The notes below the pieces were generated by a model. The model did no database searches. It worked only from the letters and a program-made list of their open reading frames with translations, and was not told the DNA's origin. A program made the position numbers and the translations under genes. A stretch of DNA of 41,481 nt from Treponema sp. (GTDB lineage: Bacteria; Spirochaetota; Spirochaetia; Treponematales; Breznakiellaceae), in assembly GCA_031284105.1 (NCBI GenBank), contig JAITAN010000256.1:1-41481 (forward strand). Direction: 5' to 3'. The stretch's first letter is position 1. Each line of letters opens with the position of its first letter. Shown piece by piece: positions 1 through 41,481 of this stretch.

Positions 1-220
1 AAGCCCACCTCTGGAGATAACTGCGTTAAGTTTTGGAGATTTTCAAAACAATATCTTAAAACTCATTGAAAAGGAAAAAATGTGCGCCTGCATTTGACTC
101 GGACCCATAGAGCAAAAATGCGGCTAAAAAATTACCGTCATTTGATGGCACGGAGCGCTTTTTTTCCTCCATTTTCAATTCAAATTGCATCCTAATCTCC
201 TGTATAGTACGGAGGTTATT

Positions 221-1999
221 ATGATGAAACATCAAATACCAATCAGAAAAAAGTATGGGCAAGAGAGCTTCTCCTGCGGTTTACACGCTCCGCACCGCGC
301 GCCGGCGGTACTGGCCGTCGTACTTGCCCTGTTGTATGTCGAGGTTTTTACGGCGTGTTCAGACGATACCCATCAGGAACAGAAGGATACCGCAGGACGG
401 GTGCTGATTCGAATTGCACCATCGAACCAACGTACCGTCTATCCTGATACCGGCGGTTTCGTCAAATTTACGCTGCTCTTTACCGGAGAAGACGGAAAGA
501 GCGCGCCGAACGTCATTCTGGAAAACAAAACAAGCGTGGAAATCAGGCTTGACCCGGGTAAATGGATCATAACCGCTACGGGCTGGATACATTCCGGGGA
601 TTCAAGCCTTGTACCGGCGGCATGCGGTAAGGTTGAGGTAACGGTAATCGCAGGAAAAGCAGCCCAAGCCGAGATTATGTTGGACAAACCTGCCACGGAA
701 AGCGGAATGGACGGAACGTTTACATGGCGCGTACAGTTTCCGGCAGATGCGGTCGAAAGCGGACATATGCGCCTCTCGGTATTGAGAAACGGAATGTTCT
801 CACCGTATGACGAAGTCGATATACTTGAGCAAAGAGAAGGCGGCATGAGCCTTCCGCCCGGCTATTACCTCGCGGAAGTTACGCTGTCGGCCGGAGGCGC
901 GGAGGCAGGACGAAGCGAAGTCATGTACATCTATCCCGGTCTTACCACCGCATTACCGGACATGGCGTTTACATCCGGTGATTTTCCTCCCCGCACTCCC
1001 GAACCGGATGTTTCCACGCTCGCAATCGGTATCGGCATCGAGGAGGCCGTCGACATACGAGGGCTGCCTCCCGAACCCGTGATCTTAACCGGTACCGGCG
1101 CCGCGGGTTTTCCTTCCACGTTGTCCTTAACGATAACGGATTTTACATGGATCGAGTGCCGTTTAGATGGAGAAGCGGTTGTTCCCGAACCGGGTGAAGG
1201 CAACGCAGAAACGACGTTTTTCATTAACGCGCAGGGGTTGCACGGCGGGAGGCATTTTTTGTCATTTGTCGGGGTGAAAAACGGTGTGCCTCATGGACGG
1301 GAAATAGTCTTGTCTGTGGATCCGCCTCCAAGCATAGACAGCGTTGAGAGCCTTGCCGAAATGCTTGCCGCCCTCCCTCCCAATACCCAAGAGCATCCGT
1401 ACCGTATTACAATGAACGGCGTAGATGTATCGGCAGTGGGAAAAACCGGAAACACTTTGCGGACATTATATGACGCGCTTAATCGATACGTCGCGCTGGA
1501 TTTAACCGGAAGCGGAGGAGACAAGTTCGCCAGCATCTCTCTTGAAACCGCCGGGGGGAAAGGGTACATCGTTTCGATTGTTCTTCCACCCTCCGTTACC
1601 GAAATTGCCACCAACGCTTTTCAAGGCTGTGCGACGCTTGTTTCTGTAGAAATGCCCGGCGTCAGGACGGTACGGCAGGGCGCGTTCGATGGGTGTACGA
1701 ACCTTGAATCCGCCTCGCTGCCTGAGACAACGGAAATTGTCAATACCACGCAAAGCGGACACGGAGCGTTTTATAATTGCGGAAAATTGACATCCGTGTA
1801 CGTTCCAAAGGTTATAACCATTGGACATCGCTCGTTTTCCGGCTGTACTACGCTCACCACTATTTCGCTGCCCTGCATAACGCAGATTGATGAATACGCC
1901 TTCAAGAACTGCAAAAGTCTGGTTACCGCATACATACCGGAGAGTGCGGTCATTGCCGGCAATGCGTTTGAAGGATGTACCGCTCTTGCTATGGAATAG
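221..1999 (+). CDS. Surface lipoprotein with C-terminal BspA-type leucine-rich repeats
   Basis: ORF 185..1999. GGAGG at 211-215 lies six nt before ATG 221. The N-terminus has a hydrophobic signal and a lipobox-like VFTAC. The C-terminal ~130 aa consists of ~23-aa repeats of the form AF.GC..L.S...P (ATNAFQGCATLVSVEMP, GAFDGCTNLESASLP, RSFSGCTTLTTISLP, YAFKNCKSLVTAYIP, NAFEGCTAL). Confidence 0.8.
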   Translation: MMKHQIPIRKKYGQESFSCGLHAPHRAPAVLAVVLALLYVEVFTACSDDTHQEQKDTAGRVLIRIAPSNQRTVYPDTGGFVKFTLLFTGEDGKSAPNVILENKTSVEIRLDPGKWIITATGWIHSGDSSLVPAACGKVEVTVIAGKAAQAEIMLDKPATESGMDGTFTWRVQFPADAVESGHMRLSVLRNGMFSPYDEVDILEQREGGMSLPPGYYLAEVTLSAGGAEAGRSEVMYIYPGLTTALPDMAFTSGDFPPRTPEPDVSTLAIGIGIEEAVDIRGLPPEPVILTGTGAAGFPSTLSLTITDFTWIECRLDGEAVVPEPGEGNAETTFFINAQGLHGGRHFLSFVGVKNGVPHGREIVLSVDPPPSIDSVESLAEMLAALPPNTQEHPYRITMNGVDVSAVGKTGNTLRTLYDALNRYVALDLTGSGGDKFASISLETAGGKGYIVSIVLPPSVTEIATNAFQGCATLVSVEMPGVRTVRQGAFDGCTNLESASLPETTEIVNTTQSGHGAFYNCGKLTSVYVPKVITIGHRSFSGCTTLTTISLPCITQIDEYAFKNCKSLVTAYIPESAVIAGNAFEGCTALAME

Positions 2000-2342
2000 G
2001 AATAGTCTACGCGTTTCCCGTTACGCCGTTTTTACCCGCTTGCCTTATGGCACGGCGCGTATATTGGACGGCAGATTCCGCCTGATACATTCTTGCATCA
2101 CAAAGAGTCTGCCGCCTAACGTCTTACCGTGTTGTTGGAAACGTACAAAGGATAGCAATACCTTCTTCATAAAAGGAGCCGTATTATGTGGAGAGTGCCG
2201 TGAGTAAGAAGAAGGTCTTCGGCTTTCCCAAAACCAGATTGAAAATGAGCGTTTTGGGTAAAGCTCCGGTTGTAATCTCTGTTTTATGTTCATGTAAAGG
2301 CTTTTTCGATTATGGCAAATAATACGGAAAACAACGCCGCCT

Positions 2343-2385
2343 CGCCTCCATGCAGGTATACCTCTGGGGAGGCGCGTTTCTTTTT
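2343..2385 (+). terminator. Possible intrinsic (perhaps bidirectional) terminator between convergent genes
   Basis: GC stem cgcctcc (2343-2349) pairs with ggaggcg (2368-2374), followed by cgtttcttttt. It lies between the convergent genes ending at 1999 and 2423. The 18-nt loop is long, so this is only moderately convincing. Confidence 0.35.
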
Positions 2386-2422
2386 GGGCGGGGACGGCAA
2401 AGCGCCCCTAGGCAAAGCCGCC

Positions 2423-4312
2423 CTACCAGAAAATCCTGATGTGCTCTGTCTGCGCCCTGTGCTTCATTTTCACCAGCAATGTCTGTTCCGAAGCCGAATA
2501 CACCCATCCGGATGAATCGTACTGCTCGAAATTCGGGGCGGTTCTATACGACTGGTTATAAAGCTGTAGACGCTCTATTGAAGGCGGTATGTTATGGATA
2601 AGCATATAGTGGATTTCACCGGACGGGAAATCAACCGCAATATCCAAACTTGAACCGGAAACGCCGAGGGTACCGGTAAGGCTTGCGGAAACCCGCGTCG
2701 CCGCGGTCCATGTCCAGACCGGAGCGTTTATCCCGCTCATAATACCTACGGCGCGGGCAAAGTTTTCTCCTACGCCCAGTTCACGGTACAGATAGGCGGA
2801 ATGGACGGTTACGGCCGCTTCCGTAGAGGTGGGACTATCCGCCATTATATCGGATATCAAAAGTTCTGCGGGCACAAGTCCCGCGCTATCGGTCATGGAA
2901 AGGACGGATAGTATGATGGAGCGGGCCGCGGCGGCCCAGCCGGTGTTACCGGTACTTTCCGTATAAAGCAGCAAGGCTTTACCTAAACGCAGATTGAAAA
3001 GCATATCCGCAGAGCCGTTGTTGAATACAAACACCTTATCACCCAGATTGTTCTTCCGTATGCCCGCAGAAATAAGTGAATACACCCTGTCGATGAAACG
3101 CGCAAAGGGGTTTTCTATAGCAGGACGGTAGCTCCTCCAATCCATATAATTTTCTAAAATAGCAGGTATACAATCGGGGGTAATGGCGGAAGGATCGATG
3201 GAACGCGCCCATACCGCGGCCGTATTAATAAGGGCTTCCGCACCTCGAAGAGAAAGGTATTCAATGGCGTGAGATTCTTTGAAAAAGTCGAATGACTGGT
3301 TGCTGATTTCCTCGGACAGACGATTATTGGTTTCCCGCTCAAACCCGCTTAAAGAGCGGAGCGCCTGATCCAGTTGTCCAAAATACGGCGATGAGGCGTA
3401 GGTTTTTTGTCCCGCCCTTGGCAGGACGCTTATAGCCCCGTTTGCAAAACTTGACGGTACCTCCGTCAGCGCCCGGCCGTAATTGTTACGGTGGATAGAT
3501 TCACTAATGTACGCCATAATCTGAACTTCATCGGATACCGGCCGTTGCTCATAGAGCCGCATACGCCATTGCTCGATTGCATTGTTATAATTCGCTAGAT
3601 ATGCCGCTCTCTCAATAACAAAATCCGCCGGATTGAACGATTGATCTTCGCTATTTTCAGACGGCATTTGTTCTTTACCAACAGCAGGCAGTTCAATAAC
3701 TTGATACGTAATAAGCGGATTGCTGTTTGTCAAGACTATTATCTGTTTATCAGGGTCCATCAACGTTCTGTTAAAACCGTAACGTATCCCATTATAAGTA
3801 ATAAAAAAACGCCCATTATCAGCCTGCTGAATACGAGATGTTGTAAGCAGCCTATAAGGAAGTTCGAGCCGTTCCGTCCCTTCCGCAAAACTTACCCTTA
3901 TGACAAGCTCCTGCCCTACCGTATCGTTCTGTACGGCAAAGGTTATAGTGGTTCCTTCACTGAAACGGAACATTACGGCATTGTCGGAAACCGCTATGTA
4001 TGCGGGTAACTTGATTTCCCGCCTGCCGTCCGTGTACACAAGCGAGCATTTGTTTTCTTCAGTCACCCGATATTCCATGCCGTTAAAAGAAATCGTCGAT
4101 CTTCCTGTAATAGCTTGCCAATCAGTGCCCGGCGACAGTACATTGGCAGATTCCGGTCTCCTCTCTTTATACTGAGCGCTTACCGTAAGACTGCCGATCT
4201 GTTTGGTAAAATTCCCATACTTTGTAAACTGAAGTAAAACCAACGCAAAAAAAATGATAATATAACCGGCAAAAAGACCCGCCATGCGCGGAGCAATTGA
4301 CTTTTTTATCAA
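2423..4312 (-). CDS. Hypothetical membrane-anchored protein (629 aa, single N-terminal TM helix)
   Basis: Long uninterrupted ORF. TTG start at 4312 is preceded by AAAGGA 7 nt upstream. N-terminal hydrophobic helix MAGLFAGYIIIFFALVLLQF. I recognise no family motif. Confidence 0.7.
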   Translation of the reverse strand: MIKKSIAPRMAGLFAGYIIIFFALVLLQFTKYGNFTKQIGSLTVSAQYKERRPESANVLSPGTDWQAITGRSTISFNGMEYRVTEENKCSLVYTDGRREIKLPAYIAVSDNAVMFRFSEGTTITFAVQNDTVGQELVIRVSFAEGTERLELPYRLLTTSRIQQADNGRFFITYNGIRYGFNRTLMDPDKQIIVLTNSNPLITYQVIELPAVGKEQMPSENSEDQSFNPADFVIERAAYLANYNNAIEQWRMRLYEQRPVSDEVQIMAYISESIHRNNYGRALTEVPSSFANGAISVLPRAGQKTYASSPYFGQLDQALRSLSGFERETNNRLSEEISNQSFDFFKESHAIEYLSLRGAEALINTAAVWARSIDPSAITPDCIPAILENYMDWRSYRPAIENPFARFIDRVYSLISAGIRKNNLGDKVFVFNNGSADMLFNLRLGKALLLYTESTGNTGWAAAARSIILSVLSMTDSAGLVPAELLISDIMADSPTSTEAAVTVHSAYLYRELGVGENFARAVGIMSGINAPVWTWTAATRVSASLTGTLGVSGSSLDIAVDFPSGEIHYMLIHNIPPSIERLQLYNQSYRTAPNFEQYDSSGWVYSASEQTLLVKMKHRAQTEHIRIFW

Positions 4313-4647
4313 GATAAAAATCCTTTTCCATTCGTTGTGGGTCTATACGCCATCCTTCAGGACCGGTTTGTACTGATGCTACGAGCGGCTTGCCGGACTT
4401 ATGGACAGCTTACATGATATACAAACTCTCCCAATGTATGGGCTGCTTTCTGAGTTTGTATAGTATAAAACCACAAAAAGTGTGTTTTATACGGTTTCTA
4501 CACACACAGGCGCGCGTACGACAAACTTCTGGCAAAAACCGGCTGCAGACTCCACTATTAAAAAATTTCTTTACAGAAACCTCAAACAATGCAACGCTTA
4601 TAAGATACATCGCTCTTTATGAGGGTCATTCTGTAATATATTAGTGT

Positions 4648-4677
4648 ATTATAGCACACGATGATAAAAAAGAGCAA
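4648..4677 (-). promoter_or_regulatory. Candidate sigma70-type promoter with extended -10
   Basis: The minus strand reads TTGCTC (4677-4672), an 18-nt spacer, then TGcTATAAT (-10 at 4653-4648). It sits 10 bp downstream of the rsgA stop and about 330 nt upstream of the 629-aa gene start. Confidence 0.3.
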
Positions 4678-4687
4678 TGCGGTATCT

Positions 4688-5638
4688 CTAAATTTCATCT
4701 CTTATATGAAGAAAACTCTTGTACCGATCTTCGTGAATAATACCTGACTCAACCGCTTCGACGATCTTGCACCCCGGCTCGTTTTGATGGGTACAGGAAA
4801 GACCAAAGGCGCACGTTCCCGCAAACGATGCGAATTCCTTCATATACATCACAATATCTCCGGCGGTAACGCCGTCCGGCACAAAGAGCCTAACCCCCGG
4901 CGTATCAATGACGAATGTTTTTTGCCCATTTTCTTTCATATCGGTCAAAGCGGGGATTTCCATAAGGCGCGACATAGCGGTTGTATGGTTTCCCCTGTCG
5001 TATTTCTCATTGATACGGCCGGTTTTTATACCCGCGCCCGGAATAAGCGTATTGACAAGGCTCGACTTTCCCACACCGGATTGCCCGGCAAGCACAGAGC
5101 GTTTTCCGCGTACCAACTCGCAAAGGGCGTCTATACCCGTGCCGGTTAGAACCGAAACATGCAGTACCCTATAACCGATGCGGACAAAATCATTCAACCG
5201 CTTTGTAACCGCCTCGTCATAGGGCAGATCGCACTTATTACACACGATGACCGGCATAATGCCGGCATACTCCGCCTGTACCAGCAACCGGTCTATGAAC
5301 CGGGGGCGGAAGGGAGGAGATGCCGGAGTCGTAAGGCAAAGCGCAAGGTCTACGTTTGCGGCTAAAATTTGTGATGCCGCAGAACGATTCCGGCCGCGTC
5401 CTTTCTGGTTTGTACGGGTAAACATGTTTCGCCGTTTTTCAAGGCTTATGATGAGCCCTTGCCCCGTATGGACGCCATCCCGTTCAAAAACAACCCTGTC
5501 TCCGGGGGCAAGCGGGTTGTAATACGTTTCCACCCCTTTGAGTATTTTTCCCTTAATACGGCATTCTATGTTGCCGTCTTCTCCATCCGCCTGTACGGTA
5601 AAGATATTATTGGATCCCCATAAAACAATACCGGTCAT
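4688..5638 (-). CDS. rsgA: Ribosome small-subunit-dependent GTPase A
   Basis: Circularly permuted GTPase motif order: NKCDL (G4) precedes GQSGVGKSSL (G1/Walker A) and DTPG (G3). C-terminal zinc motif C.....C.H..EPGC (CAFGLSCTHQNEPGC). Confidence 0.92.
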   Translation of the reverse strand: MTGIVLWGSNNIFTVQADGEDGNIECRIKGKILKGVETYYNPLAPGDRVVFERDGVHTGQGLIISLEKRRNMFTRTNQKGRGRNRSAASQILAANVDLALCLTTPASPPFRPRFIDRLLVQAEYAGIMPVIVCNKCDLPYDEAVTKRLNDFVRIGYRVLHVSVLTGTGIDALCELVRGKRSVLAGQSGVGKSSLVNTLIPGAGIKTGRINEKYDRGNHTTAMSRLMEIPALTDMKENGQKTFVIDTPGVRLFVPDGVTAGDIVMYMKEFASFAGTCAFGLSCTHQNEPGCKIVEAVESGIIHEDRYKSFLHIRDEI

Positions 5639-5671
5639 TCAAACGCCTTTTCACGGAATGAGCCTTTCATT

Positions 5672-6568
5672 TCACGGAACCGGCCTTTCATTATTCGGAC
5701 AATTTAGCGAATCCAACGAATCCAAAAGGCAAATATCCAATCCAAAAGCGCAAGCCCTTTTTTGCCAAAGCGGCTCAATGGGAGCGGAACCGGTAAGCAG
5801 TAAGACTGCGCCGGACATCCTACCGGCCGCGGCCGCGTCCGGCGCGGTTTTCGAGGTTTTTGAAATCTTTTCAACACGCCGGATGACCCCTTCAACCGAA
5901 TCGTATACACCAATGCCCGGCGCGGCAAGACGCCGGAAGGTATCGAGCAAGAGCAGAAAATGCGTGCAGCCGAGCACCAGCGCGTCCGCGCCTACGGCGC
6001 GCAATCGCTCTATGTAGGGAGATACCACCCGCGCCTTCTCGGTTTCCGCGGCGCGCTCTCCGCCGTGTTCCACAAACTGTACAATATCGGGCGCGGCAAG
6101 GGCCGCGATTTTCACGCCGGGTCCGTACTTTTTCGCCAGTTCCATGATATACGGATCCTCAATGGTACGGTCCGTTCCAAGCACGCCCACACGGTGAGTC
6201 TTGCTTGCGAGTACCGCGGGCTTTATCGCCGGCACGGTACCTACCCAAGAAACGGAAGGAAACGTTTCCCGTAAAGCATTCAAAGCCGAGACCGATGCGG
6301 TGTTGCAGGCCAATACCGCCGCGCTCGGCTCAACGTACTTCAGCGCTCTTGCGGCAAGCTCGATGAGTATACCGGTAATTTCCTCTCTCGTTTTAGAGCC
6401 GTAAGGAAAATGCCCGCGATCCGCAATATAGATAACGGTATCACGGGGATTCCGTTCATAGAAATACCTGAAGTAAGGAAGTCCGCCGATACCGGAATCA
6501 AAGAAAAGTATGGGCTTATTAGAAAGATGCAAGGAATTCAAACGATTCAAAAAATCTGTATGGAGCAT
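5672..6568 (-). CDS. murI: Glutamate racemase
   Basis: Motifs FFDSGIGGL, LACNTAS and LGCTHF (the two catalytic Cys motifs). The ORF extends to 6604. ATG 6568 (MLHTDF...) gives a more typical N-terminus, so the start is uncertain by 36 nt. Confidence 0.9.
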   Translation of the reverse strand: MLHTDFLNRLNSLHLSNKPILFFDSGIGGLPYFRYFYERNPRDTVIYIADRGHFPYGSKTREEITGILIELAARALKYVEPSAAVLACNTASVSALNALRETFPSVSWVGTVPAIKPAVLASKTHRVGVLGTDRTIEDPYIMELAKKYGPGVKIAALAAPDIVQFVEHGGERAAETEKARVVSPYIERLRAVGADALVLGCTHFLLLLDTFRRLAAPGIGVYDSVEGVIRRVEKISKTSKTAPDAAAAGRMSGAVLLLTGSAPIEPLWQKRACAFGLDICLLDSLDSLNCPNNERPVP

Positions 6569-6697
6569 TTTTATTATATTGATATAAAAAAAATGGAGTG
6601 TCAATACGGAGTCGATTGTATAAGTAGTAAGGGGCAGGTTCTAGGCAGGAGCCGCGGCCGAAGTTCATGGGGAACAGCGGGTTATATGAAGCGGCCG

Positions 6698-6799
6698 GAT
6701 TGGGGGGCAGCGGAAGCCCCGCGTGCGGGGCTGGAGACAGGGGTGGGCGCGGCAGGCGGGCTGCCGTATGCTGCCCGAGACATAGAAACGGCGCCCCCG
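6698..6799 (+). repeat. GC-rich dispersed element of about 110 bp, copy A
   Basis: gattggggggcagcggaagccccgc...ggggctggagacagggg...gaaacggcgccccc aligns with 37941-38059 in the same orientation. Copy B carries a ~17-bp insertion. Confidence 0.8.
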
Positions 6800-6800
6800 C

Positions 6801-7140
6801 TTCTTCCGCACGGCTCGCAACTAATTCCGCGCGGCCCGGAAGTAATTCCGCGCGGCCCGGAACTAATTCCGCGGAGCGCGTAATCAATTCCGCATAGCCC
6901 GGAAGTAATTCCGTACGGCTCGGAAGTAATTCCGTGCGGCCCGTAATCAATTCCGCGTGGCCTGTAACTAATTCCGCACGGCCCGGAACTAATTCCGCGG
7001 GGCTCGTAATCAATTCCGCGGGGCTCGTAATCAATTCCGCATGGCCCGGAAGTAATTCCGCGCGGCCCGGAAGTAATTCCGCACGGCCCGGGAGTAATTC
7101 CGCGGGGCCCGGAACTAATTCCGCGCGGCCCGGAACCGAT
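6801..7140 (+). repeat. 21-bp tandem repeat array, about 16 units (consensus CGGAAGTAATTCCGCGCGGCC)
   Basis: Fifteen full units can be phased exactly at 21 bp from 6816 to 7130 (for example 6837-6857 and 7047-7067 are identical), plus partial units at both ends. Each unit contains the inverted repeat CGGAA-N4-TTCCG. Variant cores are GGAAGTAATTCC, GGAACTAATTCC and GTAATCAATTCC. Confidence 0.95.
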
Positions 7141-7246
7141 CACGGAAATTCTAAACGCCGGACGCGGCGGTAACAAAACCCGAAAACGCGGCAGGTTGAA
7201 TTCCATCCATAAAGCGGTATATGCCGCCTGCTATTTGACGAAAAAC

Positions 7247-9454
7247 ATGAAATATGCTATATTACAAAGCGATATGACAGAATTTGCAACCGAAAATTCC
7301 GGATTAAAAGAGGCGCGAAAAAGAATCAAACTTTTTTCAGAATCATGGGATATGGAACTTGACCTTTCCAATCTTGGATTGGAACATTTTCCGGCGGAAC
7401 TCATAGACGTCCCCGACATCGTTCAGGCTCTCAATCTCAGCGGGAATAAACTCGATGAATTACCGCCTGCCATAAGCGCATTTACCGCGCTTGAATCGAT
7501 TGATCTGAGCGGCAACCGGTTTTCAAAGCTGCCGGAAACGATTATCAACTTACAAAATCTCAGAAAGCTCAAGATAAACGATAATGATCTCGTCGAATTA
7601 CCTGAAAACATAGACAGGCTCTTCCTTCTGGAAACCCTTGACGTCAGCCATAACCGGCTCATCCGCCTGCCGGACAGCATTAAAAACCTCCGCAGGCTAA
7701 AAAATTTTGATTTTAACCTAAACAAACTCGCTGAAGTACCGAATTCCGTTAAAAAATTTGCCTATACCAGAAAAACAAACATCTTGACCCATATCAGAAA
7801 ACTTACGGATATGACGGCCGAGTGCGAAGATGTTTTTACCGATGTTTTTTTCGAGAGATCCGCGCCCCACCTCAAAGCCCTTATGGAGCGGTTTCATCTT
7901 ACGCCGGTACAGGCGATTATTTATGCACAGCTTCTTCTGCACTACGATGAGCAATCAATCTCCATCCGTGAAATCGCCTCTGCGATCGGCTTATGCAGCC
8001 TCGAAATGCTTCCCTATCTGAAGGAATTTGATGAACTTGAACGTAAAAAACTCCTTCTTTGTAGGCGTCCGGCTGAGAGTGAACCCGCTACCTACTGCAT
8101 ACCGCCCGAAGTGGTAGAGTCTCTGCGTATGGATAAGCCGTACAAGATCGAAACGTACGAAAATGTGAGTACCGAGACGTTTTTTGAAACGATGGACAAA
8201 TTGTTCGATCAACATGGCAATAGCGAATTGAGTTACGGCGCTTTTGTCACGGAAGTACAAAACTTGATGAATAACAATATGCAGATATCGTTCTGCAAGA
8301 AAATACGAGAAGCGAATCTCGAAACCGCCGATATGGTTCTCCTGCTCAGGTTCTGTCAGCGCCTCGTTTTCTATAATGATGACGCCATCGGCATAAGCGA
8401 TATAGGCGGTATCTTTAATGATGATGTATTCAAAAAATTCGCTCGCTTATTCAGAGAAGGAGAATTCGAGCTTATAAAGCGCGGGTTTGTTGAAATGAAA
8501 GAAAACGGCGAGTATGATGTGGATATCTTTGACGACAGCGAACTATACTCCCTTACGCCGGCGGCAAAGGAGGATTTACTCGGAGAACTCGATCTTAAAC
8601 CGCCGAAAAAGACCGCGGCGAAGAAGGATATCCTCATTCCTTATGGGAGTATTACGGCAAAAAGAATGTTCTACAATAAAAAAGAAGAAGGGCGGATACA
8701 AGAGCTTTTTTCCGTGCTGCGTGCGGATAACTTTAAAGCCGTACAAGTGCGCCTTGCTGAAAAAGGCTTGCGTACCGGCTTTGTCTGCCTTTTTTCAGGA
8801 GCGCCCGGTACCGGAAAGACCGAGACCGCGTATCAATTAGCCCGTGAAGATGAACGCGACCTTATGGCTATCAATATCACGGATATTCAGAGCAAATGGG
8901 TAGGGGAGAGCGAGAAAAATCTGAAAACGGTCTTTGAAAACTACCGTAAAGCCGTTCAAAAGCAGAATCAGGAAGGCAAACAGATACCCATCCTTCTTTT
9001 TAATGAAGCGGACGGCATCATCTCCAAACGTTTTGAATTGGGAAACGCGAGCAGGTCTGTGGATCAGATGATGAACAGCCTCCAAAGCATCATTCTGGAA
9101 GAAATGGAAAAACTGCCCGGCATCCTTATCGCCACGACCAACCTTGTTCAAAACATGGATAAAGCTTTTGAACGCCGTTTTCTGTACAAGATCGAGTTTG
9201 AAAAACCGGACGCCGCCGTGCGCCAAGCCATTTGGCGGAATATGCTGCCCATACTCCATGATGATGAGGCAAAAGCGCTTGCAGTACGTTTTGAATTCTC
9301 CGGCGGACAAATCGAGAATATCACCCGTAAATCAATTACCGATTATGTACTTACCGGTACAGAAACTTCTTTTGAAAAACTACTCAAATTCTGCAAAGAA
9401 GAACAGTCGGCAAAACACGACGAACGGCAAATAGGGTTTACGGTAGGGATATAA
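7247..9454 (+). CDS. Multidomain protein: N-terminal leucine-rich repeats, central winged-helix-like region, C-terminal classical AAA+ ATPase
   Basis: ORF 7196..9454, with possible starts at TTG 7196, ATG 7247 and ATG 7274. About six LRRs of the L..L.L..N.L..LP type lie at nt ~7358-7766 (LDLSNLGLEHFPAEL, LNLSGNKLDELPPAI, IDLSGNRFSKLPETI and others). Walker A GAPGTGKT is at 8798-8821. Walker B ILLFNEAD is at 8990-9013. Sensor-1 is ATTN and the Arg-finger region is DKAFERRF. Confidence 0.85.
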   Translation: MKYAILQSDMTEFATENSGLKEARKRIKLFSESWDMELDLSNLGLEHFPAELIDVPDIVQALNLSGNKLDELPPAISAFTALESIDLSGNRFSKLPETIINLQNLRKLKINDNDLVELPENIDRLFLLETLDVSHNRLIRLPDSIKNLRRLKNFDFNLNKLAEVPNSVKKFAYTRKTNILTHIRKLTDMTAECEDVFTDVFFERSAPHLKALMERFHLTPVQAIIYAQLLLHYDEQSISIREIASAIGLCSLEMLPYLKEFDELERKKLLLCRRPAESEPATYCIPPEVVESLRMDKPYKIETYENVSTETFFETMDKLFDQHGNSELSYGAFVTEVQNLMNNNMQISFCKKIREANLETADMVLLLRFCQRLVFYNDDAIGISDIGGIFNDDVFKKFARLFREGEFELIKRGFVEMKENGEYDVDIFDDSELYSLTPAAKEDLLGELDLKPPKKTAAKKDILIPYGSITAKRMFYNKKEEGRIQELFSVLRADNFKAVQVRLAEKGLRTGFVCLFSGAPGTGKTETAYQLAREDERDLMAINITDIQSKWVGESEKNLKTVFENYRKAVQKQNQEGKQIPILLFNEADGIISKRFELGNASRSVDQMMNSLQSIILEEMEKLPGILIATTNLVQNMDKAFERRFLYKIEFEKPDAAVRQAIWRNMLPILHDDEAKALAVRFEFSGGQIENITRKSITDYVLTGTETSFEKLLKFCKEEQSAKHDERQIGFTVGI

Positions 9455-9462
9455 AGGCGTTT

Positions 9463-10986
9463 CTACACGTTGAATCTCCCGGACAGCCCATATTCCCACG
9501 CGGTGGGGAATGCGCTGCTTGTAATTTTTATGGTGAACCGGTAGCGTTTTCCCTGTACGGTGGTAGAAAACGAACCGTCAACATTGTCCGCCTTTGCGTG
9601 TATCGTATACCCCGCGCCCACACCTACCTGAAACAAGCCTACGCTGTACACTACCCGTCCGGCGATTCGAGCCGAGTCAAACCGCCACCGTTCCGGTATC
9701 GGATACGGTGAAAAATTCTGTGAGGGATTGTCGGCGGACACGCCCGACAAGGCGCAGGAAAACGATGAACGCAAGTTCCACCAATACGCTCCGATCTCGG
9801 TTTTATAGGTATCTTGTACCTTGTCTTCTTCCGTTGCATCGCGGTTTGCCGAGAGAGCGATGCGGGATATTCTTACCGGCAGCTTCGTCCATACCGGAAA
9901 ACGGTAATATAGCCCCGTCGAACTCCGCTCAAACTTGCCTCCGGCAAAAACGGTACCCGCATCGCAATCAGCTTCGAACAAGTCGCCCAGTCCCAAGGAA
10001 CGGAGGCTTGTACTTACCCTAAAAAGGCTGCTCTTTTTCCCATAATGCTCGATTTTTCCTGCAATGCGTACACTTTGACCAGGAATGCCGCCATCGCTTC
10101 CCACAAAACGATCTCCCGCGCCATCTGCGGCAAAGGAGAAAAGCCACGGTTTTCTCCCGATACGGACGCCGATATTGCCGTATACGCCTCGTCCAAATGC
10201 AGCCGTTTCGGAAAAAGCCCAGTCAGACGAAACGTTTACCCAAGGGCTTGTCCAGAGAAACGCCAATGCAAACAAGTGAAAGCCGCGTTCAGGTAAAGCG
10301 GGCTTTTCCGAAAACCAACCGGACGCGGAGCGAGACCGCAGCTCTTTACCAGTCCAAAACCCCTCTGTACGCAGGGAACTTTTCCGGGTAACCCAAAGTT
10401 CAACGCCGCCGGAAAACGCTGAATTCAAGCGGCCGTCAAGGGTTACCGCCGTAAATCCGGTAATGCCGCTTAGAAAATCAAGCTTGGGGCTCGCAAGGAA
10501 AATGCCGGCTTTTTGTTCCTTTGTTGTGGAATAGCTCTGTATGAGATCGTATCCCGTAGGCTGGTGTTGCTCAACAAACGGCGCCGATCTGCTCCAAGTG
10601 TTCCGCACGCGGGCGGGTAAGCCCCATTCCTCGATCATTCCGTACAGAAGACGGGAACCGGTCTCTTTATGGTATAATCCGGTTCCCCAGTTCAGATTTT
10701 CAGACGTGAACGCCCCAACAGGAAAGGGGTTTCTTTCGAGCAATTCCGTCCGAAGATAAAACGCCTGACCGGGAAGAAAAAAATGCCCATTAATACGGTT
10801 TTCCAGCATTCCGGTCTTCTTATTCACGTCAAACGACAAGGAACCTAAGTAGAACAAGTTGAAAGACGCGGCATTATCTTTTCGTCTGCCGGAAATAGCG
10901 CCGTCAGACCCAGCAGTATCCACACTATCTGCGGGCGCTTCATATAGAAAAATGCAACACATAAACACAACAATGGTTTTCTTCAT
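9463..10986 (-). CDS. Secreted hypothetical protein, possible outer-membrane beta-barrel
   Basis: 507-aa ORF with signal peptide MKKTIVVFMCCIFLYEAPA. It is rich in alternating aromatic/Gly/Ser segments and ends in an aromatic-containing terminal strand (LSGRFNV). I recognise no catalytic motif. Confidence 0.65.
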   Translation of the reverse strand: MKKTIVVFMCCIFLYEAPADSVDTAGSDGAISGRRKDNAASFNLFYLGSLSFDVNKKTGMLENRINGHFFLPGQAFYLRTELLERNPFPVGAFTSENLNWGTGLYHKETGSRLLYGMIEEWGLPARVRNTWSRSAPFVEQHQPTGYDLIQSYSTTKEQKAGIFLASPKLDFLSGITGFTAVTLDGRLNSAFSGGVELWVTRKSSLRTEGFWTGKELRSRSASGWFSEKPALPERGFHLFALAFLWTSPWVNVSSDWAFSETAAFGRGVYGNIGVRIGRKPWLFSFAADGAGDRFVGSDGGIPGQSVRIAGKIEHYGKKSSLFRVSTSLRSLGLGDLFEADCDAGTVFAGGKFERSSTGLYYRFPVWTKLPVRISRIALSANRDATEEDKVQDTYKTEIGAYWWNLRSSFSCALSGVSADNPSQNFSPYPIPERWRFDSARIAGRVVYSVGLFQVGVGAGYTIHAKADNVDGSFSTTVQGKRYRFTIKITSSAFPTAWEYGLSGRFNV

Positions 10987-11283
10987 AATAGTACTAAAGG
11001 AATTTATATGTCCATTACTTTGAGTTTTTTGATTTTTCGACCAATTTTATAATGCGGCGTGTTCCCGGAACTAACATCAGAAACGAGTCGCTCGGTATTC
11101 GGCCTATGTATAGCGCGCTTTCGTTCTCTGTTCCCTCATCAATCGCTCCACCCGCTTTCAGCCTATCTTGAGATAAAACTCCTAAAGCAGCGTCCACTCA
11201 AAAGAATTGTCCCTGAGAAATTATCTACATAATATGCGTCCGCTATTTTCTAACAGATATTCTAAACGTAAAGTCTGTGCGTG

Positions 11284-11316
11284 AAGCAACAACTTAATGG
11301 TCGGTTGTTGCTTTTG
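11284..11316 (+). terminator. Plus-strand-oriented intrinsic terminator-like hairpin in an intergenic region flanked by minus-strand genes
   Basis: 10-bp stem aagcaacaac (11284-11293) pairs with gttgttgctt (11304-11313) around a 10-nt loop. The U-run ttttg follows on the plus strand only. Confidence 0.35.
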
Positions 11317-11358
11317 CATACAATCAGGATAAAAAGTGCAATTATAACATAGAAGCGC

Positions 11359-12492
11359 TCATTTTTCCGCCGCCGCTTGAATAATGTCCAGCGTCCGATT
11401 GGTGCACTGTTCCCATGAATAGCTCTTGACCCGCTCAAGTCCCAGTGAACGGCAATTATGGTACACATCATGATTCGTTGCCAGCGTTGTGATCCGGTCT
11501 GCCATATCTTCCGCATCATTCGGGTCAAAGTATAGAGCCGCGTGTTCGGCGGTTTCAGGGAGCGAAGCAGCGCGCGCGCATGCAACAGGAACGCCTGACG
11601 CCATTGCCTCAAGAACACCCATGCCGAAACCTTCGTAGCGGGAAGGAATCACCACCATATCAGCGCCGGCGTACAATTCAGGAAGGTTTTTTGAAGGAAA
11701 ATGACCGGGAAAAAATATATCGGTCTTGTACGCTGACGAAGCCGCCGATGCTCTCACTTTTTCTGCACCATAGCTGTCGCCTCCGGCAAGGATAAGTTTA
11801 TGCGGATAATGGGTTCTTGCTTTGAAGATGTCAAAAGCTTCGATCAGTTTGATGTGGTTCTTTATCGGATACTGAATACGCGAGGTATACAGAATATAAG
11901 GCTGACGGAAACTGAACGGCTGAATCAGTACCACACTGTCCCCGTTTTTAGGACGCGGGTAGAAAACCGTTGTATCAATACCGTCCGGTACCACCTCAAT
12001 GCGAGATTCCTTTACTTTGGCAATATCGATCAGTTCCTGTTTAACAAAATTACTTACCGCGATGATCTTCTCCATTTGACGCAGGATGTTGGGAAACACG
12101 AAGCGGATAATGCTCCCAAACGGCTCTTTCTTCTCACGGATACCCCAATAGGCAGCCATATCGTGTACCGTTCCTATGGTGGGACACGGCGAATTATTGG
12201 GAAGCCGCTTGTGCGCAGCGGGAAAGAAACATGCGTTATAGGCGCGTTTTTTTGCGAATTTAGGGTATTGAAACAGATGCCAACTGAAATTTGCGAGTCG
12301 TCCATTTATAGAACATTGAGAGATAAATTCAAAACGAGGCGCCGCCTCTTTATAGGCAAAGCGGTCGAATTCCCAACCAAATAGTTCATATAGTCCACCC
12401 GACGGTGGAATCCGTTTTAGCAGTTGTAGTAAATATGCCCCAACTGCCGATTTACCTCCTTCACAGGTAAAGGTATCAATCCCTATTTTCAT
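11359..12492 (-). CDS. Glycosyltransferase family 4 (GT-B, retaining)
   Basis: C-terminal GT1/GT4 signature PSRYEGFGMGVLEAMASGVPV (E-x7-E region). 377 aa. Only a 12-bp gap separates it from the upstream GH57 gene. Confidence 0.85.
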   Translation of the reverse strand: MKIGIDTFTCEGGKSAVGAYLLQLLKRIPPSGGLYELFGWEFDRFAYKEAAPRFEFISQCSINGRLANFSWHLFQYPKFAKKRAYNACFFPAAHKRLPNNSPCPTIGTVHDMAAYWGIREKKEPFGSIIRFVFPNILRQMEKIIAVSNFVKQELIDIAKVKESRIEVVPDGIDTTVFYPRPKNGDSVVLIQPFSFRQPYILYTSRIQYPIKNHIKLIEAFDIFKARTHYPHKLILAGGDSYGAEKVRASAASSAYKTDIFFPGHFPSKNLPELYAGADMVVIPSRYEGFGMGVLEAMASGVPVACARAASLPETAEHAALYFDPNDAEDMADRITTLATNHDVYHNCRSLGLERVKSYSWEQCTNRTLDIIQAAAEK

Positions 12493-12504
12493 GACGCGCC
12501 TCCG

Positions 12505-14457
12505 TCAATGATACATTCTCATACTGAACTCAGTTTCAACCCGTTCATTTGGTTCTAACGAGATTTGTTTAATAGGCATGATGTTGGTCGATTGGTACAT
12601 ATCAATCAGTTCACCTTCAATAGGGCAAAGCGTTCTCACAGGCAATATATACGCATCAAAGAGTTTGTCCGAAGCGATGATGATGATCACTTCGTTTTTT
12701 ATATCTTGAAATTTGATGCCCTGAACTTGTTCAACTACTTCTCCAATACTAATGGTTTCTTTTATATCAGTGTTGATTTTATAAATCCGCAGGAAGGCAT
12801 CTCCTTCACCGGGAAAAGAGAGATCGATGCTGGGGATAAACGTAAATGTTTCATTGCTTGTTCCCCTGTTGATAAGCGCATAATGAATAGAAAGCGTGCT
12901 TTTTTTAAGCTGATACGTCTTTTCTACTTCTATGTTTCCATACGGAACACTACCATTCACCGGAAGCCTGAAACTGACTTTTCCGTGCGTTTTGTCTACT
13001 TCCACAACCTCAAAAATTTCATTTTTGCAGAAACGGAAAGCATTTTCATCGGGTCCGGCTTCTAAAAAGCCCGTTTGCACGGTCTGCCTCTTTATTTCAT
13101 CGATGCGGTCGACAAATGCCGCCTCAAAAATTGCTCTGGGTGCAAGAATATCTGTCCATGAAGCCCGTTTGCAACAATTTACACCCGCGTCGAGTGAGAA
13201 AGTATCCAAATAGTTCCATGACTTTGGCAAATAATCCAGTTCAAAAACATCCGCTCCTAATGTTTTAACATAGCAATTAATGAGTTCTTCCTGAAAAAGA
13301 TATTCTTCCTTCCCGTCCAGATCAAAGTCAAACGCCATAAGCGAAGGGGTAAATGTCCCTTTTTCCCTGCTTATCTTTTCCGCTTCAAGTAACACCTTAT
13401 AAGCCGCTTTACGTACCGAATGGCGGTAAATACCGCCATTAGAGGTCGGGTAGAATGCATCATAGCCCTGCGCCTTCCAAATTTCTTCCCGTGCGGTACG
13501 TTTCCGGGATTTATCTCCATGAAGCTGGTTGATAAGTACATTTGTGAACATCATCTTCGAATACAAATAATTAGCTTCGGGGTAGTCAATCAGGGATTGC
13601 CGCGGTGATTCATATTTTAGCTGTCCGCGCCGCATGTGTTCCGGCAGTGAAGACAAACTTAAAGACGGAGGAAAATACGCCTTTTTGAGACCGGTCAGCG
13701 TATTGTACACTTTGAGCGGAACGGTAAAATCAACATTTTTTTCAAAACGAGAAATATCCTCAAAAAACATCTGATACGTAATATCTGGCGCTTGTTCCTT
13801 GTTCTCCATAAAAACCTGTTCGGGAAACACACACAGTACACAGGGTTCGTCAGACTTTGTTTGAGCAAGAAGAGTTTCCATAACAAGCGAAGCCCGTTGC
13901 TGCGCGAACAGTAAGTTGAACTTGTTTGATATGGGAAATACGGTGAGTAACTTTCCTTGATCTTCCGTGATGCACGGCGCAGTATCGGGTAGCCCTGCCA
14001 GAGAAAATTGCTCTCCATTAAGGAATGTATAAAGCATACCGCAGTTATTCAGAACGCCAACAAGGTTTTGTTCCCACGCAAACGCCGGTAGTCTGCACCC
14101 TTGTGGTCGTTTGCCGAATTGTTTGCGGAGGTACGTTGTCAGTAACTCGATCTGCCCGATCTTATCGGGCGGCGGAATCAAAGGAAACATAGGCTCGTAA
14201 AAACCACCTCCCAACAATTCTACCTGTTTTTTGGAAATCATGTCCGCAAGAAGCATGAAGAATTCGGGATGCGCCCGTTCCAGCCAGTAGAGAAGTATCC
14301 CGGAATAATGCAAAACCACCGGAATTTGAGGATATTTATATAATGTTGAAATAAACGGCTTGAGGTTCCTCCTGTAAATTTTCTCAAATTCGTCATCGGT
14401 TGTTCCAAAAGGAATATGGTTATGTGAGCCTAGTATAAGACTAACCTTTTTTTTCAT
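12505..14457 (-). CDS. Glycoside hydrolase family 57 protein (alpha-amylase / 4-alpha-glucanotransferase type)
   Basis: N-terminal GH57-like motifs LGSHNHIPFG, VLHYSGILLYWLE and ELLGGGFYEP. 650 aa with a long C-terminal extension. Confidence 0.8.
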   Translation of the reverse strand: MKKKVSLILGSHNHIPFGTTDDEFEKIYRRNLKPFISTLYKYPQIPVVLHYSGILLYWLERAHPEFFMLLADMISKKQVELLGGGFYEPMFPLIPPPDKIGQIELLTTYLRKQFGKRPQGCRLPAFAWEQNLVGVLNNCGMLYTFLNGEQFSLAGLPDTAPCITEDQGKLLTVFPISNKFNLLFAQQRASLVMETLLAQTKSDEPCVLCVFPEQVFMENKEQAPDITYQMFFEDISRFEKNVDFTVPLKVYNTLTGLKKAYFPPSLSLSSLPEHMRRGQLKYESPRQSLIDYPEANYLYSKMMFTNVLINQLHGDKSRKRTAREEIWKAQGYDAFYPTSNGGIYRHSVRKAAYKVLLEAEKISREKGTFTPSLMAFDFDLDGKEEYLFQEELINCYVKTLGADVFELDYLPKSWNYLDTFSLDAGVNCCKRASWTDILAPRAIFEAAFVDRIDEIKRQTVQTGFLEAGPDENAFRFCKNEIFEVVEVDKTHGKVSFRLPVNGSVPYGNIEVEKTYQLKKSTLSIHYALINRGTSNETFTFIPSIDLSFPGEGDAFLRIYKINTDIKETISIGEVVEQVQGIKFQDIKNEVIIIIASDKLFDAYILPVRTLCPIEGELIDMYQSTNIMPIKQISLEPNERVETEFSMRMYH

Positions 14458-14467
14458 TTTTCCACTT

Positions 14468-15470
14468 TTCTCCTATGGCAAGGCTGATTAATTGCGGGGA
14501 ACCGATTTTGAGGGTGTTTTATCGGACAAGAAGAGAATGCTCCCATGGTAGACTGCTTTTACGCCGTTTAACAGAGCTTTGCCCTCCCCATCCATCCTTT
14601 TCCCTGCTTTCCATGAAAAAAGACGGACTTCCCTCTATCACGCTACCACGGCCCGTTTGACAGGACTCATCGCCCATGCTCATTTCAGCAGAGCCAACGC
14701 TTGCAAACACATATACAACCGCCCGCCGTTCTTCATTATTCCCCGGTATACCACGTTCCCGTATCCGAATAGCCCCTTCACTATATAAAAGATATGCTCC
14801 TCACTTTATGTTTCATCGGCTCCTTATACAACACCGCCTCCCGTTTCCCCTCCGCCCCCTTCCCTTTGTTTATCCGTTACTCCACCTTCGATACACGTTC
14901 ATCTTCCTTTATCTCTTCCCTCTTCTCTATCCCCGGATATCCGGCATCGCATCGGCGTTCACAAGCTCGTCATCTTCCCGTATCAATGTGCCCACTTCCT
15001 CTCTGTCGTTTACATTCGCCGCCGCCGTACCCACACCGTGTAACCATCCCGCTCCCCGCGTCTACTCCTCTATGCGCCTTCATCCAGAAATGCCGTTCGT
15101 TCCCTTTCCTGCACCGATACATTTCCGGTCCCGACTCTTTGCCCCGTTCTTCGTTGATGTCGGCGCCTCTACGGTTATTACGTCTATTATGCTCCTTCTT
15201 TTTTCCAACACGCGGATACATCCTCGGCATGGTTTGTATCCCTTTGGGCGGCCATCCGCGTTTCCCTTGAAAATAAGAGGGGCGTATTTGTTCCTAAAGT
15301 CTTTTCCACGGGACAAGACGTTCCATAGTATCCAAAAATACTTCTCGCCTGCTTATCCGTTTACGCTTCCCGTATTCTAATCCATAAATGTTTGTTACTT
15401 TTCAGGCTCTCTATTCTACTCCATCCATTCCGATTTAATCTGCGCTTCCCTAGCTATTGGCTAATTGGTT
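14468..15470 (-). pseudogene. Decayed IS5-family insertion sequence (transposase pseudogene), relic 1
   Basis: Minus-strand fragments retain the DDE-region signature FWMKAHRGVDAGSGMV, compared with the canonical (K)AHIGVD..SG..H...TAANV. 14468-14797 is about 75-80% identical to 23072-23397. 14990-15130 aligns with 37300-37440. No intact ORF remains. Confidence 0.75.
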
Positions 15471-15479
15471 CATGCGTGT

Positions 15480-16079
15480 TCAAGCCGCACTCAAAACACG
15501 TAGCAGGAGCGCTGTAGTTGAAGTGAAAACAAGCGATAAAAAACCCATAGATATAAGCCGTAACGGTTTTCCTCGTAAAAATATAGGTACAGCTTCAATA
15601 GAAGAGCGTTTTTGAATTTCATTTAATATAAGGATTGAAAACAGAACCCCTAAAGAGAAACTCAAGGAAATAATACAAGCCTCCACTATGGTTGAGGCTA
15701 TATGCATCGTAAACAGCAGCGCCGTAAATGCAAGCCCATCGTATGCCGTTACCGCACTGAACAGCTTCCTTCGCGGAACGAGGTGCGGGGTAAAACGATC
15801 CGCCGCGAATTCAAGTGCCCAACAGAAAAGTATAGAAAATGGGAATAAAAGAACGTCCTTAAAAAGAATAGAAAAAAACGGTCTCGTAATATAAAAAAAC
15901 AAAGTCCAGAGCACAAAAACTGTTATAAACAACACGCCGGCTTGAAAGAAAGGCAATGGACAAGCGCTGTTTGTGGTACGATCTCCATCTTCCGATAGGT
16001 CATGAATTCCCAATCCAAACTGAACTATCAGATTAAGAGAAAGACTTGCGAAAAGAGCCAGTGATACTAAGGCTATCAT
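15480..16079 (-). CDS. RnfA/NqrE-family membrane subunit, divergent (Rnf-like complex)
   Basis: 199 aa, polytopic. The C-terminal IEAVPIFLRGKPLRLISMGFLSLVF matches the RnfA signature (VP.PFRG....LI..G..SLAF). Canonical GLCPF reads GLGIHDL and canonical TTNC reads TAYD. There is a 1-nt TAATG overlap with the upstream gene. Confidence 0.8.
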   Translation of the reverse strand: MIALVSLALFASLSLNLIVQFGLGIHDLSEDGDRTTNSACPLPFFQAGVLFITVFVLWTLFFYITRPFFSILFKDVLLFPFSILFCWALEFAADRFTPHLVPRRKLFSAVTAYDGLAFTALLFTMHIASTIVEACIISLSFSLGVLFSILILNEIQKRSSIEAVPIFLRGKPLRLISMGFLSLVFTSTTALLLRVLSAA

Positions 16080-16705
16080 TATACTGTCCTCCTTGAAGGT
16101 TTTATAATCGTATAAAACAACGCTATTATATAGCCTAACAGCAGCAAAGCACCCGAAACTGTCGCTAGGGTACGTATGGGAAAAAAGTCCGTCTTATCAG
16201 AAGCGTTAAACAATTCAATAAAACCTTGTGCACCGCCCGGAAGCGAAAGCGCCATGAATCCCAACGGCTCTCTGATAAGGGAAAGAGCGATGATAATGAT
16301 GCCTGTTACGCACGCTCCACTCATTGTTTCAAATACGGTCTCAGATATGTTTAGCGGCTCCAGTTTCTCAAGGGGAAATCTTCCAAGAAAAGACACCGGA
16401 ACCAGCAACGTAACATACAAAAGCTCCACTGTCAACAAAGGACTTATAAACCAGAGAACAAAGAGAAATACTGCCGTAATAAAACTGGACAAAAATACCA
16501 CGACGATAATTTTTCCCTCATGTGGTAATAGTGGTCTTGCCGCAAAGACCGCTAGTGCCGTTAAGACATATACCCATACAAGGGCAACGGTAATCACAAT
16601 GCCAAATGACAACCGACTTGAAGAAAAAAGCAGAAGTCCCACGCACATCAACGTGAAAAGAGGATTCTGTGTATTAAAAAAGATTTGCGATACGCTTTTT
16701 CTCAT
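16079..16705 (-). CDS. RnfE/NqrD-family membrane subunit, divergent (Rnf-like complex)
   Basis: 208 aa, polytopic. SGACVTGIIIIALSLIREPLG aligns with the RnfE G.GATCAMFVLGSLREIIG. The canonical VTNC motif is absent (LLVPVSFLGRF). 4-nt ATGA overlap with the upstream gene. Confidence 0.8.
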   Translation of the reverse strand: MRKSVSQIFFNTQNPLFTLMCVGLLLFSSSRLSFGIVITVALVWVYVLTALAVFAARPLLPHEGKIIVVVFLSSFITAVFLFVLWFISPLLTVELLYVTLLVPVSFLGRFPLEKLEPLNISETVFETMSGACVTGIIIIALSLIREPLGFMALSLPGGAQGFIELFNASDKTDFFPIRTLATVSGALLLLGYIIALFYTIIKPSRRTV

Positions 16706-17121
16706 GGCAGCATCTCCTTTTCGATACGCCTAATATAAGTATCAATTACTCCTCGGTGAATACCATTGAAAACCGCCCGTGCATGATTGCTCAGAGGGAG
16801 AACCCCGATCTTGTCGGCAGTTTCACCAGTTCCGGGAATAAACGCCAAACATGAAACTAAAATACCGTTATCAATTATGGAGAAAAGAAGGGCTTTACCT
16901 TCAAATCCACCGCTTGTACCAGTAAACCGATACCAAGTTCCAAGTGAAGTTCTGCCGAGAACCTCTTTATCCAAGCGCCTCGTATCTTCCGTCTGAGCGA
17001 GCGTTTTATTTACCGCCTGTATAAGCGCATCGTTTTGTACGGATCGGGTTAAAAAGAACAAAAGCCAGAGACAAAGAAGCAGTCCGGCTATCCAAGCACA
17101 TACGATACCTGTATTTTTCAC
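16702..17121 (-). CDS. Short RnfG-like membrane-anchored subunit lacking the FMN acceptor motif
   Basis: 139 aa with one N-terminal TM helix. GFEGKALLFSIIDNGILVSCLAFIPGTGETADKIG aligns with RnfG GYSGAIQLLVG.D..G.....V..H.ETPGLGDKI. The C-terminal LPLSNHARAV aligns where RnfG has TGATITPRAV, and no [ST]GA[ST] is present. 4-nt overlaps on both sides. Confidence 0.65.
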   Translation of the reverse strand: MKNTGIVCAWIAGLLLCLWLLFFLTRSVQNDALIQAVNKTLAQTEDTRRLDKEVLGRTSLGTWYRFTGTSGGFEGKALLFSIIDNGILVSCLAFIPGTGETADKIGVLPLSNHARAVFNGIHRGVIDTYIRRIEKEMLP

Positions 17122-18080
17122 AATACAATCCCCCGTTTGGTGTACAAAGTTCGTCTCTCAATCCCCCGGACCATGGGAACCAGCACGTTCAGCAGAGCCA
17201 CCGCAAAGAATGCACCGTACGCTTCCCCACCTTGATACCTGAAGGTAAAAGTGAAAACAGCCGCTATAAAAGCGGCCGACAAGGCTCCCCATATTGATTT
17301 TGGTCCAGTAACCGGCTCTGTTACCAGAAAAAACGCCGCAACCAATGTTCCACCCGACAGAAATCCGCCCAAAATGTCGCCGTTACCAAAACCGCCTCCT
17401 GCAGGTAATGCGCCAAAAAGCCGTATCAGCAGTCCGTATACGCCAAGGTAGACAATAGGTACCCACGCGCGGCTCACTTGAGACGCCAGCATGAGAATCG
17501 TTCCCAAAAGAAGCGCCATCACGCCTCTATCTGCAATGATGTTTGCACCGGTTGCATTGAATAGTGTTATATAACTGTCGGGCAGTTCTGCGCCAAAAGT
17601 TGAAAACACGGTTTTATTCAAAAAGTCACTGATAATGCCCGCAATAATCTCATTTTTGGGAACTGTCGTACTTGCTAAAGCCTGCTCGTACGCAGACTGC
17701 CAGCTGAAGCGGATAAAAAGCCAGCCGCCTAGTGCAGGATTCAACCAGTTGGTACCGAGACCGCCGAAACTGTACTTAACGACTATCATGGCAAAGACCA
17801 CGCCTATTGCCGCATATATCGGGTTGATATGGTTCGGTAACATCAGGGTTAACACTAAAGCCGATGTAACGGCGCTTCCATCCCTGAGCATGGCGGCTTT
17901 TTCGGTTCTGAAATAGACGATGAATTCACAGAAAAATGCCACAATTATCGTTGTTACCGCGATAATAAGAGACAAGAAAGAATCTGATATGGAAGACTGC
18001 ACGATCGCCATGAAAGCGGCAAGACTTACCAGCCACATTCTGCTCGTTGTAGAGCGGGAAAGATTTACCTGAGGTCTCAT
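17118..18080 (-). CDS. RnfD/NqrB-family membrane subunit, divergent (Rnf-like complex)
   Basis: 320 aa. Family signatures are present: FGGLGTNWLNPAL, GGTLVAAFFLVTEPVTGP and GGEAYGAFFAVALLNVLVP. The region expected to hold D..[ST].A-T-PL reads FNATGAN (17541-17558). Confidence 0.85.
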   Translation of the reverse strand: MRPQVNLSRSTTSRMWLVSLAAFMAIVQSSISDSFLSLIIAVTTIIVAFFCEFIVYFRTEKAAMLRDGSAVTSALVLTLMLPNHINPIYAAIGVVFAMIVVKYSFGGLGTNWLNPALGGWLFIRFSWQSAYEQALASTTVPKNEIIAGIISDFLNKTVFSTFGAELPDSYITLFNATGANIIADRGVMALLLGTILMLASQVSRAWVPIVYLGVYGLLIRLFGALPAGGGFGNGDILGGFLSGGTLVAAFFLVTEPVTGPKSIWGALSAAFIAAVFTFTFRYQGGEAYGAFFAVALLNVLVPMVRGIERRTLYTKRGIVL

Positions 18081-19393
18081 GTATGCGCTCCTTTACTGAT
18101 TGCGCGAATGGTAGTACTGATAGGCAGTCGTGAAGGACAGACCACTTCACAGCACCCGCATCCATGGCAATCTACCGAAGGTGGATTCTCCGGCATACTG
18201 ATGATCTGTTTGTACAACGACTCAGGATCAATCCCCATAGGGCAGACTGCACGACACTCCCCGCAGCCGATACAGCTTCTTGAAACGGTACCGCCGATCT
18301 CCTTTGCCAAAAGCGCTAACACCGCATAACTTGTTTTTGTTACCGGTTCATCAAGATCAAGCACGGTACGCCCTAAGAAAGGCGACCCTATCACAATCCG
18401 TGCGGGATCAGCTATAAGTCCGCCGCATTGCTCAAAAACATCGCGGAGCCGCGTTCCTATACGCACCTTCAGCACATTAGGCGCCTTCACCGCAGAACCG
18501 CCTATGGCAACGTACCTATCCAGTATTGGTTTGTGGAATTTTACCGCATCGTGTATCGCGGATGCTGTAGAAGGGCATAACATAAAAAGACGTCCCAACA
18601 AGGCGTTTTCTTTTTTTTCATAATCTCTCAGTACCAACTCAAGTTCCCGCTGGTTGTGTTGAGGGTATCTGTTTCCTACGGCTACTACCGCTATGGGAGT
18701 GTTTACAGGATACAAATTGTGCAAAATTTGTACCGTTTTCCGTATGTTATCTATAAGCTGTTTTTCCTTATAAGAAACGGCGTATACGATGCTCGTTGCC
18801 CTGCACGCCTTTGCTGTAATGAGACTGCCTTCAACAACAGCCATGAGCCGTTCATTGCAGATCGCTTTGTCTGCGGCAAACCAAGCGTTGTCAAACACGC
18901 AACGGATTACCACAGTGACTGCCTCTTTCTCCGTAGCAAGATCGTCAAAGAGGTCTACAACCGGTCTTTCCCCTTCATCCATTTCAACTATGCCGTATTC
19001 CGCTATGAGGTGCTGTAATTCAGAGAGTTGTAGATCGATCCACGGATATGCAGGTTCTTTTTTCCCTAACCGTTCAAAACTTCCTTCCATACGTATAACA
19101 AGGGCTTCGTTGACGGTACCGTCTACGGTCTTCCATGAAACCATACGTACGACTTTTCCGGGTACTGTTGCATGAATATTTGCGGAGCCTTGCCCCTGAC
19201 CGCGCCCTATCAGCATACCTTCTTTGACATATTCCCCGATAAACACAATCGGGTACGCCTTGTTTCCCGTATGCTGAATCAAGGATATTACCGACAATAC
19301 CGGTAAAAATGCCGTCTCTGTTGAAGCGCTCTGCGGCGCATAAGGGTCTTCAAAAACAAACCCGCCTCGGGAAAATGAGTACGTTTTTTTCAT
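18077..19393 (-). CDS. RnfC-like subunit retaining two 4Fe-4S motifs but lacking the NADH/FMN-binding motifs
   Basis: The start is most likely ATG 19393 (MKKTYSF...), which forms an ATGA overlap with the stop of the upstream gene. The ORF extends to 19423. The N-terminal RnfC barrel-sandwich region is present (LIQHTG..., HATVPGKVV). CIGCGECRAVCP and CHGCGCCEVVCP lie at 18134-18274. Canonical GLGGAGFPT reads GIVEMDEGERP (18947-18997) and NAAECEPY reads RCVFDNAW. Confidence 0.85.
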   Translation of the reverse strand: MKKTYSFSRGGFVFEDPYAPQSASTETAFLPVLSVISLIQHTGNKAYPIVFIGEYVKEGMLIGRGQGQGSANIHATVPGKVVRMVSWKTVDGTVNEALVIRMEGSFERLGKKEPAYPWIDLQLSELQHLIAEYGIVEMDEGERPVVDLFDDLATEKEAVTVVIRCVFDNAWFAADKAICNERLMAVVEGSLITAKACRATSIVYAVSYKEKQLIDNIRKTVQILHNLYPVNTPIAVVAVGNRYPQHNQRELELVLRDYEKKENALLGRLFMLCPSTASAIHDAVKFHKPILDRYVAIGGSAVKAPNVLKVRIGTRLRDVFEQCGGLIADPARIVIGSPFLGRTVLDLDEPVTKTSYAVLALLAKEIGGTVSRSCIGCGECRAVCPMGIDPESLYKQIISMPENPPSVDCHGCGCCEVVCPSRLPISTTIRAISKGAHT

Positions 19394-21021
19394 GCAGCTA
19401 TCCGTTTGCGGAACAAGTTCCATTTTTTATTATATACTAGCATGTCCTTTTTCCTGTATCTTTTTTGTCCGATATTAAACAACGCAAGAATGCATGGTAA
19501 GATGAGCATCATTATGGGGAGCATATTCTGCGTATCAATATCGGTTTTTACTACATTTTGTTCATTATGCCCTGATTTATCCAAAAAATCCACAAGACTT
19601 TCCAAAGAAAAGGATGGAAAATCGCCGAAATCTCCAATAATTTTTTCTTGTATGCCGGTTCCGCCATTATTCGCGTCATTCAATGATTCGGGAAGGTGTA
19701 TCATACCGGACAAATATTCGCCGTACTCTTTTGTTCCCGTTATAAGTCCATCTTCTCCAACATAATAATGTACATACGTATTACCAATTTTTTTTTCCGA
19801 ATCCACTCCAAGCGAGGTAAACGAAAATGAGGTTTGAAAGGCGAGGTGCGCTTCGTAATCACTCCTCTGAATCAGGTAATCTCCTAGGTACTCGGAGCCT
19901 TCGCGGTATGCGGTAAGCCCCAGTTCGCCGGGCAATATCAAAGCTAGAAAAGCCGCAATGGTAAAAGGAATCGCAGCGCGGGTAAACAACGGCGTTTTGG
20001 CGATGTTTCCAATAATAGGTACCGGCGTGAATCTAATGTGATCCTGCGAACCGCCTTTGTTCGATTCGCCCCACAAAACGAGCGGCAGGACAATACAGGC
20101 GCACCCAAAAACCGCCGCTTCGAACACAAGCGATACGTTGCTAATTATTCCGGTGTATACGTACAGGGCAATAAATAAAAGAAACAAACCGATACTAACT
20201 AAAAGTCCAAGCGGTTTTATATTCGGCAACCGTTGCGCGGCGGTGTGTGCCGTACGCTTGGTGTTTAGTTTTATTCTTTTAACAGGGTGAAAAAAGTACA
20301 TTATCCGTGTCCAAATCGTCTTTTTTGCGTTTCCATAACGCCCTGCGGCAAATAATACCCGCAACGGGGCGGTGATGACGCTCGCCATGGTAAGCATAAT
20401 CGCCGAAAGCGCCAACCCTGCAGAACCGGTAAACGCAAAGCCCGCAAAAAGCGGCGTAAGCGCGAGGGTGATTACCGGCGATTTTGACACCAGTACGGAC
20501 AAGAGCGATGCAATGGCAAACAGCAGGAAGTAAAACATAATAGGTCTATCATAACCCAAAAACTCAATGGAAAAAGGAATATCGCCAAGCGCCTCTGTAA
20601 AAGCCGTGTGTACGGCGCGCGTACCGAGCCTGTTCGCTTCAACCGAAAGCGGAATAAAAAACAGCCGCTTATCATCGCGGACAAAGAATTCCTTGAGCTT
20701 TTCAGCATACCCATCATGCCGCGGATCAAAATCTTCTAAACGTCCTTCCCAAAGGTCTAAGGGAATCGACTCCAGTTCACCGAAATTATCAAGAAAAACC
20801 ATTTGTGTTGATTCCGAAATGTAGAAGCGGCCCAAGTCGATCCGTGAAAGACATTTTCCGATCTCCCTGTCCGGGTACGACGCGTCAAAAGCCAGCACTG
20901 CGTATCCGTTGCTTCCCTCATGTGGTATGATCTTTTCCGCGAGCCTGAAAAGAAATGCCGCAAAGCTCAAAGAGCATACCACGAGTAAAATAACAGGGAT
21001 AATCCGCGATTTCAAAGACAT
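19390..21021 (-). CDS. Hypothetical polytopic membrane protein (543 aa), translationally coupled to the RnfC-like gene
   Basis: Long ORF. An N-terminal TM helix is followed by a soluble domain of ~120 aa, then a block of about 7-8 hydrophobic helices (aa ~160-360), a second soluble domain and a C-terminal TM helix with a basic tail. Its stop TGA (19392-19390) overlaps ATG 19393 of the next gene. Confidence 0.75.
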   Translation of the reverse strand: MSLKSRIIPVILLVVCSLSFAAFLFRLAEKIIPHEGSNGYAVLAFDASYPDREIGKCLSRIDLGRFYISESTQMVFLDNFGELESIPLDLWEGRLEDFDPRHDGYAEKLKEFFVRDDKRLFFIPLSVEANRLGTRAVHTAFTEALGDIPFSIEFLGYDRPIMFYFLLFAIASLLSVLVSKSPVITLALTPLFAGFAFTGSAGLALSAIMLTMASVITAPLRVLFAAGRYGNAKKTIWTRIMYFFHPVKRIKLNTKRTAHTAAQRLPNIKPLGLLVSIGLFLLFIALYVYTGIISNVSLVFEAAVFGCACIVLPLVLWGESNKGGSQDHIRFTPVPIIGNIAKTPLFTRAAIPFTIAAFLALILPGELGLTAYREGSEYLGDYLIQRSDYEAHLAFQTSFSFTSLGVDSEKKIGNTYVHYYVGEDGLITGTKEYGEYLSGMIHLPESLNDANNGGTGIQEKIIGDFGDFPSFSLESLVDFLDKSGHNEQNVVKTDIDTQNMLPIMMLILPCILALFNIGQKRYRKKDMLVYNKKWNLFRKRIAA

Positions 21022-21029
21022 GTTTTACC

Positions 21030-21503
21030 CTACAAAAAGACATACGCCGCGGCGATAAAAATGCCCAGCAATCCGCCGACTACCACTTCAAGCGGGGTAT
21101 GCCCATGTATTTCTTTAACCGGATGGTATTCGATTCCTGTTTTTTCAGCGACATTTCTCCCCAAAAAATTTAAGGCGCGCCCTTGTATGCCGGAAGCACG
21201 CCGAACGCCCATTGCGTCCCGTATGACGATCATGGCAAACCACAACGAAATGATAAAGATATTTGAATCAAGTCCTTCCTTGAAAGCCGTTGAGATTGTC
21301 ATAGAAGTAACAAGCGCCGAATGACTTGAAGGCATACCGCCTGTACGCCATGTGAGGACTTCAATCACTTCTTTTATCGTCTTCTTTCTGCGCCTTCTGG
21401 ATAACACTATCACCGCCTTGATAAACTGCGCGAGAAACCAGCTCGTAACCGGCGCTAGAAAAATAGGATTTTCAAAAAACCTCTTTACGGACGCTGTATT
21501 CAT
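21030..21503 (-). CDS. Divergent PAP2 family membrane protein (DUF212; acid phosphatase/vanadium haloperoxidase-related)
   Basis: Signatures GGMPSSHSALV, IVIRDAMGVRRASG and KEIHGHTPLEVVVG. 157 aa. 8-bp gap to the downstream gene. Confidence 0.85.
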   Translation of the reverse strand: MNTASVKRFFENPIFLAPVTSWFLAQFIKAVIVLSRRRRKKTIKEVIEVLTWRTGGMPSSHSALVTSMTISTAFKEGLDSNIFIISLWFAMIVIRDAMGVRRASGIQGRALNFLGRNVAEKTGIEYHPVKEIHGHTPLEVVVGGLLGIFIAAAYVFL

Positions 21504-21513
21504 AAATGGTACC

Positions 21514-22845
21514 CTACCACTCTCCGAAACCAGCTATGACATCTCTAAAGAAATAAGCGCTGTCTTTCAGCGTCCGCTTCTGGGTTTTATAATCTACATG
21601 GACAATGCCGAACCGTTTCGAATATCCCCAAGCCCACTCAAAGTTATCAAGAAACGACCATACAAAATAACCGTTGAGTTTGATCCCCTCTTTAATCAAT
21701 GTTGAACAAACGCTTAAATGGTCTTTGAGGTAGTCTATGCGTTTCTTATCGTGAACCCTACCGTCAGTCTCAACCGTATCGGGGTTTGCATAGCCGTTCT
21801 CGGTAACATAAATGGGAAGGTTTCCACCCGTTACTTCGCTTACCCACGCAATCTGGCGGTACAGTCCCGAAGGAACCACGGGCCAGTCCATATCCGTACG
21901 TTCCTGCCAGAATGGGGCGACGGAGTACTTATGGGGAGAGGCGTCATCCCATGCAACGGCGTTTTCAGAGTAATAGTTCAGCCCAAGGAAGTCTATTTTT
22001 TCCGCAGTTATGTCCAAATCGCCCGGTTTAACAGGAAGTTTTTCGCCTGCTTGAAAGACGATTTCAGGATACCCTCTGCCGATAAGCGGGAACAGAAACA
22101 ATTCCGCCTCAAATGCCCGCGCCCTGCGCGCCGCCTCAATGTCCGCTTTGCTTTTGGATGCCGGACGCGGCGTATTGAGGTTCAGCGTAATGCCGATAGG
22201 CGCTTTGAGACCCGTTCTCCGGTATTCTCTGACCGTTGCGCCGTGCGCCAGCAGTATATGATGAACCGCGCCCGCCGTTTGCACGGGGTCTTTGATCCCG
22301 GGCGCGTGTACACCCCACAAATAACCTAGAAACGTAACGCACAGCGGTTCATTCATGGTTATCCACTGATCCACGCAATCGCCCAACTCCGCAAAACATA
22401 CCTTCGCATATTCAACGAAAGCATCCACGATAAACCGTTCCGCCCAGCCGCCCTTGTCCTGGAGGACTTGCGGTAAGTCCCAATGGTACAATGTTGCGCA
22501 CGCCTGTATGCCGTGTGCATGAAGCTCGGCGCAGAGGTTCCTGTAATAGGCGATTCCTTCTTTATTTACCGCACCGGTACTATTCGACAGAACACGCGGC
22601 CAGGCAATGGAGAAGCGGTAGCTTTGGAAGCCCAGTTTTGCTATGAGCGCAACGTCTTCTTTATAGCGGTGGTATTGATCGCAGGCTATATCGCCGTTTT
22701 CTCCGGCATATACCGCACCCGGTACACGGCAGAATGTATCCCAAATACTCTCGCTCCGCCCACCCTCATGTGTAGCGCCTTCGACCTGATAACTGGCGGT
22801 CGCAGTTCCCCACAAAAAATCTTCTGGAAATTCTAGTTTATGCAT
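21514..22845 (-). CDS. Glycoside hydrolase family 1 beta-glucosidase
   Basis: FLWGTATASYQVEG is at the N-terminus. The acid/base motif is TMNEP and the nucleophile motif is YVTENG. FVWSFLDNFEWAWGYSKRFGIVHVDY is also present. It is collinear along its full length with BglA-type enzymes. Confidence 0.92.
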   Translation of the reverse strand: MHKLEFPEDFLWGTATASYQVEGATHEGGRSESIWDTFCRVPGAVYAGENGDIACDQYHRYKEDVALIAKLGFQSYRFSIAWPRVLSNSTGAVNKEGIAYYRNLCAELHAHGIQACATLYHWDLPQVLQDKGGWAERFIVDAFVEYAKVCFAELGDCVDQWITMNEPLCVTFLGYLWGVHAPGIKDPVQTAGAVHHILLAHGATVREYRRTGLKAPIGITLNLNTPRPASKSKADIEAARRARAFEAELFLFPLIGRGYPEIVFQAGEKLPVKPGDLDITAEKIDFLGLNYYSENAVAWDDASPHKYSVAPFWQERTDMDWPVVPSGLYRQIAWVSEVTGGNLPIYVTENGYANPDTVETDGRVHDKKRIDYLKDHLSVCSTLIKEGIKLNGYFVWSFLDNFEWAWGYSKRFGIVHVDYKTQKRTLKDSAYFFRDVIAGFGEW

Positions 22846-23071
22846 GGCTATTATAATAACATAGAAAAGAAGTAATTGACAAGGGTATTATAAAAAAGTT
22901 ATACGAAATGACCTCCTAAAAATTCTTTCAGAAACAATAGGGTAAAGGACGGTAACGTATAGGAATCGGCATTAAAGGTATTGGTAAAGCGGCGTCTTTG
23001 TCCCGCGTTTACCATAGCGGGCGCGTCCATGCCGCCTGAAATTTTCCCCCCATCGGCAAGAAAAAATCTTA

Positions 23072-24186
23072 CCTCTAGGGCAACGCCGATTAATTGCGGG
23101 GAAACGGTTTTGAGGGTGTTTTATCGGATAAAAAGAGCAAGCTCTCATACCCTGCCGCTTTTACGCCGTTTAACAGGGCTTTTGCCTTCCCTATCCGTCC
23201 TTTCCTGCTTTTTCATAAAAAAGGACGGACTCCCCCCTATTACGCTCCCGCAGCCCGTTTTACAGGAATCATCGTCCACGCCCTTTGCAACAGGGCCGGC
23301 GCTTGCAAACACATACACAACCGTTCTTCATTATTCTCCGGTATACTACGTTCCCGGTATCCGAATAGCCTCTTCACTATATAAAAGATACGGTTCTCTT
23401 TGCTCTTCACGGTTGATTTCAGCTCCGCCGGCTCCTTCGCCCAGCCTAGGCGCGTGCCCACACATAAGGCGGGGACTTTGCGAAGCAAAGCCCCGCGGAG
23501 CCGCCCCCTCTAATACTTGGGGGGTCGCCCCTCTAATGCCGGGGGCGATGACCCTCTAATGCCGGGGGCGATGACCCTCTAATGCCGGAGGGGTCAACCC
23601 CTCTAATGCTGGGGGTGATGCCCCTCTAACGCTGGGGGCGATGCCCCTCTAACGCTGGGGGGTCAACCCCTCTAACGCTGGGGGCGATGACCCTCTAGTG
23701 CCGGGGGGTCAATCCCTCTAACGCTGGGGGCGATGACCCTCTAGTGCTGGGGGGTCAACCCCTCTAATGCCGGGGGTGATGACTCTCTAATGCCGGGGGT
23801 GATGCCCCTCTAATGCCGGGGGGTCAACCCCTCTAACGCCGGGGGCGTATCGAAGCAAAGTCTCACGGAGCCGCCTCCTCGCTGCCGGTTGCGTTAGACG
23901 CTTTCGGCATGAGCCGTGAGTTTGAACTCATGGCGCACTTCTAGCCTAGGCGCGTACCCCCACACCCGGCCTGAAGAGAACCCTCACTCCTGCCCGGCGT
24001 GAATCCTCATTTACAACCATTCTCACACCGGTAGATGAGCGCGTTATGCAAGGTTTGATTGTCTATAGCAACATTTCCCCGCCGTTTCGGCGGCAATGGC
24101 GCTATTTGCAGGTATTGTTTCCCGCTTAGTTCCATACTTATTTTTCTCTCTTTACTTCTCGTTCCTTTTGCGAATACGCCCTAGGG
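23072..24186 (-). pseudogene. Decayed IS5-family element, relic 2, with its central part replaced by a tandem array
   Basis: Minus-strand fragment IVKRLFGYRERSIPENNEERL..ALL matches the IS5 transposase C-terminal signature (KR.FGY.KVRYRGL.KN......ALANL). 23072-23397 is homologous to 14468-14797. 24022-24186 is homologous to 37495-37600. Confidence 0.7.
23506..23846 (+). repeat. 23-bp tandem repeat array of about 15 units (CCCTCTAATGCCGGGGGCGATGA)
   Basis: Units phase at 22-24 bp (for example 23529-23551 and 23552-23574 are identical). Two unit subtypes are interleaved, ending in gcgatga or ggtcaac. The array is flanked by the direct repeats cgaagcaaag(c/t)c(c/t)c(g/a)cggagccgcc at 23481 and 23851. 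Stops occur in all six frames. Confidence 0.95.
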
Positions 24187-24316
24187 GGGGTGAAATTACC
24201 CTATCGCTCTCCGCCGGCAGAATGAAGAAAGCGAATCCGATCCTCGATGTTCTAAACCCGTTTGCGAATAGTTTTTCTACCTATACTTTTTATATGTGTT
24301 TCGTTATTATATACCT

Positions 24317-25015
24317 ATGTTAGAGATCGATGCCGTTGCCTTTGATTTGGATGGTACCCTTTATCCTAATTACCGGTTTTATGTACGGCTGATTCCCTTT
24401 GCAGTACAAGAGTACCGTTTACTCCACGCCTTCGGAAAAGCCCGCTCTATACTTCGCTCCGTAAGAGTCGGAGACCCTCTGTATGAGCAGGAGTTTTATG
24501 AGACGCAGGCGTTTCTGATGGCGCGTATATTTAACCGTAATGCCGATCAGTCTGAAACCGCGGCGATGCGGAAAGAAATTGAGCGCCTTATTTACCGGGG
24601 CTGGGAGCCTGTATTTAAAAATGTCCGGTTGTTTCCCCATGTGCCGGAAGTGCTTTCGGCATTGAAACGAAAAGGGCTAAAGCTGGGACTTTTGTCTGAT
24701 TTTCCGCCCGAACAAAAACTCAAGTTTCTGGGGCTTTCCGGGATTTGGGACGCGGTGCTGTGTTCCGAAGAGACCGGCAGGCTCAAACCGGATCCGAAGT
24801 CGTTTATGGCGTTGTCGGAAAAGCTCGGCGTACATCCGGCGCGGATACTCTATGTCGGTAACAGTAAGCGGTATGATGTTGCCGGCGCCACCCGCACGGG
24901 TATGAAAACCGCTTTGAAGGTTCCCTTCCTCTTGAAATGTTTTAATAAACCTTTTGATGAAAAGAACTTTGTTTTTTATGACTATCGCTATTTATTCGAT
25001 TATGTGATAAAATAA
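24317..25015 (+). CDS. HAD-superfamily hydrolase
   Basis: Motif I is FDLDGTLY immediately after ATG 24317 (the ORF begins at GTG 24296). Motif II is LLSDF. A motif IV-like sequence is YVGNSKRYDVAGA. Confidence 0.85.
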   Translation: MLEIDAVAFDLDGTLYPNYRFYVRLIPFAVQEYRLLHAFGKARSILRSVRVGDPLYEQEFYETQAFLMARIFNRNADQSETAAMRKEIERLIYRGWEPVFKNVRLFPHVPEVLSALKRKGLKLGLLSDFPPEQKLKFLGLSGIWDAVLCSEETGRLKPDPKSFMALSEKLGVHPARILYVGNSKRYDVAGATRTGMKTALKVPFLLKCFNKPFDEKNFVFYDYRYLFDYVIK

Positions 25016-25058
25016 CCTCACCTTAAAACCATAAAAAAAGAGAGTAAGAGAGTACCGG

Positions 25059-28000
25059 ATGGCAATAGTAGGAAATATAATAACGCTCCTCATCGTTGGA
25101 GTAGTGCTTTTTTTGTACCGTCAGCTTGATAAACGAAATCGTTCTCTTGATAAAGTGCGCAAATATGCGGAACACCTCAAAGATGAACTTTCCGTTTTTG
25201 TAGCCGGGAAAGAAAGCGCGGTAAAAGATTACAGTATAGACCTTGATGTACAGCAGAAATCCGCTAAGGAATTGATGCATAAGCTCAAGCTGACGGAAGA
25301 AGAGCTTGCGGAAAAGGCAAAGGCTATAGCGAAAATTGATGAGCGTATAAATGCCTATGATACTTCTTTAGAAGAACTGGTACGCATGACGGGTTTGGTA
25401 CAGGAAAATTTGGATCGTATCAGCGAAGAATCGGCTTTTGTAGAAACAGTCAACAAAAAGGTATCCGATGCCCGCGATAAATTGTTCGTGTTTGAGAAAG
25501 AACTTGTCGGGCTGAAACAGCGCTTTGAACAGGATAATGCGGTAGCCCTGTCAAAACTTTCAAATAGTATGCTTACCGAGGTGAAATCTTCTATTGTTGC
25601 GCTTAAAACGGAGTCTGAACGGATTCAGCGCAACGTTACGGAGCAGCGGGAAGCGATTGAAAAGACCGAACAGGTACGTTCCGCAAATCTTGCCAGAGAC
25701 ATGGAAGCGATCAACAAAACCCTTCAGGAAGTTGCCGAACGTGCAGGGGCAACGGCGGGCAGGATGGAAGAGGCGACTCTTGTCAAATTGAAGGCTCAAT
25801 CTGAGGAGCGTATCCGGCGCTTGCAGAATTCAATAGAAGAAAATTTGAGGTTGCATCAGGAAAGCGCGCGGGAGCGGCTTGTCGAGCTTAACGGTATCGC
25901 GGCAAAACAACTGGAAAGCTGGAATATCAGCAGTAAGGACATCGAAGACCAGCGGCAGCGTTTCGTGGAGGAATGGTCGCGCGGTGTTGAAGAAGTTACC
26001 GTGCTGCTCAAGACCCGGCAAGCCGAATGGATGACTGCTGCCGATGAAAAAGAGGCGAATTCTAAACAGATATTGTCGGAAGCGGAACATGCCGCAGCGA
26101 GCATACGTTCCTATATCGTTGAACAAAACGATGCCCTTGAGCAGAAACTGAAAGAGACCCGGACGCACATGGATGAAACTATCACGGCTTTGGAAGATCG
26201 GCTTGTCAATGCTTCGCGTATTGCGGAACAAAAAGTGATGGAACGGGCGGATGAAAGGCTCGGCAGTTGGCGGCAGGTTGCTCTTGATGCGGATGCGAAT
26301 CTGCAAAAGACGTTGTTGGGTCTTGAAGCTTCTTCCGATCAGATAAAAAATTTCTTTGAACATGAGTGCGCTATCTTGGAGCAGCGGCTCAAAGATACAA
26401 AGAAACAGACGGAAGATGATATTGCCCTGCTGAAGCAGCAAATCTTCGATACGGCTCAGGAAGCCGAAGCAAAGGTGTCCGAAGAAGCGGACGCGAACCT
26501 TGAGCAGATTTACCGCTCTTTTGAGAATATGGATAAACAGTTTACCGATATGCAGAGTAAAACCAACGATGCCGTTTCCCTTATGGAGGCCCGGCTCAGG
26601 GAGACCGCCGCTGCATCTGAGAAACGAGTGCTTGAGAGTGCAGATACTCGCCTTGAAGACTGGAAACAGGTTGCCGCTAATACGGAGGTAAAACTCAAGA
26701 GCTTGTTACACGAAATAGAAATATCTCATGATGCCGCTCATTCGCAGCTCGAAACGGAAATGGGGCATATCCGGCAACAGCTTGACGGCGCTCGTGTACA
26801 TACGGAACAAGCCATCGCGGAACTGGAGAACAGCATAGCAAAGACGGCGGCTGCCGTGGATGCAAAAATAGCAAGCGAAGCCGATGCGAAACTCGTCCGG
26901 TGGTTGCATGAGTCAGAGAATCAGGATACGAAGGCAAAACAGATACTCGAAGAGCTTGAAGATGTAACCGCACAGGCGAAGATGCATTTTGCTTCTGAAA
27001 TAGAAGCCTTCAATAAGCGGATTGATGAAGAGCGCATCTATACTGATGAAGTAATTGTAGAATTGCGAGACAAATTCGCTATAGAAGCGGAGGCGCTTGA
27101 TGGTAAAATCGGCGATGCTGATGTCCGTACAGACAATGCCATACTTGAGCTGGATAAACAGATTAGCGCGGCGTGCGCCGAATTGAGAGAAGATATTGCA
27201 AAGACGGCGAGTACTGCCAAAGCTGATATTGCAGATGATCTTAATGCCGCCGAAAAGCAGAATAAGCTGCGGGTAGCGGAACTTGAGGCGTCTTTTGCCG
27301 ATACGAAGGCTCATTTAGACGAAGAAATAGCGAAAGCGGAAGAACAAGTGCAGGCTTTCCGGGAGCGGTTTAAAGAAACCGTAACGCATATTGAAGACGC
27401 GGTGAATACTGCCGTCAGTAATACGGACATTAAAGCGGAACATGCCGCAAACGACCGCCTTGTCCGGTGGAAGTCGGCGTTTGAAGCGGGAGATGCGCAA
27501 ATCGTTCGGCGGCTTGCGGAATTGGAAGGCTTGTCTACACAGACGAAAGCCGGCATTAACGCTGATTTGGATGGTATTAATGAAAAAAACGCTCGGCGTC
27601 TCTCGGAATTGGAAACAATGTGGATGCAGACGAAAGAAGCCATTTCATCAGAACTTGACCATGCCGGTGAACAGAACAAGGCGCGTGTAGCCGGGTTAGA
27701 GGCGTCTTTTGCCGAAGTTAAAGAACGTATTGCAAGCGAAATAGCGGAAACCGAGTCTCATCTGCACAGTATTGAGAAGAAGGTTGATGAAACCATGAGC
27801 GGCATTGAGGATGCCATGAGTACCGCGGTTGCCAATACGGATGCCAAAGTGGAGAACGCGGCGAATGACCGGCTGGAGCAGTGGAAGCATGCGTTTGAGT
27901 CGGGCGATGAGCAAAATATGAAGCGGCTTGAGGAACTGGAAACGCTGGCGGCCCGGACAAAGGCCGGCATTACTGCGGAACTGGACCAAGGCGGAGAACA

Positions 28001-30449
28001 AAACAGGGAGCGTATAGCGGAATTGGACGCTTCATTTGCCGAAACAAAATCACGCTTGGAAACCGACGTTGAAAATGCCGAAAGGCAGTTGAGACATATT
28101 CAACAGGAAATTGACAAAAGTTCGGACCATATCAAGAATTCTATTGCCATGTCGGTGGAAGATGTTGAATTGCGTATCCGGAATGCTGCTGGAGCCGTAA
28201 ATGCCGATACCAAACATATGCTTGCTGACGTGGAATCCACAATCAGTCAAACCAAGTCGCAGTTTGATAAAGAAATTGCCCAAGCAGAACATCACTTGCA
28301 CGACATTCAGGATAAATTGGCAGAAACTTGCTCTACCATTGAGTCTGATATGAAAGCCGCGGTTGATGTCGCCGAATCTCAATCAAACGAGAAAACCGCC
28401 GCGTTTGAGCGGAAATTTAAGGAACTAGAGACAACCGCAGACGCTATAATACGGAAGTTTGAGGAAGAATTTCAGAAAGCGGCAGAGGACATGGAACAAA
28501 GCGTACTACTTGAAACGGACGCTAAGTTTGATGAGTACCGTGCGGTTCAAGCGGAACAATTCCAGCGTTTTGAACTTTTAGCTGAAGATACGGCTCAGCT
28601 TGAGAATGAGCTTCACGCCTTGCTACAGGAGACGGAAACGCGCGTTAAAACCGATCTTTCCACATTTGAATTAACATCGAAAGAAGAGCAAAAGACTGTT
28701 CTTGCATCGTTTGCCGCTACTGCCGAGTCGCTTAAAGGTGAAATGGTAAATATAGAGCAAGAGCTTGCCGCGTTGAAAGAGCGGGTTTACGGAAATGTTT
28801 CCGAGAAACTCAAAGTGTTTGAGGATGAATTTGCAACGAATCTCAATAAAAGGACCGAAGCCGTAGATCAGCGGCTTACCGAGTGGAAGCAGTTTCTTGA
28901 TAATCAGCTTACCATCATAGCCGAAGACGTTGAGTCCAACCGCAGGCATATCGAAACCACTTACACTGAGAAGCTGGAGGCGGGGCTTAACGGGTACAAC
29001 GACCAGTTGACCGCGCAACTGGAGAAACTCAAAGAGGATGCCGATAACTTTGAGGAAGGCATCAGGGCGCAAATGCAGATCGCGGATGAATCGCTTTTCT
29101 CCCTCAAAGAGCAGTTCCGGCAAGATATGGAAGACGCTCGCAGTTCCGCAGAAGCATCGGTGCGATCCGAAATCGGTAGGCATAATCTTGCTATTGCGGA
29201 CACGCTCAAGCAGAACCAGCGGGAGATGGAAACTAATCTCAAGAAAATTCGAGATGATATTGATGGGCGAAGTAACGAAATTGCGGAGCTTTTTGAGACA
29301 TCCAAAAATAGTATTGACGAGTGGAAGCAGAACCTCAATGCCCAGTTTCGGGATTTGGAGTTCGCATTGGAAGAAGCCCGTAAGCGTAACAGAGAATTGG
29401 TAACGGAAAGTAACGAACGCTTGAGTAACGTACGGGCTTCTATTGAAGATGTACGCATGGAAGCCGATGCCCACCGCGCAGAACTTTTCTCTCGTATTGA
29501 CGAACAGGCGCGGGGTTTAGATATGACAATAAAGGAAGCGGATCGCCATATTAAGGAATTTGTTGCTCAAACGAGCCTTTTTGAACGCGCCGATACGCTT
29601 AAACATGAATTTGAACACCACATCGAAGACTTGAGAGATGATCTTGACCGTCTGGATCAGCGGCGTACCGAAGCAACCGATCTTGAGAACCAGTTTGTCA
29701 AGATCAAGCGTCTTGAAGACGAAGTCAATGCAAAGATGACTCGCTTCCTTTCGGAAAAACACCGTATTGAGCAAATGGAGACCGAATTTAACCGCTTACT
29801 TCAGACATCTAAGGCTGTTGATGAGAAACTCGCCCAGCTTTCGGCATCGGATGATACGCTGCAGGCAATGCAGATTGAAATCCGTAAATTCAATGATGCG
29901 CTTGAAAGCTCCGAGGAGCGGTACCTGCGTATTGAACGCAAAAATCAGACGCTTGAGATCACCAACGAAGGTATTGATCGTAACTTCAAAACTCTGCAAG
30001 AGTCCGAGCAGACTGCCGCGCGTATCAACGCCGAACTGCTGGAGCTTTCTTCGCAGGTAATTTCATTCCGCTCGACGCTCGGCGCTTTGGCTGCTGAAAG
30101 CGAGAAGGCAAAGAATGCCGCAGATAAGATCAAGACGCTGGATGTAACGCTTACCACTATTGATGAACGCATCGCATCGGCTCAGGCATCCCGCGAATGG
30201 CTTGCGCGCCTTGAAACGCGGCTTGAGGAACTGAATAAACAAGCACAGGAACAGGTAAAACTCATGGGAACCTTGATGAAGGACAACTCATCCATCGGTT
30301 CAAAAGGTAAGGGCGCTCCGTCCGTGGGGGTGCGGGAGAATGTGATAAAGCTGGCGCATCAGGGCTGGACAGTTGATGAGATTGCCCGCTCGTTGAAGCT
30401 GGGACGAGGCGAAGTGGAGCTGATTTTAGAATTATCTCAAAAAGGATAA
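25059..30449 (+). CDS. Giant membrane-anchored coiled-coil protein (1796 aa) with C-terminal helix-turn-helix-like domain
   Basis: The N-terminal TM helix is IVGNIITLLIVGVVLFLY. About 1700 aa are E/K/A/L/Q-rich heptad-like sequence. A recurring motif A(D/N).RL..W(K/R) occurs at least six times. Internal tandem duplications begin at 27282, 27696 and 28023. The C-terminal tail is NVIKLAHQGWTVDEIARSLKLGRGEVELILELS. Confidence 0.85.
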   Translation: MAIVGNIITLLIVGVVLFLYRQLDKRNRSLDKVRKYAEHLKDELSVFVAGKESAVKDYSIDLDVQQKSAKELMHKLKLTEEELAEKAKAIAKIDERINAYDTSLEELVRMTGLVQENLDRISEESAFVETVNKKVSDARDKLFVFEKELVGLKQRFEQDNAVALSKLSNSMLTEVKSSIVALKTESERIQRNVTEQREAIEKTEQVRSANLARDMEAINKTLQEVAERAGATAGRMEEATLVKLKAQSEERIRRLQNSIEENLRLHQESARERLVELNGIAAKQLESWNISSKDIEDQRQRFVEEWSRGVEEVTVLLKTRQAEWMTAADEKEANSKQILSEAEHAAASIRSYIVEQNDALEQKLKETRTHMDETITALEDRLVNASRIAEQKVMERADERLGSWRQVALDADANLQKTLLGLEASSDQIKNFFEHECAILEQRLKDTKKQTEDDIALLKQQIFDTAQEAEAKVSEEADANLEQIYRSFENMDKQFTDMQSKTNDAVSLMEARLRETAAASEKRVLESADTRLEDWKQVAANTEVKLKSLLHEIEISHDAAHSQLETEMGHIRQQLDGARVHTEQAIAELENSIAKTAAAVDAKIASEADAKLVRWLHESENQDTKAKQILEELEDVTAQAKMHFASEIEAFNKRIDEERIYTDEVIVELRDKFAIEAEALDGKIGDADVRTDNAILELDKQISAACAELREDIAKTASTAKADIADDLNAAEKQNKLRVAELEASFADTKAHLDEEIAKAEEQVQAFRERFKETVTHIEDAVNTAVSNTDIKAEHAANDRLVRWKSAFEAGDAQIVRRLAELEGLSTQTKAGINADLDGINEKNARRLSELETMWMQTKEAISSELDHAGEQNKARVAGLEASFAEVKERIASEIAETESHLHSIEKKVDETMSGIEDAMSTAVANTDAKVENAANDRLEQWKHAFESGDEQNMKRLEELETLAARTKAGITAELDQGGEQNRERIAELDASFAETKSRLETDVENAERQLRHIQQEIDKSSDHIKNSIAMSVEDVELRIRNAAGAVNADTKHMLADVESTISQTKSQFDKEIAQAEHHLHDIQDKLAETCSTIESDMKAAVDVAESQSNEKTAAFERKFKELETTADAIIRKFEEEFQKAAEDMEQSVLLETDAKFDEYRAVQAEQFQRFELLAEDTAQLENELHALLQETETRVKTDLSTFELTSKEEQKTVLASFAATAESLKGEMVNIEQELAALKERVYGNVSEKLKVFEDEFATNLNKRTEAVDQRLTEWKQFLDNQLTIIAEDVESNRRHIETTYTEKLEAGLNGYNDQLTAQLEKLKEDADNFEEGIRAQMQIADESLFSLKEQFRQDMEDARSSAEASVRSEIGRHNLAIADTLKQNQREMETNLKKIRDDIDGRSNEIAELFETSKNSIDEWKQNLNAQFRDLEFALEEARKRNRELVTESNERLSNVRASIEDVRMEADAHRAELFSRIDEQARGLDMTIKEADRHIKEFVAQTSLFERADTLKHEFEHHIEDLRDDLDRLDQRRTEATDLENQFVKIKRLEDEVNAKMTRFLSEKHRIEQMETEFNRLLQTSKAVDEKLAQLSASDDTLQAMQIEIRKFNDALESSEERYLRIERKNQTLEITNEGIDRNFKTLQESEQTAARINAELLELSSQVISFRSTLGALAAESEKAKNAADKIKTLDVTLTTIDERIASAQASREWLARLETRLEELNKQAQEQVKLMGTLMKDNSSIGSKGKGAPSVGVRENVIKLAHQGWTVDEIARSLKLGRGEVELILELSQKG

Positions 30450-30455
30450 CATCCC

Positions 30456-31232
30456 GTGAATATTATCCTTTTTGAACCGCTTGAAATTGGTAAGCCGCTT
30501 TCTAAACGTGATGAACGCGCCGTGCACCTTCTCAAGGTGTTGCATAAACAAGTCGGTGATACTTTTGAGGCAGGCATCATTGGCGGGGATCTTGGTACGG
30601 GGCTTATTGAAAATATCAAGCTTGAGGGCATTGTTTTTTCCCTTAATCTGAAAGAGCATCCACCGCCGCGTCTGCCGATCTGTATTGGCGTGGGGTTTCC
30701 CCGCCCTATACAATTACGCCGCCTTTTGCGCGATCTTGCAAACTTCGGCGTTGAGGCAATAGACCTTTTCGGTACGGATTTGGGCGAGAAAAGCTACCGC
30801 GATACGAAATTACTCACGGACGGCGGCGCTCATGCGGCGCTTGTGGAGGGAGCTGTGCAGGCGCGTGATTCCCGTATTCCGCTGGTGTTCGCGTATGAAA
30901 GCATAGACGCATGGCTTTCGGAGCGCCCTTGGGAAAAGGATCGGCAGTCGCCGTACGCCGATTCCGGGAGAGACAGAAACCTTCGCACCAGTTCTATTCT
31001 TGTCGCTGCGGACAATATACGACCAGAAGGCGCTCTATCCCTGCTCAACCCTCTTGGGCATCCTCTGGTGATCGCAGTGGGAGCGGAACGAGGCTGGTCT
31101 GACCGTGAGCGTGCCGAACTGGAAAACGCCGGATTCACTCGTCTTTCTATGGGCAAACGGACTATGAGAACCGAAACGGCATGTGTTGCGGCTGCGGTGT
31201 TGGCTATGGAAAAACTCGGTGAGTTGGAATAA
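30456..31232 (+). CDS. rsmE: 16S rRNA (uracil1498-N3)-methyltransferase
   Basis: GTG start lies 6 nt after the preceding stop. The C-terminal SPOUT knot signature is VIAVGAERGWSDRE...GKRTMRTETA. Confidence 0.85.
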   Translation: MNIILFEPLEIGKPLSKRDERAVHLLKVLHKQVGDTFEAGIIGGDLGTGLIENIKLEGIVFSLNLKEHPPPRLPICIGVGFPRPIQLRRLLRDLANFGVEAIDLFGTDLGEKSYRDTKLLTDGGAHAALVEGAVQARDSRIPLVFAYESIDAWLSERPWEKDRQSPYADSGRDRNLRTSSILVAADNIRPEGALSLLNPLGHPLVIAVGAERGWSDRERAELENAGFTRLSMGKRTMRTETACVAAAVLAMEKLGELE

Positions 31233-31263
31233 TATTACACTAAATCATTATGAGGAGAGGAAT

Positions 31264-32058
31264 TTGAATCAAGATCACGTCAAAGAGCAGCTTTTAGCTA
31301 TAGAAGACGCACCGTTGGAGTTTTCTTTGGTATTTTCGGGCAAGAAAAGCAAGAAGATGAACGGGTTATACAAGCCGGATGCCAGAGAAATCGTTATTCA
31401 CAACCGTAACTTTACCGATGATAATCTTTTGCTGTACACGGCGATACACGAATATGCCCACCATTTACATGCATGTACGCGGGGAGGCAAGCTTTCCGTA
31501 CGCGCTCATACTTCGGAATTCTGGGCTATTCTCCATAATCTCCTTGAAAAAGCCGAAGCTAAACATATTTACCGGAATGTGTTTGCATCTTCTCCTGAAC
31601 TGACGGCATTAACTGAAACCATCAGGGCGAAGTACCTTGCGGAGAACGGAACGCTGGTTAAAGAATTCGGAGAAAAGCTGGTGGTGGCGCATGATCTGTG
31701 TGAGAAGATCGGCGGGCGTTTTGAGGATTATATCGACAGAGTATTGAGAATTCCGCGCCTTGCGGCTATGGCCGCCATAAAGACGCATCAGTACAACATA
31801 AATCCTTCCGTTGGCCCCGACAACATGCGTTTTTTGGCAGGTATCAAGGATGAGGATACCCGCGCGGCCGCAGAATCAGCCCTGATCGGCGGGAAAAGCC
31901 CCGATGCGGTAAAAAGCGCCGCAAAGATGCAGCGTACGCCCTCCATTGAAGAGCCTCCTCGAGATCGACTTGAAAAAGAAAAGGCCCGTCTTGAGCGAAC
32001 TATTACTTTACTTAACAAACGCCTTGATGAAATTGAGCAGGAATTGGAACGGTGTTAG
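31264..32058 (+). CDS. SprT/YgjP-like zinc metalloprotease-domain protein with C-terminal coiled coil
   Basis: HEYAHHLH...HTSEFW fits the HE..H(x~10-15)H..FW pattern. The likely start is TTG 31264, preceded by GAGGAGAGG (31252-31260). The ORF extends to 31183 but that would overlap rsmE. The C-terminus RDRLEKEKARLERTITLLNKRLDEIEQELE is coiled coil. Confidence 0.65.
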   Translation: MNQDHVKEQLLAIEDAPLEFSLVFSGKKSKKMNGLYKPDAREIVIHNRNFTDDNLLLYTAIHEYAHHLHACTRGGKLSVRAHTSEFWAILHNLLEKAEAKHIYRNVFASSPELTALTETIRAKYLAENGTLVKEFGEKLVVAHDLCEKIGGRFEDYIDRVLRIPRLAAMAAIKTHQYNINPSVGPDNMRFLAGIKDEDTRAAAESALIGGKSPDAVKSAAKMQRTPSIEEPPRDRLEKEKARLERTITLLNKRLDEIEQELERC

Positions 32059-33089
32059 CGGTACATACACACAAGATTTTTGTTCTGTCGTTTGTTCTAC
32101 TGCCCTTTACGTTGGCAGCTCAAATCGGCCCCAATATACGAAGTATTGATGAACAGCGTGAACTTTTCCCGGCTCTACTCTTTGCCGATAAACTTGCGGC
32201 GGAGCGGACAAGAGAAGGCCATAAACCGTACTGGGTTAATACACAAGCGGAAATGGAAGCTTCAAAGCCCATAACGCCGGATCAGCGTTCGCTTTTACTT
32301 AATAACGATATTTTGGCGTATTATGGACATCCGAATTCCGTAAACATGGGGATATTGGGACGTTATTCAATGGAAGAGCTGGACGCACGGCTTACGAAAC
32401 TCGCCGGTGAATACAAAAGAGCGGGAGGCAGAAACGTTATCACCGCGTTTTATATCATTTATGGAACCGTGTGGCCCGAAGGAGAGATCGGTATCATCAA
32501 CAACGAGCTTCTTATGAAGTACATAAACTATGCACAAAAGCGTAATATGCTCGTCTTCATTGATCACCAAATCGGTAAATACGATCCGGTTACGGCTATA
32601 AAAAGAATGCTTCCCTATCTCAAATATCCCAATGTTCACCTTGCCCTTGATCCCGAATGGCGTACAACCAAACCCATGAAAGAAATCGGTACGGTAACCG
32701 CAGGAGAGATCAATCAGGTTCAACAGGTCATGGAAGATTACATGAAGACAAACGGTATCGGCGGCGAGCGGATGCTGGTGATCCACCAATTTAAGCCGTG
32801 GATGATCTCAAACCGCGCCGGATTGAAGACCGGTTTTAGCAATGTGCGGCTTGTGCATTGTGCGGATGGTTTTGGAAACCCTGCCCAGAAGCTCGGCTCT
32901 TATAAAGCAAACGCATTCGATGATTACAATGAACGCGATCCGGTAAAGCCGACGCTCAATTTACCGGTTAAAGCGTTCAAGCTATTTTACAATTTCAATA
33001 TACCGGGCGCGGGCTTTGACAGCCCGCTGTTCACGCCGAAGGATGTATATTCCTTGAACCCGAGACCATACGTGATCATGTATCAGTAA
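32052..33089 (+). CDS. Secreted hypothetical protein
   Basis: 345-aa ORF. The GTG start overlaps the preceding stop by 7 nt. Signal peptide KIFVLSFVLLPFTLAAQ. I recognise no confident family. Confidence 0.65.
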   Translation: MLAVHTHKIFVLSFVLLPFTLAAQIGPNIRSIDEQRELFPALLFADKLAAERTREGHKPYWVNTQAEMEASKPITPDQRSLLLNNDILAYYGHPNSVNMGILGRYSMEELDARLTKLAGEYKRAGGRNVITAFYIIYGTVWPEGEIGIINNELLMKYINYAQKRNMLVFIDHQIGKYDPVTAIKRMLPYLKYPNVHLALDPEWRTTKPMKEIGTVTAGEINQVQQVMEDYMKTNGIGGERMLVIHQFKPWMISNRAGLKTGFSNVRLVHCADGFGNPAQKLGSYKANAFDDYNERDPVKPTLNLPVKAFKLFYNFNIPGAGFDSPLFTPKDVYSLNPRPYVIMYQ

Positions 33090-33173
33090 ACGGATAGTGT
33101 CCTGCGGTCTTGAGAAAAGTATGTTTTTTTGTATACTTGTCTAAAAGTATCCAAAAGAAAAAAGGATTGTCAG

Positions 33174-34478
33174 ATGTTATTTAGATCAACTCAATCGAAT
33201 ACAACGCGGGTCTCTTACAAAGAGGCAATTCTCAATGGGCTGCCGCCTGAAGGAGGGTTGTATGTTCTTGATTCGGTTATGGACATGCGGCAGTTTTTCC
33301 TTTACATGGATAGTGAAACAACATTTCAGGAATTGGTATCCGCCATATCGCCGGTGCTGCTTCAAGGCGAGTTAAACCCGTTAACCGCGGCCGTGGTTGC
33401 GGGAAACGCCTTTGATTTTGAGCCGGAATTGCAGCAATTAGACGAGCATTATTCTATACTAAACTTGTACAACGGTCCAACCGGGGTGTTTAAGGATTTT
33501 GGCATTGCGTACATCGCCGCGCTTGTGGAAGAATTCGCGCCGCATGATAAAAAGACCATGGTATTGTCCGCGGCCCGCGGCGATACAGGCGTCAGTATTG
33601 CCCGTGCCTTTGATAAAAAGAAAAATACCATATCGGTTATTCTGTATCCCTCCGGTACCATTCACGGGCTTGATGAAGCGGCTTTTGTGGAACATGGGGG
33701 CAACATAATCCCCATTCAGATAGACGGAACTTTTGACGATTGCCAGCGGCTCATTACGGAAATCATGAAGGACAGAGATTTTGTTGGACGTTACAACACG
33801 ACAACGGCCAATGCCATCAATGTGGGACGGCTTCTGCCCCAGACGTTCTATTATCTTTACGCCTTCATTAAGGTGAAGAAGCGGCTTTCCGGCGATCTGC
33901 GCTTCAGCGTACCCTGCGGGAATTTCGGCAGCCTTATTGCAGGGCTCTACGCGTGGAAATTCGGCGTGCCGGTGAGCGGTTTTGTTGCGGCGATGAACGC
34001 CAACAATGCGTTTGCCAATTTCTTTTCAGGAAAAACCTTTACCCCGAAACAGCGGATCGCGACCATTTCACCGGCGCTTGACGTGTGTTTTCCATCCAAC
34101 TACGAGCGCCTCGCCTCGTTTTATGATGAAGCCCCGCTCGTGATGCGGAACATGGTCTTTCCCCAATCAATAGATGATGAGGCCACCCGTAACGCCATGA
34201 AAGAGGTGTGGATGAAATACAACATCATGCTCGATCCCCATGCGGCGGTGGCGTTTGCGGCCGCAAAGAAGAGCGCCGAAATAAAAGGCGAGGAGTACCA
34301 TACGGTCGTCCTTGCCACCGCGCATCCGGCAAAATATGCGGCGTTGGTTTCTGAAACGCTTGGAGAAACGGTAGCGATACCCGAAAAACTCGCCTTGCTC
34401 AAAAAGGAATGTGAGCCGACTGCCTGTATTCCTCCGCACATTGATACTTTGGAAAGCGCTATTGCAAGCTGTTTTTAA
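33174..34478 (+). CDS. thrC: Threonine synthase
   Basis: N-terminus STQSN..VSYKEAILNGLPPEGGLYV. The PLP-lysine motif is GPTGVFKDFG. ATG 33174 follows AAGGA. The ORF begins upstream at 33129. Confidence 0.88.
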   Translation: MLFRSTQSNTTRVSYKEAILNGLPPEGGLYVLDSVMDMRQFFLYMDSETTFQELVSAISPVLLQGELNPLTAAVVAGNAFDFEPELQQLDEHYSILNLYNGPTGVFKDFGIAYIAALVEEFAPHDKKTMVLSAARGDTGVSIARAFDKKKNTISVILYPSGTIHGLDEAAFVEHGGNIIPIQIDGTFDDCQRLITEIMKDRDFVGRYNTTTANAINVGRLLPQTFYYLYAFIKVKKRLSGDLRFSVPCGNFGSLIAGLYAWKFGVPVSGFVAAMNANNAFANFFSGKTFTPKQRIATISPALDVCFPSNYERLASFYDEAPLVMRNMVFPQSIDDEATRNAMKEVWMKYNIMLDPHAAVAFAAAKKSAEIKGEEYHTVVLATAHPAKYAALVSETLGETVAIPEKLALLKKECEPTACIPPHIDTLESAIASCF

Positions 34479-35385
34479 TCGTTTTAAGCAACCAACAACC
34501 TATGCCCTACTACGGAAAACGCCGCTTTTTTTCGTATGCGCGCTTTTCATGCAGGCATACCTCCTATATGGGCAAACGCCTACGCGAGCGGAACAGACGA
34601 TGAAAGCCCTTGCCGCGGCGTATCCCGACCGTATCGGGAGCGCCGTTTTCAGAAACGGCGATTGGGCGGTTCAGGTGTACGGCAGGTGGTTTTACTATAC
34701 GGACGGGAGGCTACTTCCCGAAGAGCTGCGGCGGAATGCCTCGGAGTATGACCCTCAGACGTTTTACCAGTACCCAAAAGATTTGCCCGAATGGAAAGCG
34801 CCTGACGCCCAGGCGGCCGCGCAATACAGGAACATGCAGTTGCGGCGTTCCACTCGGCTTACCAAACGTTCCCAGCATTTTTTTGATGCGTTATGGCGGG
34901 CGGCCAGCAAGGACGAGGCGTATCTGCATGTAAAGACCATCCGCTTTCTGGGCAGGAATGTACTCGTTCATTATTCCATACTTGAGGAACTCGCGCTTAT
35001 CGAAGAACGCATCAATGCGGAAGCCGGAAGCAACCTACAGGTGAGGCAGTGGATAAACAATATAACAAGCGTTTCCGCGTGGAATTGGCGGGACATTGCC
35101 GATGTTCAGAGCAGGAGCTTTCATTCTTATGGTGCGGCAATCGACATTCAGACTAAAGCCCAGCGCGGCGAAGAAAGCTATTGGCTCTGGACAAGCCAGA
35201 AAGGCGTTGACTGGTGGGCTGTTCCCTATCAAAACCGGCTGCACCCGCCGGATGCGGTGGTCAAGATCTTCGAGTCGTACGGCTTTGTGTGGGGCGGCAA
35301 ATGGCTTTTTTACGATACCATGCACTTTGAATACAGACCGGAGGTATTTATTTTGAATAATATCCCGATGAATAAGGCGAGGTAA
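34411..35385 (+). CDS. M15-family (LAS) D-Ala-D-Ala carboxypeptidase-like zinc peptidase
   Basis: SFHSYGAAIDI and YGFVWGGKW..YDTMHFEY are the H..D / H zinc ligands of VanY/M15 enzymes. The start is uncertain: GTG 34411 overlaps thrC by 68 nt, and in-frame alternatives are TTG 34441, TTG 34462 and ATG 34549. Confidence 0.75.
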   Translation: MSRLPVFLRTLILWKALLQAVFNRFKQPTTYALLRKTPLFFVCALFMQAYLLYGQTPTRAEQTMKALAAAYPDRIGSAVFRNGDWAVQVYGRWFYYTDGRLLPEELRRNASEYDPQTFYQYPKDLPEWKAPDAQAAAQYRNMQLRRSTRLTKRSQHFFDALWRAASKDEAYLHVKTIRFLGRNVLVHYSILEELALIEERINAEAGSNLQVRQWINNITSVSAWNWRDIADVQSRSFHSYGAAIDIQTKAQRGEESYWLWTSQKGVDWWAVPYQNRLHPPDAVVKIFESYGFVWGGKWLFYDTMHFEYRPEVFILNNIPMNKAR

Positions 35386-35408
35386 CGGCTGCTCCGGTTG
35401 GGGCGTTC

Positions 35409-36254
35409 TTATGCACGGTCCTGCGTTCCAAATTTAAGATAATAAAAATTAACCATTTTTAATAAATCAGAGAACAGCATGTTCATTGCGGTTGATATTT
35501 TCCAGCGGGCGTCCCGTTTAATATTTTTAAAATAAGGCTCGGCGGATTTTAGATGTAATAAAGGCGACCATGAGGTAAATACGTTTGGGTTATTTATATA
35601 GAAGCGCATAACCGCCCCTTTATGTCCGGATTTTTTTACCATTCCGTTGGATACCCGTAACGCGGCTTTTATTTGCCCGTCAAAATAAAGCTCTCCGGCC
35701 GGAAAATTGTCCGCCAGCGTGATAAATAAGTTCCGGACATCATCTTCCATAAAATAGACAAAAACTCCGCCGCTTACAAATAAAATGCCGTCTTCTGCAT
35801 TGAAATGAACGTCTTTAATCCACGAATAATCAAATATTGATTTGGCTATACACGTATTCCGGGGGCCTTCGGGAATTATTTTCTTTCTTAGCGTAATAAC
35901 ATCGATCAGATCGATATCGTACCACCGGATGGTGCCGTTATCTACACGGGAGAAAGCGGTATCAAAGCCCGCGCCGATATTAACCACGGTTGCATTGGGG
36001 TGTTCCTGCACAAACCGTTTAATAACCGCGTCGATTTTCCGGCATCGAATGATATAACATAAGCCGCCGTATTCGCCGAACGCTTTTTCAATTTCGCTAA
36101 AGTTATAATCCAAGTCATTGATGATGCGGATAGACTCCTTATCGTCAAGGATTTCAGGGTAAAGCCTGCTGAAAACAGCCCTGCCCCACAGGGGAAGCAG
36201 CGCGGTTTTTTGTACGCCTTGGAGATCCGGTATTTTTAATTTTTTTGAATTCAT
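35409..36254 (-). CDS. Class I SAM-dependent O-methyltransferase (LCM / TcmP-like family)
   Basis: The SAM motif is VVNIGAGFDT. An acidic-loop motif is WYDIDL, followed by FVSGGVFVYF. 281 aa. Confidence 0.75.
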   Translation of the reverse strand: MNSKKLKIPDLQGVQKTALLPLWGRAVFSRLYPEILDDKESIRIINDLDYNFSEIEKAFGEYGGLCYIIRCRKIDAVIKRFVQEHPNATVVNIGAGFDTAFSRVDNGTIRWYDIDLIDVITLRKKIIPEGPRNTCIAKSIFDYSWIKDVHFNAEDGILFVSGGVFVYFMEDDVRNLFITLADNFPAGELYFDGQIKAALRVSNGMVKKSGHKGAVMRFYINNPNVFTSWSPLLHLKSAEPYFKNIKRDARWKISTAMNMLFSDLLKMVNFYYLKFGTQDRA

Positions 36255-36286
36255 AGTATGCCTTCTTTATTGTTTCAATCCGCACG

Positions 36287-36330
36287 CCCGCCTGAAGCGC
36301 TGCGGCGCTCTGCGGCGGGGATTTTTTATT
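36287..36330 (+). terminator. Plus-strand-oriented intrinsic terminator-like hairpin
   Basis: cccgcc (36287-36292) pairs with ggcggg (36314-36319). An inner stem agcgc/gcgct closes a tgcg loop. The sequence g-a-TTTTTT-a-tt follows (36320-36330). A second 14-bp-stem hairpin lies at 36338-36384. Both flanking genes are on the minus strand. Confidence 0.3.
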
Positions 36331-36429
36331 AAATTTTTTGAAATAGGCGTTCTTAAAACGGCTGTTTTGAAACGCCTATTTCAATCCGCTATCGCAAAGA
36401 TATGGAGGGCGCAGCCCATTATGGCGTAA

Positions 36430-37107
36430 TTACGCAATCACAACGTGCTGAATTTCTCCCCACGGACCGAGCTTTCCCCGCTCGTTTTGCCAGCGGGTAA
36501 CGCAGGACAGGAATTTTCCTTCCGCTTCCGGCGGCAACTCCAGCGTCCACGGCGAGCGGGTCATCAGGCAGGTATCTTTCAATGCGGCGTAGTCCATTAC
36601 CTTTTCAGGACCCCACGTATAATTCAGCAGGCAGCCGTTATCGCCGTAGGGTATGGCTCGGCTTTTCGGCGTACTCTCGTCCTGAAAGTAGATTTCCACT
36701 TCAAAGCCGCCCAAAGGCTTGAGTTTCGTGATCAACGCTCTGGTTTTGGGTTTTCCGATGGGCGAGTAGGTCTTGTCCCCGTTGGGCAGGTTCATGGCCG
36801 TGCGGTCTTCGTTGGTTACCGGGTCAAACATGAGGTATTGGGCGATAAATTGACTGACAAATCCCTCTGCCGCTTTGCGCGCATCGTTTTTAACCTCGGT
36901 ATCCACGGGGGTATGCGGCCCCTGGGTCTTGACGTACGCTGCGTGCCAGGCCGCGGTATGCGCTTTCAGCGCGGTTACTTTCTCCGCGGGTATGTGGGTC
37001 CATACGCCGCTCGTAACCTTATCGTCTACATAACCGGTCAGATTGACCAGCCAGCCGTCAAAATCGGCGTCCCGCCTAGGGATAACGCCTTTACTTCTAC
37101 GTACCAT
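36430..37107 (-). CDS. Hypothetical protein (225 aa)
   Basis: ATG 37107 is preceded by GAGAAGGAGAAAACT, a strong SD. Amino-acid composition is balanced. The 57-codon upstream extension of the ORF, to 37278, simply reads through the 21-bp repeat array. Confidence 0.7.
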   Translation of the reverse strand: MVRRSKGVIPRRDADFDGWLVNLTGYVDDKVTSGVWTHIPAEKVTALKAHTAAWHAAYVKTQGPHTPVDTEVKNDARKAAEGFVSQFIAQYLMFDPVTNEDRTAMNLPNGDKTYSPIGKPKTRALITKLKPLGGFEVEIYFQDESTPKSRAIPYGDNGCLLNYTWGPEKVMDYAALKDTCLMTRSPWTLELPPEAEGKFLSCVTRWQNERGKLGPWGEIQHVVIA

Positions 37108-37178
37108 AGTTTTCTCCTTCTCACATACATAGTGAGTGTAGAGATATTGTAAATCTTTTGAAGGTTTTCGTCTATGGC

Positions 37179-37283
37179 TCGTAACCAATTCCGCGCGACT
37201 GGGAACTAATTCCGCGGAGCGCGTAAGTAATTCCGCGCGGCCCGGAACTACTTCCGCATGGCCCGGAAGTAATTCCATCTTCC
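37179..37283 (+). repeat. 21-bp tandem repeat array, second locus (about 5 units)
   Basis: Units at 37179-37199, 37200-37220, 37221-37241, 37242-37262 and 37263-37283 belong to the same family and orientation as 6801-7140 (for example cgtaagtaattccgcgcggcc). Confidence 0.9.
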
Positions 37284-37700
37284 CGTACCAATGCGGCAGC
37301 CTCCGCTCTGCCGCTTACATTCGCCGCCGTCGTACTTACGCCGTGCGCCATTCCGCCGTATGCGTCTACCCCGATATGCGCCTTCATCCCGAAATGTCGT
37401 TCCTTCCCTCCAGCGCTCCTTTTTCCGCGGGCTGTTTCACGCTAGGGTACACGCCGGTTTCCACACCTTTGAGGCATAGTCCGTCGCTTGCACCCATGCT
37501 CACGCCGGCGGATGAGCGCATTAAGCAGGTCCGATTATCTTCGGCGGCAGTTCCTCTTTTATGTGTCTTTACCTTTCTCTCCTTTAGCGGAAACGCGCCC
37601 TAGTCAGCCTCTTGAAATTGATCTGTTCCAATACCCGACCTATTCATCCTTTTCTTTTTCCTCTGAATCGCAGCGGCGAGAGGCAGATGCCAAGCGTTTG
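37284..37700 (-). pseudogene. Decayed IS5-family element, relic 3 (central and N-terminal part only)
   Basis: The minus-strand fragment MKAHIGVDAYGGMAHGVSTTAANVSG is the IS5 DDE-region signature with the catalytic D degraded. 37300-37440 aligns with 14990-15130 and 37495-37600 aligns with 24022-24186. The 3' part is replaced by the 21-bp array. Confidence 0.7.
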
Positions 37701-37907
37701 TAAAAAAGATACGCAAGTATCCCCCGTATACCCCTTTACAGGGTTCGACGGTTCGGGTTTCCGACATAGGCGGCGCCCGGCCCTGGACCTATATCCGGCT
37801 GAATACGGTGCAGCCGCCGGTACGCACGTATACCGAGTGAAGGAGGGATGACGCCGCCTAGACCGCTTCCAGCCTAGAACCGGCGGCGGCTCCTACTCGG
37901 GGGCAAC

Positions 37908-37939
37908 GCGGCGTACATGCCGGCCGGCATGTACGCCGC
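37908..37939. repeat. Perfect 32-bp palindrome
   Basis: gcggcgtacatgccgg|ccggcatgtacgccgc. The two 16-nt arms are exact reverse complements with no spacer. It lies immediately 5' of element copy B. Confidence 0.95.
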
Positions 37940-37940
37940 A

Positions 37941-38059
37941 GATTGGGGGGCGGCGGAAGCCCCGCATAAGCCCGTGAAACGGGCGACGGGGCTGGAGACA
38001 GGGGGGGCGCGCCGGACAGGCCCCTATATGCGGACCGAGGCATGGAAACAGCGCCCCCC
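37941..38059 (+). repeat. GC-rich dispersed element of about 110 bp, copy B
   Basis: Aligns with 6698-6799 through the blocks gattgggggg.ggcggaagccccgc, ggggctggagacagggg and gaaac.gcgccccc. Confidence 0.8.
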
Positions 38060-38117
38060 TTATAAATAAACCCGCGCTTCCCTCCGATTATGAGTAGAGT
38101 TATACGTCAGGGGATAC

Positions 38118-38145
38118 TTGCGAAAAGGTATAACGAATTTATAAT
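38118..38145 (+). promoter_or_regulatory. Candidate sigma70-type promoter for the downstream membrane-protein gene
   Basis: TTGCGA (38118-38123), a 16-nt spacer, then TATAAT (38140-38145) in an AT-rich stretch about 80 nt upstream of ATG 38226. Confidence 0.35.
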
Positions 38146-38225
38146 TGGTATTTTTTCGTTTCTTATGTTATTTATTTTATAATGCTATATTTTATAATAA
38201 GAGATACAGAGTACGAAAACCCAAT

Positions 38226-39122
38226 ATGAGAATAGCGGATCTGTTTATCATTACCGGTCTCCTCCTTTTCTGGTACGGCATAGTACCGTCGGTTGGTACG
38301 TTTATACAGCGCTACCACAGAAAAGTCTTCCGGCGGCAGTTCATGGCGGTACTGCACAAACCCCTTCTGGACTATGAAACATGGCGTTCGCTTGAGCGGG
38401 GAAGCGCCAACCGCGCGGTGTTCCGTTTTTTGGGGAAAATTGAATCCGTGTCCGAAACAATGCTTTGGATCAAGAACGATTCCTTACTGATCCCTCTTGC
38501 GCTACGGGATACACAGGTTTTCTTTGTCAATAACGCCAATTTGCAGCGTATCGTAAGCCGCAGGTATCCCGAGCTTTTTGAAGAGACAAAAATCTTTGTG
38601 GCAGGAGAAATTATTCGACAGGATGGGCGGCGAATTTTCGCCTCAACCAAGAAAAATCCGCTTATTACCCTTCTGTACGATAGGGAAAAGGAAGACCTTG
38701 TTACGCGGATCATAGGCGCAAGCAGAAACAAGAATGATTACTGGAACCCCGTTACGCCGTATTCCATCATCATGGGGGTATTCTCCCTCATACTCGTGGC
38801 GGTTTTCTTTCTCCAGCGTCCCGCGTTCCGGTTCACGGCCATAACCGCGTTTGCGGCGGTATTCATACCGATTTTCCCCTTTCTTCCGCCCGGCGTTCTG
38901 CTTACCTCCATAAGCCGCTTCCTACGGAAACAATCCGAAACCGCGAGTATACGATCAGATATACTCATGATACGGGAGCCGCAAGAACGAAAACAGGCGC
39001 GCCGCTACTCCGTGAAAGCCGTCATCTATGAAGTATGCGCGCTGATCGTCCTCATCATCGGCATCGGGGCAAACGTTTTTTTTGCCGGCGCAATAGCGCT
39101 GCTTTTTATCAGACAATTCTGA
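38226..39122 (+). CDS. Hypothetical membrane protein
   Basis: ATG 38226 (MRIADLFIITGLLLFWYGIVP). The ORF starts earlier at 38145, inside the AT-rich promoter-like sequence. It has one N-terminal TM helix, a soluble central domain and 3-4 C-terminal TM helices. Confidence 0.7.
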   Translation: MRIADLFIITGLLLFWYGIVPSVGTFIQRYHRKVFRRQFMAVLHKPLLDYETWRSLERGSANRAVFRFLGKIESVSETMLWIKNDSLLIPLALRDTQVFFVNNANLQRIVSRRYPELFEETKIFVAGEIIRQDGRRIFASTKKNPLITLLYDREKEDLVTRIIGASRNKNDYWNPVTPYSIIMGVFSLILVAVFFLQRPAFRFTAITAFAAVFIPIFPFLPPGVLLTSISRFLRKQSETASIRSDILMIREPQERKQARRYSVKAVIYEVCALIVLIIGIGANVFFAGAIALLFIRQF

Positions 39123-39163
39123 TCGGCGCACGGCTGCCGCCAAACCGCGTCCGCTAACCGCGC

Positions 39164-40012
39164 TTATTGCAGATCGAGGCGGTACCTCGTTACGGCCGGC
39201 TTAAACGACGAACGGTAAAGAAAGCGGGAAAAACCTTCAAACTCAACGGGCAGGTCTATGTACACCTTTGATACATGCTCCTGTCCATGATTTTTCAGGA
39301 GTCGGGAACACAGTTCCGAACCAATACCCAGCCCCCTGTATTCGGGGCGGACTTCAAGATTGCATATATAGAGCAGGGTTTCCTTCCGCTTAACGCCGAT
39401 AAAGCCCGCGAATTCGTGATTTGCGGTCTCGGCCACAAATACGGGGTCCCCCAAATCGTGCGGCTTTTCTGTGCAGCATGCCGCGTGTAGGGTTTTTACC
39501 GCCTCGCTATCATTTGCCGCGTACGCGCGGAAGATGAAATCTTCTAGAAACAGGTCTTCGATTTCATCTGGTTCTTCGCCGATTTTTTCCATATTCCAGC
39601 TTTCCCGAAGCGCGTTGTACCATAGCAGAACCGTACGCCGCATTCTTCTTTGTTTGAAGGCAAACCAGTGTTTTTCCGCATCGGGAAACTCGCTCAACAC
39701 CCGTTTGAACGCACGAAACACGCCCCTTCCCTGCTCAAGGCTCGAGTGCAAGGCGTCTCGTACCGGTGGGTTACGGAAACCGGCGGCAAAACATTCCATT
39801 AAGCGGAAGCCGTCGGCCGGCTTCCATTCGGGAATGGCGATGTACCGACTGCCGCCTGCCTCGTACGGCGCGGCGCCGTTCGACGGCTGCCGCGCACTGT
39901 CGTTTTTGTTCAGAAGCAACGAATTTTCAGTATCCAACAGGAACTCCGCGTTTTGATTTTCCATACAAAAGAGTATATCTGCGGTCAATGCCGGGGTTAA
40001 TTCAAAATACAA
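39164..40012 (-). CDS. Two-domain protein with C-terminal GNAT N-acetyltransferase fold
   Basis: TTG start at 40012 has a perfect AGGAGG 7 nt upstream. GNAT motif A is NLEVRPEYRGLGIGSELCSRLL. The N-terminal ~150 aa are of unknown family. Confidence 0.75.
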   Translation of the reverse strand: MYFELTPALTADILFCMENQNAEFLLDTENSLLLNKNDSARQPSNGAAPYEAGGSRYIAIPEWKPADGFRLMECFAAGFRNPPVRDALHSSLEQGRGVFRAFKRVLSEFPDAEKHWFAFKQRRMRRTVLLWYNALRESWNMEKIGEEPDEIEDLFLEDFIFRAYAANDSEAVKTLHAACCTEKPHDLGDPVFVAETANHEFAGFIGVKRKETLLYICNLEVRPEYRGLGIGSELCSRLLKNHGQEHVSKVYIDLPVEFEGFSRFLYRSSFKPAVTRYRLDLQ

Positions 40013-40023
40013 CGGTATACCTC

Positions 40024-41007
40024 CTAAAAACGCCGCATGGGAAACGGCAGTACGCTGTCTATGCTGGAGCGGCCGGCAAGGCTCATGATAAGCCTATCTA
40101 CGCCTATTGCAACGCCCGAACAACGGGGGTACTTTCCCTTACGCGGGGAGAACACTTTCCAATAATGCGGATCAACGGCATGGGGCACGAGCGCATATTC
40201 CGATTTGAGCGCGGCTTCCTCTTCAAAAAAAGCGCGTACCTTTTCCGGATTGGTTTCCTCGGAATAACAATTCGCAAGCTCCATGCCGCGTATGTATAGT
40301 TCCCAGCGTTCTACGGTTAGTCCGTCCGCGTTTTTCTTTGCCAAACACGGCACAAACGCCGGATAATCCATCAGTACGACCGGTTTGTCGCGGGGAAGAT
40401 TCGGTTCAATCGTATGCACGAAGATCAGATCGTACAGGGCGGCTATTCTTGTGTTTGGGGGCGGGTTCAAACCGAGCGTGCGCGCTTCAATTTCCAGCCT
40501 GCCTTTTTCGGCCGCGGAGAAAAGGCTAAAACCCGCGAACGTTCTGAACGCGTCTTCGATGGTAAGGCGCAAAAAAGGCGGCCTAATACTTTTCCGTGCG
40601 GTCGAAGGCAAGAGCGTTGCGAGAAGCGCTTCGGTTATGTCAAGGGAATCTTCATAGCCCGCGTCCATCGTATAGTATTCCAGCATGGTAAATTCAGGAC
40701 TATGCAGCCGCCCCGTCGATTCGCCGTTACGGAAGCATTTCCCAATCTGGTACATATCCACGCGGTGATCGGCAATGAGGCGTTTCATCCAGATTTCAGG
40801 CGAAGGCGTCAGAAAATACGGCTGCTTTTTCGGCGGTTCAGTTAGTTCGGGGCGTATGTATGCGGTTTCAAACACTTCAAGACACGATTCGGGTATGAGG
40901 TTACGCGCGAGAACCGGCGTGTCCGTCTCCAGATAGTTCCGTTCATCAAAAAATCGGCGTATTTTTCTAATAATATGCGCGCGTTCCCGCAGTAATTCTA
41001 AATCCAC
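40024..41007 (-). CDS. epmA: EF-P--(R)-beta-lysine ligase (truncated class II LysRS paralogue, GenX/PoxA)
   Basis: 327 aa and collinear with E. coli EpmA. IRRFFDERNYLETDTP aligns with EIRRFFADRGVLEVETP. CFRNGE...HSPEFTMLEYY is class II motif 2. CSGVAIGVDRLIM is motif 3. Confidence 0.85.
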   Translation of the reverse strand: MDLELLRERAHIIRKIRRFFDERNYLETDTPVLARNLIPESCLEVFETAYIRPELTEPPKKQPYFLTPSPEIWMKRLIADHRVDMYQIGKCFRNGESTGRLHSPEFTMLEYYTMDAGYEDSLDITEALLATLLPSTARKSIRPPFLRLTIEDAFRTFAGFSLFSAAEKGRLEIEARTLGLNPPPNTRIAALYDLIFVHTIEPNLPRDKPVVLMDYPAFVPCLAKKNADGLTVERWELYIRGMELANCYSEETNPEKVRAFFEEEAALKSEYALVPHAVDPHYWKVFSPRKGKYPRCSGVAIGVDRLIMSLAGRSSIDSVLPFPMRRF

Positions 41008-41184
41008 CTGTGGTTCCTACCGGTATGCCGGATGTGCGCCGCTTGTATAGGGTATATTCGGCATAGTGAACGAATTGCAGAAATTATCGCCCTATATACC
41101 GTATTCAGCGCAGTATTGTACGTTTTTTTCGGGTTCGGTGTTTTCATGGGTTCCATCTTTACCGAATAACGGGAATGAAAGACG

Positions 41185-41481
41185 TCAGCCCTCCCACCGA
41201 AGGCTTTCCGTCTGTACGTTTTCATACATGCTTTTGAATTCTTCCGTGACGGACATAAAAATATCGACGAGCGTAGGATCAAAATGGGTGCCTTTCCCTT
41301 CTTTGATGATGGAGACGGCTTTTTCATGGGAAAAACTTCCCTTGTATGGGCGCGGTGAAAGGAGCGCGTCATATACGTCCGCTACAGCCATCAACCGCCC
41401 CTGAAGCGGGATGTCTTGACCGTTAAGCCCCAACGGATAGCCGCTTCCGTCCCACTTTTCATGGTGAAAACCGGCAAAGAT
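41185..41481 (-). CDS. HD-GYP domain protein (C-terminal part; 5' end lies beyond the window)
   Basis: The reading frame is open to the window edge. It encodes ...FAGFHHEKWDGSGYPLGLNGQDIPLQGRLMAVADVYDALLSPRPYK, which carries the HHE..DGSGYP and ADV(Y/F)DAL signatures. Confidence 0.85.
   Translation of the reverse strand: MFAGFHHEKWDGSGYPLGLNGQDIPLQGRLMAVADVYDALLSPRPYKGSFSHEKAVSIIKEGKGTHFDPTLVDIFMSVTEEFKSMYENVQTESLRWEG

Follow-up and report, generated by a model that had tools for sequence, protein, structure and literature searches.

In the usual Rnf complex, electrons pass from ferredoxin to RnfB and then through the intramembrane iron site of RnfA and RnfE, the FMN of RnfG, the FMN of RnfD, and the riboflavin of RnfD. 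From this riboflavin they reach the Fe-S clusters and FMN of RnfC and finally NAD+, which gives the path the shape of a U. The ferredoxin-to-NAD+ role is usually assumed for treponemes, the syphilis agent included. A "noncanonical Rnf" without flavinylation motifs has already been described in Treponema pallidum (Deka et al. 2015, PMC4436053), in which tp0153 to tp0148 are cotranscribed with tp0147 and conserved in treponemes (PMC4436053). The genes encode, in order, a membrane protein of no assigned kind, RnfC, RnfD, a small unrecognizable transmembrane (TM) protein, a barely recognizable RnfE, and an unrecognizable protein at the RnfA position. Deka et al. proposed that this complex uses riboflavin or noncovalent FMN, and the Rnf target of the periplasmic flavin transferase of T. 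pallidum was never found (PMC4436053). The related Na+-NQR contains NqrA, an RnfC homolog that lacks any cofactors and is still an essential structural subunit (PMC12174285).

Organization of the Rnf-derived operon

The window, a 41,481-nt stretch of a Treponema sp. contig (JAITAN010000256.1; assembly GCA_031284105.1), carries an Rnf-derived operon of the order X-C-D-G-E-A on the minus strand (15480 to 21021) (Table 1), which, going by the published description, has the same six-gene architecture as tp0153 to tp0148. The first-pass annotation had recognized RnfC-D-G-E-A homologs in the canonical order, and this was borne out clearly for C and D, by profile for A, marginally for E, and by fold for G. 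The C-D-G-E-A order is that of the canonical complexes 7zc6, 8ahx, and 9eri, with which the folds of C, D, and A, and probably those of E and G, also agree. The reported coupling of the Rnf genes is likewise present, with ATGA junctions at X/C, C/D, and G/E, GTGA at D/G, and TAATG at E/A. The complex was previously described as having five genes; it has six, since X is coupled to C and is kept even beside a canonical operon. As reported earlier, rnfB is missing, with no match by tblastn. In alignments with Pfam and NCBIfam models, C and D were recognized, yet every subunit scored under the curated NCBIfam cutoff. The DUF212 gene ends 8 nt upstream of X, and this synteny is found in nearly all loci, including the canonical locus L090 described below. 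No periplasmic redox partner is encoded near the operon.

TABLE 1 Coordinates of the Rnf-derived genes, their altered or retained sites, and the flanking genes in the window
Feature	Position	Strand	Description
DUF212 (divergent PAP2) membrane protein	21030..21503	-	Upstream neighbor; PF02681, E 2.5e-41
X	19390..21021	-	543-aa orphan membrane protein; first gene of the coupled unit
C, RnfC-like	18077..19393	-	438 aa (gene call)
Former FMN-phosphate glycine loop of C	18962..18994	-	GxGGAGFP replaced by GIVEMDEGERP
Former NAD(H)/FMN loop of C	18881..18904	-	NAAECEPY replaced by RCVFDNAW
Two [4Fe-4S] clusters of C	18134..18274	-	Two CxxCxxCxxxCP motifs; align to the RnfC ferredoxin domain
D, RnfD-like	17118..18080	-	320 aa, short form
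Deletion site of the periplasmic loop with the FMN acceptor Thr of RnfD	17633..17681	-	Alignment gap
E255 of D, equivalent to Asp248 of C. tetanomorphum RnfD	17316..17318	-	Alignment
G-like	16702..17121	-	139 aa, GTG start
E, RnfE-like	16079..16705	-	208 aa
A, RnfA-like	15480..16079	-	199 aa
GH57 alpha-glucan enzyme	12505..14457	-	Downstream neighbor; Pfam matches; conserved synteny

RnfC- and RnfD-like subunits

C matches TIGR01945 with 218.6 bits (cutoff, 245.95) and the RnfC chain 7zc6_C with an E value of 1.9e-45, while matches to NqrA models are weak (E 4e-9 and weaker). An alternative in-frame ATG at 19423 would give a protein of 448 aa. The loss of the glycine loop and of NAAECEPY, which the first-pass annotation had read by eye, is confirmed by alignment, in which GIVEMDEGERP faces GIVGMGGATFP of 7zc6_C and GVAGLGGAGFP of RsxC. 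In the pocket, the canonical Asn and first Glu are replaced by Arg and Phe, and GGAGF has become an acidic stretch. The family consensus is GIVEMEGsGRP at the glycine loop and RCVFDDPW at the second site, the latter with 93 to 100% conservation per residue in 79 sequences. RCVFDDPW, GIVEMEGxGRP, and YPQxNxRELE are each at least 90% conserved, although overall identity in the family is only about 50%. The earlier picture of a complex stripped of its cofactor sites thus stands in that nearly all of them are gone, but the NADH/FMN pocket of C has been rebuilt as a new, strongly conserved site. Most family members retain GxGxP and DPW there (EGERP and NAW in the window), and for this reason the remodeled pocket might still bind a nucleotide or flavin. 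The two 4Fe-4S motifs match those of canonical RnfC and are, as first noted, the only surviving cofactor motifs; all 79 sequences have C374, C377, C380, C384, C409, C412, C415, and C419. The clusters could be purely structural.

D is recognized by PF03116 (E 2e-52) and by the RnfD chain 9eri_D (E 2e-19) and scores 114 bits against TIGR01946 (cutoff, 207). It shares GGLGxNxxNPA and TDPxT(S/G)P with canonical RnfD. The loss of the flavinylation motif claimed for this subunit is real, but FNATGAN (17541 to 17561), which had been taken for the altered site, aligns before helix VI of RnfD, and the true loop is deleted. The gap spans about 40 columns relative to long-form relatives, which carry DPxGSPLxILK, and the same loop reads D[AG]x[ST]xATPLxxLK in canonical representatives. 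Neither D..[ST]GA[ST] nor a looser form was found in any of the six operon proteins, with E. coli RsxD and RsxG as positive controls, just as no T. pallidum component has an NqrC/RnfG-type flavinylation motif. All 82 sequences have an acidic residue, Asp or Glu, in the column of E255, and all have N114, equivalent to Asn124. A part in Na+ and riboflavin binding has been proposed for Asp248 and Asn124 of C. tetanomorphum RnfD (PMC9588780). Whether D binds riboflavin or noncovalent FMN is not readable from sequence.

G-, E-, and A-like subunits

The G-like gene lies between D and E, and its product shows no similarity to RnfG in sequence searches. The protein combines one TM helix with a small beta-rich domain. 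In a Foldseek search of its AF2 model (pLDDT, 84.5) against the PDB, the top four matches are RnfG chains, at E values of only 0.09 to 0.3. It lacks the FMN_bind signature of canonical RnfG and probably represents a shortened RnfG that has no FMN site, in line with the short RnfG-like protein without an acceptor motif in the first-pass annotation. E matches PF02508 with an E value of 1e-3, and its sole PDB match is the RnfE chain 7zc6_E (E 0.049); its family HMM gives 8e-7 against RsxE in a 6-sequence search and 2e-16 against RnfE of L090 in a 9-sequence search. The E- and G-like assignments are thus weak, with E values of 0.049 and 0.09. A is recognized only with the family profile, which matches NqrE/RnfA chains (E 5e-11 to 1e-7). 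Profile and structure alignments agree with the reported absence of the TNC Cys from A and E and of the GLCP Cys from A. In E, Cys109 is replaced by F106 and the TM1 Cys is missing, so that both ligands are gone; in A, Cys25 is replaced by H26 and Cys113 by G115 (TAYDG, 15735 to 15749). The intramembrane iron site of A and E has therefore lost all four Cys residues.

Subunit X

Hydropathy and charge predict about eight TM segments in X, together with two acidic loops, each some 130 aa long, on the periplasmic side. It has no match in Pfam, NCBIfam, or the PDB. X precedes C in about 64 of 80 loci, and the family HMM of X also recognizes the X beside the canonical rnf genes of L090 (E 3.5e-21). 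D99, R101, Y105, H392, Q396, and F399 are invariant. X and G contain no conserved Cys, His pairs, or flavinylation motifs. TP0153, at the homologous position, is tentatively drawn as RnfB in the published figure; X is not RnfB, because it occurs together with a separate RnfB in two loci, L086 and L090.

Stepwise loss and selection

In a Spirochaetales MAG (GCA_016342585.1, locus L090), the same locus holds an rnfCDGEAB that is canonical throughout, with DUF212 and X upstream and GH57 downstream. Its C has GLGGATFP and NGVECEPY, its D has DGVSGAS, its G (186 aa, compared with 139 aa in the window) has DSISGAT and a Pfam FMN_bind match, its E and A have LGLCP and xNC, and its B has 285 aa. Compared with canonical Rnf, the window operon lacks RnfB, the FMN/NADH loops of C, the acceptor Thr/Ser of D and G, and the four Cys of A and E. 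The T. pallidum literature records only the missing flavinylation motif, whereas the window operon has also lost the other sites.

Intermediates with partial loss are found among relatives. L086 keeps a 196-aa RnfB-like remnant. L089 (X-C-D-E-A) no longer has G or B, its C loop is gone, and three of the four Cys are missing, but its D keeps DALSGAT, which the window has lost. In L084 (C-D-E-A) and L089, as in the window, the glycine loop of C is gone (GVVGFDDCIP and GVVGMGTDDRP, respectively), the A/E Cys have mostly or entirely disappeared, and the Fe-S motifs of C are kept; G is missing from both. Both are, however, much nearer to canonical sequence than the window operon, and in L084, which lies in another neighborhood and lacks X, C and D pass the TIGR cutoffs and E and A match Pfam Rnf-Nqr. 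The operon had been framed as a paralog; the syntenic locus that it shares with the canonical genes of the Spirochaetales MAG marks it instead as a transformed positional ortholog of the spirochete DUF212-X-rnfCDGEAB-GH57 locus.

The survey of spirochete relatives found the cofactor-poor cluster, with intact and syntenic ORFs, in about 80 Treponema/Breznakiellaceae species; RnfB is lacking in about 80 termite Treponema species. Purifying selection acts on all six genes (dN/dS, 0.11 to 0.32), near the values of neighboring housekeeping genes (0.08 to 0.15). A remnant heading for pseudogenization could explain the lost cofactor sites, the disappearance of entire subunits (B and, in some lineages, also G), and the scores under the family cutoffs, but with these dN/dS values, intact ORFs across the species, preserved translational coupling, and new near-invariant motifs, decay is highly improbable. 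The same evidence makes the complex a case of remodeling at the sequence level, as the first-pass annotation had argued in favoring neofunctionalization.

Possible functions of the complex

The usual electron loop cannot run, because RnfB, the Cys site of A and E, the covalent-FMN sites of D and G, and the FMN/NADH pocket of C have all been lost. Judging from its sequence, the window complex has probably given up electron transfer from ferredoxin to NAD+ and would thus depart from the role usually assumed for treponemes. A working redox pump that oxidizes ferredoxin or flavodoxin and reduces NAD+ with noncovalent or cryptic flavins and another electron entry, the model proposed for T. pallidum (PMC4436053, PMC7512555, PMC11717252), would fit the kept operon architecture and subunit folds, the conserved Fe-S clusters and D-channel residues, and the GxGxP and DPW of most C pockets; the Ser of DPxGSPL in some long-form relatives could be a cryptic acceptor. 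It is nevertheless unlikely. The four lost Cys belong to a site described as invariant in Rnf/Nqr (PMC9588780) and as strictly conserved (PMC12174285), and since this site and the FMN of G are missing, there is no route across the membrane and back. In addition, the C pocket is altered at its Asn, first Glu, and GGAGF, the window clade has lost the D loop, no subunit in about 80 species has a flavinylation motif, and neither RnfB nor an alternative entry module is encoded. A half-conduit that links the cytoplasmic side, through the C clusters and D flavin, to a partner in the periplasm docked on X or G, like extracytosolic flavin-based electron-transfer systems, appears more doubtful still. 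In L089, D retains its FMN acceptor on the periplasmic side although G, B, and most A/E Cys are missing, so that the D-C half survives there, the X and G surfaces predicted to be periplasmic are conserved, and no Rnf target was ever found for the T. pallidum flavin transferase (PMC4436053), but in the window clade the D site is deleted without replacement, X and G lack conserved Cys, His pairs, and flavinylation motifs, and no partner gene lies nearby.

A machine without redox function, in which D, the A/E cores, and X form a cation channel, transporter, or scaffold and the Fe-S clusters are structural or sense oxygen or redox state, is possible though on the unlikely side. RnfD/NqrB is related to ammonium and urea transporters (PMC12174285), electron-carrying sites are progressively lost while the membrane subunits stay under purifying selection, and invariant polar residues lie in the X loops predicted to be periplasmic. 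NqrA would be a precedent for an RnfC homolog without cofactors; it also lacks Fe-S clusters, which C keeps, and Na+-NQR has NqrF as its NADH entry module, for which the window encodes no replacement. Against such a machine, the fully conserved cluster Cys and the new near-invariant pocket of the cytoplasmic C suggest chemistry or ligand binding rather than scaffolding only, and the neighbors point to no transporter substrate: the canonical operon has DUF212 and GH57 beside it too, and these genes are therefore uninformative about a new function.

We tentatively favor, at less than even confidence, a termite-gut Treponema Rnf locus converted stepwise to a cofactor-poor six-subunit complex that serves as a shortened ion module and not as an NAD+ oxidoreductase. 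Our best guess for its nature is an Fe-S/riboflavin-linked, single-sided module, in which the C clusters, and perhaps a noncovalent flavin in D, would exchange electrons with a low-potential carrier in the cytoplasm (ferredoxin or flavodoxin) or with a ligand of the C pocket, and the redox state would gate or drive cation (Na+/H+) movement through D. Such a complex would not be a ferredoxin/flavodoxin:NAD+ oxidoreductase. The parts retained are the cluster Cys and rebuilt pocket of C, the D residues associated with the ion path and riboflavin, the A/E/G scaffold, and X.

Organization of the operon

The Rnf-derived cluster consists of six minus-strand ORFs arranged head to tail between positions 15480 and 21021 in the order X-C-D-G-E-A, where X is an orphan gene and the other letters denote the corresponding Rnf subunits. 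Consecutive genes overlap at every junction, with ATGA at X/C, C/D, and G/E, GTGA at D/G, and TAATG at E/A. The translational coupling described in the first-pass annotation is real, and it includes the X/C junction, so X is coupled as a sixth gene and the earlier count of five does not hold. On the upstream side, X is flanked by a GH1 gene and by a DUF212/PAP2-like gene that stops 8 nt short of it; downstream of the A-like gene, a 1-kb spacer separates the operon from genes for GH57 and GT4 enzymes. A promoter and terminator scan gave counts not above those of shuffled sequence, with one good -35/-10 match located in front of the GH1 gene.

Coordinates and content of the operon genes, the homologous loci, and other features of the window
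Feature	Source	Positions	Strand	Description
X	Window	19390-21021	minus	543 aa; directly upstream of rnfC
C-like	Window	18077-19393	minus	438 aa
Two [4Fe-4S] motifs of C	Window	18134-18274	minus	CxxCxxCxxxCP, twice
D-like	Window	17118-18080	minus	320 aa
G-like	Window	16702-17121	minus	139 aa, GTG start
E-like	Window	16079-16705	minus	208 aa
A-like	Window	15480-16079	minus	199 aa
1-kb spacer	Window	14458-15479		Between A-like and GH57
330-nt repeat, first copy	Window	14473-14802		In the 1-kb spacer
330-nt repeat, second copy	Window	23075-23398		
Tandem array	Window	23483-23782		~13 copies of a 23-nt unit
Spurious ORFs	Window	14676-15380; 22981-23559	plus	
X homolog	L090	4078-5664		Directly upstream of rnfC
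X homolog	L089	6237-7688		Directly upstream of rnfC
X homolog	L086	5271-6674		Directly upstream of rnfC
L090	Spirochaetales MAG GCA_016342585.1			Textbook rnfCDGEAB, every motif present
L089	5.5-Mb contig			No G or B; glycine loop of C and 3/4 Cys lost; DALSGAT retained in D
L086				RnfB-like remnant of 196 aa (top NCBIfam match RnfB, E = 9e-16) beside C, D, G, E, and A of the Treponema type
Termite Treponema to window				No B; window clade most reduced
L084	2.7-Mb contig ERZ25039512	8698-12229		C-D-E-A; no G between D and E; no X upstream

Homology of the subunits to Rnf

Homologs of Rnf C, D, G, E, and A are present in operon order, with a strength that differs by subunit. The C-like protein is matched by the RnfC_N, Complex1_51K, SLBB, and Fer4 domains and by the RnfC chain of a canonical Rnf structure (7zc6_C, E = 1.9e-45), and the D-like protein is matched by PF03116 (E = 2e-52) and by the RnfD chain 9eri_D (E = 2e-19); on these matches, both are unmistakable Rnf homologs. 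Every subunit nevertheless falls below its curated NCBIfam cutoff, with scores of 218.6 versus 245.95 for C, 114 versus 207 for D, 27.3 versus 229.3 for the A-like protein, and 16.7 versus 184 for the E-like protein on the RsxE model NF009070, with no match of the latter to the rnfE model and no NCBIfam match at all for the G-like protein. As a single sequence, the A-like protein gives a weak match to TIGR01943 (E = 4e-6), and a profile of 27 family sequences gives full-length matches to chains of NqrE and RnfA (E = 5e-11 to 1e-7). The assignment of the E-like protein to RnfE is marginal: the Pfam match has an E value of 1e-3, and the sole PDB match of the family profile is the RnfE chain 7zc6_E (E = 0.049), while the family HMM matches the RnfE of L090, a canonical spirochaete locus, with an E value of 2e-16. 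The G-like protein shows no similarity to RnfG by phmmer, by comparison of the family profile with the PDB, by a Pfam search of 34 family members, or by hhalign against the L090 RnfG. Its AlphaFold model (mean pLDDT of 84.5) has one transmembrane helix, a five-stranded sheet, and a terminal helix, and the best four Foldseek matches among 350,542 PDB chains are RnfG chains (E = 0.09 to 0.3, probability of 0.89 to 0.51). The modeled fold and the operon position together make it a likely, but not proven, truncated RnfG. The claim that all five genes are Rnf homologs was thus confirmed for C, D, and A by sequence and profile comparison, is marginal for E, and holds for G by position and fold only.

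Loss of cofactor sites

Ligand identities were taken from the Clostridium tetanomorphum structure (PMC9588780), a review of Rnf and Nqr (PMC12174285), and a review of ApbE (PMC12052999). The NuoF-like FMN/NAD(H) site of RnfC, formed by GxGGAGFP and NAAECEPY, is absent at the aligned positions of the window C protein, where GIVGMGGATFP is replaced by GIVEMDEGERP and NAAECEPY by RCVFDNAW. Both CxxCxxCxxxCP motifs of C are present, and all eight cluster cysteines are found in 79 of 79 sequences. In C. tetanomorphum, FMN is bound covalently to Thr153 of RnfD and Thr164 of RnfG (PMC9588780). The acceptor region of D reads D[AG]x[ST]xATPLxxLK in canonical representatives and DPxGSPLxILK in longer Treponema relatives, and in the window D protein a deletion of ~40 residues takes out the FMN acceptor loop. 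The G-like protein has no covalent-FMN motif. The pattern D..[ST]GA[ST], strict or loosened, has no match in any of the six window proteins, and its strict form has none in ~80 homologous sets; the control proteins RsxD and RsxG of E. coli and the D protein of L089 do match. The intramembrane Fe site comprises four invariant cysteines, Cys25 and Cys113 of RnfA and Cys26 and Cys109 of RnfE (PMC9588780). In the A-like protein, Cys25 and Cys113 are replaced by H26 and G115; in the E-like protein, Cys109 is replaced by F106 and there is no Cys at the Cys26 position, with a Cys two residues away that occurs in the window clade only.

No RnfB was found in the window by tblastn, as RsxB and the RnfB-like protein of L086 matched only the Fe-S motifs of C, and tblastn revealed no rnfB pseudogene in the 1-kb spacer. 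Among the annotated ORFs of the operon, Pfam identifies no Fer4 gene besides C. At the proposed ion path of D, the equivalents of C. tetanomorphum Asp248 and Asn124 are D/E255 and N114, conserved in 82 of 82 sequences, so that D appears to keep the predicted Na+/riboflavin residues, whose roles were proposed for C. tetanomorphum.

The first-pass annotation had reported by eye a complex stripped of its redox cofactor sites, and this observation holds except in one detail, which was misaligned. The loss of both C loops, the survival of the two [4Fe-4S] motifs, the loss of the A/E cysteines that it listed, and the absence of rnfB from the window were all borne out. The flavinylation site of D is indeed lost, by deletion of the loop, but the FNATGAN stretch named as its replacement aligns to FIGHVGG immediately before helix VI, showing that the by-eye alignment was shifted. 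For G, the missing FMN motif was reproduced, and it makes structural sense to pair LPLSNHARAV with TGATITPRAV, as a helix begins there in the model, but Ser111 of this stretch is not conserved across the family.

Conservation and remodeling

A scan of GTDB species representatives detected 431 relatives. The best 80 of the 431 carry DUF212-X-C-D-G-E-A-GH57 with intact ORFs (X upstream of C in ~64 of the 80); they are termite-gut Treponema, Breznakiellaceae, and Spirochaetaceae MAGs together with B. homolactica, and one or two MAGs are of other origin. T. primitia ZAS-2 has the same cluster, and cluster look-ups of 20 representatives returned Breznakiellaceae or Spirochaetaceae names only; a homolog search begun from the distant D protein of L086 brought up no named treponeme. 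The survey of other spirochaetes suggested earlier thus yielded ~80 species with an intact cofactor-poor cluster. The proposed test for purifying selection gave pairwise dN/dS values of 0.11 to 0.32 for all six genes against three relatives, compared with 0.08 to 0.15 for flanking housekeeping genes.

In an alignment of 79 C-like sequences, which are ~50% identical overall, the pocket carries the new motifs RCVFDDPW, GIVEMEGxGRP, and YPQxNxRELE at ≥90% conservation, and there are two new cysteines, C165 (100%) and C179 (94%). Judged from this alignment, the former nucleotide pocket of C is rebuilt, not eroded. By sequence comparison, reduction has gone furthest in the window clade (L003-L007, L009, L010, L013, L017, and L033): its D proteins lack the loop through deletion, its G proteins are 132 to 144 aa, its C pocket shows further divergence (EGERP, NAW), and it has lost the E-like Cys109, which 45 of 79 family members keep. 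With intact ORFs, low dN/dS values, and new conserved motifs, the earlier interpretation of a neofunctionalized, cofactor-poor Rnf stands.

Stepwise loss at a single locus

Following more distant D-like proteins led to a series of loci with shared synteny, consisting of PolyA polymerase, TPR, (Asp23), pseudouridine synthase, DUF212, X, the rnf genes, and GH57. At the canonical end, the C protein of L090 carries GLGGATFP and NGVECEPY, and its D protein carries DGVSGAS; its G protein has DSISGAT and a Pfam FMN_bind domain, its E and A proteins have LGLCP and xNC, and its RnfB is 285 aa long. The syntenic order from canonical to minimal is L090, L089, L086, T. primitia, and the window. Since L090 has a canonical operon at the same locus, the window cluster is, on this syntenic evidence, an ortholog of canonical Rnf, not a paralogue. 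The idea of a paralogue beside a canonical rnf operon was rejected on this ground, and this framing, like the gene count, is the part of the earlier interpretation that fails. DUF212 and GH57 are ancestral neighbors, uninformative on any new function, because they flank the canonical L090 operon too.

A similar partial loss occurs in L084, a separate operon in a different neighborhood. Its C and D proteins pass the TIGR rnfC and rnfD cutoffs, and automated annotation would label it as a normal Rnf, but its glycine loop (GVVGFDDCIP), the acceptor Thr of its D protein (SGVNPL), and its A/E cysteines (ANF, ANS, LGVYP) are missing. Upstream of the L084 operon are two unknown proteins, one with ACFWSNTT repeats. 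Six metagenomic RnfD-family representatives (P0189, P0191, P0193, P0196, P0231, and P0280) have no recognizable flavinylation motif, and some motif-less representatives share a Treponema-type W(L/V)N...LPxGYxDLF insertion; P0197 is motif-bearing. Cofactor-poor RnfD may be more widespread.

The upstream gene X

X has no match by Pfam, NCBIfam, or PDB profile search, and its single-sequence AlphaFold model (pLDDT of 41.8) is not usable. Hydropathy and charge indicate ~8 transmembrane segments and two acidic loops of ~130 aa, which are likely periplasmic and contain the invariant motifs FDPRxD..Y and YxxHxxFQ. X lies upstream of rnfC in spirochaetes, even beside the canonical Rnf of L090, whose X is homologous to the window X (HMM E = 3.5e-21). 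The possibility that X is RnfB was rejected, as L086 and L090 have X plus a separate RnfB; because it accompanies these RnfB-bearing operons, X is an ancestral companion of spirochaete Rnf. It may be an unrecognized accessory subunit or assembly factor of the complex.

Comparison with known systems and possible function

The window cluster differs from Na+-NQR in that neither the operon nor the annotated window ORFs include the NqrF entry module, the D protein is without the NqrB N-terminal quinone-site extension, there is no NqrC flavinylation site, and the best matches of the subunits are Rnf models, not Nqr models. In Treponema pallidum, tp0153-tp0148 has been described as a "noncanonical Rnf" cotranscribed with tp0147, in which only TP0152 (RnfC), TP0151 (RnfD), and perhaps TP0149 (RnfE) are recognizable and no component has a flavinylation motif, and cryptic sites or noncovalent FMN have been proposed (Deka et al. 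2015, PMC4436053). As known here from the published description, its architecture equals that of the window cluster gene for gene, and we infer from this description that the two may be orthologous. The missing flavinylation motif is therefore not new, having been published for this apparent counterpart; our literature search found no paper reporting that the nucleotide site of RnfC, the Cys ligands of A and E, or RnfB itself has been lost. A flavodoxin-driven chemiosmotic pathway that has been proposed for T. pallidum is built around this operon (PMC7512555, PMC11717252).

A canonical electron loop is impossible in the window complex, which lacks an entry module, the intramembrane Fe site, the FMN of both G and D, and the NuoF-like FMN/NADH site of C. 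Purifying selection acts on the C clusters, the D ion-path residues, the newly formed pocket of C, and every scaffolding subunit. We tentatively favor a shortened module, in which a cytoplasmic carrier, or else a ligand bound in the new pocket, would reduce or oxidize the C clusters and possibly a noncovalent flavin in D, the resulting redox state would gate or drive cation movement through D, and X and G would form the periplasmic face. A purely nonredox transporter or scaffold, against which the invariant cluster cysteines count, is somewhat less likely. A still-canonical pump with noncovalent flavins, of the kind proposed for T. pallidum, is improbable given that the loop is broken at other sites as well, and a half-conduit from cytoplasm to periplasm has a slighter chance again. 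Decay would fit the lost sites, but beside six intact, selected genes it is scarcely credible.

Beyond the window, it is conceivable, and we suggest it with reserve, that the Rnf of many treponemes, possibly including that of T. pallidum, has become a new membrane machine instead of an Fd/Fld:NAD+ oxidoreductase. Of Rnf, such a machine would retain only the Fe-S clusters of RnfC, a ligand pocket in rebuilt form, and the RnfD ion path; together with the spirochaete-specific X, predicted to face the periplasm, it would link the redox or ligand state of the cytoplasm to a flux of cations or to a periplasmic process. If so, both the Rnf calls made in metabolic reconstructions of termite-gut spirochetes and the chemiosmotic model now used for T. 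pallidum would have to be revised, and if the T. pallidum operon shares the losses, how this organism energizes its membrane would reopen as a question. These genes are currently annotated as "RnfABCDGE type electron transport complex subunit D," and one reconstruction attributes the energy conservation of a related termite-gut spirochaete to an Rnf complex (PMC12483993). The losses have consequences for reading Rnf calls in treponeme genomes. A 2025 review of Rnf and Nqr, in which spirochaetes are not mentioned, describes the core transmembrane cofactors that the two share as strictly conserved (PMC12174285); in contrast, this lineage keeps an Rnf under purifying selection without any of the core cofactors that have sequence-readable sites, without RnfB, and without the FMN/NADH site of C, which makes it a test of what counts as Rnf and a natural experiment on the function of the Rnf scaffold without the electron loop. 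The syntenic series from L090 to the window provides comparison points for biochemistry.

Repeats and other genes in the window

A Rfam scan of the entire window gave no family match. A direct repeat of ~330 nt, whose two copies are 77 to 89% identical, brackets GH1-DUF212-X-C-D-G-E-A; it has no Rfam family and no convincing ORF. In the closest relatives (L003 and T. primitia), the spacer that contains the first copy is only 50 to 115 bp. Two spurious plus-strand ORFs share peptide similarity, which derives from the repeat. The second copy adjoins the tandem array, with a consensus of about CCCTCTAATGCCGGGGGCGATGA, which has no spacers and is thus not CRISPR-like. Elsewhere, the window encodes two leucine-rich-repeat proteins, one of the BspA type and one an AAA ATPase fusion, plus a 1796-aa ORF (185-1999, 7196-9454, and 25059-30449).
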